In this document: positions 1-64,000 of the stretch, piece by piece | Position numbering within the stretch: the stretch's first letter is position 1 | Layout: each line of letters opens with the position of its first letter | NCBI GenBank assembly: GCA_001643675.2 | Contig: LSRY02000016.1 | Coordinates: 558,001 to 622,000 of the forward strand | Reading direction: 5' to 3' | DNA length: 64,000 bases | Source of the DNA: Monocercomonoides exilis PA203 | Lineage: Eukaryota > Protista > Preaxostyla | Made by a program: the position numbers and the translations under genes | The notes under the pieces: generated by a model | Databases searched by the model: none | What the model saw: only the letters and a program-made list of their open reading frames with translations | What the model was told of the DNA's origin: nothing

Positions 1-454
1 TGACAAATTTGCTATAAAAAATGATTCATTTACTGATTATGATAATGTCGTTCTAAACCAATTAGGTGATTCAACAGCGATGTTTGAATACATTGCTGAT
101 GCGATGAAAAACTCCTCATCACCCAAAGTCAAAGGTGCAGCAAAGCACATCTGGAACTCTTTTATTCAGCCTTATCAGATTGCACAAGAATCAGGAATGG
201 ACGACGGAGCATACAACACAATTCACATTGACCCTGAAACGCCTTTTCAGATTATGAACTCTTTCGAGGCCAATTACATCTCAAGTGGAAATGAAATGTC
301 TGGCTCTGCTAATCTTCTGGCACAAAAAAGTCTCGAAGAAGAGATGGAAATGAAAAAAGCGCAGGAAGCAGCAGAAGCAATGCTGAATGAGTATGCTGCT
401 GACAATGCAAATGACGATCCAGATCTGCTTCAGTATCAAATGGACATTGAGTAA
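1..454 (+). CDS. 3' end of a hypothetical protein (gene starts upstream of window)
   Basis: Frame is open from base 2 through ORF 80..454, with coding-like composition and an acidic/helical C-terminus. No family recognised. Confidence 0.6.
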   Translation, partial: DKFAIKNDSFTDYDNVVLNQLGDSTAMFEYIADAMKNSSSPKVKGAAKHIWNSFIQPYQIAQESGMDDGAYNTIHIDPETPFQIMNSFEANYISSGNEMSGSANLLAQKSLEEEMEMKKAQEAAEAMLNEYAADNANDDPDLLQYQMDIE

Positions 455-1248
455 ACTCAGATAGAATCTCAAGATTTTAGTGAAATCAGCACAATTCACG
501 CTCACATTCCATATTGAGTTTTATCTAAAACATTTCGCTCACTTCATTTGTTTTGTTGTTTTTCTCATTTTTTTTCCTTTTAATTGATAAACATGGAAGA
601 CTTCGCAAGCAGGAAGGTCATATTGTGTTTACATTTTGTCTGGGTTGAAAAGTTTTCAAGTCGTATGAAAATCGAAGGAAAAAATCTATTAAATTGCGTT
701 AATTGTTGTGTAATATCAAAGGAACATGAAATAAAAAAAGTGAATTTTCCGTTTTTGTTTCATGTTTAATGAACATCGATCAATTAGTTTTTTAATAAAG
801 AACATTAGTCAATATCTCAAAAAATGATATTTTGTTTTTCGCTTCAATTGATAAAAATATGATTTTTTGATAACAAAAAATTTTCAGATGTTTGCCTCTT
901 TTTTTCCAAATAATCTTTTCAAAAATATTCCTTTTTTGCACGCAATTATTTTTTCTTTTTGTTTGTATGTAACAAAAACATTGAAAGGAAACAAAATGAT
1001 TCCAAACGAAAAGCAAAAAAACGGAAACATAACAAGCAAGAAAATGTGCTGTTTCGGTTTTCGAAAAGTTAAATTTAATTGAAAATGAAAGACTAATAAT
1101 ATGAATAGTTTATTATTTTGCGGTTAATTTTATAAAATGCAAACCTTCTTTTTTTGTTCATTTTGAAGGCTTTCTAAAGACAATCTCATTAACAGCTTTC
1201 TCTCCAAATATTCTAAAAATTCATTTCACAAATGTTTAAATACATAAA

Positions 1249-3307
1249 TTATAAGAATGCATACAATACAAATAGATAGCCTATTCCAAGCAATCCTGCA
1301 AATCCAACATAAATCGCTTCTCTTTTAAAGGGCAGAAGAGCGTCGTGTGGAAAACTAACAATAGTTCCGTCCATTGTTGATTGCTTTATCAAGAATTTCT
1401 TCAATGAGTAGATTAAAAATGCAGACAAGATCAAGTAAGCGATAACTTTAATCGAAGGAATTGCTCTTCTGATAGCAAAAGAATTTTGATTAGCTTTTCC
1501 TTTAGCACTGTTTTGATTCAAAGATGCTTTCAAAACAAAAGATGCAATTATAATTCTCGTTGTAAAATTGATTATCGAAGCATAAATAAATCCCCTCGAA
1601 CCAAATTTAGTTCCCAGCAGCATACACACCCCGATGTACATCACTGAAGCACCAGCCATAATTGTGTTGTTTATGTGCATAAGCGAAGAAGAAGAAACAG
1701 CTCGTACAAGTGCTTCAAACACACCATTCAGCGCCAGAAGAGGAAGTGAAGAGAGGAACAAGAAACACAAAAGTGAAGTCTCTTCTTTCATCCATTTGCG
1801 TCCCATTGAGACATAAATCATTTCAGAAGATATCGAGGCAGCAAACGGGAAAAACAAGGCTCCAATCAAAAATGCCAGCTTTATGCTTGTTTCTGCAATA
1901 TCAACAACAGCTTTCGAAATTGAAGCAGAGTCATTTTTGGAGGGCATTTCTTTTGATTTCTTTTGTTTGCCTTTAGATTTTTGACTTTGTTGTTCATTTT
2001 CTGAACCTGTAGATTCCTTCTGAGCACTTTTTCCAGATTTTTGTGAAAGTGCAGAGCTTGCAGCCTCAAAGACTCTCTGCTCCATTGGTGCAAGAAACAC
2101 CATTGCAAACAATGTTCTGAGACGCTGTGCTTGAGACAGTACTCCTGCATCGTGGAGCGTGAGGACACGGCTAATCACTGCCCCTTCGCCAAATCCAAGC
2201 ACAAACCTACAAAGTGCATCGACAACAATTCCCTTCAGATCGCTCTTTGTAATGAAATTGAGTGCGGCTCGGAATTCAGAAAATGACGAAGACGATGAAC
2301 CTCTAAAAGAAAGTTGTATTAAATCCATTGCTGACGTTATTGGTAGTTCTTAGAATGTAATTCATTATAAATTCGAAAATTTCATAAGAGATAAGTTAAA
2401 CGAAATAATGTTAGGTCTCTTTCAAAAAAAAGAAGCATACTTTCAATTTTGTGTTGTTTTGCTTTGTTTATTTGCCACTGCGTCATAGCAACGAGAAGAA
2501 GCATGCTTATAACAGAACACATGAAATGAGCTGATGCCAAAACAACAGAATCGTTTTCATTCCCTTTAACCATTATAGCACTAATTGCGCTTCTTGATAT
2601 CTGCGAAACTCCTTCAGCAAGCAAAATGTTCCAAATAAAATTGAAGTTTTGTGCAAATGAGTAGAATGGCTCCGCAAAAAGATCTATAAGTGATGCGAAT
2701 ACTAGCAAATTTTTAAAAATAAAAATTTTTGAAGAGAAAAGAAATAAATTTTTTTGTATTTGCAAACAATAATAATTATCAACGTGAGAATTCGAAATCT
2801 GTTTCAGTGATGGGGGTCTGAGAAATCCATACCAGACTTTTTTCAAATAGAAAGAATGAAACATCCATCAAAAACTCAAAGCACACTGGCAATGAAAAAA
2901 CTAAAAAGAATTGCACCAATAAAATATATCAACTGTATGACGGTTTTAAATGAAATGTTAGTTGAAGAATTGCTACTTTTCAGAACTCAGACGTTATAAA
3001 AAAATAAGTTTAAATGAACCTCATCAATCTATTTCGCAAAATAAATGTCCTAATTGGTTCCAGAACAAGTGCAGAAACAGCGTATGTTGACATTTCCAGA
3101 GAAGAAATTATCTTATTACCAGGAATACATGTTTAAATAATATTTTAAAATAATATCTGATTGCAATTGAAAATAGCAAACTCCGAAAATTGATGGTTCT
3201 ACTATTCTCACAACATAAAAATTTAAAAGGAATGAAATTCCCTTTGTAAATAGTTTGTTGATTGACGAAACAGTAACTGCTTTGAAAAGATTTGCCTTGT
3301 TGTTCAT
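1249..3307 (-). CDS. RFT1: RFT1 (Man5GlcNAc2-PP-dolichol translocation protein, MOP-family), multi-exon
   Basis: Motifs match RFT1: N-terminal 'KLFTKGISFLLNFYVVRIVEPSIFG', 'DLFAEPFY', 'FVLGFGEGAVI..LTLHDAGV..FLAPMEQ', 'PLLALNGVFEA', 'GFIYASIINFTTRI'. ORFs 3116-3307, 2382-2864 and 1249-2328 are joined by GT-AG introns; internal boundaries are only partly resolved. Confidence 0.85.
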
Positions 3308-3759
3308 AATTATTATGGTTTTTTGAATAGTTTTTTCATTTGAACAAATTAAAAAAATTAAATAACCAAAAAATGTTTTATATAGAAATGTTCGAAATAG
3401 AAGAGAAGATGTTTATTACAAATCAAAATTTATCGATTAGTGAAGAAAAAGGAAAATAAATAAATAATAAGATCTTGATAATAAATAAAAAACACTTCAT
3501 AATGTTGTGATAGATGAACAGTGTGTTGATTAGTGTAATGTCTTAACAATTTATGTGGAATAAAAACGAGTAGTCATTTTCAAAGCTTTTGTTGAAGAAA
3601 AACAAACTCGTTTTTCAAATCATTTCACCATAAATAATTCTATATCGGAAAACTAAAATTCAACATCGAATATTCTTCATCATAAAAAATTTTTTTCAAA
3701 ATTCACATTCATTTCAGTTTCTTTTTTTTCAGTAAATTATCCGTGAAATTTATCTATTT

Positions 3760-4600
3760 CAATCAGAAAATAGTATTTTTGATGTTGTGGAAAATACGGT
3801 CTTTCTTGTTTTTTTTTTCACAAGGCATTGAAAAGTTGTTTCACTCATAACTTTATTTCACTTTTTCAGATTTCAAAATTGATTTGATTTTAATATCAGC
3901 ACCTAGGCATCACTGAAATCAAAACATGAAGTTTTTCAACATTTCACGAAATTAAAAAATGGACTCATTTTTATTGTGTTTTTTGATCTCAAAAAGTCAA
4001 TGAAAAGTGCATTGTTTTTCACTGAAAATGATTGAAGTTAAATGTTTTGCCCCCATATGAGGAAAATATTCAAATTTCATTTTCGCTTGAAAATCAAATA
4101 CAAGAAAATTTTCTTTATATTTAGACCTATCCTATGATTATTCATATTTTTCTTCAACAAATTTCAAACTCATAAGACAAAAATTGAAAATGTTTTCGGG
4201 TTTGTTATTTGTTCAATGACTAAGATAACTATCTTTTCAGGTATTTGATGAACACTTTGCAGACTGTGATTAAAAAATAAGAAAATTATATATATGGGGG
4301 AAAAAATAGACTTTCAAGGTTTTTATGCACAAAGTTCGAAAAAATTGTTTCACTTATAACATTTTTAAACTTTCTCAGATTTCAAAAACAATTTGATTTT
4401 CATATATGTTAACAAACATCATTGTAATAAAACATTAAGTTTTGTGACATCACAGGTATTTCAAAAAATTAACCCATTTTTTCCAAAGTATTTGATCACA
4501 AAAAGATCATCTTTGATGCTAAATTTTTTAATGATAATGCCTGAAGTGAAATATTTTGTCCCATATGAAATACATTTTTTTCTTTTCGCCTTTCCCCCCC
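3760..4600. repeat. Diverged intergenic direct repeat, ~510-bp period (approx. 3760-4090 vs 4270-4600)
   Basis: Collinear blocks: ttgtttcactcataac/ttgtttcacttataac, tcagatttcaaaa in both, tttgatctcaaaaag/tttgatcacaaaaag, ttttgccccatatga/ttttgtcccatatga. Confidence 0.55.
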
Positions 4601-4987
4601 ACCTTATTAACATGTTTATTTCCACTCAATAACGATATTATCCTTATTTTCATTTTTCTTTCTTTCTTTTTAGAAATGGGAACTGATGAATGAAATCGCA
4701 ATTACGTTTGAATTCGTTTGAAAGTTTTTCTTATTTTTGTTGAAAATTAAAAAATTTTTGAAATAGAATAATTTTTGGTATAAAATCATCCAAAAAATAA
4801 AAAATATAAAGCAAGATAATTTCAATCATTATCATCCATCAAATTTTAACAAAATTCAATCAAATACAATTAAAACATATTTTCATTTTAAAAAGATGCT
4901 CACGAAAAACTAAAAAAAAAGGTATTCAATTCATTCAAAATTTCATCACCTCAGAAAGGGTATTGATAATCATGATGAATGATCCAA

Positions 4988-6526
4988 TCATTGAATATGA
5001 ACAAACTCGCACTTTTCTCCATGTTTACACCAATGATGCTTCGAAAAGAATACACACACCCCTCGCTTGCGCTTCGAAGCACATTCCCCATCGCCTGATT
5101 TGATTAAAGGTGGAGGGCCGATAAATATTTCCGAGGCTCGAAAGTTTGATGATGCATGCCGATCAAAAACTACACGAAAATATGCACGCGCCCCAGGCTT
5201 TATAAGAGATTGCTCTTCTGGATCAACAATAGATGTGTCAAGATAGACATTTGATGGAAACGATCTTGAGGCTATCCATGCACTGTGGGACTGAAGATTA
5301 ATATTTGCAAGCAAATATCCTTCATAATGCGTTGGCAAAGGAAGCTGTGGAGTCGGAGGTGATTGCAATTCACTCGATTGCAACTTAGAAGGAAATGAAG
5401 CATCACATGCAGATGATGTCTCCAATTCTTTTTGCGATTTAATAGAGGCCCCAAATGAAGAAGGAGTAACATTTCTATGAAGCCTTGTATCTTGTGAATA
5501 ATATGGTAATGATTCTTGAAAAGCTTTGTATTGCTCTTGTTGAAATGGAAAAGCGAAAAAATTCAGAGAATTCGGAGGCAACATGGTGGCAAGCATTGTC
5601 TGAGTTGCTGTAGAAGTTGTATTCCAAGTTGAAGAATCACCAACAGCAGCATCTGCTGTCTGGGATTGTGAAAGCTGCTGAGCTTGCATGTCTACGGTTT
5701 GTGTGCTTGCTGTTTGTTGTTGTTGCTGCTGTTGTTGTGTTTGAGAAAATACATCTTTTTTGGTTTGCAATTCTGCAGACATGTAAAAGGGGTCAAAAAG
5801 GTTAAAATTGAAAAAAGAAAAAGGTGAAGAAGAGATTGCAGGAAGAGATTGTGAATTGAATGAAACATCATTTTGTAGATTTTCAATTGGGTGCAATCGC
5901 TTAACTGTTTGAGTTGACGTGTCAGACATCTCTGGCAATAAACATGACAAACTATCTGTCGATGTTTCAATAGAGACGTGCTCTTTTTGAGAATTTTCTT
6001 TATGACTTTCTGATTTATGTTCTGGAGCATGAACGCTCATCTGGGAAATTTGGATATTCAATGGAGGAAGTCCGCAATTAGTTATGTTAGATAAATGATT
6101 TCTACGGAGGCAATTTGGAGAAGTCGATAGTGCAGTATTAGTCCAAACATTTGATCGAGTGCCACATCCCACATCTGTTTTATCTTGTGTTTCAGAACGA
6201 AATTGAAATGAAGAAATAGAAGTCAATACTTTCGTATGTGGCTGTGTTGGGGCCAGAGATGATTGCGCCAGAGTCGTATCATCTCCACTCAATTTTGCGC
6301 TCAAAGAAACTTCGCTCAACAAATCGTCTTCAGTGCTATCGAAATATGATGAATTATCGTCTGATGATGATAATTCATCATCATCATTGCTTTTCGCATT
6401 GTCTAATTGATCATCCGAAAAAGAGTCATCATCTAATTCTGCTTTTTCTTCTTTTATATTTTCTTTTTGCATTTTATTGTTTATTTCATCATGATTTTGA
6501 GGTAAATCTTGTGAAGAGTTATCCAT
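4988..6526 (-). CDS. Low-complexity protein with C-terminal cold-shock/OB-like domain and CCCH zinc finger (putative RNA-binding protein)
   Basis: 512-aa ORF. C-terminal CVFFSKHHWCKHGEKCEFVH = C-x8-C-x5-C-x3-H. The preceding 'SAWIAS..SNVYLDTSIV..LIKPGARAYFRV..FRASEI' follows the cold-shock-domain pattern. Confidence 0.75.
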   Translation of the reverse strand: MDNSSQDLPQNHDEINNKMQKENIKEEKAELDDDSFSDDQLDNAKSNDDDELSSSDDNSSYFDSTEDDLLSEVSLSAKLSGDDTTLAQSSLAPTQPHTKVLTSISSFQFRSETQDKTDVGCGTRSNVWTNTALSTSPNCLRRNHLSNITNCGLPPLNIQISQMSVHAPEHKSESHKENSQKEHVSIETSTDSLSCLLPEMSDTSTQTVKRLHPIENLQNDVSFNSQSLPAISSSPFSFFNFNLFDPFYMSAELQTKKDVFSQTQQQQQQQQTASTQTVDMQAQQLSQSQTADAAVGDSSTWNTTSTATQTMLATMLPPNSLNFFAFPFQQEQYKAFQESLPYYSQDTRLHRNVTPSSFGASIKSQKELETSSACDASFPSKLQSSELQSPPTPQLPLPTHYEGYLLANINLQSHSAWIASRSFPSNVYLDTSIVDPEEQSLIKPGARAYFRVVFDRHASSNFRASEIFIGPPPLIKSGDGECASKRKRGVCVFFSKHHWCKHGEKCEFVHIQ

Positions 6527-6706
6527 TAGAAATGTAATATATCTTTACTTACAATGCAAAAATGATATTCGTATCCTCTTGATATAATGACAGAAAAAAA
6601 AGCTACTTAATAACTGGAATATTCAATTTGATTGTAGCTATTTTATGTGAAAAATTCACAAAGTTGAAATTTTTAGATCACTCTAAATATATATTATTTT
6701 TTATAA

Positions 6707-9700
6707 ATGAGTAGAATTAAACAAAATTTTACTTCATTTCAGTCAGGGCCATTCGTGGAAATATTTTCTGCCCACGGAAGCAATCCTGAGGCGGGTTGGT
6801 ACATCATTTTTGGATTTGCAAACACATCATGACTTTTTCTTTCAGGATGTAAAATAAGTGGTTCTGTCAAACGTATTTTTGATTCGCAAGCGAAAGGATT
6901 TGTATTTACATGTAACCCTACAACAGGCAAAATGACCTTTCCGAAATTAGATTCTTCTTCTTGTTTGTGAAATTATTCTTTGATTTTTTTAGACTTTTAA
7001 AATATAATGACTTTTGCAAAATATCTTTTCAAAAGTGCAAATATCTCAGCAATTCCTTGTCTTTCAAATATTTTTACCGATTTCTTCATCCTTTAACTTT
7101 CTTCTTAGGTTTCCGATGATACAAATTACTTTGTTATTAACATTTTTCATTTTTATAGTGTCCAGGACGTGAAAAAGACAAAACGACGTTTGCTATTTTC
7201 AACAGCATTTAAGTCAATAGAGTCAAATCCGCTACATGCTCAAATTCCATTGATTAATCTCCATCGAGGAGAGGTTTGATTTTTATTAATCTATCTATCA
7301 ACAATCATTTTGAGTATAGTGGATGAATCTGTGTTTTGATGTGGATAACTATGTAAAATATCTTTTTCACGAGTCGTTTATGTCATTGGATCGAATCGAA
7401 ATGTCTCCATCTTTTTCAATTCGACGCATATTCACACTTCGTCGGTGCCCACCTGGAACGATTGATGATGGCTGTATGCATCACTTTCAATCATTTTTTA
7501 GAAGAAACATTAAAACTTCAATTGCTTGCTTTTATATTGCTTTTGGACTTTTTTTTTTGAAACACAATCTGTTGACGGAAAGCAAATTGCGGGTATCTTC
7601 CTCCAGGTGTCACCATGTCTGATCCAATTCCTTCTTCGTGCTCATTTCCTGTCACAGTTCGTGCATCAACGCAGATTTACTGGGCAGAAAAAACCGAATA
7701 CCTGTTGTCTGCAGCAAGCATCCCAACAGGATCTTCCTTTTCAGCCACTTCAACTCTTGCTTCATCTTCTGCTTCATCATCAACACATCCTTCATCTCAA
7801 CGACTAAGTTTGCATAATTTTTTAATCTTTTTAATTTATTCACTTTTATCTATTGATTAAATATATGTTGTATTTTCTATTTCTGCTCTTCAATATTGCA
7901 TTGCTCAGCACCTCCACGCTCTTCACATGTCATTTCAGCTGCGCCAAAAGTGCCACAACAAATACATCCACCTCCACAACACGCTTCTCGTATTCCTTCT
8001 TCATCTCAAAAGAAAGTGAGCATAATTGCTCCTCCTTCTTCAGCACGTCCGAAGCAGTCGGCTTCTCAAAGAGCTGCTTCAGAACCGAAATTGCTGGTGA
8101 GGAATAATTCTTCTCATTCAATCGCTTCTTCTTCTGCATCATCATCATCATCAAAACAAACTCCTTCAACATCTTCATCACAACCCCCACGACAACAATC
8201 ACCATCCCTTGCTCCGTCTTCTCTTCCATCAAAGCCTTTATCTTCTCCTTCTTCAGCTTCCTCCTCTACTTCTTCTTCAACACGATTGCATCAGAATCAA
8301 TCTTCACAGCCACTTCATTCATCTTCTTCAATTCCAGCTGAACAACGTCCCAATTCCTCCCAAAGAAAGGATTCGCTCTCTTCTCAGAAAGAGAATCCAG
8401 CCAATGAAAGCTCATCATCAAATTCGCTTACAGGCAATTTGAATGAGTGGACAACACAAATTTCAGAGGATGGGAGTGAAATTGTCATAACCATTGGACA
8501 GGAAGAGCCAGAAGTGCAACAGAGCTGCGACGAATTTGCTGATGTATCAGATCTTCAGGAAAAAGGAGAAGATTCAATTTTGGATCAAAGCTGCATGAAA
8601 AGTGAAGGCTCTGCAAAAGCCAAAGAAAGCAAAAGTGGATCAGATGAGAATGAGAATGAGAATGAGAATGAAAGTATTGACAATGCCAGCAATGAGGATG
8701 ATGAAGGTGATGGAGATGGAGATGGAGACGATGACGGAGGAGATGACAGCGATTCAGACGATGATCCAGATGCCTCTTTCCATCCATCCTATCCTCCTCC
8801 CAAGTCAGCTGGCTCTGTTTCGTTTGCTCGCCCATCTTCTTCTTCATTGGCCTCTTATTCCCCAGCTAACAATTCCAACCTGGGCTTTTCTGTCTCATCT
8901 TCTCCAATTCCTTCCCCACTGTTGGCAGACGGAAGCAGCGCCAACAGTTTGGAGATCGGATCTTCATTCAGCGCAGACACTGCAGAGCATCCACTGTCTC
9001 TTCTGAGCGATCCGTTCCTGCGTGCTACAAGCAGCGGAGGGCTGGCGGCAGAAGTGGAGGAAGCGCTACTGGAGGCGTCGAGGCTGCTGAAGTCTCGCTA
9101 TCCATCTACTCCACTCGCAGCTTCATCGTCACTGCAGGCACCACTGGATGGGAATTCGAACGATGGAAAGGGGGAAGAAGGAGAAAGAACAGGAAGTTTG
9201 AGAGGGGATAGAGAAAAGACAGGAGAGAGACCTAATTCGAGAATGCTGAGGAGGAAGAGCTGGGTGATGGATGGGACTGAGCTGAGGGAAGGGGAGATGA
9301 GCACTTTGAGAGAAAGAGACGGAGCAGAGGAAGAGAACGAAGAGGAAGACGATGACGAAGAGGAAGGAGACGACGACGATGAAGATGATGACGACAATGA
9401 AGAGGATGAAGGTGATGATGGAGAAAAGAACAATAGCTTTAATGATTCATGCGAAGTTGCAAGAGTTAAATGCAAAGAAAGTGATGCAACTGATGGAGAC
9501 GGAGAAATTAAAGATGAAAAAGCAATCGAAGAAGCAGAAAGAGAAGAAAATTATGAGAATAATAATGTTCAGAATGGCACCGAAGAAAGCTCAGAATTGT
9601 ATGTTTAATTTTTGCTTTCAGAAAAATGTTAACAATATTTTTTTTTCATTATGATAATTATGCTTTATTGTTCAATATTATACACATGATAGGAGCCTAT

Positions 9701-10509
9701 CCTTGCTTGAGGTTTGCTATTCATTTTTTTCTTTGAAAACTTAACTTTCAAAAAATTTTTTATCTGCCTTTTTTTTCCATTCAATTCCTTTGACCATGTA
9801 ATTCATCATTGCTGTTAACAATCAATCACTTATCTTTTTTTGAATTCCCATTCATTGGGCGCAGCGCAAAAAGGAGGAGTTGCGAAGGTTGGAAGAAGAA
9901 GCTGTTGCTCTTTATGGAACATCCATCCTCAACGAGACATCAGCCTCATCAGCTGAAGACAATGCTGCCAATGATGCATATGAACAGACACAGCATGAAG
10001 AAGGCAATGAAGGAAATATTTCATCTTCTCATGCAGATGAAGAAGGCTCCTGCGAAACACACCAACTCATTCAGACAATTGGTGCACAGACAGATAGACA
10101 GAGTCGTCCTCGCCACAATCTGCCTTCATTCAATGCAACAATTGCACATCTGCCTTCACTGAAACAGAAGCAGAACGATTCAATGGGAGTCACCACACAG
10201 CGGAGACACGACACTGCACCTGGACAGCCACGGAAAATGAAGTGGGTTGTTGGAGAAGGCCATCAAGTGAACAAAAGTGATGATGAGAAGCAGATGAATG
10301 ATAACACACAGAGAGGAGGCGAGGAAAACATTAACTCTGATGATCCATATCAGGAACAAGATTCGGGCGATGAAGAGAAGGGAGAAGACGATGAAGAAAT
10401 ATTATATGAAAACGAAGAACAAGATGATTTGGATAACGTCGAACTCCTTCGTGATCCTGAGACTGGACTTTTGTATGACGCAAAAACAGGGCAGTACTAT
10501 CAAGAATAA
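6707..10509 (+). CDS. CFAP20DC: CFAP20-domain-containing protein (C3orf67/CFAP20DC-like), multi-exon
   Basis: Spliced N-terminus: MSRIKQNFTSFQSGPFVEIFSAHGSNPEAG|CKISGSVKRIFDSQAKGFVF..|LQISQQFLVFQIFLP..|VQDVKKTKRRLLFSTAFKSIESNPLHAQIPL..|WMNLCFD..LDRI..IRRIFTL..DPIPSSCSFP. C-terminal 'LLRDPETGLLYDAKTGQYYQE' resembles the C3orf67 tail. Includes ORFs 7896-9608 and 9880-10509 and a 19-nt exon at 9693-9711. Confidence 0.85.
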
Positions 10510-10649
10510 TATTTTTAAAATCCATTTCATATTTCTCAATCTTCATATCCATCATTTCGCTTTTTGTATTTTTTTTGTGTTATGATCAACAACCATAGTA
10601 TTTTCCGTTCATTTTTCGAGTTAATTTTTTCACATAACCGAGATTATTG

Positions 10650-12951
10650 ATGGAAAATCTTGATGGACAAGAAGATTCATTAAAAAATGAGCTACATACT
10701 TCATCAATGTTTAATGACTCAAGCACTTTTCGAGAATTTTCTTCAACTAATAATTTATTATCTTTTATGCAACAAGAAAAGACATGCGTTTCACATTCTC
10801 CTGATAACAGCATTAATTCATTTTATTCAAAAAAAATTAGCGAAAGACATCTACCAGAAATTCTCTATTGCAGAGAAATCGACAAAGAGAGCAAAGCAGT
10901 TGAAATCATCATGGAACTTCTTGAAAGCAATGATTCCATTCTTTGTGTTGTGAGATCAAAAAGAGATAATACGTTTACTCGTTATTTGCAGCTTGCTGGA
11001 TTGTCAACAACATCTTCATTTACAATGCCTCCAAATAAAAACACAATTATTATTGTATCAAATATTGATCCAGATGACTTAAGTTTGAGCTAAATTATTC
11101 ACTCTTTTATTTTTATCGTTTTTTGTGAAATTTTTTAATTTTTGTTCAGAGTGTCAATTTTTTACAGCTGCAATCTTTGTTGATCTCATATTTAGTCCAG
11201 AGGAAGCATCTTTATATTCTCAAATTTCTTCAAAGTTTGCGCATCATTAGAATTAAATGAATGAACTCATGATTTTTTATAGAAAGATTTTTTTTTTCGC
11301 AAACGATGTTGATGGAGAACAAGCCGAAATAGTTTGCAATAACTTGAGCAAGCTTGGAGGAAAAATTGACAATAACGTAGAATCTGCTATTATTCGATGG
11401 AAACGTCGTTTTTGGAAAGGAAGTTATAATTTTGAACCAAAGAAGACAACTGAAAGCACAGAAAGAGGAGATTTGTTTTCAGAGATCATCCAAAATAGTT
11501 CTGATCGTGAAAAAGATCACAATGAAGATGCTGAAGATTCAGGAGATGAACACGATCACATTCCATTTCTGTTGACATCTCTGAATAGAATGGCATCGTA
11601 TCAAACATCGATGGATGTTCAGCCACAGTCAGCAAGTGATGAATGCGAAGAGTTTGAGGACGAGGATGGTAATATTATTCAAATATCTGAAGATAAAGAA
11701 AAACCATCATTAACCAACTTTTATTCAAATGCAGCTCAAAATCATTTGTCATTACCTTTTCATTCAACTCGTTATCGTTCACTTGGAAGGAAAAAAAGAA
11801 ATATGAAGGTCAACCGTTTTCATATAGCAAAAATGGATGATTCTGATATGGAAATGAATTGTTTCAACTCTTCTATCTCTTTTACAATAAAAAACAATCA
11901 ATTGCTTGATGGAAGTTTAAATTCTTCTTTTGATTTGAAACATCCTTCAGATAGTTCTTCTTTTTTAACTGCTGAAAATGAGCAAAGTTCGCTTCTTCTT
12001 TCGTTGATTAAAAACGATGAAGAAGAGGATGACATCAGAGAAATCGATGAGAATGCAGAACATTTTCAGATTGAATCAAAAAATACAACCAAAAACCTTC
12101 AAGAACAGCTTCCTTCTACTTCTTCTACATCAAATACTTCTCATGTTAACGATTTTCATTGCGAAGCAGATGCTTCTTCAGATAAATGTTGTTCATCGCA
12201 AATATCAGCATGTGCAAAGCCAATTAATACTTCTTCATTTCTTTCAACCACTTTTAATCAACCAATTTCAAATGACCCACCAAAGCCACATTCAAATTCA
12301 CGCAAAAAGACAAAAAAATCAGCAAAAGCAGCTTCTCAATCTGTCCATCCGATGTATCAGAGGCTGCATCATACTTTTGTATCTGTTATGAGAGATATTC
12401 TTCCATACTCAGAAGAAGAGGAGCAGAAATCAGAGGAGACAAATAACACCAACAGAAAAGACAGTTCAACGCTTGAAATAAAAGAAATGAAACAGGAAAA
12501 AATGAGTGAGAAAGAGAAAATCAAAAACACAAATTCCAAAAAGAAGGAAATAAACATGAATGAATCCGACTCCCATGATGAAAGTTCAGAAGAAAACAAT
12601 GAAATAAGTGATTATTCAGATGATTTTGAATATTCGCACACTTTCCCTTCTGATACATTCAATAAAAGTCATTTTTCAGAATGCAAAGAAGAAGAGGCAT
12701 ATTTTGAAGGAGATTCATACGAGTCATGCCAAAAAAGCGAAGTGATGGAAAAAGATGAAGTCAATCGCGAAGATTTTGAAATGACTGACGACGAAACGGC
12801 AAAATTGTTAGCAGATTTAACAATGAATGCGCATGTTAGTGAAGGAGAAGTTATGGACATGGAAAAGGATGAGGATGACAACATTTTGGATTACATGGAT
12901 GATTCATTTGTTGCGCTGACAAACGAAATGGAAAAGATTGAAATACATTAA
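10650..12951 (+). CDS. Hypothetical protein, alpha/beta N-terminal region plus long acidic disordered tail (about 3 exons)
   Basis: ORFs 10647-11093 and 11257-12951 appear linked by GTTTG..AG introns (~11083-11149, ~11235-11282). Confidence 0.65.
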
Positions 12952-13312
12952 TTATTCGATGAACATTTAATTTGAATTTTTTTTGTAACTTTTTGATAAA
13001 AAGAATCGAATATCCGAAAATAGGTGATGAGTTTTTAATTCGAGCAACGTGCTCTGGAGTAAATTTATGAGTTTGATCTCATTTGTAAAAGTGAAATGAC
13101 AAAGATGACACATAAAAAGGATTCAAAACATGCTTGTACCGAGTCAAACAAAAATTAAAATACATAAGAATATTGCGTCAAATCGAATGATAATATGAAA
13201 CTTGTCAATAAAAATTAACTTAAAAATGTCTGTAATTTGATGAAATGAACATAATCAATAATAAAATGAAACATTCAAATGTTTAGGTTTTAATATGAGT
13301 GAGTTATTTCGT

Positions 13313-14846
13313 TCATAAATCATTCTTCTTTTCCTTCTTTCCTGTTGGCTTCATCCTTACTCCAGGGCGTGTGCTCCACAATAAGCGTTTCATTTCTTCC
13401 TCTTTCGCCTGCCTCTCCTTCAGTTTTCTGTCAAACTCCTTTTCCACTTCCTCCAACGTCGGCTCGTGGTATCTTTGTCTTGCAGACGCGGAAGATGCAG
13501 ACGAAGAATATGGTGGCGGAGGTGTACTACGCTCGCTTCTTGCTGAAGAAGCAGACGATTGCGTTCTCTGCCGATGGCGCTGTGCAGGCAATGGGCGAAG
13601 ATCAGAAGTCACGAGTCTGTTGTTGGAGCCTGCTTCTGCCCCACTCCTTCTCCTCCTTCTTGCCGTTCTGCTTGAATCAGAGCTGCTCGAGCTGCTGCTT
13701 TCGTTGTCATCGTCGTAGTCTGATGACCGCTGCTGTCGCACATGCCGCCTAATTGGTGAATAAACAAGACGTTGTCCATTGTATTTTTTGCCTGTTCCAT
13801 TTATCCTGTGCAGCAGTCTCGAGACATCATCATCAGAGCTTATCCCATCATCTCCTTCTTCTTCTTCCTTTCTTCTCCTCTCCTCCTCCTCTTCTTCCTC
13901 TGCTTCTTGCTTTTTGTCGATCTTGTCTAATTCGGCTTTGCTCAGCTCATCATTCACTCCCATCCCCAGCTCTCTCTTTCGTTGACGAATCAACTCTCCT
14001 CTGCGCAAAGCAATTGCTATACGCTCTCTATCTGACATTGTTGACAATCGTTTTTTCCTTGGATTCACAAACATCTTTGAGAGTCCTCGATACAACAAAA
14101 TGCCTATTATGATTAAAAGTGAAGAAATAAGAATAACTGAAATGAGGATTGTCCCAATCATTTTGAATGCTTTTGCCGATGGAGATGGGCGACGAGGATG
14201 ATATGGATCAGGTTCAATAGGCTTAGAGAATTCTGGTGGAGGAAGAACATAAGTTGCATCATAATCATCGAAATGAGCCATCATTGCAAGTTGAGCAGAA
14301 GAAATCCAATTCTTATTTTTAATATAAATTGCAATTGGGCAGTAAGCACTTTCAATAGTAGGAGAATTTTCCATTATTCCAGTTTTTATAAGAACTTTTG
14401 AACAGTTAAACCATTCGCTCTGTTGTTAAATTATCAAAAAGTTAAAAAACTTTCAACAAATAAAGTTTTATCTAAAAACACACAGCATATCGGGGTTTCG
14501 AAATATACTTTTGTGGAGTATTCAAATCTCCGATTCCACTACCTCCAATGATTCGATATTGGAATCTATCTTTAAAAAAACGTCTTGTTGATTCCGCATA
14601 AAACGAAACTTTATAGCGACGTGGCTCTGCATCCATCGAATGTGGAGGATCAACTGCACATGAGAAAACTTTTAAATTCCAAACATCTTCTCTCTAAGAA
14701 ACAATTATAATGTTTGTTTTTCATTTTTTTCAAAATATGAAATAATAATAGGAAATTCACACAAGCACCCAATGGCAATTTGGAAATCCTTTTGCGTTAA
14801 GCTGACTTATCATAAAAATAATGCAAAAAAGAATTGTAGAAGTCAT
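13313..14846 (-). CDS. Type I membrane protein (signal peptide, single TM, charged Arg/Ser-rich cytoplasmic tail)
   Basis: Exon 1 MTSTILFCIIFMISQLNAKGFPNCHW (signal-like); exon 2 REDVWNLKVFSC..KPRYA; ORF 13313-14374 carries TM 'MIGTILISVILISSLLIIIGILLY'. Confidence 0.7.
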
Positions 14847-15567
14847 TATTTCAACAATAACAACTACAATGACATATCGTAATGGGTTGAAATTGATTAA
14901 TTATTTCATTTTCATAATAATAAATCCAATACTGGACGTATTTTGCGTTGAAAAAGTTAGAATTTTTTCAATATTTCTGAAAGATAAAAAAATCAATGTT
15001 TAAAAAAAATGTGAAAGAGTAAAAAACGCAATTTAAAAATTGTTATCTTTGAGTCAGGCGATATGAAGTTAAACATTACAAAAAATTAAATAATCAACAA
15101 CATTCATAAATATTGACTTAAAAATAAAAATGAAAATTATTGATCCCAACGCAAACGAGAAAAATGTGAAGATACTTATTTTCCAAAAAACAAAAAAGTT
15201 TCAAAATTGTATATAAAAAACAAAAAGAAAAATAACATTTTCAAATTTCCATTGTAAAAAGTGTGTAAGCATTTTAGAAGCATCAAAAGTTGTAATTAAA
15301 CAAACATTTCGCACAGAAAACATAAGAACAATATCAACAAAAAAATTAATTGTGAAGAAAAACAATGACAATAAACAATCTTGATTTTCACTCTCTAAAA
15401 ATAACATTTGACAAAGAAGTCGCAAAACTATAATCAAAACTCTGAAAAAAAGCAAGAAATTCAAAACGAAGTGGAATAATACAAGTTTGTGAAGTGAAAT
15501 GGCTGGTTGAGAATGGGTCTCCAATATTCATTTAACAAAGATGAAACAAACAAAAATGCTGCAATGT

Positions 15568-18500
15568 TCAATATATCCACACTTGAGGCTTTTTGTCTGA
15601 AGTGGCAAACGACTTCAAGCGGCTGGCATAGACAGGAGAGTGGCATTTCAGGACACAGTTGACAGATGCCTGCTTTTCCGTCAAGCCAAACTTTAAAAGT
15701 GAATAATGAAATAAAATATTATGAAAGCAAAAAATCCAGATATTTATTTTAAAAAGAAAACAGAATTATAAAAAAGAAAATTCATAAAAAATAATAACAA
15801 AGATTCAAAATATCTTTTCTGTCAAGCAAATGACACACTCACACAAAAAAAAGCATACGCAAAATCTTATTCTCTTTGGCAGTCCTGTCATGTAATTCGT
15901 TTGGCACTTTCTGTCGTGGAAAAAGAAGGCAGTTGATCTCGATGTTGGCTTCTTCTTCCTCAGCTCGCCAAAGAAGTTAGCAATGTCACTTCCGCCTTCG
16001 TCGTCTTTGTCCAGCGGCTCCATTGACACGATAACTGACTGCACACTCGACGCATCCCATGGCTTGTTCCCACGGATCCACGTGCCGTTATGCCGGAAGA
16101 AACCTCTGTGGATGTGAAAGATTATTAACAAGAAGAAGAAAAGAAAAGAAAAGAAAATAAATAAATAAATTAATAAAAAAGAATATGCAAAAAATATGAT
16201 AAAAGTTGAGAAAGGAAATAGAATTGTGTTTGGAAGAGAAAGATCAAAAAGATGAGAAAAAAGCAAAAAATTTCAAAATAGAAAATATAAAGTTAGGCTA
16301 AACACACTTTGAAGCATATGAACCTGCGCTGTCTATTAAACGGAAGAACAGATGGTAATCGAAGAAACAAATCAGAAAGAGAATACAATTTCAAAAAGAA
16401 GAATACAAAAACAGTTTATAAAAAATATGAACAAATCAAAACTGATTAAATATAATCATATTAAGAAGATCACACAAAAATCCCTTCCAATTCTGTATTC
16501 TGCTGGAATTGGATAGTCAGCATCGACAATACCAAAACCTAATGTTAATAAGAAATATACACATTCAATCAGATAAAAATAAATGCAAAAAAATGGAGAA
16601 GCCCAAGAAATATTTATGAAATTAATCCACCAAAAATTGATGCAAAAATTCACATTACAAAAAATAAAAAATGCTGAAAAGCAAAACTAATTTTCCAAAA
16701 AGCATAATAAAAAAATAATTCTCCAATTTTGCTAAAGCAGAAGGAGATGAAGAAAGAGAGAAAGAAAATAAGTTTTATTGTTTCACATACTCATGATATC
16801 AAACGGCTGAACAACTCTAAACTCCATCTCCCAAATGCCTTCCGTGATGATTGGAGACAGACACACCACAAGCAGCGACGTCTTCTGCGAAGTGATCGTT
16901 CTCCCCTTCACACTCACAGCAAACGGGTCGCTCGAATGCGGAAACGGCAGCTCGAAGTTGAAGCCGACAGTGACTGTGTCTGCCTCAGAATCGCCTGTGA
17001 CAGCGTGTGTCTCAACAGGAGACAGACGATACGTGTCTGAAAAGAGGTCGTTCTCAGACGCCGCCAGCGCAGACGCGGAGAAAGGCACAAACGGCACGGT
17101 GGTGTGACTGGAATGCGACATGGATGATGAAATGGAATTGGAGGAGGAAGAAGATGCTGCTGATGCCATTGATGAAGGTGAAGATGACGGATCTCCTCCA
17201 GCTTTGGTGACAACTGCAAACCCATCACTTGACTGCTTCATGACAACTGAAGTTTTTTCTCTTTCACTTTCTTCATCGTCGTCTTCGTCATCATCCACAT
17301 TATAATCTTTCTTCTTCTCTTCTTTCTTCTTCATTACGAACGGCACAGGCATCGGCGGGCGCAGAAACACATTGGCATCAAACGGGATCCGAAGCGGCGT
17401 AATTTCTGTTTCCATTGGCTGGTCCTTCTTCTTCAGCTCCATTCCTGTTCTCACTCTCCCGTCATCCAGGAACTTCTTCGTGGCAATGTTCACATGCCCC
17501 AGCGGACCCAGAAAAGACCCGCTGCCTTCGGCATCTGTGCCACTGCTGTCTCTTTCGCTATCATCATCCCCATTTTGATGGTGTGTTCCCTTTCGTTTCC
17601 CTTTCGAAGACAAAATTCCGCTGCTTTTATCATCATCCCCATTATCGTCGTCGTCATCTTCATCGTCATCTGCATCAAATGAACTGTTTTTCCCTTTTTT
17701 CTTTTTCATCAGCAGACTCGTCTTGGTCCTCTTTCTATTCCATCCATACGACTCCTTCAGCTTCGCATCGTAGTTGTCATCGGCAATCAGATTTCTACCA
17801 CCACCAAAGTCTGAGTCATTGTCCCACATATGCTTCCTCATCAGCCCTCCTTCGAACGATGAAGCATCATCCAATTCAGACGAAGACATTGCTTTGTTCA
17901 GAGAAGAGTCCATAACCAGAGGTGATTTCTGTTGTTGTGGCGGTGGAGAAAGCGATGCGGGGATAAATCCGCTCTCGCCCTCCTTCTCGCCTTTCTCTGG
18001 GAAGCCTCCACTTCCGCTTCCTCGTCGAAGACCCGTGGAATCAGAAAGGTTCTTTTGGTGAGACGAAAACACTTTTGGAGAAGACTGAGAATGCAAAGTG
18101 ACAAGCGGAGGCGGAGGGCGCGGGATCAGCTTCCCGGATCCATCGCCAGCCTGCATCCACTTGACGTTCGTCGCCATCTGCTCGCGCATAACTGAAGGAG
18201 ATGCGGGTGATGTGGCTGGCGGCTGTGAGTAGAACTCATCAGGCCTGGATAACACTTTCATTGTTTTCAGTGCCTGTTTGCCAAGCTGGTTTCGCTCTCT
18301 TCGCATGCGCCTCACCTCTTCAACAGGCCATCCATCATCAAATTCCTCGTATTCATTCTGCTCTTTTGTAGCAGCATTGGCAACATCAGCAAGCGATGGA
18401 CGAATTGGCTCCAAGAGAGATATTGGAAATGAGGTTTGCGTTACAAGATACACCATCAACTCCATAACAGCTCCCTTAACATCTGCTGTTGTTGCGCGAG

Positions 18501-19340
18501 ATGAAAGCAAGTGGGGCCACGACTTAAAGAAATCAGACTCAACAAGGGCATCTCGATAGATCATTGAATGAGCGAACATGTACAGTTGAGTTCGAATAAC
18601 AGATATGCGCATGTTTCTATCAGGACTCTAACGAATATTTTGAAAATAACAATTAAATATTCATTTTTTTCAAAATTGGAAGTCAAAACCTTCATTAACG
18701 ATAGCAACGGTTTTATAAAATCATTTATATCGTGCGATATCCCTTTGCGAGAAATTCTGTGTGAAATCAAGTTAAGTATGTCGACACATGTTCTCTAATC
18801 AAATGTTAAAAATCAAAAATTACTCTGGTAATGTGAAATATAAAATGTTTTCAAACATATGTTTCTTCCGAAGTTCGATTGACAGCAATTCTTACAACAT
18901 CCATAATAACTCCACTTTCTAAAACTGCTCCAAACAGCCTTGTATCTGCGTACAAATTAAAAATACTTATAAATTCGTTTTAATGATTAAATGCGATACT
19001 TTTAAGAATCAAAATTGCCAATTTTTTCAAGGCTTTCAATTGAAGTTCATGATCACCATGTCTCAAAGTTTTCATAATATAGAGGAGAGATTTCTCCTTA
19101 ATATGCAAACATAATATTGACGCATAAATGGCGCGTAAAATGTTAATTAATGAATAAAACAAGACAAGAATTTTGGTTTGTATTTTCAAATTAAACATTG
19201 ATTGAAAATTGATTCATAAATATAAATCAAACAGATACGCTTTCCTGAAGAACATCTGGAGGAAGTGGCTTACTTACGACAGTCAAGCGGTGCTCGAAAA
19301 GAGATGGGTCTGGAATGTATTTAAAGGTAATCTTGTTCAT
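15568..19340 (-). CDS. ARM-like N-terminus + disordered linker + C-terminal SPRY/B30.2-like domain protein, multi-exon
   Basis: Predicted start MNKITFKYIPDP at 19340. ORF 16783-18612 ends 'LSPIITEGIWEMEF'. Downstream exons: 'GFGIVDADYPIP', 'GFFRHNGTWIRGNKPW..AFFFHD..GLPKRIRFC', and last exon FGLTEKQAS..VWIY*. Confidence 0.7.
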
Positions 19341-19731
19341 TTGATCATGATAGACCGTAATTATTTGATGTCATTCTTCCTTTCAGTCATTAATTTTTAA
19401 AATAACTTTACCATCCAAAAAAATAACAGTACTGCAATTTGCAAAAAGAATGCTATAATTTTAAAGCAAACTTATGCTATTTTTAGAAAAATAAAAGAAA
19501 GAATGCTCTTTCAAGAAATGCAACAACAACAAAAAAGTCTATTCAAAAAATAATCACACTATAAGCATAATAATTTCCATGCGCATCAAAAAATTTGAAT
19601 TCTTTCAAATTTGAATCTCATTATACAAAATTGTCCAAGCATCTCAAATTTGAAAGATAATCCAAGAAATAAATATTATTATGACATTTTCAATTTAGCA
19701 CATCTTCAAACAAATATTTTGGATAACCATT

Positions 19732-20451
19732 TCATTTTCGTTTTGATCGTTTTTGAGATCTTGCAAGTTGGTCTGCCTGGTCGAGAGTTGAATCAACCAT
19801 CATTTGAAGTGCTTCCAACTTTTTCTGTAACTTCATAGCCTCTTCGTTCATCAATGTTGCTTCTTGATTCAATTTCATAGTAATTGCTCGTTGCGATTCA
19901 ATCTTATCCCTCTGTTGTTTTCTCCAAGATGAATATGGAGAAGTCTCTGAATCAAGACGACGTTGAGGAGACGCTGAGAATGTTCCGTCTCTTCCTGTTG
20001 AAGTTCCGTGAAGTGATGGCTGTGTTGTGACAGATAGAAAAGAATGCTTTGGAGTTGACATCGAAGTTTTCGCTAAAGAGATACTTGAAGAAAAAGAAGA
20101 TGGCAAAAGAGGTGCTGTAGCAGAATATTTGCTTTGTGGAATTGGTGAAGTGTTTGAGCGGGGACCCTTTTTTGTGATTCCAAGTGATATGGATCCAAGA
20201 TGGGGCGGAGCAGCTAAATCAATAACACTTCGATATTGAATCGTACAATCTTTATAAAACTCTGCAAGTAATGATTCAGGAAATGTTAAATTTGGATCTG
20301 TCGGATCAATTGATGATGTTTCGACTGATGATTTTATTTTGAGGTGATGTTGAATCCCTCCAGGAATCATTGTCAAATCTATAAAAGGGGCAACGTTTTC
20401 AACTCCAGGGGTTCCCCACGGATCTTCACATGGTGAACCAGAATGCGACAT
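19732..20451 (-). CDS. Hypothetical protein with C-terminal coiled coil
   Basis: Uninterrupted 239-aa ORF with coding-like composition; heptad-like C-terminus (LMNEEAMKLQKKLEALQMMVD). Confidence 0.7.
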   Translation of the reverse strand: MSHSGSPCEDPWGTPGVENVAPFIDLTMIPGGIQHHLKIKSSVETSSIDPTDPNLTFPESLLAEFYKDCTIQYRSVIDLAAPPHLGSISLGITKKGPRSNTSPIPQSKYSATAPLLPSSFSSSISLAKTSMSTPKHSFLSVTTQPSLHGTSTGRDGTFSASPQRRLDSETSPYSSWRKQQRDKIESQRAITMKLNQEATLMNEEAMKLQKKLEALQMMVDSTLDQADQLARSQKRSKRK

Positions 20452-20556
20452 TCAATTATGACAACGCCTTATATGAATTTAAGAAACGAAAAAATATTTT
20501 CAAAAATTTTGATACTGATCCATACCATACCACATAATTCCAAAACAAAAAGGGGC

Positions 20557-23500
20557 ATGTCCGACAAAACTAATCATTCATTGACATGCATCTCACCGTT
20601 GGAACGCACTATTTATGAACTTAATTCTGATATCCTTGAAGAATTAGTCAGAGACAATTCATCGATGCTCAAAAAGTATCCTATCTATTTGTGCTTTTGT
20701 AACGATTGCTACGGGGATGATACGGATTCATTTCAACTGGCAAATGTCGATGGAATAGGACAAGTTATTCAGCCCCAATTTATCAAAGAAATGGATTTTA
20801 GGTTTGATATTTTTACAGTTTTTCTGGTTTTGTAATTTCCTGTTGTTATCTTTAATATTTTTTCAAACGCACTTTTTTCGTTGATTGATAAATAGTGAAA
20901 ATAAACTTACACAATTTCAAGCAAAAATTCTTAGTCGAAACAAAAAAGGAGAGATGAACGGTTTCCCGAAACTTCGGCGACTTTGGCTTGACGATAACTT
21001 TATTTCGCGTGTTTCATTTGATGGGCTTCCGAAAGTCGAAGAATTATATTTGTCTGGAAACCCTCTTCACAGACGTCCAGCGTTTGATGGCCTTCTCTCG
21101 CTTTCAATTTTGAATCTTTCTGCATGCCAACTGAATGGATCAATAAAGCCTTTGCAAAAGCTATCATTATCACTTGTAAATCTTAATTTATCAGATAATT
21201 TATTCGATTGGAATGAACAAGCTTTTCAAGAGGTTTGCTTTTTTTAAGCATTGTGCTTTTTATCAGATTATATTTTGCATATATTTCAAGAATATAACTG
21301 TTTTATCCCATCTCAAAAAATTAGAAATACTTTTTCTTGTACCAAACCCTTTTACTGAATTTTATGAAGGGTGGGTGCAGCATGTGTATCATGCTTGCAA
21401 AGACGGTAGATTGAAAATGATGGATGGGATGGACGTCAAAAAGTCAGACAAGAAAAAAGCACCAGAGCCACTTGTTTTGACAGAAAAAGGTAAAGAAGCC
21501 ATTAATGGCAGTGGGGGAAAGAAAAAGAAAGAAACTTTGGTTTCATCCGAGGAGTCATCCTCATCCTCATCCTCATCCTCCTCCTCATCATCATCCTCAT
21601 CCTCATCATCATCTTCTTCGGCATCTCCTCTTCCTTCATCTTCTTCATCTGAATCTTCTTCCTCCTCCTCTTCGACTATTGCTGAGCCTTCTTCTTCGTC
21701 AAGTAGCCAAATGCAAAAGGAAGAGACAGGTCCAGAAAAGAAAAGTGATTCAGTTGATGAAGATGGTCAGCCATCAAAGCAACAAGATGGGAAATCCTCA
21801 TCTGAAACAGCTGAGAGCGGCAAAGTGACAGAAGATGACAGCGAAGCACCAAAAGAATCAAACGAGGATGCAGATGAAGGAAACGAAGAGAGCAGCAGAG
21901 CAGAAAAAGCAGACAACCAAGCACCAACACCTTCTCCTTCTGTTGTTCCCACGCCCATCCTACCTTCCTCACTGGTGCAATCAACCACACAACACGCCCA
22001 ACAGAACTCGAACTGTTTTGTGTTTGCTGATTTTGCAGCGATTGTTACACGCTGCTTCGAGCCAGGTGCCCACCCAGTTGCCCAGCTGGACCTTCTGAAG
22101 CGCACCATCGACCGCTTTGCTTCTCTCCCGCGCGAAAACGTGCCGGCTGCGCTGTCTCCTTCAGGAACAGCGTTGGAGCAGCGCACAATCGACTTCGGTG
22201 GCGTTGACCCGCGTGCAGCTGCTGAAGAGATTGTGGCGGTGATGGCGAAGCTGATAGGGACAACCACACAAGAGGAGGTGAAGAAGAGGTGTGTGGAGTG
22301 TCTGGCGGCGCTGATGGTGCAGCTGATGGTTGAGGTGCAGAAGGAGACAGAAGACGTCGGCAGATTCAGCGAAAGAGAACTGCGGCTGAGAGAGAGACAG
22401 AAGGAGAACACAGACGTGGGGCTGTTCATTGCCCGGGCTGTGGTGAAGAGAGACGAGGCAAACACGCACACACAGCCACTTGCAGAGTTGACTGCTCTTC
22501 CTGTTCTTCAGTTGATGGAGAAGCAGATCGAGGCAACTCGCAGGCTGCGCGATCTGCCTCAAATACAGCTCACCCACCAGCCTCTTCCAAAACTTCCATC
22601 GAAATCCAAATCTTCTTCTTCTCCACCGTCTTCACCACCTGCGAAACAAATTCCGCCTTCTGCAATGCCAAACCAGCAGTTAAACAAGCCGTTTAATCAA
22701 CAAGTCGGTGGCACTCCTCAGCCAGGAGGGCAACCACCACAGTTTCCTAACCACTTTCAGCAGCAGCAAATATCTCCTTTGTATCAACAACAGCAGCAGC
22801 AGCAGATGAGGTTCAATCAGGGGAGGATGGCAGCTACCCCTTCGCCTATGCAGGGAATGCGCTATGGAGCCCAGACACCACAACTCAATGGCGGGGCAAT
22901 GATGCGGCCTGCTTCGGCTGCTCCTTCGTTTCCCGGTGGCTCTTCTGCTTCTCCAATGCTGCCTAATCAGCCTGGCTCGAATTCTGCGAATCAGACTCCT
23001 TCTCAGCCTCTTCTTCCACCTATGCCAAAGATATCGTTCTTTGGCCACGAATGCGAGTGGAGTGCGACCGATCGGCATTTTCTTTCCCTCATTGCGATCT
23101 TGAAGCCTCACAGACAGGACTGGGAAGGGCTGAAGAAGAGCTGGGAGTGGAGTGGAAAGGGGGGAGGTGCTGGAAGCACAGTAATCGGAGGGGCTGGAGT
23201 GGGTGATAATGGAAACAGCAGCGGAAGTGGAAGCATCAATGATTTTGTTGAATATTCTCCATTTCTACCGCCAAAGGAGAAGAAAGACGGAGAATACGGA
23301 GCATTTCAGCTGTATCAGCAACAGAAGCAACAGAACCAGCAACAAGAGGGACGAAGAGCACCCCGATCGCGCTCAGCCAGGCAGCAGTCAGAAGCAGCAG
23401 AGAAAGCGAATGCGGCCGAAGCAGACGAGTTTTCAACGTTCACAGCGCCGATTGTGGAGAATGTGCCTACGTTTGGTGGGGTGGTGCAACTGTCGCTTGT

Positions 23501-26500
23501 GATGATACTCGACTCGCTGCTCCGAAAGGAGGTGAAGAACATCCTGCCTGACAGCCTGACTGTCCTGTCGCTTCTGTGCGAGGTGCGGAACTTCATCGCC
23601 ATCACCCCACGACTCACGTTCCCTGTGTTGCTCTGCTCGCTTTTCAACCAGCTGCTCCCTCTTTCACCTGACAGCCAATTGACACCGCTGCACAAGCCGC
23701 TGCTGCATGCCATCGCTGCAGTTGCAGCTGATCCCTTAAACGCTCACATTTTTGCTGCAAAGGGCATCCATCGCCCACTCTTGCGCTATGTGGAGCTGCT
23801 GGAAACAGGGCACGTACTTCCTGCATCTTCTATCCCAGCTTCTTTTTCTGCCTCTGCTTCTTCTGCTTCTGCTTCTGCTTCGTCGTCTTCTTCAGCGCTG
23901 TCTCCTTCGATTAGCAGTGCTGCAGACAAGTATGGTCGATTTGAGTCACTTCTGTTTGTGAACCGCGCAGACATGAGCAACTTGGCTGCTCTTGTGATTG
24001 ACTGTCTGTCTGGTCTGTGTGCCTCTCCATTCATTCAGAGAGACTGCGCAGAGGTTTCGTCTTTCTTCCTGAAAATCACAGAAATTGTGCAGATGGCTGC
24101 TCCAACACCGCGTCTGGCTGCCAGCTGCATCAATGCAATGGTTGCTCTGATGAAAGAGAGCGTCGAGTTTCGTCTTCCTCCTCATCTGATGAAGGCAGCG
24201 TTGAGACTGCAAGCTGCTTCAAACGCTGCTGCAAATGCATCTACTCAATCACAACCACAACAGCAGCAGCCACAACAACTGCCACCATATGGACAACCAA
24301 ATCTCCCATTCAATCGGCAGAACACATCCACACCACCGCTGGGGATGATGCAGATGAGAGGTCCCACGCCTTCTCTTCCGTTTCCTCCTCGCTCACAGAC
24401 AATGCCACCACTGCTTCCACAACAGCAACAACTGAACGGGAAGCCATCTCCTCCACCGCCAGGTGCTCGATTCACTCCTTCTCCACTTGCAATGTCTTCA
24501 GCACCATCTCCTCCTCTGGCAGCACAAGCACAGCGAAGTGCTTCTTCAGCAATGCAGAAAATCGGACCAGATCATCAGCTGACGTTTGATAGAGTGCTCA
24601 CAGTGACTGTGGATGGCTCTCTTCTTTTTGACTGTGTGGATGGCGAGAGAGGAAGGCAGATGCTGCTCAATCTTGTGCTTGAAGAAAGCGGACGCTACAA
24701 GCAAGTGAGAAGGAGAGGAGGAAATGTTGCAGGTGTTCCGATGGAGATTGCCAATGTTGCTGCAATGCAAAGAACTGCGAGTCGAATGAACGGACTGATA
24801 ACACCTGGATTGGGTGCCACTGGCGCAGCAGAAAGAGCAGGGAATGTGGCTGTGGTGGGAGCAGGTGGAGAGATTGAGAGGTCAGTCAGTCGTGTTGGAG
24901 GAGGAGGTAGTGGTGGAGCAGATAAGATGCAGAGAGCGATGAGTCGAATGGAAGGAATGGTTGGTGTAGGGATGGCGGGGGAGATGGAGCGTGCAATGAG
25001 CAGGATGTCGACTGTGTCGATGGCAGTGCAGCAATATAACGATGAGTTCGATGATGATTTTGGAGGATTTGACGACGGCACATTCGGAGAAGAGAGAGGC
25101 AACGCAGAATCTGTCTCTGCCGATGACGAAGTTGCAGTTCCTCCGTTTTCATCAATACACACAGCCTCTTTCATTGCACTGTGCGATGCTCTTCTGTCAC
25201 TCACAGTCTTTTGTGCAAACAAAGCCCGTCGCAACCAGAAGGCAAAGCAACTTTGCATGAATTCTGTTCCCACACTGCTGAAAATCTACACAATGCCATC
25301 TCATTCTCTAAAGCTGAAGATTTTGGGGGTGTTTTCATCGGCACCTTCTCTTTTGACTCAGCCTGATCAGATTGAATCACTGGCAGCACCATTGAAGCTA
25401 TCATCGGTTGGAGATTTACTTCAAGGAAGAACAGAACACATTGTCATCAGCATCCTTCACTTGCTCAGCCGCCTCCTTATTGATCCAGATGCTGCTTCTG
25501 ATGGATGCAGCACAGCAGTCAAAAGGGACAGATCACAAAGCGGTCGAAGTATCAATCCAGAAATCCAGCGTTCTTCCACTACAACCAGTGCGATGCTCTC
25601 TTCTTCAAAGAGTGGAAAAAGCTCCTTGTCTCGCTCGTCAACTGATCTTAGCACATCTCCTTCTGTCAGCCCATCTTCTTCTCCATCACCTTTGTCCTCA
25701 TCCAATCATTCATTGCAGCATCCGCGCAATCTTTTGATGACTGATCGCTTCACCTATCTTGTTGCTGATGTGATCAACATTCTCATCACAAACACTGCAC
25801 GCACAGCTGACGAGACAGACAACGTGAAGAAAGTGCTCTGGTCAGCGGCACTCAGCTTCCTCGCAGCTGCTGAAGAGAGCGGATGGAAGGAGGCGAAGCG
25901 GGAAATGCTGCGCAGCGGCAGGTGTCTTTCGCTTGTGGCGCAGAACGAGGTGAGATACGGCGAGGCAACCGGCTGTCACATCGAAGACACGCTCATTGGA
26001 GATGACATGGATGCGCTGCTGACTGCTTTCCAGACGCTTCCATCAGCTTCCTTTGTGGCCTTCCGATTTGCACGGAGAATTGCCCATCTGGTTGAAATGC
26101 CACATCCTCCACAGCCTTCGCTGTCGATTGGATCGCTGGCACCGCTGCCGTGGAAAGCAGACGCAAAAGCTGAGTGTGAGTGGACAAGCGTGCTGGGAGA
26201 GGAAGACTTCAAAGACGCTCCGTCTCAAAGTGCTTCGTCGTCTTCTGCAAAACGAGCAGATGGAAGCGATTCTTCGTCAAGCGACGACACCTCACCGGCT
26301 GCAGTGTTTGCACAGCTGCATGCGAATCAGCTTGTGTTTCTGTCTAAAAATGGGCTGCAGCTGATGCTGTCCTTCTTCAATGCACATGCATCCACAGCGG
26401 CATCTCCGCTTAAGAGGATTGTGCCGTACAAGTGGAAGACGATGGTGAACGAGACTATAAATGCGTATCAGGAAGAAAGAGTTCATCAGGCGCTGAATGC

Positions 26501-29500
26501 AAACAACGAAAGAAAAGACAGAGGAAGATCGATATACCACTCAAATAGCAAAGTTTCTTCATCTTCATCTGCATTTTCTTCGAGCATTTCATCAAACATG
26601 CAATCACATTCACCTCAGAATCCTCCATCTTCCTTCTCTCAAAATCCAATCTGCGTCAAAACCTCAACCAACTTCTCTGCTTTTGCCAATGCTGCCTATT
26701 CAGGAAGATATCGAAATATGGCAAACTCATATTCCTCTCCACAATTAGGATTAGCTCCTCCCACAGCGCCTGCACCCACAGCTCATGTCAGAAACTCCTC
26801 AATCGGCTCCTCTTCAGCCGCGGGTCAATCAATCGATGTGAAATCTGGGTCAAAAGCTCCTTCATCCTTCTCTTCCACAGTGATCGATTTTTCATCTGCT
26901 TCTTCTTCTGCCTTGCAGACAGCTTCCTCGTCAGCCTCATCCATTTCATTGATGCATAAACCAGCTTCGGGTGATTCGCGCCATCAGTCTGGTGTGAAAG
27001 TGCCGTGGAAAGTGGCATCAAACAAAGGGCTCATGGCGCTGATTAAGTCATCTGTAGTGATTCCAGAATTGGATGTGGAAGGGTCGAGCCTTGTTGTGGA
27101 AGACGATCTGTTTTCCATCGAAGAAGGCATCCCTCTCACTTCTTCCAGAGCTCCTCCTCCTCCGCCTCCTCCGCCAGCATCAACTCGTCCTTCGCAAGGT
27201 TCTTCTGGGAAATCAGCTGAGCAGAATACTTCAAGCTATAAAAAACCAATAGCATCACCTGGTGCTCCGTTTGATATACAGTCCAGCACGTCTTCTTCTT
27301 CAAAAGGGAGCCAACAGACATGTGCGTCTGAAGATGCGTCAATTGCACCATACATTCCTCCTCCTCCGACATCCTTTGCGCCCACAAAAGAAACGCGTGC
27401 CCCAACAATTGAGGTGGAAACTGTCCTCCGCTGCTTCTTCAATCTTCTGAACTATTCTCTGCCTGCACAGCACGATGCAGCACACTCTCAGCTCCGCTCT
27501 GCTTCTCTTCTGGCGCTTCTGTGCTCTTCTGCCTTTGCACACGGACTGCTCACACTCAACTATGGTTCTCGTGTTATTTCTGTGCTGTGTGCCATCTTCA
27601 GACTGCCATCGAACGAAAGCTGTGAGAAGACGATGGATTCTGTGGAGTGTTATGATGTGATTGACACGTTTCTGAACTGGCTGCTGGAGATGTTTGAGAA
27701 GGCAATGACTCCAAATCCATATGTTGCCACGTCTTCGTTTGCATTTGGGGTCCAGCTGGGATCGTCGGTGGAGGTGGAGAAGAGGAGGAAGCAGGATATT
27801 CTGAAAAGATTGATAGAAGAAGAGAAAGCAACGAGAGAGAAAGAAGAGGAAGAGGAGGAAAGGAGGAAGAAGAAGGAGGCAGAGAAAGAAGAAAAAGCAA
27901 AAGAAGGCGAAGGAGCAAAAACTGAGGAAGGAAAAGAAAAACAAAAAGGTGAAGATAAAAAGGAGAGTGAGCAAGAAAATGATTCAGATGCACTTTCACA
28001 GGCAGATTCAAAGCCATTCGATCCTTCTGCTCTTCTTCGCCAATTGCAGTTAGCCGAAAAAGTTGTGCAGATCCGAACAGAAAGAGAGCCAGACGAATAC
28101 GGACTCGATGCATCCTCTCCCACTCTGATGACTGCATCCACTGTGTTTGTCCTGAAAGGCGAGAGTTCCGATACCCGCTCTTCGCTTGCACTGCTAACTT
28201 CTTCTTACTCCATTTACTCTCCTCTTTCTCTTGCTTCAACAGACGCTGCTCAGATGCCTCAGTTTATCAACAGCCACTCAGCTGCAACTGTTTCTGCGAA
28301 ATCACTTGCTGTTTCATCAACTGGAAATGTTGCTATATCTCCACCGACAACTCCACCTTTATCACATTCATCGTCCTCTGCTCTTATACCTTCTTCTTCC
28401 ACTTCTTCTCTTTCCTCCTCTCAGTCCTCTTCGTCGCTGTCTCATCTCCATCCTCTGCAGCAGACTGTGTTCATTGCCCCAACCTCTCCCTCTGCCGTGT
28501 GGTGTGTTCATGCTCTGCGACCAACCTGGCAGTCAAGCATCGACGAAGAGCTCCTCATCTCACAGGTTGTTGAGCTGCTGTGGCTGTTCATCACACAATA
28601 CTCTGCCCTCCCCTTCCACCCCGACCTCTCCATTTCTCAGTTCTGCCTCACTCGCATCTTTGCCAGGGTCTTTCCTCTCAAGCGTCTGGGCTTTGTTCTG
28701 TCGCTTCTGTTCCACGAGTACTCGCGAATGGGGATGGGCCTGCCAGATGAAAGAGTGCAGCTGCTCCACACAACACTCATGCAGCTGGAGTGGATCATTG
28801 TTGAGTATGTGCGCATCCACCCCAGCGAGCGCCATCGCGTGCTGGAGATGCTGACAAGAATGGAGAACGGGAGTGGAATGAAGCTCTCACCACAGTTTGT
28901 GAACGATTTGATTCGGAGCATCGAGCTCAGGCTGCTCTGTGTGAATGTGCTGGTTCCGCTCACACGCTTTGTCATCAGCAAAAAGGAGCAGGAAAGCATA
29001 ACTGTTCTGAATCCACTGACTTCTTCAAAGGGAAAAGACAAAAATTCATCATCATTATCTTCTTCTTCTTCTTCACCTTCCCAGCAAGTAGCTTCACTTC
29101 AAGAACAGCCAAAGGACCTCACTTCGTCCATTGCGCGGAAAGTGTCACTGATGTCAATGGCCTCGTCGTCTGGCACGCCTTTCATCACTTCTCGCACCCT
29201 CGCCTCTGTTGCCCCCTCCCTCACATCCATCACATCTTCCCAATCTTCTCTTTCCTCATATCGCCTTAATCCCCAAGCATACAACCCTTCCGGCTCATCC
29301 GCTCTCTCTTCCTCTGCCTCTGTTGCTTTAGCCCCGACGCCTTCCTCTTTCCTCTCTTCTTCCTCTCCAGATATCCCCACATATGCTGCCACGCTGCAGG
29401 AGCGTGTTCTTGCTGCTGCATTCGGCATGCTGTACACCTGCTCAACCGACCCCACCTCGATCGCTTCGCTCATTGCCTCGTCTGTGTCTTCTTTCCCAAC

Positions 29501-30920
29501 AGACTCATTCAAATCCATTGTGATTGTGACGAATGAGAATATTTACGTGTTCCGAGTGGCTGAGCTGGAGGAAAAAGAACAGAAGCGCAGAGCGTCTGCA
29601 GTTTCAGATGGGAAAGCACTCACTTCATGCAATTTGTTGAAAGCCGCTCAAACAGCATATAATTCATCATCATCGTCTTCTTCTTCCTCTTCCTCGTCTT
29701 CTGCTTCTTCTCATTCATCTCAACACTCTTCTCCTGCTCCATCTCAGTCATCTGATCATCCAACAGTCGATTCAATTCTTTCCTCGTTCTCTTCATCTGC
29801 ACTTCAGAAAACTCTTTCTTTGCTCAGTTGTGGCGAAGATCCGTCTGCAAACGATGCCATGCTGCTCCAACTTCCTCTAATTCATTTGGTCCACCGAATA
29901 AAACTGACTGATGTCAACGCTGTTGTTTCTTCGTCCTGCGGACAGCGTCTGGGCGTGCGCTTCAAATGCACATCACTTACTTCAACTCTGTTTTCTCATT
30001 CTTCAACTTCCTCCTCCTCCTCTTCTTCTTCTCGATCGGTTCTTCCTTTCTCCGCTTTCCACCTTCATTGCACTTCCTGTTCCCCCATTTCTGCTCTGAT
30101 GTCTGCTCTTCGTGACTGCTCGCATCTGCGAGGCTTTCCTGTTATGTCTGACCGTCTCATCCACAAGGCTCTTATTCCATTTCTCGCTCTTTCTTGTCCC
30201 GCTGCCCCTGGCCTGCAAAGGCAGCGTGAGCGTGTTTTGTTCATTGGCGAGTGCAGCAAGCTCCTCTCAAAGAACAAAAACCAGCCGAGAATGCTTGTCC
30301 TGACCACACACAGTCTCTTTGAGTTTTCTTACGCTGAGAACAATTGGCTGGGCTCTCCTCAGAAGTTCTTCTCGCAAAATAGACAGACGCCGCTGACTCT
30401 GTTTTTGGAGACTGAAATTCAAAAGGCTTCGATGGAGGCTACAGAAGGGGCAGTGCGCAGTGCTAGCAGCTCCTCATCCGATTCAATTGACAGGCCTCCT
30501 TCTCCTTTGAAGCAACGTTCTGGAACGACTCCAACGCCTTCACCTTCCTCTTCTCCGTCTCCTTCTCCCACTCCATCTCCTTCTCCTCCTTCCTCTCCTT
30601 CTCCTTCTCCCTCTGGTGTTATATCCAGCTCAACCACTTCATCTTCCACTCATTCTTCCACATCCCATATGCATAAGAGATCGACCAGTAGCTTTGGCTC
30701 TCCCTCTGCCTCTGCAAAGCCACAGCTCCGCTGCCCGCACTGCAGTCTGTGTCCAGTTGAGAATGACTCTCTCAGCATTACTGTTATCATCGATGCACCT
30801 ACACGCCCAGCTCCAGAGTGTACTACATATCGCTTTAGTTGCTGCTTTACGTTGCATTCGTTCATCGCTGCTTTTCGAAATAGAATTGCTGTGATGTGGA
30901 ACGAATCGATTAAAATGTAA
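20557..30920 (+). CDS. Giant (~3400 aa) protein: N-terminal LRRs with LRRcap, ARM/HEAT-like helical regions, C-terminal PH-like domains
   Basis: Exon 1 from MSDKTNH (20557). LRRs 'FPKLRRLWLDDNFIS', 'LPKVEELYLSGNPL', 'LSILNLSACQL', 'LVNLNLSDNLF'; cap 'PNPF..LKMMDG'. Then the 3235-aa ORF with 'IVIVTNENIYVF' and 'VLFIGECSKL..QPRMLVLTTHSLFEF'. Confidence 0.8.
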
Positions 30921-31422
30921 AGATGCTTTTCTGTTTCTAGTTGTGATTCAAATTTTTTGTTTTTATTTTCATTGCTTTTTTGAGAAAACGAATTCGTTTT
31001 TTAACATCTTAAAATAATTATTTTCTTTCTTTCTTTCTTTCTTTTTGATGACAATCTTAATTTTGTTGTTTTTTACAAATTCTTTCATTATTTTTTTACA
31101 ACTCTGAATGGCATAAGCTTTCATTTTTCTTTTGAAAAAATAAATAGCTGTTTAATGATTATTTCTCAATCCCTCGTGTTTTTCACCGAAAATCGAAAAC
31201 AAAAATCTATAATGCAACAAAATAACAGTCCAACGTAACTGGATTTAGTAAAGACAGATATTTCCTCGTGAAATGAATAAACAAATGAAATATGAAGAAA
31301 TAGTTAATAAGATCTTTCTAACTTTTCTGAAACAATTAAAATGATAAAGCCACCAAACAGAGAAGCTTACATTTTCTATTGTTCAAAAGTTAAGTAGATG
31401 GTTAATTAAATAAAACAAAGCG

Positions 31423-32027
31423 TTATGAGCAGAGAGGTGAAGATGAATTTTTACCCTGGACCATCACTTTGTTGCAAACGTTTTTTCCTCCAGCTAGAAT
31501 TTCTGCATAATCAATGCAATATTGTGGTTGGCAAACTATACACCTTTTGTAAAGCGGATGCCAAAACCCAGTTTTGCTGCATATTTGTGGATAATTATTT
31601 TGCAAATTGAACAAAAATGTTTCAAAAATTTTTGATGTTAAAAAAACAGCAAACCATCCCACAAAATCATCAGCAGGTACGTGAGTTGAAGTTGCAATTC
31701 CAACAAGTCCAAAAAGAATTGGTAAAAGCATTACAAGTAAAAGAATGAAAAAGTTTTTTCCCACAATGTTCTTTTTGTAAAGAAAGCCAAGTATAACAAC
31801 TGGAACTATCATTGTAAGAACGGAGCCTGCTCCAAGAAATAGCTGATAGTGTGCCTTCACTCCAAACGGGATTGCAACTCCAACAGCAGCCTTTTAAAAA
31901 TAACATTTTGAAGAAGCAATAAAATACTTCAAATGCAAACCACAATAAGCACTGATGCAGCAATAATGCTGAACATGCACTGCATTTTAGCTTTTTTCTG
32001 ATCCAAATCAATATATGGCGCTTTCAT
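31423..32027 (-). CDS. Small multi-pass membrane protein with Cys-rich C-terminal domain
   Basis: MKAPYIDLDQKKAKMQCMFSIIAASVLIV|AAVGVAIPFGVKAHYQLF.. with 3 hydrophobic segments. A probable in-frame GTTTG..CAG intron precedes KTGFWHPLYKRCIVCQPQYC. Confidence 0.6.
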
Positions 32028-32120
32028 GAAAATGAAGAAAAATTACAAAAGATGGGTGATCAAAAATTATTTTTAATAAAAGTTATTTTTTTAAAAAACA
32101 AAAATTAAAATACAACGTTG

Positions 32121-34542
32121 TTAGAATTTAGTAGTTGGTTCTTTAGCTTTTGTCTTCCAGCCACCGACAAGCCCAAAAAGATTTGACCAACTTGGTTTTT
32201 CGCCCTGCTCGATAGGAGTTGACTCGGTGGTAACTGGAATTGGTATCAATGAAGAAGGAGAATTAAGCTGGAGTTCCTCTTCAATGTCAAAAGATGCAAT
32301 TGTCCTGGATTTTGTGGATTTATGACGGATGTGCGATTTTGTCTCCTCCGAAGCAGGTAGTTGACTTTGTTCAGAGTTTATCACAGAATTCAAGCCGGAT
32401 TCAGTTCCTGAAGGCACAGAGCAAGACGTTGCCTGCGGCGCAGTCGAAGACTGAAAGATCTGTGGAGAAACTTGGTCAGCGCCCGGAGAATTCGGAATCT
32501 CAGGCGAAACGAGCGAAGGCGAGCACGAGCTTTCCCTGCGGCTGAGAATCACAAACCCTTCTGTTTCTGTCTCAGTCAGGTTTTCCTCATCTGAGTCTTC
32601 AAACTCGTCAGCTGTCATTCCTTCAGTCAGCGGCGTAAATCGCCCGTTCCCGTTCTCATCAGCATCGTCTTCCTGCAAATACTGCAGCTCCCTCAATCTC
32701 TCGATTCTCCTCTTCTCTCTTTCTTCTCTTCTCTTCTCCCTCTTCGCTTTCCTCTCCTCTTTTTCCCTCATATCTTCGCTTCCCTCGCTCGCCTCATCTG
32801 CTCCTTTCCCTTCGCTCACTGGCGTGCTTGCAGCAGAAGGCGCTGACAGTGACACAGTCACCGACGCATTCGAATCAACATCAGAGCTTCCAGCAGCAGC
32901 AGACAAAGAAGAAGATGAAGTTAAAGGAGAAGAAGAAGAAGAAGAGGCTGTTCCTTCAACAACTGCTGCATCTGCTTTTGCCTCTCCTCTTTCCTTCGGC
33001 CCAAACCCAACCATCGCCATGATGTCTGCCACTGATGGCACTCTCCAAAACCCTCCTCTCTTCGGCTGCTCCAGTGACTGCCCCACTGCTGCCTTTGGTG
33101 AAGGGGAAGGCGATGGGAATGCAAACTGCTCTTTCTCCTCTTTCTTCTTCGCATCTGCCTCTCCTCCTTTCGCTTTCTCTTTCTCTTTCTCCTTCTGATT
33201 AACCGCCGAGTTCAATGGCAATCCTTCCAGTGCCGCAATCAACGAAAGCGTCCTCGGGTCATACAGAATGTGCATGTGACTCGTGCCTCTGATCTCAAAC
33301 CTCGCGTCTGCCCTCATCCCATCATTCGCAGACGAAACACACGGAACCGACCTGTCTCCGTCAATCACTGTCCACAGAGGATCCTTCACCCGCGCCTCAG
33401 TCACATCTGCCTCGCAGTTCAGCTGCATCTCGGGCTTCTCTGAGCCGCTGTCTGCAATGATAAGATGCCACGTGGTGGGCTGACCCGAGGCGAAGATGTT
33501 GATGAACTCGAATTCTCCCTCTGGTGGAAAGACAACAGGCAGCGTGCGCGACTCATCCACCCGGCGCCGAATCTCGCGATAGTCCGGGTCCCTCCACAGC
33601 TGCTGGCCGTGCAGCACCCGGAGAAAGCGGTGGAGAGAGTGCTGCCGAAGAGACGGGTGGAAGAAGCGGCTGTCCACTATGCCATACACACGCGCCTGCA
33701 CAAGAGACTGCAGGTTCTGCGCAGAGGGAGAGGAGAAGAGGGAGGAGAAGGTGAAGGAGAATGTGGCGTTCTTCGGCTTCTTCTTGGCTAATTGTGTGGA
33801 TTTCTTGTTGTTTGCTGCCTTGTCTTTCTCCTTTTCTTTCTCCTTCTCTTCCTCTTTCTTATTCATCTTCTGTTGCTGCTGCTGCTGTTGTTCAGATGCA
33901 TCTGCTTGAATATTCATTGAATTCCCCTCGTGTTCTCCCTTCTTCCCCATGAGGATGTTCCAGATGCCTGACTGCTGGGCAAATGACTGGAAACTGCGGG
34001 CATATGCTGCAAGTGAAGGAGGAATGGCAGAAGTTGAGAGGAAAGAGGAAGAAGCAGAGGCAGCTGCTTCCGCTGCTGCTGCTGCTGCCACATTCACACT
34101 GGTTTCTACTGTTGATGCTAATGCTGTTGAGAGCAATGTGGTGTTGTCTTGTTCTGATGATGATGACGTTGTTGTTGTTGATGATGAAGGTACTTCTGAT
34201 GTTGAATCTGTTGCTTTTGATGCTTCATCTTTCTTCTTCTCTCCTTCTTTCTCCTTCTCATCCTTCCCCTCCATTTCTTCTTTCTTCTCTTCACTTTTAT
34301 TACTGTTGCTACTACCAGAATCAATGCTGTGAAATTCCGTTGGGCGTATTTCAGTTGCGGAGGGGAAGAAAGGCAGCAGCCTGCACTCTTTGAATGAATG
34401 TTTGTGCTTCTTCGGCTTCGGCGGGGAAGTTGTGGCAAAGAGAGAGGAATTGGAGGCGAGAGAGAAAGAGGAAGAGGCAGAGGAGGAAGAGGAAGAGACA
34501 TAAGACAAGAAGGAAGAAGAAGAAGAAGAAGAAGAAGAAGAA

Positions 34543-34581
<39 letters not shown>

Positions 34582-37500
34582 GGTGCTGCTATTTGAGAAA
34601 GAGGAGGTGGAGACAGAGAAGAAGGAACAAGAGTGTGTGTGGATTGTTCGGATTGAGGAGAAGAAGAAGGAGAAGAAGAAGGTGATGATGAAGAAGGAGA
34701 AGGAGAAGGAGAAGGAGAAGGAGAGAGAGAAAGAGGAGAAGGAGAAGGAGAAGGCAAGGAATTTGAAGGGGAGATGACAGCAGGGGAAGGGGTGGTTGCA
34801 TTGAGAGAGATTTGAGAAGGAGATAAAGTGGAAGGTGTTGGAACCTGAGGAATAGAAAGTGAAGGAGAAGAAGAAGAAGAAGAAGAAGAAGAAGAAGGTG
34901 ATGATGATGATGAAGGAGAAAGAGAAGAACATTGTGTGTCAAGAGTGCTTACAGCAGAATTATCTGACAACACAAAAGAAGATGATGAAGAAGAAGAAGA
35001 AGAAACAGGAGAGGAAGAAGGAGAAGGAGAAGAAGGAGAAGGAGATTGGAAGATGGGTGATTCTTGTATCAGTTTTGGCAGAATTAGGTTTCCTTTGGCG
35101 TCTTTGTGCATCCAAACAGAAGTTTGAGAGGCGCATGCTGAAAATGGCTGGGTTGGGCAGAGAGAAAGGAAATCGCTGAAAGAAGAAGAAGGTTGAGAAG
35201 AAGAGGAAGATGATGAGGAGGAAGATGATGAGGAAGAGGAGGGAACTGGAGATGCACCAGATGAATTGGCAATAGAAGACAAAGATGAAAAGGCAGCAGC
35301 AGCAGGAGAAGCAGAAGCAGAAGCAGAAGGCGAAGAAGAAGAAGAATTCGAAGGCGAATTTGAAGGCGAAGAAGCAGAGCTGAAGTATGCCTCGCAAAAC
35401 GAGATGAAATTAGCAGCTGCAGAAGACGTGGTCTGAGGGGTGTGTTTTTTGATGTGTGAAGAAAGGTCAGGCTGAGGGAGAGGGTAGCCAGGGCGGAATT
35501 TTGAGTGGAGAGGAGAAGGAGCAAACTGAGAGGAAGAGAGGAAAGCTAGAGAAGCAAGCTGGGAGAGGGAAGGGTTGGGGAGTTGTGGTTGAGGTTTGGT
35601 GGAGAGAGGAGAGGAAGAAGGAGAAAGTGAAGGAGAAGGAGAAGAAGGAGAGGTTGATTCAGTTGATGTTGATGCAGTTGTAGAAGAAGATTCGGATTCT
35701 TGTGGAGAAGAAGAGGAAGAAATAGAAGAAGACGAAATATTTGATGTTTGAGCTGTATAATTTGGTGGAAGCAGTCTTGAGTTCACAAATGACTGAGAGA
35801 AGCGAGGGTGAATGGTGAAGACGGTGGAGCGTCCGCTTGGCGATTGAGGAGGAAGAGGAGAAACACCTGGAGAGGTTGAAGAAGAAGATGATGAAGAGGA
35901 AGAGGAAGAAGAAGAAGAGGCAGCGCTCAATTGTGACGGAGAAATAACGAAAGGGGAAGGGTCGTTGATGGAAGCAGAAGAGGAGAAAGAGGAGACATGA
36001 GAAGTGATAGAGAGCCCACAATCACACAGATAGCACTTCATTCTGTTGTGCATCTCGTCCTTCTCATTTGCTCCTTCTGCTTTTCCATCTGCTGTTATTC
36101 CATTCCCTTCTCTACAAACTTTGCCATTGACTTCACAATTTTTCTGCTCTTCTTTCCTTTTGGCTGCAATTGCACGTAGAGAGCGCCGGCTAAACAGAGT
36201 ATTGTCCAAAATGTGTGGCATGATATCCACTTCGCCTTGGTCAATCTTCTCCTTCAGCCGCACCTCGTCCCCAGCCAAGTCCCGCTGGATCCTCTCAAGC
36301 ACTCTCAACTGCTCAGAAGAAGAGGAGGAGGAAGAAGAAGAGGAAGAGGAAGTATTGGAATCATTAGAAGAAGTACATGAAGCACCAGAACAAGCTTCGG
36401 TGCCTTCCTTTCGATTCTGAGCAGAGGCGTCTTTTTCGTCCCCGCTTTCTTCCCCTTTCATGTTCTGAAGGTCTTCTTCTTCTGTCCCACTTTCTGTGCA
36501 TTCCTCGCTGGTGTCGTGGCGTTTCAGCCCCAGTTTGCTTTCCTTTGCAAATTCATTACCCTTTTTGCTTGAATCCTCCTCGCCATTCCCATCGCTGCTG
36601 CCTTTGTCGCTACTTCCCTTCGTTCCAGTGAGCCTTTTCCACAAGCTCTGCTGCTGTGTGTCTTCCTTTGGCTTCTTCTTTTTGTCCTTCGCTTCGTCTG
36701 CTTTGCCTTTCGCAATGCGTCTGCTTCTTTTCTTCCGTTCTTCCAGTTTCGACAGCCATTCTGCTCTTTCAAGTGTGTCCAATGATTCAATGCTGTCATA
36801 ATCTGTGCTGATCCCTCCTTCTTCGACCTGCCATGAGTACCATTCAAATTCTTCTTTGTCTGTTTCGTTTCAGATTCGGAAAATAAGATTAATTCTGGTT
36901 GTTGAGAATAAACAAATGTTTCACACTATGATATTTTACTGCAACTTTTGGAGAAAACGGGAAAGATGGAGGCGGGAAAAACCAAAAAGTGAGCGGCATT
37001 GTCAACTGAACTGTCTGAAACAGTTTTGGATTCGCCACAAATGATGGAAGCCCAAAACTATATCCAAACATCAATGCACACAATGTTCTTGTTGCCCCAT
37101 GAAACGGACATGCAATTGCCATCCAACGCTTCACAAATTTTCTTAAATGCTCCGGCGAATGCTGGACATAAGACCTAAATAACAGTCCTCCCATGCTGTG
37201 CGTGATGACTGTTATTTTTTGATCACCACATGAATGATAAGCCTCTTCAATACGAGAACGAAGTTTTTCTTGAATCTTAATCTGATCAGGAACTTGACGC
37301 CAATCATACGGATATCCCCATAATGAAATGCCAGGCTTGTATCCATTTTTTAAAAATAAGGAGATGATGTCATGAAAATATGCTCCCACACTAACAATTA
37401 TTAATTAAAAAAAATGAAAATAAATGAATAATCTGATAAAAAGCTTTAAAAATGTTAATACTGCATCGGAAGTGGGTAGTCTGGTATGAGATTATCAATT

Positions 37501-37845
37501 GCGAATAGTCCGAAGTTTGTATCTGGAGGTGAAATCTCTACAGACTAAATAAAGTTAAAGTTTAAATTTTTTATATGCAACAAAAGTAACCCCACAAAAT
37601 TACAAAACCAAACTGGATCATTTGACTTGAATTCGAAAGTGACAGGATCTGCTTGACCTAACATGTTTTGTTCAAGCAATGAACTTCCGCCAAAGAGACG
37701 AGGCCAAACAAGTTCCGTTTTCTTTGTTTCCTTGTTTGTTGCATGAAGAATACTTCCTATAAAAAATTCGAATAAAAACACACAAAATTCAAGACAAACC
37801 CCCTAAACCAGGAATTAACAGAACAGAGGAATGTTCTTTCTCCAT
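32121..37845 (-). CDS. LCAT/PDAT/lysosomal PLA2-family alpha/beta hydrolase with very large Ser-rich insertion, multi-exon
   Basis: 'VLLIPGLG|GSIL', 'YFHDII', 'GYPYDWRQ', nucleophile 'THSMGG' (Ser 37195-37197), 'IACPFHGA', 'FINIFASGQPT', 'DGDRSVP' (Asp ~33355), 'SHMHIL' (His ~33277). Alternative in-frame start at 37896. Confidence 0.85.
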
Positions 37846-38156
37846 TAATAATTTTATGGGTGTTTCAAAGAAAAGTTCCTGCAACAAAGAGATCATCGCT
37901 TATGCATTCACAGAAATATCCATCAACTTTGTCTTGTTCAAAAATAACTCATGATATTTTAAAAATGTCGTTTATTTATTTCCAAGAAAAACACCTTATG
38001 TCAAACAAAAAAAGGTTATTCTCATTGAAAAATTAAACACCTTTAACATTTTCAAATATTTCTTTCGAGACGTAATGTGTGATTTTGAATAAACAGTTCT
38101 ATCAACCTTCCAGGTCTAACAAATAACCTTGTATTTTTTCCGTGACAAATTGAGAC

Positions 38157-38159
38157 AAA

Positions 38160-38190
<31 letters not shown>
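38157..38190. repeat. (AAAT)n microsatellite
   Basis: About 8 tandem aaat units. Confidence 0.8.
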
Positions 38191-38516
38191 AAAACAATAA
38201 TGACTTCAACAAGCCAAATTACTTTTCAGTTAACAAATTGAATGAAATTTTTGTATTTTCAAACCGAATTTATTGATTGAAAAAATTGGATTGCAAAAAT
38301 TGTTATTATTAAAAAATCGCATATCAATGAATTTCATGCAATTAAATGAAAAATGAAAAAGCATTTTAATATTTCAAACCTTCAGCTTTATTCTTTTTTG
38401 GTTGATTAACATATCGTAACATTTAATGACCACATTATTTTTAATTGACTAATTGAATTGCTCAATGAGTTACGCATTTTTTTTTTCTTATTTGGAAAAC
38501 GAATAGTTTTGAATTT

Positions 38517-39155
38517 ATTAAATTGAGTATTTTTAAACAAAAAAATTGTTTGTGAAAAATTGGTTTTTTGTTGAGTGTCGGAAAGTGATAAAAATATAAC
38601 ATTCAGTCAATATTTTTAAAAAGGATGAGAAATTGAATCCCCTTTTTTTATTTGTCAATTAACATGAAATTTTCAGATTTCTCAGAAAAAAATCATCTTC
38701 ATGGAAATCGGATAATTTTTTGAATTATTTAACCTCACATTGTTTGATTATGCATTAAAAAATCAAAACTTATTATTTGTATCAATTTCATAAACTAAAT
38801 TCAATAATTATTCATTATTAAATAAATCCATGTATGTTCTTTCTGAATTCTTCAATTGTTTTTTATTGTTCATCTGAATATGTTTTTCATTAATGACATA
38901 TCATGATTTTTTTCTAATGCATAATCAAACAATGTGAGGTTAAATAATTCAAAAAATTATCCGATTTCCATGAAGATGATTTTTTTCTGAGAAATCTGAA
39001 AATTTCATGTTAATTGACAAATAAAAAAAGGGGATTCAATTTCTCATCCTTTTTAAAAATATTGACTGAATGTTATATTTTTATCACTTTCCGACACTCA
39101 ACAAAAAACCAATTTTTCACAAACAATTTTTTTGTTTAAAAATACTCAATTTAAT
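38517..39155. mobile_element. Foldback/MITE-like element A: 241-bp inverted arms (38517-38757 / 38915-39155), 157-bp spacer
   Basis: The right arm reads as the exact reverse complement of the left arm by eye; no ORF. Confidence 0.75.
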
Positions 39156-39550
39156 TATAGTTAGTGTTAATAATGGTGGACACTTTCAATAACTGTGGAC
39201 AGTAGAATTATCTCAACAACCATTGATCGTTGCATTTTGACAATAAACCCAATTATTCCCTCATTGAATATGAACTTATATGAATTGTTTCAATCACACA
39301 TCAAACACAAAACAATTTTATAAAAAGTATTTTTAGTTTTCGGAGAATCTTATTTCTCCGAAAATAAAATATGTGTCTTTCATTATTCTTGTGAGCAAGT
39401 TGTTTCATTTTTTTTTTGACTTCTAAGTTCATATTCAATGAGGGAATAATTGGGTTTATGGTCAAAATGCAACGATCAATGGTTGTTGAGATAATTCCAC
39501 TGTCCACAGTTATTGAAAGTGTCCACCATTATTAACACCAACCATAATTA
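39152..39550. mobile_element. Foldback/MITE-like element B: 127-bp inverted arms (39152-39278 / 39424-39550), 145-bp spacer
   Basis: Arms match with about 4 mismatches; both ends carry TAATTA (possible TA/TAA target-site duplication). Confidence 0.75.
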
Positions 39551-39566
39551 TTTTTGTTAATTGATT

Positions 39567-40372
39567 CACCAAAAATAATTCAAATTCGAAAAAGAATAAT
39601 TCAATTTTGGAATTAATATTTCAATTTCGAAAATTAATAATTCAAATTCGGAAATTAATAATTCAATTTCGTTATTTATTAATTCGATTTCGAAAAAGAA
39701 TAATTCGATTTCGAAACGTATATTTTTTTGATTTGTGGAATGAATTTCTTGTGTTTGGGGTTTTAAATTCTTTAAATAATAATCTCATCAGCAAATTTTG
39801 TTTGTCAATGTTTGAAAATTGATGAATTTTCATTAAAGATTTTTTTATTCATTTAGAATGAAAATATTTAAATTGAAGTTAATTTGAAAAGGAAATAAAT
39901 ACATTTTCATGTTTTAAACCGATATTATTCAAAAATTTGCCAATGAAACAATCACATTATTGTGAAGAAATAATTCAATAATCGTGATTAAATTTTTTTA
40001 AATTTTTATTTGGTTATTCAACAGAATGAATTTTTATTAAATTATTATTATTTGAGTGATGATTTTCGAAAATGAAAAAATTTTTTTAAAAAATTGATTT
40101 ATTGATTGTTGCAATAAAAAAACAGTTCTCTATGAGTAATAAAATTAAATTGGTTAAAAAATAACTTGAACATTTCTGAAATCCATTTTTGAGAAAAATA
40201 AAAAATTGCTGATAATAATGAATTTCGAATTCGCATTATTAATTTTCGATTTTGAATTTTTTTTTTTTCGAAGTTGAAATATTAATTCCGAATTCGAATT
40301 ATTAATTTTCGAAATTGAATTATTAATTACGTAATTGAATTATTCTTGTTCGAATTAGAATTATTTTTGGTG
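39567..40372. mobile_element. Element C: CACC..GGTG termini with inverted arms built of ~21-bp tandem subrepeats
   Basis: Termini caccaaaaataattc / gaattatttttggtg. About 7 copies of aataattcaa(a/t)ttcgaaaa(tt/ag) at 39574-39718 and their reverse complement at ~40215-40365. Confidence 0.7.
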
Positions 40373-40869
40373 TAACATTTAATAAAATCTTGATTTATGT
40401 AAGAAATCTTTTTTTTCAAAAGACCTTTAGGTTTTTGGCATTGTTGTTTGTTAACATCAAAAAGCTGAAAAAGCATTTCATCACCTTTTCCATGCTTATA
40501 GAGAATATAAACATTTGGGTGATTTTTTTTGAAATCATAAAAAAAGATCAAAAACCAGAAAAATAAATTCTATAGTGGTATATATTGATCAAAAAGTTTT
40601 ATTGATAATTCGCTTGTTTTTTGCACTTTATTTCTTAAATGTGTATTTGTTTTATTTATTAATATGAAAAAAAGCATACCTTTTGATTTTTTTGTGAATA
40701 TGAATATTTTGATTTAGTTTTTTTTAAAATAATTGCAGAAAATATATAAATCGAACTTCAAAAAAAGTTGTAAATTAATAATTGGCAAATTTAAACATTG
40801 AAAAGAGAAAGATCATTAAGAAGAACAGAAAAGATGATAACAAAACAAAAATATTGGAATCAATCAAAC

Positions 40870-41155
40870 AATAATAGTTATTTTTCTCGTTTTCCACTTT
40901 TCTTTGTATAGCCGATAAATCTCCATTTTTTCATTTGATTCAGAAGCTTCATCAAACGTGAACAGATATAGTGGTGCATGGGATAAATCCAAGTTCAATA
41001 TTTGGCTCCTCCTCATCAACCAGAATAAAATTGATTTCAGCAATGGGACCGATGCTGATGTCTGTGGAAGAGAAGGACAGATCCCATGTGAAACCATTGA
41101 ATACACCTTTTATGGCTTCGTTTCCTTCCTCAGTTCAATATTTGTTCCAACTTAA
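40870..41155 (+). pseudogene. Remnant of a secreted/surface-protein gene
   Basis: Hydrophobic leader 'IIVIFLVFHFSLYSR*' with an in-frame stop, then 'NGTDADVCGREGQIPCETIEY', a GxDxxxCGxxxxPCxTI motif typical of beta-helix surface proteins. Terminates immediately. Confidence 0.45.
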
Positions 41156-41649
41156 ACACTCACATTCAGCTCCAATGGTACCATAATCACTTATAACAAT
41201 GAATTTTTTAGATTTCCTCATAGTTTCTTTAATCATTTCTTTTATTAATTTTTGATAATTTTCAAATCGTTGAAATATTCATGAACTTTCATCGACTTAA
41301 CTAATTGGTGCATGTTCCATCACTTGCTTTTAAAAACCCTTGACGTCCACTCAAAAACATATATCTCTTTAATGTTTCCTCTCCCATTTTATCTTCAGCG
41401 ACTTATTGAAGGCATGTGGCCTTGTGAAATCTCTCAAAAACCATTACTGCAACTGTTTGTTCAAAGAAATCTTTTCCACTCGCTCTTTCAATTTTAGGTG
41501 CATTCTTCAGCTTCCAAATGCAAATGGTAAAATCTATCTCTCCTTTTAATCACCCGCTTGGCGGTCTGCTTTTCTCGGATAAACATTGAATTTCTTCGAT
41601 TTCCATAAACTTAAGATGATATTCAGTGATTGAATGAAGATTCACTCTG

Positions 41650-44340
41650 CGACCATGAACAGAAATGAAAGATGAGAAACAATGTCGAATTCGAGGGGAG
41701 TCGAATAAAAGAGAAGGAGAAGAAGTTACTGCATGCAGTGAAAGTAGAGAAAGTGAGCCAGGAGAAGCAGAATTAGCAGAAAATGGATGTACAGCTTGAG
41801 ATAAGAGGGAAGGAGAAGATTGTTATTGGACGTTCATGAACAAGGACGAATTTACAAGTGATAAAGTGCAATGAGAAAGAGGAAGAAGAGCAATGTTTGT
41901 ATTTGCAGCAAAATCAGCATTAGAATCAAAAGGTACAACCAAATTGAGGGCAGGGTATTTCTTCATTAAATCCATTGCCGTTGAATTTTGCAAAGCCGAG
42001 AAAGGTGCTAACTTTGAGAACGAAAGCGAAGAAAACAGCTTAGACAGAGCATCTCTTCTTCCAGGAACACTGCTCTGATTGAATGTTCAAATCCCTTTCT
42101 CCTTCTGAAACAGCAGAGGCGATCCTTTTCCTGCACCTTTCCTTCCCTTTCTGTGTGTCACTTCTGCTTCCTCTTTGAATGGTAACCAGCCCCTCCACTT
42201 CATCCCCATTCCTCTTCTCAACTCCGCCCTGCTCTGCCTCAGCCCGCTCTTCAGCGCACTCATCAGATCCAACCGCGTTCTTGTCTGCCTCGCGTCGACT
42301 GCTACATACACAGGCACTTTTCGCATCCTCCACACAAATTGCCCATTTTCCTCGCTTTTGATACGCACATAACGGCAGGGCACATCCAGTTCATCGCTCA
42401 AATCTTCCAGGTCAGAATTCGCTAAATCATTCAGCATGCAGTCCAATTTCCGCTCTCTTGTCAAAATTGGCGTTTGGCTTTCTTTCGCCTCTTGTTGCGC
42501 CTCGCTTGCCATTTTGTTCACCTTCTGGTTAATCGGTGTACCAGTCTCACGGAATAGAAGAAGTATTCCTTGGATACTGCTGAACAAATTCTTGTCTTTT
42601 TCCTCTATCTCCTCCTCTCTTTCTCTTATTTCTCATTCCTCTTTTTCTGTATTTCCTGTTGTTTCATCAGCCGAAGCAGGTTTTCTCTTTGATCATCAGA
42701 TTCCAATGAATTAAACGTGATCTTCGCTTCTTCATCGTCCACTTTCACTTTCTCTTTCTGAAATTCATCTTGTATCGCCCTTGTCACTTCTTTGTTCAAA
42801 TCCTTCATCCCCATCACACCCAACGTCGCACCTCCTCCTCCTCCTCCAATTCCTCCTCCTCCAATATCAGGTGACAGCGGAGTTAAAGGTGCGCCAACAG
42901 CTCCTCTTCCCATCTCCATCTCTTTGCTGTACACAATCAACGCTCTCCCTCCGACTCCTCTCCATCCGCCGTCCATTCGTTTCCCTCGTGGAAAGTATAT
43001 CGTTCAAAAGGCCCCTCGTCCTGAAGTATATTGTTTATGTTGTGGAGAAGGAGAAGGAGAAGGTGGGGGAGAGGGAGTTGTTTTTGCTGCTTTTCCGATG
43101 AAAAAGGCTCGGACTTTGGCTCATTGGAACGTATTTCGTCTTTTCTGCCGTTTCTTATTGATTCTTAGGTGTTTGTATTCTTTTCTGCTTCCGTTTGATT
43201 ATCTTTGCTTTTCAAACAACTTCTTTGAGGTTGTTCATTGAATCCTCCAAAATCACTTTTTGATTTTCGTCTTTTCCTTCATCTGTATTGTCTTCAACTT
43301 CTTCCTTTTCTCAAGGTTCTTCGTATACCGCTCCACCATCCGAAACTCTGCAAACAACGGCAGCGCCTCAAACGCATCTGGTGACAGAACAAAATATTGT
43401 CTTTTCCTTCTTCTTCCGAACTGCTGCCTCATCCTCCTCATCTGCTGCTCTTCGCCTGTCAGAAATCTGTTTCTAGAAGAGCGAAGCAACGAGGAAGAAG
43501 AAAATAGTGAAGAGGGCGATGGCCTTGGGGCTACTTCTACTTGTGCACAATGGTTGAGATAGCATTAGCGGAGGAGAGTGTACATTGCTCTTATGCGGCG
43601 AGCCATTGCAATCTCAGAGCGATATGGTGATCAAGGGTGGAGAGAGAGATAGGTCATTGCTGGAGAAGATGTGGATGAAGAGGAGGAAGAGGAAGGTAAA
43701 TGAGAAGGTAATAGCCGATGAAGTGAAAGCAAGGAATCATTGGTCAAAGTCGGAGATGCGCCTGTACAAATTCCAGCAATTGAATGAATCAAAGATGTTT
43801 GTGAAGTATTTTGATTATTTTTTCTTTTGTCTTTGTATTCCAGGGACATAAAATGAATTTTGAAGAGTTGCTTCTTGTGGCGGAAGGTTCACAGGAAGAG
43901 GCAGATACAGCGCATGTTTTCTTTTGAAGTCTTCGATGATTTCGTCCATTTCTGCTTTTTCGGCTCCTTCTTGTGATGAATTCACTTCTAACTGTTCGTA
44001 AAAAGAGGAAGATGAAGATGACAAGTTTTCTAATTTTTCTATCTCGAAGAATTTGACTATTGCTGTTTTTGATGATTACGTTGAAAAAGAAGAAGAAGAA
44101 GAAGAAGAAGTCAAAGAATTTGGAGAAGGTGAGGAAGAAGGAAATGATGAAGAAGGAAATGAAGAAAGTGAAGAAGATGAAAGGACGATGAAAATGAAAA
44201 TTTTTAGTGATTGATAAATCCATGAATAATGTAAAAAATTCCAAGGAATAAGAAGGGAGGTTCCATGTGATGTTTTTTTCCGAATGAAACATTTCATTTA
44301 ACAAGTTAACTTCGCAACGAGACAAAAACCCAAATTGCAA
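41650..44340 (-). pseudogene. Fragmented Ser/Glu-rich gene, probable pseudogene
   Basis: Coding-like, relatively GC-rich sequence broken into short minus-strand ORFs in different frames (43789-44340, 43815-44024, 43253-43489, 42626-42976, 42087-42587) without AT-rich introns between them. Confidence 0.5.
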
Positions 44341-46248
44341 ATATTTTTGCTGATATTCTGTAATTAATCAATAAAGCTTGATTTCTTCAAATCAACTCAC
44401 TTTCTTTTGTGATTTCCTCTCACATCCCCCTCTTTAATAGAAAATGAAAGAATCTCTCAGCTTTTTTTTCCTTTGTTATTTTCCTCTTCAATTCAACCCA
44501 CAAAATCATCAGAAAATATCAATCCCTTCCTTTTCTTCATCTTTCCCATTCTCTTCCAAAAAATCTTTTCTTCTTAAAAAAAAACCCTTCTTTCAAGTCT
44601 TTCAACATTTCTCAGTTTTCCTCTTCTGTCCCGCTTTTGCCCTCTTTTCTTTCTTTTCAAAATCCATTTTTCCAATCAACAACAAACACATCCCTCATAA
44701 TCTCCAATCACTTCTCTATATATTTACTATATTATCTTCTCCAAATCTCCACCCACTCTTCCCCACCCCTTTGTCTTAGAATTTCTTTCATTCAAAAACC
44801 CCTCTCGAAACATTAACATTCCAAAAAATACTCAACTCCCACCCTCTTACACAAATAACACACTTCCATCTCTTCTCTGCCCCATATCCCTCCTGTGCTT
44901 GGAGTTGATGAGATAAACCTCAAATATTGATTTGTGTATTTGAAAATATTATAAAAGGAGATGATCATGCCAAAAACAGAAAAAACACATCTGCACATTT
45001 ACAGCGCTGTGGGTGAGCTGAAAAGACCCTCCAGTGAGATATACAATGTATTTTGTGGAGGAGGCTGCGATGTTGTAATTTGACCTTTCTGAGACTGAAA
45101 TAAAGAGATTGATTTATTTTTGGAATGATGATGGCTGTGGAAATGAGTGTGCTTGGCGAAAAACGGTCAAAGCTCAGTTTGGTATTTATTTATTTTTCTT
45201 TATATGAATATTTATCTGTTGACTGTTTTTGTGTTGTTTTCATGGCAGGAGGCGGAAAGGAATGAAAATGAATGAAATGTTTATATTTCGTTATGCAGGG
45301 TGGCTATCGAGTTGGGAGAGCGAATTCATATGGAAAGTGCACATGGTTGAGAGATCTGGATGGAAATGAGATGTCAAATTCTTGGAAAAAGGAGTTTCTG
45401 GATGATAACCGTGAAATTGACAAGAAACAAAAATTTTGCATTTTTCGAAAGAGGAAGATAACAAAACAGTTGAAAGAGAAGCGAACTTAGCTGATTTGAT
45501 TTTTATAACTATTAATTGTCGAAAATTGACGATTTCAATAAATATTTTTCGATTTCAACCAATCTTATTTTTTTTTCATTTTCAATCACATTATTTAACA
45601 AATTTTTTTTAAAAAATTGATTGATTCCGTATTATTTTTATTGTTTTCATGTTTTATTAACAATTAAGCAAGTGTCTTGTTCTATTTATTTAAGTTTTGA
45701 TATTTTCAAACAATTTTTTCACTTTTTTTTCAAAATCTGTGAAAAAAACTATTAAAATCAAATTAAAATCAACAAATAATTAATAATAATGATCATTTAA
45801 AGTTCAATTTCATGAAATTTCAAATAAAAATTCTCTTATCTACCCCACCCTTAATGAAAATTTTTTATGATCAAACGTCGGAATTTTTTATGATATCAAA
45901 AAAAATCACCCATTTGAAAATTCTTTTTTTGCACCTTTATCAGCGGTTAAATTTAAAGAATTCAACCACAATAAATATATTCAACAACTTGAAGACGTTT
46001 TGATATTGTTATGAAACTTTGGAAATGTAAAAACTTTTGAAAAAAAGAAAAATTGTTTTGTTAATTATAAATGAAATAATGCAGTATTTTTCTTTTCTTT
46101 AATCAAGCGTGTGTAACGCAATATCAGTGAAGAACAAAAGGCGATGCGGAATGAGAATTTGTTTAATAAAAATTTCAACAAAATCTTGATCAAATTAGAA
46201 ACCATTATTTAACAATTCAATCATATCTTTTTTATTGCATAGTTAGAA

Positions 46249-47391
46249 ATGGCTCAAGAATATGTAAGATATTTATTGATTTTTTAAAACGCACGAGCAT
46301 TGCGGATTTTCTTTTATGAATATTTTACGTTAACATTGAATTTTCATTTAGGATTACATATTTAAACTTCTGCTTATTGGCAATAGTGGAGTAGGAAAAT
46401 CTTGCCTTCTTTTACGGTTTTCCGTGTGCACGGAATTATTATTTGGAATTTTGCTTCAATTATTATTGTTTTTGCTTCATTTTTTCCTTCAGGATGACAC
46501 TTTTTCTCCGACTTATGTTGCTTCAATTGGAGTGGATTTTGTGTGTTTTTTTATATCTTTCTTGTAATAATTCATATTTATTTCGATAATTCGTTAAAAT
46601 ATTTCAACATAACGAAAACAATAGAAAATAAGGACAATTTCCATTGGAGGAAAAACTATCAAATTACACTTGGTTTTTATAACTTTTTTGTTTTATTGTT
46701 TATGTTCATAACAATGCATGCAATTTAGTGGGATACTGCTGGTCAAGATCGTTTTAGAACGATTATTTCTCAATATTACAGAGGAGCAAATGGAATTATA
46801 ATTGTTTATGATGTGACGAATAGAGACTCGTTCAATTCCATACAGTCTTGGCTGAACGAAATAGAAACATTTGGGTGCGAAAAAGTGTCCCGCCTCATTG
46901 TTGGAAACAAATCAGATCTTAATTCAAAGAGAGTGATTCCTTTTACACTTGGAAAGGTGGGTTCTTCATTAAATACCAATATTTTCAAAGATATTTTAAA
47001 ATAATTGTATTTAATATCATCAAATACATTCTTCTTCTTCTTCTTATTTTGTTTTTTTTCTTTTGTTGTTTATAGCAACTTGCTGATTCTGTGGGTATTC
47101 CATTTTTGGAAACTTCAGCAAAGACTTCCATGAATGTTGAAGCTGCATTTGAAACGTTTGCTATTTATATTTAATGTTTTATTTCACATTTTCCGCTTGA
47201 AAAAACAAACACATATATTTTTGCAATATCATCTGTTCTATTGCTTTCTTTATGTCTGATTGCACATCAGAATGGTTGAGGAAGTGATGAAAGTTTATGT
47301 AACACCAGAAGAAGATAGAAACACTGTTAAACCAGAAAAGCCCCCTGAAGACCTTGGTGAGAACAGTACTTCAGGAGGCTGCTCATGCTAA
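46249..47391 (+). CDS. RAB1: Rab1-like small GTPase (divergent paralog), 7 exons
   Basis: Exons 46249-46263, 46352-46423, 46493-46540, 46625-46672, 46729-46956, 47076-47155, 47271-47391. Protein: [84 protein letters not shown]. Confidence 0.9.
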
Positions 47392-48246
47392 GTGCAAATA
47401 GCAGCAGACATAAGTTAAGTTTGTTTGCATCTTTGCAAAAATGTTGATTGAGATAAAAGGACTGATTATTTTTTATGTAACTTTTTTTAGATGAAAATTC
47501 AGTCATTTTTTAACAAATCAAAGGATATTTCAGCATTGCAATGAAAAGTGTGAGCTTCTTTCAAAAACTTTTCATTCTATTTTCTTTTCTTTAATTTAGA
47601 AAAATTCAAATATACATAAACTTTCTTATTCACTTTGCGCTTTTTGGAATGTGTTAATCTTTTTGACTCTTTCTGCATGCTATTTGATGCATCTCTTACA
47701 TTTTCTTCATGTGTCTATCCTTTTTCTCCATTCTTCACACAGTTTATTGAAGCAATCCTTTTTTTATCTCGTTTTGATTTTTAGAGAAGTTATTTACAAC
47801 ACTTCAAAACTTTCTTGTCACTCTTTCCAGAATTTGATGTTTGGGATATTATTGATTTTCTTTTTTTCGAGTTGCTTTCGCTTTCTTTTCTCGTAAATAA
47901 AAAATTCAAAAATGTCATAAAAGAATCCATTTTTTAAATTCAAAGTGAATATTTTTCTTCAAAAAAGAAAGAAACGATGCTTGTGCGTTGATATGATTAT
48001 CTTGAAAATACACAAAAATTTACTCAATTTCAATTATTAAATAAAAAAATAGTGAAAAAGGGGTTAAAAAATCTGCAACTTTTATTTCTAGGAATAATCT
48101 GCAAAACAATATCAACGTAATAAAAAAAAGTGATGATTACGTCAACGAATTATTTGCTTGTAAAATTCTTCTTCAAACAATGAACACATCTATAAAAGAT
48201 AAATTTTATTTATCATTTGCAGATAAGTATTTTTCTCAATTGTTTT

Positions 48247-49291
48247 TTACTCTTGTGATTGATCATTTTCTTGTTCAGAAGGTTGCTCTTGAACTGGCTC
48301 ATTGTTTGGAATCTGTTCTTCTGAAACAGAATCATATGAAGATGCAACAACTCCACCTGCAATCCATTTAACTTCCACAGGTTCGTTGTGCAAGCTCAGA
48401 GGAGATGTACATTCCACAAGTTGCTTCACCTCCACTTCAGACCCAGGTTCCATAAAGGAAGCCTAATTTAAACAAAAAACAAAACGAGAAAATATTTAAA
48501 AAAATTTGAGTTATAAATATTAATTATCATACGCAGAAACGAATTGAATGAGGCAATCCAGAAACGAGAACTGGCTGCACAACTGAATTATGATAGAATC
48601 TTGCAACACTTGGAGATGAAGTCATATCAACTTCCACTGCAACAACGTCTCCATCTTTCCAATCTTCGCATCCAGCTGTTGCAACTTCATCAACAAACAC
48701 GTTACCACTTAAAAAATTATTTAAATAAAAATGAAATATTAATAAATAATTAATTGAAAAAAGAAAACATACTTGATCCCACTATATCCCACGCTAACTG
48801 TTTTCATATATTTATGTTGTATTTTAAAAAAATTCAAAAATTTGAAATAATAATTAATCATACTCTTGCTAGAGCCAGGCGAATAAAACGAAGGAACATC
48901 AGCCTCTGCATCAACAATACCAATGACTATTATATTATAAAACAATACGTGTGAAATTAATTAGGAATAAAAAATCCGTACATCTATCGACATTTGAAGA
49001 TGAAAAAACAAATTCACAGCGCCAGATTCCAGAGCTTATTATTTTGTTAACGCAAATAGTAGATGAATTTATTTTCGTATGCGCAATAACTTTATTTTTG
49101 TCAACAGTGAGGATATCAGCGTTTGGCAACAAAAAGTCGATGTCTGCGGAGACATCAACATTTACAACTTGTTTTGTAGATGAACCATTTCCTTCATCAA
49201 CTTTTAGTTCAGAAATATTAGAAAAATCGAAAAGCATAAAGAGAAAAAATAAATTCGAACCTTTTTGCTTCTTTGAACAGCAACAACCCAT
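48247..49291 (-). CDS. Dually acylated (MGCCCS) SPRY/B30.2-like protein, multi-exon
   Basis: N-terminal MGCCCSKKQK. 'STICVNKIISSGIWRCEF', 'IGIVDA', 'SVGYSG' form a SPRY-like pattern; last exon is ORF 48247-48453. Confidence 0.7.
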
Positions 49292-49383
49292 TCGGCAGTT
49301 GAAAAATAATTAACAATGGGCTTTGTGATCGTCTGGTACATAATTAGCTAGAATATTGGGCTACCCATTAAAAAAATTGAAAA

Positions 49384-52300
49384 ATGATTCCTCACGCTTG
49401 TGACAATTGCAGAAAGAAGTTTGCGTTAATGAATTTCAAATTATGTTTTATTCTATTAATTGCATGTTCATTTTTATTTTTTAGAAAAATTAAATGCGAT
49501 GGGTATAGTTTCACATTTTTTAGAATATTTAAATATTTCCAAATAAAATAATGAAAAATTTAATATTATTTTATGTTGTTTTGTTTTATTTTAATTTTTT
49601 ATAAATTATTTTAGAAAGCAACCATGTATGAATTGCCACAACCGTTCTATTGAATGCACCTATAAGGCACCTCTAAAAAAACGAATCCCTGCAGGTATAA
49701 CCTTGATAATTACCAATTTGCTTCAAGATTTTTTTTGAATTATGAATATTATGAAATATAGGAGCAAAAAGCAAAGCATACTCCAAATACGCTTCAAAAT
49801 ATCCTGTTAAACCAAAAGGTCGTTCAATCGTCACAAATAGGCAAGATACAACATTTGTTTCAACTAATGTTGCACGCACAATTCCAAAGGCTATTAACTC
49901 TGATTATCTATCTTCTGACCCTGCGCGAGTTTCATCTGCATTTCCTGATCCAACTTCATCGCAAATCCCTTCATTTCATAATCCTCTTTATCACAGTCAT
50001 AAATTTCCACGTGGAGATCAGCATACTGGAGTCACTCCATCTGCACCATCAATGACATCATCATCTTTTAATTCTTCTGTTATGTCTTCAACTCATAACT
50101 CCTCTACAAGTCATTCTCAACATATTCAAGGGTTCTCATCGGAAAACTCAAATATATCAATAAATCCTACTACTCAAGCTCCACCACTCTCTTTATTTTT
50201 ACCATCATCCTTGCCTCCATCGTCCGTTTCACAATTTCCTCGAAAAACATCTTCTTATCCATCAACACAATTCTCGATGCCTGACAAGTATGTTCCATCT
50301 TCATCACGTGGAAGTGAAAGTGCTTCAACTCCAGCTTCATTTCCTTCAGTTAGTTCGAGATATTCATCTCTATCTTTCCCCCCTTTGTCACCTGCCTCAC
50401 GAGAATTGGACAATGACCCTCTTCGAAATAGCAGTTCAAGAAGCTCAAGAAGCAATCCAGAGTTTTCTGGTTCAAGTGATTCTATTTATCGCAGTGACGA
50501 TTCACCACGTGCACTTGAAGAAGACGCACTGTACAAAACAGCACTGAGACGGGAGAGACACGAAGAGAGGATGCGCCGCAGAGCCGCTCGGCAGCAGCAA
50601 AGATTCCGGCCTCTCTATGAAATGAACTCTGCCTCATCACAAAGTGAAGGCGAACAATTTGCTTCAAAAAGAGGCAAAGGAAAAAGATGGGTCTTTGGCA
50701 ATGAGGAGCCGTACAACCCATTTCCATCTGCTTCTCGTTGTCGTACATTTGTTCCACTTCCTCTTCCCACCCAGCAGTTTTCACCAGTAACACAGTCAGA
50801 TTCTTCTCTTTCAGCATCAACCACAACAACCACTGCACCAGCATTTCCACAATCATCATCTTCTTCTGCTTCAATTTCTTCTTCTTCAACTTCTTCATTT
50901 AATCCAACTTCCCCCACAAAATTAACAGACGCATGCTCATCTTGCCTGTCCCAAGCGTTTCTGCGGAACTCTGCCTCTGTCTTCGACATCAACGTCCCTT
51001 TCATTGAAATCGGACCCAACAAGCTGCTTTATTTGGAAGTGTACCGCAAGTTCATCAACCCACTGCTGGGCATACACGGAGACGATCTGTCGTATTTTGC
51101 TCATTTTCCATTCAACGCACGAGAGGTGATGATGCAGGCGAAGCTGATGGAAAAACGTGAGAAAGAAAGAGAAAGAGTCGATTTTGGGGGAAAGGCGAAG
51201 GGGAAAGCAAGAGCGAAAGCGAAAGGGAAAGGCAAAGCTTGCTGTGAAACCAGCCAAGGGCCAACACATTCATTCCCAGAAAACGAAGCAAACGACAGAA
51301 AATTCATGTTCCCTTCAGCATCAGCACAAGCATCGTCATTCTCATCAGGTGCGAATCCTTCTCTTGCCACTGTGTCACCTGCACTCTCTCCTGCGCGTCT
51401 GAGCCGTGTGGAGCATCTTGTGCTGCATCTGGTGGATGCGCTGCACCTGCAGTTCTACTCCATCATCGCCATCGCTGCGCTCCTCATCGGCCACAACCAC
51501 ACCGCTGCTGTGTGTGTGAGGCAGGCGCGCGTGCTGAGTGCTGTTCTGACCGACGTCGAGGGGAACATTCGGCCGCAGATGAAGCATTTGAACGACAGAA
51601 TCACAAACAACATGGCGCGCATGCGGGAGCTGGCGAAGTGGATCGACAGGCATCTCCCGCTCCTTAGCTCTGCCTCCGCCGAGGAAATAGCAGCAAATTT
51701 CGCAGAGGCTTCTTTAGAGAACAAAGAATTCCTCACTCAGAAGTTAGACTCGAAGAACTCCTGTCTGTCGGCATCTGACCGCTTTGCACGCACGCTGCGC
51801 AAGAGAGCGTCTGTTCTGTTTCGGCTGCTGTCTTCCTCTGCCGTGTCTTCCTTTGTCGACTCGCTGACCATCTCGTATTGTGTCTCCCGTGCCGTCACAC
51901 TCACCCAGCCAGAGCTGCTGGAGGTGTGCTTCATCATCGAACACACCCGCGGGCTGCTGCTTCTCTCGCGCCTGTTCAACACACACCCGTCTCGGCGCTC
52001 TCTTTCTCTGCTGAAGTCAGCAGAGAACTTCTTCGACACGCAGTGGATGCGAACAGTGCTGTATGGAGAGACTTCACAGCTGCACCAACTGGCACTGCAC
52101 CCATCACAGCCTATTCAATACTCCCCTCTGACAGATGGTGTGTCGAAGGCGCTGAAGTGGATGGCAGAGATGATGAAGGAGCTGACGGAGGATGAAGAGG
52201 GGAGACTGAGGGAGAGGGAGAAGGAGAGAGAGAGGGATAATGGGGAGGAAGAGAGTGTAGGAAAGGAAGAGAAGGAAGAGAAAGAGAAGAGAATGGAAAA

Positions 52301-53594
52301 AGATGACGAGAAAGAGAAGAAGAATGATGAAAATGATAAGACAAAGATGGAAGCTACAGATGAAGATGAAAGAAATGATGGCACCAAACATACATCTTCT
52401 GCAGAGCAAAAGAACACAAGTGAAAACGAAGCGAAAAATGATATTCCAACAAACAGCAAAGAAGAAACCAAAGTTTGCACATCAAATGCAGATGCTTTTG
52501 ATTCAGTCCACACAAGCACTTTGATGGAATCAGCAGCACACAAAGCTAAATACGAGTTCAACGACGATGACCTCAAAGCAATGACGCTTCTGATGGATGC
52601 TGTTAACAATGCCCTGGATGATAAAAGTACAAAACAGAAAACTTCCTCTTCCTCTTCTTCCTCTTCATCGTCTTCTTCTCCTCTCCCTTATCCATACAAC
52701 GAATCCCAGCCATATTTTCTCTTCCGAAATAACCAAAATCTGTCTGCAATGGATCTCTTCATCAATTCTTCTCGCATTCTCTCAAACTTCCGATGCCAGC
52801 GATGTTATCAGCTTAGCAGTTCATCGCAGAATAATTGTACTTCAGCTTCATCATCTTCCACTTTCACATCATCAGACCCCTCTTCCTCTTCCTCTTCCTC
52901 TTCCTCTTCTAATAATAATCCTCCTTCATCGTCATCACCTTCTTCTTCTGATTCTGTCTCTTCTGATTCACTTCACTCGTATCGCGTGGTGACTGAGCCA
53001 ACACCTATTTCCCATTCAACTTCATTTTATGAGTCAATTCTTGGCTTCTCTCAAACGCTATCTGCGCTGCTGATGGCTGCACTGGACAGAATTGTGCCGA
53101 CTCCCTCGCCAGCCAGCCGTTCGTCGTCTGCTGCTTTTCTTTTTGCCTCTGCGTCTCATAATGCTGCTGCTTCTGTGCCTTCTCCTTCATTGCCTCTCTC
53201 TTCAACCGCATCTTCGTCGCAATCTCCAAATTCTTCATTGCCTTCTTCTTCTTCTTCCTCTTCCTCCTCTTTATCCAACACAACACCGCATCCCCAGTCT
53301 TCTCCTTTCTTCGTGCTGAACACCTCACAAGTCGCCCCGACTCTTCAGTTGCTCGACTCCCCCTTTGCATTCACCGCTGCTTCTGCGCCCTCATTCTCTG
53401 TTCAGCAGAGCATCCACCACCCAATTTCCTCTTTGATCAACATCAGCTCCATTTTGACAACTTCTTCGCTGTTCCATGCATCGCTAGACAACTTGGCACA
53501 GACGGTGTCTAATGATCTTGCTAATCTTGTGAATCGAGTTGCTTCTTCTTCTTCATCTTCTTATCCCTCTTCCACCACTTCATCCACTTCATCC

Positions 53595-53639
<45 letters not shown>

Positions 53640-56600
53640 TCTTCTTCTTCCTCCTCCTCCTCATCGTCGTCATCTTGGCTGTATCGAGCAGTCACTGAGC
53701 CCTTCATCAAGACGCCAAACGCATCTCTCACTTCAACCTCGCAGCTGATCCGCCCAATTGCCCAGCGTCTGTCCTCATTTGGCGGGTCGCTCCTGCGCCA
53801 AGTGTCAGCTGCAGCTGTTTCGCATTCTTTGCGCACACCACACAACCCTCATCAGTTTAACAGGCCTCTTCAGCTGGAATACTCCTCTCATACAAAACAT
53901 TATCATGCTCAGGGAAATCCTGCGTTCAGTCTCAATCAGTTTGGGCATATGCAGAATGAAAAACAATATCAGCATCATAATCAACAACAAACGAGTTCTT
54001 TTGGCATTTCACCTTCAGCAACGATGTCACTATCTCCTTCGCACACAGCTTCACAAACGCAAATCTCTTCGACGCCTTCTTCGCAGCAGGAGATGTTTGT
54101 GAGGATGGTGCGGTTCATCCAAACAAAACACTCGTTTTCATTAGACGACATTTCACACTCCTCAAATGAATCATCTCCTTCATCCATTTTCTCTTCTTCT
54201 TCATCATCTTCTGCTTCTTCTTCTGCTTCTTCATATCAGCAAGCATCATTGCCTTATTTGCACACGCCCAAAAGCAACAGAATGTTCTCAGATGATTTTC
54301 CAAGTCATTCAGTGAACAACTGCCAAATGATATCTCCTCTGCCTCATTCTTCATTTCAGCCACTGACAACTTCAACTTTCCCCAAAACATCAACAGAACA
54401 AGCAAACACAGCTGTTTCTCCGCAGATGCACTCCCCATCACACACTTCTATGCCACAAGATTTATCTTCACCATTGCCTTCTTCTTCTTCTTCTACTTGT
54501 TCGATGAATTCCTCTTTACAATCACTTCCTGCTTCCTCACAAACACCTCCTCCAAATTCCATTTCATTACAGTCAAAAGAACATTCTCCTGATTCATCAG
54601 ATCTTTCTCCTTCAGCCACATCGCCTTCATCTGATTCCATTTCATCACTTCCATCTGCTCTGTCTTCAGCAACTTCTTCTTCTTCTTCACCATCATCATC
54701 CACTTCATCTTCTGCTGTATCCACACCAAACACTTCGTCTCTCCAACACAATCCTCCATACAACACCCTCGATCTCCTCTCCTCTTCTCTCCCATCATTC
54801 GCCCAATCTGCCTTGCACTCAGCCACACTCTTCCACTCTCTTTCTCTCCAAACACAGTCATCCATCAGACAGCGCTTAACTGCTGCTCTGCACGCCACCC
54901 ACTTCCTCTTCGTATCTCTTCTTCCTGTTGCCTCTCTGCTCACCACATCTGCCATTCCTTACGATTACTTCCCGTTCGACGTTATCCGACTTCCCACCAC
55001 GCACAGCATAGCGCTTCTCCGCTCGCTCAGCCATTTTGACTCGGTTCTCGCAGAATGTGGTGGAAGAAGGAGAGAATGTGTGGCTGCTGTGGTAGAGGAG
55101 AAAGGGAACGCGGAGCAGGAAAGATTCAGAAGCAACACCAATGACAACAGCTGGAATGGAGGATGGCAGGCACATGAACCAGAACTGGTGTCGTGTGTTG
55201 TTGATGCGAAGGAACAGAACATGAGTTGTTTGACTTCATCTGGCAATTCTGAAGGCAATCAGAACATTTTCATCAAGGACGCAAGAAGAAAGGCAGGAAA
55301 GCCACCATCTTTTCATTTGACTGATTCAATTGCTCCACTTATACTTCCTCCGAACGAGGTGGCCACTGCAATGCTCAGCTTTTTCAGTTTTGATAATCCA
55401 AAAAAATTGGAAAAAGAGGCAGAAAAGAAGGTTGAAGATGGAAAAGTTATGGAAAAAATGGAAGATAAAACGATATTTGATTCAAAAATTTCGTCTTCGA
55501 ATAGCTCATCATTGCTTTCCACATCCTCTTCTATTTCTTCTGTTTCTGCTTTGAAATCAGAAGACACCTCTATTTCAACCTCATCCAATGATCATTCGGA
55601 AATTTCATTTAATGAACAATCTCTGAAGCCATCTTCACCTTCTCAAACATCACCAAAAAAACCAATCGGCTCTCCAGCTCATCTTTTATCTTCTTCTTCC
55701 TCTTCTTCTGCTGCTACTTCTTCTGCTTCGGCTCCTCTTTCATTCTGCTGCCCATGCGGCTGCACTGTGACAGACGGGAAAGACGTGTATCTGAGCTGCA
55801 TTGTGGAGTCGTTCATTCCACCGCCTCTTTCTCAAAGTGCTTTGAACCAAATGGGACAGGGAATCAGCATTCCGTTGGATGAAGAGTGTTTGAGTGAAAA
55901 AATTGACTCTGCTAAAAATGAAGTGAATATTAAAGCAGACAAGAATACATCTTCAAATTTGACGGAGAAAGTTAAGACTGATAATTCAGAATTGGCAAAA
56001 GAAACGATAACTAATCCATCAACAGCTGAAATACAATCATCATTCCCTGCTTCTGCTCAACTTCCTGATACTGCTGATGAAAAGAAAATTCAAACGTCGT
56101 CTTCTGTCTCTTCAGCTTCACATATTAAAAGCGATGAAAACCCTTCAATTCAACAAAACAATCAAAGTTCTTTTGATTCCTGCAACTCCTCTTCTTCCTC
56201 TTTGCCATCGTCCTCATTCACACCCGATCGCTGCCCGTCTCCTCCTGTTCTGACCCTCCATCTGCAGCAGAGCAGGCACAAGCACTGGTCTCCAGCCACA
56301 CGCACGCCAGCTGAGTTGATGCTGCAGACGCTGAAGGGCCATTCTGTGCCCAGCAATGCTTTGTTCCCGCTCGTTGCAGTGAATGAAGTGACGAAGTTTT
56401 TTGTGCCAGAAGAGGAAGAAGAAGACGAGGAGGATGAAGAAGATGAAGGAGATGAGGAAGACGAAGAGTTAAAAGTCAAACAACAAGAAAAGGAAATTAT
56501 TTCAGATCAAACAGAAGATGAAGAAACTTCCACAGCAAATCTTAAAAAAGACAAAGAAGATAAGAATTTGAATGAACCATTTCAATCGTTGCCATCAGAT

Positions 56601-59600
56601 ATTTCCTCAGAAAAAAATTCTTTATTATCAACTTCTTCTGGTAATGACTTTTCTCCCTCATCTATTTCAAGCTCAATTTCAACATCAAGCACCACGCAGT
56701 TTCCTGTCGTAACTGAATCTATTCAATCACCATCAACACCACCTCAAGCATCTTCACCATCACCTTCTTATCTACGGCGCGATTGCTTCCGCTGTCTTTC
56801 GACCATTCTTTCCTCTCTTTCTGCTTCATACAACGAGGCGTTTGCCTCTTCTATTCTTCCGCTTCCCTCGTTTTCGCCTTCTGCTCTCATTTCCTCTTCC
56901 ACCCTTCCATATGTCACAGCTGCATACATCGCCCATCTATCTGTTGCAGCTTTTTGCCTCTCAACATTCAAATCATCTGAACATTCGGCCATTTCTTCTT
57001 CTTTGAACTCATCCCCTGCCAAGTCTTTCACACACAAACAGATTTTTGAGAATCCGCAAAAGCTCAAAAGTGATCGGTCATTTGCAGCGGCTGCACTTCT
57101 TGTGGCTAATGAGGCAGTGCGATGGATGATGCAAATGGCTGTTGAGAAAGGTGTCGGATCGTTTGCATTCCATCCACTTTCGTACCATCCAATGACTTTT
57201 GTCGCCATCACTTATGGATATCATCTTCGGATGCACTGCAAGGCTGTTGCTCGAACGATTAATCAAAAAGAAAAGAAGGAGGATGATGAAAAGGTGAAAA
57301 GTGAGAGAAAAAATATTGATGATATGATAAATGGCACTAATGTCACAGGCAATCCCAATGAAAGCACTTTTGAAAATGGAAGATACCTTCCACAGAATGC
57401 AAAAGCAGAAGAAAAAAGCGAGATTGAATGGGAATGGACAGTGAACGATACAAATCTTTTGGAGGAGTCATTCATTCACTACTTCATTCTATTCCAACTT
57501 ATGCATCTTGTTCGTTCAGATTCTGCAATCCACTATGCGTATCAGTCTTCAATGGAATTTTTCAAGCAGCTCTGTGTGAATTATTCGCAGAGTAATACAT
57601 CCAATCCAACATCCCAATCTTTGTCTCGCCCTCCTCCGCCATTGTTTCTTCCTCCTCTGCTTATTCAGACAGTAAAATTCTTTTTGAACCATTGTGCACA
57701 CTTTCCAAACATTGCCAGACGATACCCAGCACAATGGGTTGACACAACGCCTCTAAATGCTTGCAGAATAGTGCCAGTGCATCTCAGTGGAAGCCAGGTG
57801 TGGAGGGAAGATATTGTTGTTGGTACAGATGAAGGAGAATGGAAGGCATGGCTGAGAGAAAGAGAGAGGCTGGAAAGGAAGCAAAAATGCGAAAGTGCAA
57901 AAGAAGAGAGCAGAGAAGAAGAAACAGGAGGAGATGCGAATGAACTTAGAGATAATGAAATTCCTGCGAATGAGGCTGAAGGGAAGTGGAGAGCAAAAGC
58001 AAAAGCGAAAGAGCAAGAGAAGGCCAAAGGGAAAGGGAAATGGAAGGAAGCAGGCAAAGGAAAATTATTCTCTGCAAAAGATATAATAGCAGATGATTCA
58101 ACGAGGAAAAAACGGGAAGCAGCAAGACAGTCAATGGCAGCATCTATTCTGGCAAAGATAGCAGAGACGCGGATGGAGGTGGAAGGAGAGGAGATTAACG
58201 ACTTGGCACAAAGAGAAAATGGGATGAATGGAGAAGAGGAAGAGGAAGAGGAAGAAGAGAATGATGATGAGGGGGAGGAAGAAGGAGAAGAAAGTGCATC
58301 AGATAGAGATACTAATGGAAAGCTTAGCAAAGATATAGATATGAATGATGATGCAAACGAAGGCAATCTGAGTGGAAATGGCGATGGAGATTCTAAAGTG
58401 AATTTCTTACAGAAGAAGAAAAGGAGGAGGCGGAGAGCCGAAGTGAGTTGGGATGATCTTCAAACATTTGAGAGAAAGGATAAAAGGATGAGAATTGAAT
58501 CAGAGGTAGACAATGAAGAAGATCGTGACAGCAGCAACTCAAACAAAGCGAGAACATATATGAGATATGAATCATTAAATAACAGAAAAACCCCATCATC
58601 ACCAGACATGTCCGAAGATTCAGAGGGTTCTTCGCTTGATTTTCTTTCGGATTTGGAAGATGACGAATCAAAGATTGAAAGCAACTCAGCTATTGATCGC
58701 TCTAATATTCATAATGAAGGAATAATCTTTGAAGCAGAAAGAACAGTTGGAAGAGGAAGAGGAAGGGGTAGAGGTAGAGGCAGAGGCAGAGGAAGAGGAA
58801 GAGGTGCTTCTGCAGTTCGTCCTTCTCCTCTTTCGCATTCCGAGACAGTGGAGGCAACCATTGCTCCAGCCACGCGAGGAAGAAGAGGGAGAAAAAGAAG
58901 AAGTGAAGTTTATGAGCAAAGCGATTCTGAGGCAAGCACTCCATCTTCTCGTTCTTCTTCTTATTCTTCTCATTCATCTTCAGTATCTTCTCATTCATCC
59001 TTTGAATCATCTGAAGGTGTCGACGAAATATTGGAATCTCTTCCTCCAGAGAGCAAACCACAACAGCAGCCACAAATTATGTTTCATGAAGAGCATCAAT
59101 CACCAAATGATGTTTCCTATGCACCCTCTTTAGTTTCTCCTTCATCCTCATCTTCTTCAACGTCGAAGACAGATATCACACTGATATCTGCTCCTGCACC
59201 AATAACTATCCCATCTTCTCCTTCTCCATCAACATCATTTTTGTCTCCATCAGTTACAAACAGACTTCCTAACAGTTCTTCTCAATCATTCCGAATGCCA
59301 ATTAATTCAAATGGGAAGGGTTCAACACAGTTAATTGAATCTTATCCTTCTTCTTTTCAATCCAATTCATCAACACCTTTGTCGAACCTTCACTCTAATG
59401 CATCAGCATCGGTCTATGCTCCTTTATCATCTCAGTCATCTTCCTATCTCCAGAACACTTTCCAGAAAAGTGCCCCGTTTGGTTCGATGGCTCTTCCTTC
59501 TCCGTTCATCATGTCTTCTGGCGCAAACAAACAAAGTCAACACTCAGCTCTTCTCAACATGGCAGGACAATCTTCTCAGCAGCCACTACTCCCAGGAGAA

Positions 59601-60185
59601 GATACAGTTCATTCGCCAACAAATTACACACTCTCTTCGTCTTCTGGTCAGATTCCATCAAATTTAACTGGTACTTCTTCTTCTTCTTCAACTCCCTCTT
59701 CTTTCCAAGCAAAGCATCAAGATCCCTCAATCTTGCATAATTTCACTCCTTTTGTGTCTTCAACAGTAATCCCTACATTTTCATTGACTTCATCATCATT
59801 ATCAACTAGTCTTTCATCACCAATGCCTAATCCTATTGACCCGCCACCGTCAATGGGCTGGGGAATTTTGGACAATGCTGCAAATACATCTTCGTCGTCT
59901 TCTGACTCTTTTACAATGCCTATACCATCTTCATCTTCAACTCAATCTTCTTCATCGTTATCTATTGGATCTAATCTATATACTACAAATTCATCTTCAT
60001 CTCCGTTTGTTTCATATTCAAATAGCGATCCTGACTCTTTCTCTTCAACCTTTGAAACAACGGATGAGCTTGGTAACTTTTCAACTGAAGGTTCACTTAG
60101 TCCAACATTTTCTATTTCCACAAATTTTGTTCCTGATGATTTTTCTCATTTCTTCACATCTTCATATGACTTGTATGGATCGTAG
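49384..60185 (+). CDS. Giant (~3518 aa) Zn(II)2Cys6 (GAL4-type) zinc-cluster transcription factor-like protein, 4 exons
   Basis: Exons 49384-49418, 49485-49502, 49615-49694 and 49762-60185, all GT-AG and in phase. They give [41 protein letters not shown] = C-x2-C-x6-C-x5-C-x2-C-x6-C, in frame with ORF 50052-60185. Confidence 0.88.
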
Positions 60186-61225
60186 GTAATGATATATATT
60201 GCTGTGTGAAGAATGTCAACATAACTAACATGAAGAGGTTGCATTTCATCCATAATTTCAAAGTGCTTGAAAACTTTAATTAATAATTGATCTGGATTTC
60301 GAGTTTATACGTTATGCTTATAATATGAACTCCAAAAATATGTTTTATAAAAGCGTATGAAGTTTTTTTTTTTAATTTTGATCAATAACAGGAAATTTTT
60401 TATTTCAAACTTTTTTCAAAGACTTTTTCTTTATATTTTAAGATTTTGAAAACCTCAAGCTTAAAAATTTCCACAGCATCAAAAATTTGTTGGTTACGAT
60501 ATTTTTGTTTTTATGTAATAATATTTTCAAACAGGGTTATCTTTTTGTTGGTACTTTTTTCTTTATTACCGCTATGTTTTTTTGAAATGAAAAAAGTTCA
60601 AAACACATCAAAAAAATTCAAAACTCAAATAAATGACTCTTTTCACTTTTTCTTTTTTTCTTTTTTTCTTTCTTTTTTTTTTATTTGCTTCGCTTCATTT
60701 GGATTAGAAGTGGACAAATTGAATTCAGATTTTCATGTGATTGTTTTCTATAGGGTGGTCCAAAATATTTTGTTAAAATTATTAAATATGGAATAAAAAT
60801 TTATATTTAAAAACATTTTTCATAAAAATAATCACCTTTATGAGTCGTTACAAATTGAAATCACCTTTTACAACTATCAAACCATTGAAAAATCATATCT
60901 GTTGAAATTTTTAGAAATATTTTTTTATTCCAGGAACGAATTGTTCGAAGATCTGGAAGCTCCAAACTGCGACAAATTGAAGCTTATCATAAATTTGATC
61001 ATCACTCAAACCGATAAACGAACAAAATTCAGTTATATCGAATATTTTTTGATATTTTTATTATTAATTTCCCATTTTTTATTATTTTTGCAAAGAAATA
61101 TGGACCACCCTATATTTTGCGAAATGACAAACAATAATAAACTTATAAATGAATGAATGAATAAATGAAATGAAATGAAATAAAATAAAAATATTGAGTT
61201 TAAAAGCACAATTAATATCATTTCC

Positions 61226-62677
61226 TTAAATATTCACTAAATAATCAGAAATATCAAACGATAATATGTAAGAATAAAAACTTTGATCTTTTAGAAAATC
61301 TATTGTTTCATGAAAACTTGTGATGACATCTTCAAATCCTTCTTCTTCCATCTTTTCATGGACTTTCCTTTTCAACTCTTTTCTTTTCTCTTCTTCCATT
61401 TCATCTTTCTCCTTTTCTTTCAATCGTCTAGAAATCTTAATAAAAAACTCCAAGACTACAAATTCCATTCTATCATATATAGTAGATCGATTAATCTCCT
61501 CAAAAACAATATCAACCGCTTCATCTTTCAGCAAGAAGTCGACTTTTATAGCTTTGTTACCTGCTGCGTTCGCAAAGGTACATAGACACGAGTTGCTAAT
61601 TTCTCTGAAATTATCCTTTACTGTTCCATATACATTTACTATGCTTCCAATTAGCCTAGCAGATTCTGAACTAAACAGTTCACATGAACCAAAGAAAAAG
61701 TTCAATGAAAGGAGCCATCTCAATAAAACAAGTTCTTGTTTCCTTCCTTTCTTTCTTTCTTTTTCTTTCTTTCTTTTCCAATCAAATCGTTCTGATAGCT
61801 CCCACAATTCTCTTGTAGCTTCTCTTACGAAATACAGCTCATCAGCAATTGTATCTTCCAAGTTTTTATCACAATAAAACCGATTTATCAAAAACTCCCA
61901 AACAGATTGATACGCAAGTCGAGTTAGATTGAGATGCTCCTGATGATATTGGATGATTTCTTTGATCTCACATAAATACATGTTTCTTTCTATATTCTAT
62001 TTGAAAACAAGAGAAATAAAAGTTTCAAAAAAGAAACAGGAGCGCTCATACATTGAATTTAATATTGCTCAATGCAAGTAAAGCCATTTCAACTTCTTTT
62101 TGAGCTTCCTCGTTTTCCTCTTTCCTCAATGCAACTTTCAAAAGGCAAGGAATGCAAATCAAAATCAATTCTGAAGAAAACTTGCCGTCAAGCAAAAGAT
62201 AGCATTCGCAGAGATCTATCAGTAGCTTTTCATTTTTTCCTTCTTTCTTCTTGCCTTCATCAACAATCATCTTCTCAAATCTATGCTTCAATGAAGAACA
62301 TAAAAAACTAAAACTTATCAAGTTTATTAGCATCCTGTGATATCCAATATTTTTCAATATCAATATTGAATTTTCCATCGAAAGTTTCTTTTCTTTAATC
62401 ATATTGTTTGTTCTATCGAACAGATCAATTGCAAAGACAGCTTTGAATTCTTCTCTAGCCATCCCTTCCACTAATCCATTCATTTCAAGTATCGTATGCT
62501 TTTGTTCTTCTTTATCAAAATGCTCAAGTTCAGAAAACAATTCTTCAAAAAAAAGAAAAGAAAGAAATATAATGGACAAGTATTCAACAGCAACAAAGTG
62601 GGAAAACCATTGAACTTTTTCGTGTTGTCCATCTCCTGCATTTTTAAAAATTCATTGCAGTCAGAAAGCAAAGCCAT
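61226..62677 (-). CDS. Lineage-specific helical-repeat hypothetical protein (probable large multigene family), 3 exons
   Basis: MALLSDCNEFLKMQEMDNTKKFN|ELFSELEH..NEKLLIDLCECYLLL..ICIPCLLKVAL.KEENEEAQKEVEMALLALSNI..|..YLCEIKEIIQYHQEHLNLTRLAYQSVWEFLI..KMEEEGFED. Resembles the hypothetical-protein family I recall as abundant in Monocercomonoides. Confidence 0.75.
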
Positions 62678-64000
62678 TTTGATATTCACATTAAATTCGC
62701 ATTTGTTTGGATAGGAGAAAATAGATGAAATATAAAAACTCAAGATAGTCATAAAAATATGAGCGTTCACACTGTCATGCAATATATTTGTATTTTTTGT
62801 TGGTTATTAAAAGATTAAAAAGATTTTGTCAATTTGCTTTATTTGTTATGGATTCAATGATGATAAAGTTATCTTTGAAATTAAATATTTATCCATAGAT
62901 CGAGAATACATGAATGAACATTACCCATAGAACTAGGAATAATATTTCCTGTGATGGCAGCTGGGAATGATGGAGATGCAACATTTTTGGTATTCAACCT
63001 GTTGATTTCTGAAATTGGATGGACAAAGGAAATCCAACAATTTTATTCATAACACAAAAAGACGTAATGAATGTAATTTTATATTGTTTTATATGTTGTG
63101 AAGATATTTCCGTCTGTTTCCTTTCCAAAGTGCAGGAATGTGAGTTATTGTTGAAATGGCCAATCTTTTCTTTGAAGAGTAATACAATGGGAATGGAGCT
63201 GATTATTGTATGGAAATTGAGAAATAAATGAAGTTGCGCAAGATACATGATTTTTATTTGGTGCAAGAGATGAAAACAAATTTAACTGATGTTTTATTAG
63301 ATGAATTGTGAATAGATTTTTTTTATTTGAATAAATACAATTTATTTGAATGAACTGGGTTTTTCTTAAATGAAGTCATGTTATTTTAGATGGTTGAAGT
63401 GACACTTGAATAAAGTGCGATACACTTAAATAAAAAATATATGGAAAAGTTATTAAAACTTATTATTCTTCTTTTGTGTTATATCTTTCACTTTATCAAC
63501 AAAAAAATTGAATCATCCAAAAAAACTAAGATTCTTCTTTGTTCGTTAACAATATTTGAAATATGTTTGAAGAAGCTATTATTAAACAAATACATCTTGA
63601 AATGAAAGAAATAATCATTTTATTCTCATTATCATGTCCTGTTTTTTCTCATTAACAAAAAATGTGATCATCACGTAATTAAAAATCTTTAACAAAAATT
63701 AGCTTCTATTGATGTTAGTGGAGTATTCTACAACAAACAATGCAAATATTTCTGAAGCGCTCAGTCGAGTCGACAGATTGATGCTGTTTTCATCTTTGCA
63801 GCTTTCTCCATTGACTGAATAAATTACAAATTAATTTATCAATTTCTTTTTTCAAAACTGCTCTTCATTTATCTTCTCAGCATTATTCTTCACCATTCCC
63901 CACTTAGCCTCGGGTGACGTCTCATCATTACCACTCAAATGCCTTCGTATCCTTTATCACTGTATCATCAGCAATCTTCTTGATTTTTCTAACTTCTTCT

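Follow-up and report, generated by a model that had tools for sequence, protein, structure and literature searches.

Split zinc-cluster genes in oxymonads and a possible link to the fungal Zn2Cys6 and MHD architecture

The window analyzed here, a stretch of 64,000 nucleotides from Monocercomonoides exilis PA203 (contig LSRY02000016.1), raises the question of whether an oxymonad gene encodes a DNA-binding domain of the GAL4 type and, if so, whether the rest of its protein is also related to fungal regulators. A first-pass annotation made from the sequence letters had read such a domain across three short exons, heading a protein of about 3,500 amino acids. Zinc-cluster factors may be ancient, with many losses, or of fungal origin, with occasional transfers, a choice that is stated as open in the literature (PMC5415576, PMC5611559). 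A finger of 30 residues cannot settle the origin; an MHD-like partner region of several hundred residues, together with fixed intron sites, gives usable characters.

Structure and expression of the zinc-cluster gene

The zinc-cluster gene is confirmed as real and expressed. Its four exons, all on the forward strand, form one frame of 3,518 codons, close to the protein length first proposed, with a sole stop at 60183–60185. Exon 1 (49384–49418, 35 nt) holds the start codon and the first two cysteines, exon 2 (49485–49502) is a frame-preserving microexon of 18 nt with the third cysteine, and exon 3 (49615–49694, 80 nt) holds cysteines four to six and a basic linker. Introns 1 (49419–49484), 2 (49503–49614), and 3 (49695–49761, past the linker) are GT-AG introns of 66, 112, and 67 nt, in phases 2, 2, and 1, respectively, with 79%–89% AT. 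Exon 4 (49762–60185) runs for 10,424 nt with no stop before the terminal one, and its product is 20.6% serine.

RNA evidence came from the contigs of four runs, all from one metatranscriptome study, which we compared with the window up to position 52000. In all four runs, a contig joins 49418 to 49615 with the exact microexon letters between them and omits 49695–49761, so the junctions given in the first-pass annotation (49418/49485, 49502/49615, and 49694/49762) are exact and are all spliced in RNA. The contigs start at about 49379–49382, just ahead of the ATG, and overlapping contigs tile exon 4 to 52000 with no further splice joint in that part. We read exon 4 as a single 10.4-kb exon because the frame is open and collinear conserved blocks continue to position 57743, with RNA contigs as far as 52000. 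No form skipping the microexon occurred among the contigs of the four runs, although contigs cannot reveal rare skipping. Eight ATG-started versions of the long reading frame had no exact match in the protein collection, and homology searches returned no self match.

The cysteine spacing across exons 1–3 is C-x2-C-x6-C-x5-C-x2-C-x6-C, which fits the Zn(II)2Cys6 (PF00172) pattern that we used, C-x2-C-x6-C-x5-16-C-x2-C-x6-8-C. Exon 3 by itself matches PF00172 positions 16–39 with 21 bits, equal to the Pfam cut-off (E 3.7e-4). The GAL4-type domain assigned earlier is supported. The DNA-contact residues of GAL4 between Cys2 and Cys3 are R15, K17, K18, and K20, and the window cluster has basic residues at all four positions. 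By alignment of a relative from Streblomastix strix to the GAL4 structure, the equivalents of K18, K20, and Cys21 lie on the microexon, and the K18 equivalent is invariant in the microexons of the family (10 out of 10). Every sequence test applied places the window protein among Zn2Cys6 domain proteins. After the linker, residues 46–440 are mostly rich in serine, proline, and threonine with few hydrophobics, and by composition no GAL4-type coiled coil is evident.

A neighboring gene lies head to head on the reverse strand (48300–49291). The start codons of the two genes are 92 nt apart, and a promoter common to both is possible. It has at least five RNA-supported introns and one exon of 25 nt. 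These introns resemble those of the zinc-cluster gene in size (55–70 nt) and AT content. The neighbor's product begins Met-Gly-Cys-Cys-Cys, a possible lipid anchor, and on visual inspection its body resembles a SPRY domain; Pfam searches with two of its exons returned nothing useful. Elsewhere in the window, a stop-free forward reading frame of 3,235 amino acids (21213–30920) had no exact match in the protein collection and showed a weak match to Myosin_TH1 near its end (E 2.6e-4, below the cut-off).

Relatives in three oxymonad genera

The first relative found with exon 4 was MONOS_12918, at 27% identity. We considered it as an orthologue from another species and rejected this, as the window itself is from M. 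exilis, making MONOS_12918 a paralogue. A profile of these two bodies, searched against 1.84 billion representatives, returned 21 matches. Among the 13 that were identified, all 11 with a named organism are oxymonads, comprising three M. exilis, two S. strix, and six Blattamonas nauphoetae clusters, and the other two are metagenome fragments. Members beside the window gene are MONOS_12918, 13268, and 7235 in M. exilis; BLNAU_19003, 1252, 1257, 11875, 7967, 2571, and 2708 in Blattamonas; and EZS28_018063, which was found with the cluster, and EZS28_006260 in S. strix. There are at least four paralogues in M. exilis and seven in Blattamonas, 20%–35% identical. BLNAU_1252 and BLNAU_1257 are near-identical (one 90% cluster) and share a contig, with locus numbers that differ by five, which points to a recent local duplication. 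Shortly upstream of two Blattamonas members, on the opposite strand, is a gene with an HSP70 domain, possibly a remnant of segmental duplication.

We compared introns at 11 loci from the three genera: the window gene, the three other M. exilis members, five Blattamonas members (all but 1257 and 2571), and both S. strix members. Each contains a cluster with intron 1 at the same site, and 10 of the 11 have the 18-nt microexon. The eight M. exilis and Blattamonas relatives were chosen by body alone, and every one has an identically split cluster upstream: intron 1 lies 8 nt past the Cys2 codon, Cys3 sits on an exon of 18 nt, and the glycine codon that follows is interrupted by intron 2. This exon pattern had no occurrence in 5.9 Mb of shuffled sequence on both strands. 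The exon 3 equivalents of these eight relatives each match PF00172 by themselves (E 1e-5 to 0.03). In S. strix, EZS28_018063 shares the three introns as well as the microexon, whereas EZS28_006260, with introns 1 and 3, is the single locus of the 11 from which intron 2 is missing. A phase-1 intron at approximately the site of intron 3 is present in MONOS_12918 and in the two S. strix genes.

One S. strix relative matches the structures of GAL4, LAC9, HAP1, PUT3, and PPR1, the best being GAL4 1d66 (E 4.6e-8), and the S. strix relatives have the body of the family (hhalign E 1.4e-52). Judged from their common body blocks and intron 1 site, the window gene is a member of an oxymonad-wide zinc-cluster family. 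The split gene structure most likely arose before Monocercomonoides, Blattamonas, and Streblomastix diverged.

Most public gene models of the relatives lack the complete domain. The two S. strix models are intact across the cluster (PF00172 E 4e-11 and 6e-11, 42.7–43.2 bits). The complete pattern of six cysteines is absent from each of the eight models from M. exilis and Blattamonas, so that eight out of 10 are without it. Among these eight, the model begins inside an intron or farther downstream, leaves out the microexon, or retains exon 1 alone. We attribute the omission to the division of the cluster among conserved short exons, and claims of absence drawn from protist proteomes are therefore unsafe. 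The first-pass annotation had treated prior and widespread annotation in metamonads as removing the novelty of the domain. This applies in part, since UniRef labels EZS28_006260 and BLNAU_19003 "Zn(2)-C6 fungal-type", but these labels are automatic. Our literature search found no paper reporting Zn2Cys6 in oxymonads, the supplements of the Preaxostyla genome paper do not mention it, and the same search returned nothing on intron positions in fungal zinc clusters. New here are the oxymonad-wide family, the conserved microexon structure that hides the cluster, and, probably, an MHD-like body, all of which the earlier reading had missed.

Two public models deserve separate mention. That of BLNAU_19003 (locus 3001–3200) skips the 18-nt microexon in frame and yields a five-cysteine domain, which is either a misprediction or a real skipped isoform. 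In that of EZS28_006260, the cluster and the first body block occur as two identical copies (locus 3302–3520 and about 5740–5950), which may reflect a tandem duplication or an assembly artefact. S. strix reads TAA and TAG as glutamine.

Makeup and predicted fold of the body

A full-length family alignment shows about eleven collinear blocks common to the three genera. In the window protein, about 514 of the 3,473 residues encoded by exon 4 fall in conserved blocks, all between residues 448 and 2705, and the remainder is low-complexity. Blattamonas models are 1,243–1,872 amino acids long, and the great size of the window protein is due to serine-rich inserts that inflate a compact helical protein. 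Helical blocks forming the probable MHD-like region extend over 50970–52133 (residues 448–835), a placement drawn from the family alignment, the Blattamonas fold, and the ESM Atlas. Further conserved blocks lie at 54840–55103 (residues 1738–1825), and the alignment places C-terminal helical blocks at 56838–57743 (residues 2404–2705). Ten of 11 members have a CxxC motif past their first helical region, at 52794–52805 (residues 1056–1059) in the window gene, and a cysteine-rich motif at 55746–55763 (residues 2040–2045) corresponds to a CxC(G) seen in six or seven of 10 full-length members. Together, the CxxC and the distant CxC(G) could be a candidate second metal site. A basic run at 58413–58436 (residues 2929–2936) may be a nuclear localization signal.

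Sequence searches did not connect these blocks to a known domain. Pfam found no domain in exon 4, and none of the 21 family members matched PF04082 or PF11951 (Fungal_trans and Fungal_trans_2). Aligning the family body with one fungal MHD protein by hhalign gave a probability of 0.6%, the body profile scored no fungal protein, and a PDB sequence search with it returned no match. One match from the body searches was dropped as repeat-driven. We note that searching the PDB with a genuine fungal MHD sequence likewise turned up no relative, so sequence searches of this kind are blind to the MHD fold.

Structure prediction was more suggestive. AlphaFold2 modeled the first blocks of BLNAU_19003 as all-helical (pLDDT 81.7). 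Against 48,161 PDB chains, this model matched Saccharomyces cerevisiae Upc2 first (Z 9.8, rmsd 2.8, 116 residues aligned), followed by 6f07_A, the core chain of CBF3 (Z 9.6, rmsd 4.0, 147 aligned), a designed bundle in third place, and Candida glabrata Upc2 in fourth (Z 8.8). In a second comparison of the Blattamonas model, CBF3 chains took ranks one to three (Z 9.4–10.1). With a longer BLNAU_19003 model of lower confidence (pLDDT 55.7), 6f07_A was the top match (Z 10.4, 174 aligned) and Upc2 came third; the later blocks of this model weakly matched residues 375–547, in the C-terminal half, of a Kluyveromyces lactis CBF3 chain (Z 8.3). The top-ranked CBF3 chains are Cep3. Both models are of one Blattamonas protein and are not independent. 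All of the Cep3 and Upc2 matches (Z 8.4–10.4) fall short of about 13, the value under which this comparison calls for caution with helical proteins, and designed helical bundles stand beside them at Z 8–9.4, so the case for an MHD relies on the identity of the top matches and not on the size of the scores.

A feature search of the ESM Atlas with the Blattamonas segment pointed in the same direction, with PF04082 Fungal_trans in 25 of 30 matches (top score 0.91, 135 shared features). The window's own insert-laden segment gave generic TPR-like matches in that search, and neither Foldseek with the Blattamonas models nor the Atlas shape search returned a match. Cep3 is the only solved MHD structure, and the Zn2C6-MHD pair has been called fungal-specific (PMC10141177); Upc2 is a zinc-cluster factor with a C-terminal domain that dimerizes and binds sterol (PMC7397035). 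On balance, the predicted fold moderately favors the body blocks being a homologue of the fungal MHD, which would place the Zn2Cys6 and MHD architecture in oxymonads.

Alternative explanations, proposed function, and known systems

The window gene is likely an expressed zinc-cluster transcription factor of the oxymonad-wide family, and the alternatives concern mainly its body, role, and origin. A chance splice reading or fungal contamination is exceedingly improbable, as the junctions are present in RNA contigs, the gene is on a 1.74-Mb M. exilis contig, one gene of which exactly matches a single-exon protein of the window, and identical intron sites recur in three oxymonad genera, which upholds the earlier argument against contamination. 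A more serious alternative, which we regard as appreciable but the less probable account, is that the cluster is a true transcription-factor cluster, joined to a body that arose within oxymonads as a generic helical domain and has no kinship with the fungal MHD. Varied architectures are reported for Naegleria zinc-cluster proteins, every sequence-level test for Fungal_trans was negative, and Z values of 9–10 are within reach of unrelated helical proteins; the additional cysteine motifs and the TPR-like Atlas result for the window segment fit this account as well. Yet the best natural matches among all the PDB chains compared are partner domains of two fungal Zn2Cys6 proteins, aligned over the same N-terminal region, and the language-model search points to PF04082. 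We lean slightly toward the view that oxymonads hold deeply diverged, true homologues of the complete Zn2Cys6 and MHD (CeGAL) regulator, hidden from annotation by the microexon.

Such a protein could instead have a structural DNA-binding role, as a centromere or chromatin anchor like yeast Cep3, and the rank of the Cep3 chains as best fold match would agree with this. That rank says little, however, because Cep3 and Upc2 are almost the sole solved domains of their kind. In addition, the role of Cep3 is a specialization of the budding-yeast point centromere, and the numerous diverged paralogues in M. exilis and Blattamonas fit a regulator family, so we consider an anchor role quite improbable. 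Concerning origin, a tentative alternative to vertical descent from an early eukaryote is that an oxymonad ancestor acquired the gene laterally from a fungus such as a gut yeast. Such a transfer would agree with the description of the pair as fungus-specific (PMC10141177), with the identified body matches, which name no homologue outside oxymonads, and with the closest non-oxymonad cluster match, a Zn_clus and Fungal_trans protein. Against it, the body has diverged from fungal MHDs past sequence detection, several protist groups unrelated to one another possess Zn2Cys6 domains (PMC5611559), and the apparent restriction to oxymonads depends on a two-sequence profile and on 13 of its 21 matches.

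If the protein is a regulator, we propose that removal of the three introns, which is observed, joins the N-terminal six-cysteine cluster and linker to the body encoded by exon 4. By analogy with the GAL4 family, the six cysteines would bind two zinc ions, the loop lysines would read a CGG-type triplet in promoters via the major groove, and the linker would set the spacing of half-sites. The scattered blocks would, with somewhat better than even probability, pack into a Cep3- or Upc2-like domain that dimerizes the protein and gates its activity, possibly through a small ligand, as ergosterol does for Upc2. Low-complexity acidic and serine-rich tracts may be disordered regions for activation or phosphorylation that contact co-activators, and the basic run at residues 2929–2936 may bring the protein into the nucleus. 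Hypothetically, skipping of the microexon, which has 18 nt and flanks of the same phase, could keep the frame, delete Cys3 and the K18 equivalent, and produce a DNA-blind isoform.

For M. exilis, an amitochondriate model, this family supplies candidate regulators that would recognize specific sequences and may be gated by a ligand. If oxymonads do have CeGAL homologues, the domain pair, and not just the finger, would be far older than fungi or anciently transferred, and domain counts in intron-rich protists would be too low.

Compared with GAL4-type proteins (GAL4, LAC9, PPR1, PUT3, and HAP1), the window cluster shares the N-terminal position, the six-cysteine spacing, the basic residues at positions 15, 17, 18, and 20, the proline ahead of Cys4, the C-x-Y, and the basic linker. 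In contrast to them, it is spread over three exons including an 18-nt microexon, and a coiled coil past the linker is not evident. The protein is also much larger, with 3,518 amino acids versus 881 in GAL4.

Outside fungi, Scazzocchio 2014 lists Zn2Cys6 proteins in Naegleria (71), Ectocarpus (24), Capsaspora (7), dictyostelids, Fonticula, and diatoms (PMC5611559). The first-pass annotation was right in placing a GAL4-type domain in a non-fungal host, but it overstated the rarity of such cases. Like these groups, oxymonads show presence or expansion at the level of a lineage; the list includes no oxymonads, and the listed proteins are not reported there with an MHD.

The closest comparison is with CeGAL (Cep3 and GAL4; PMC10141177) and Upc2. 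The window protein differs in its metamonad host, the lack of a PF04082 or PF11951 match, the splitting of its blocks by very long serine-rich inserts, and the extra CxxC and CxC(G) motifs. We set it outside CeGAL, as the MHD sequence test fails, the fold is suggestive, and the host is non-fungal, although the overall picture suggests that it works like a CeGAL factor. In both systems, a cluster is followed by an all-helical domain, a predicted one in the present family, and the best natural matches of the domain modeled here are Cep3 and Upc2 themselves. Both also have clusters that annotation missed in short upstream exons, which in fungi is a known, large-scale annotation error (PMC10141177).
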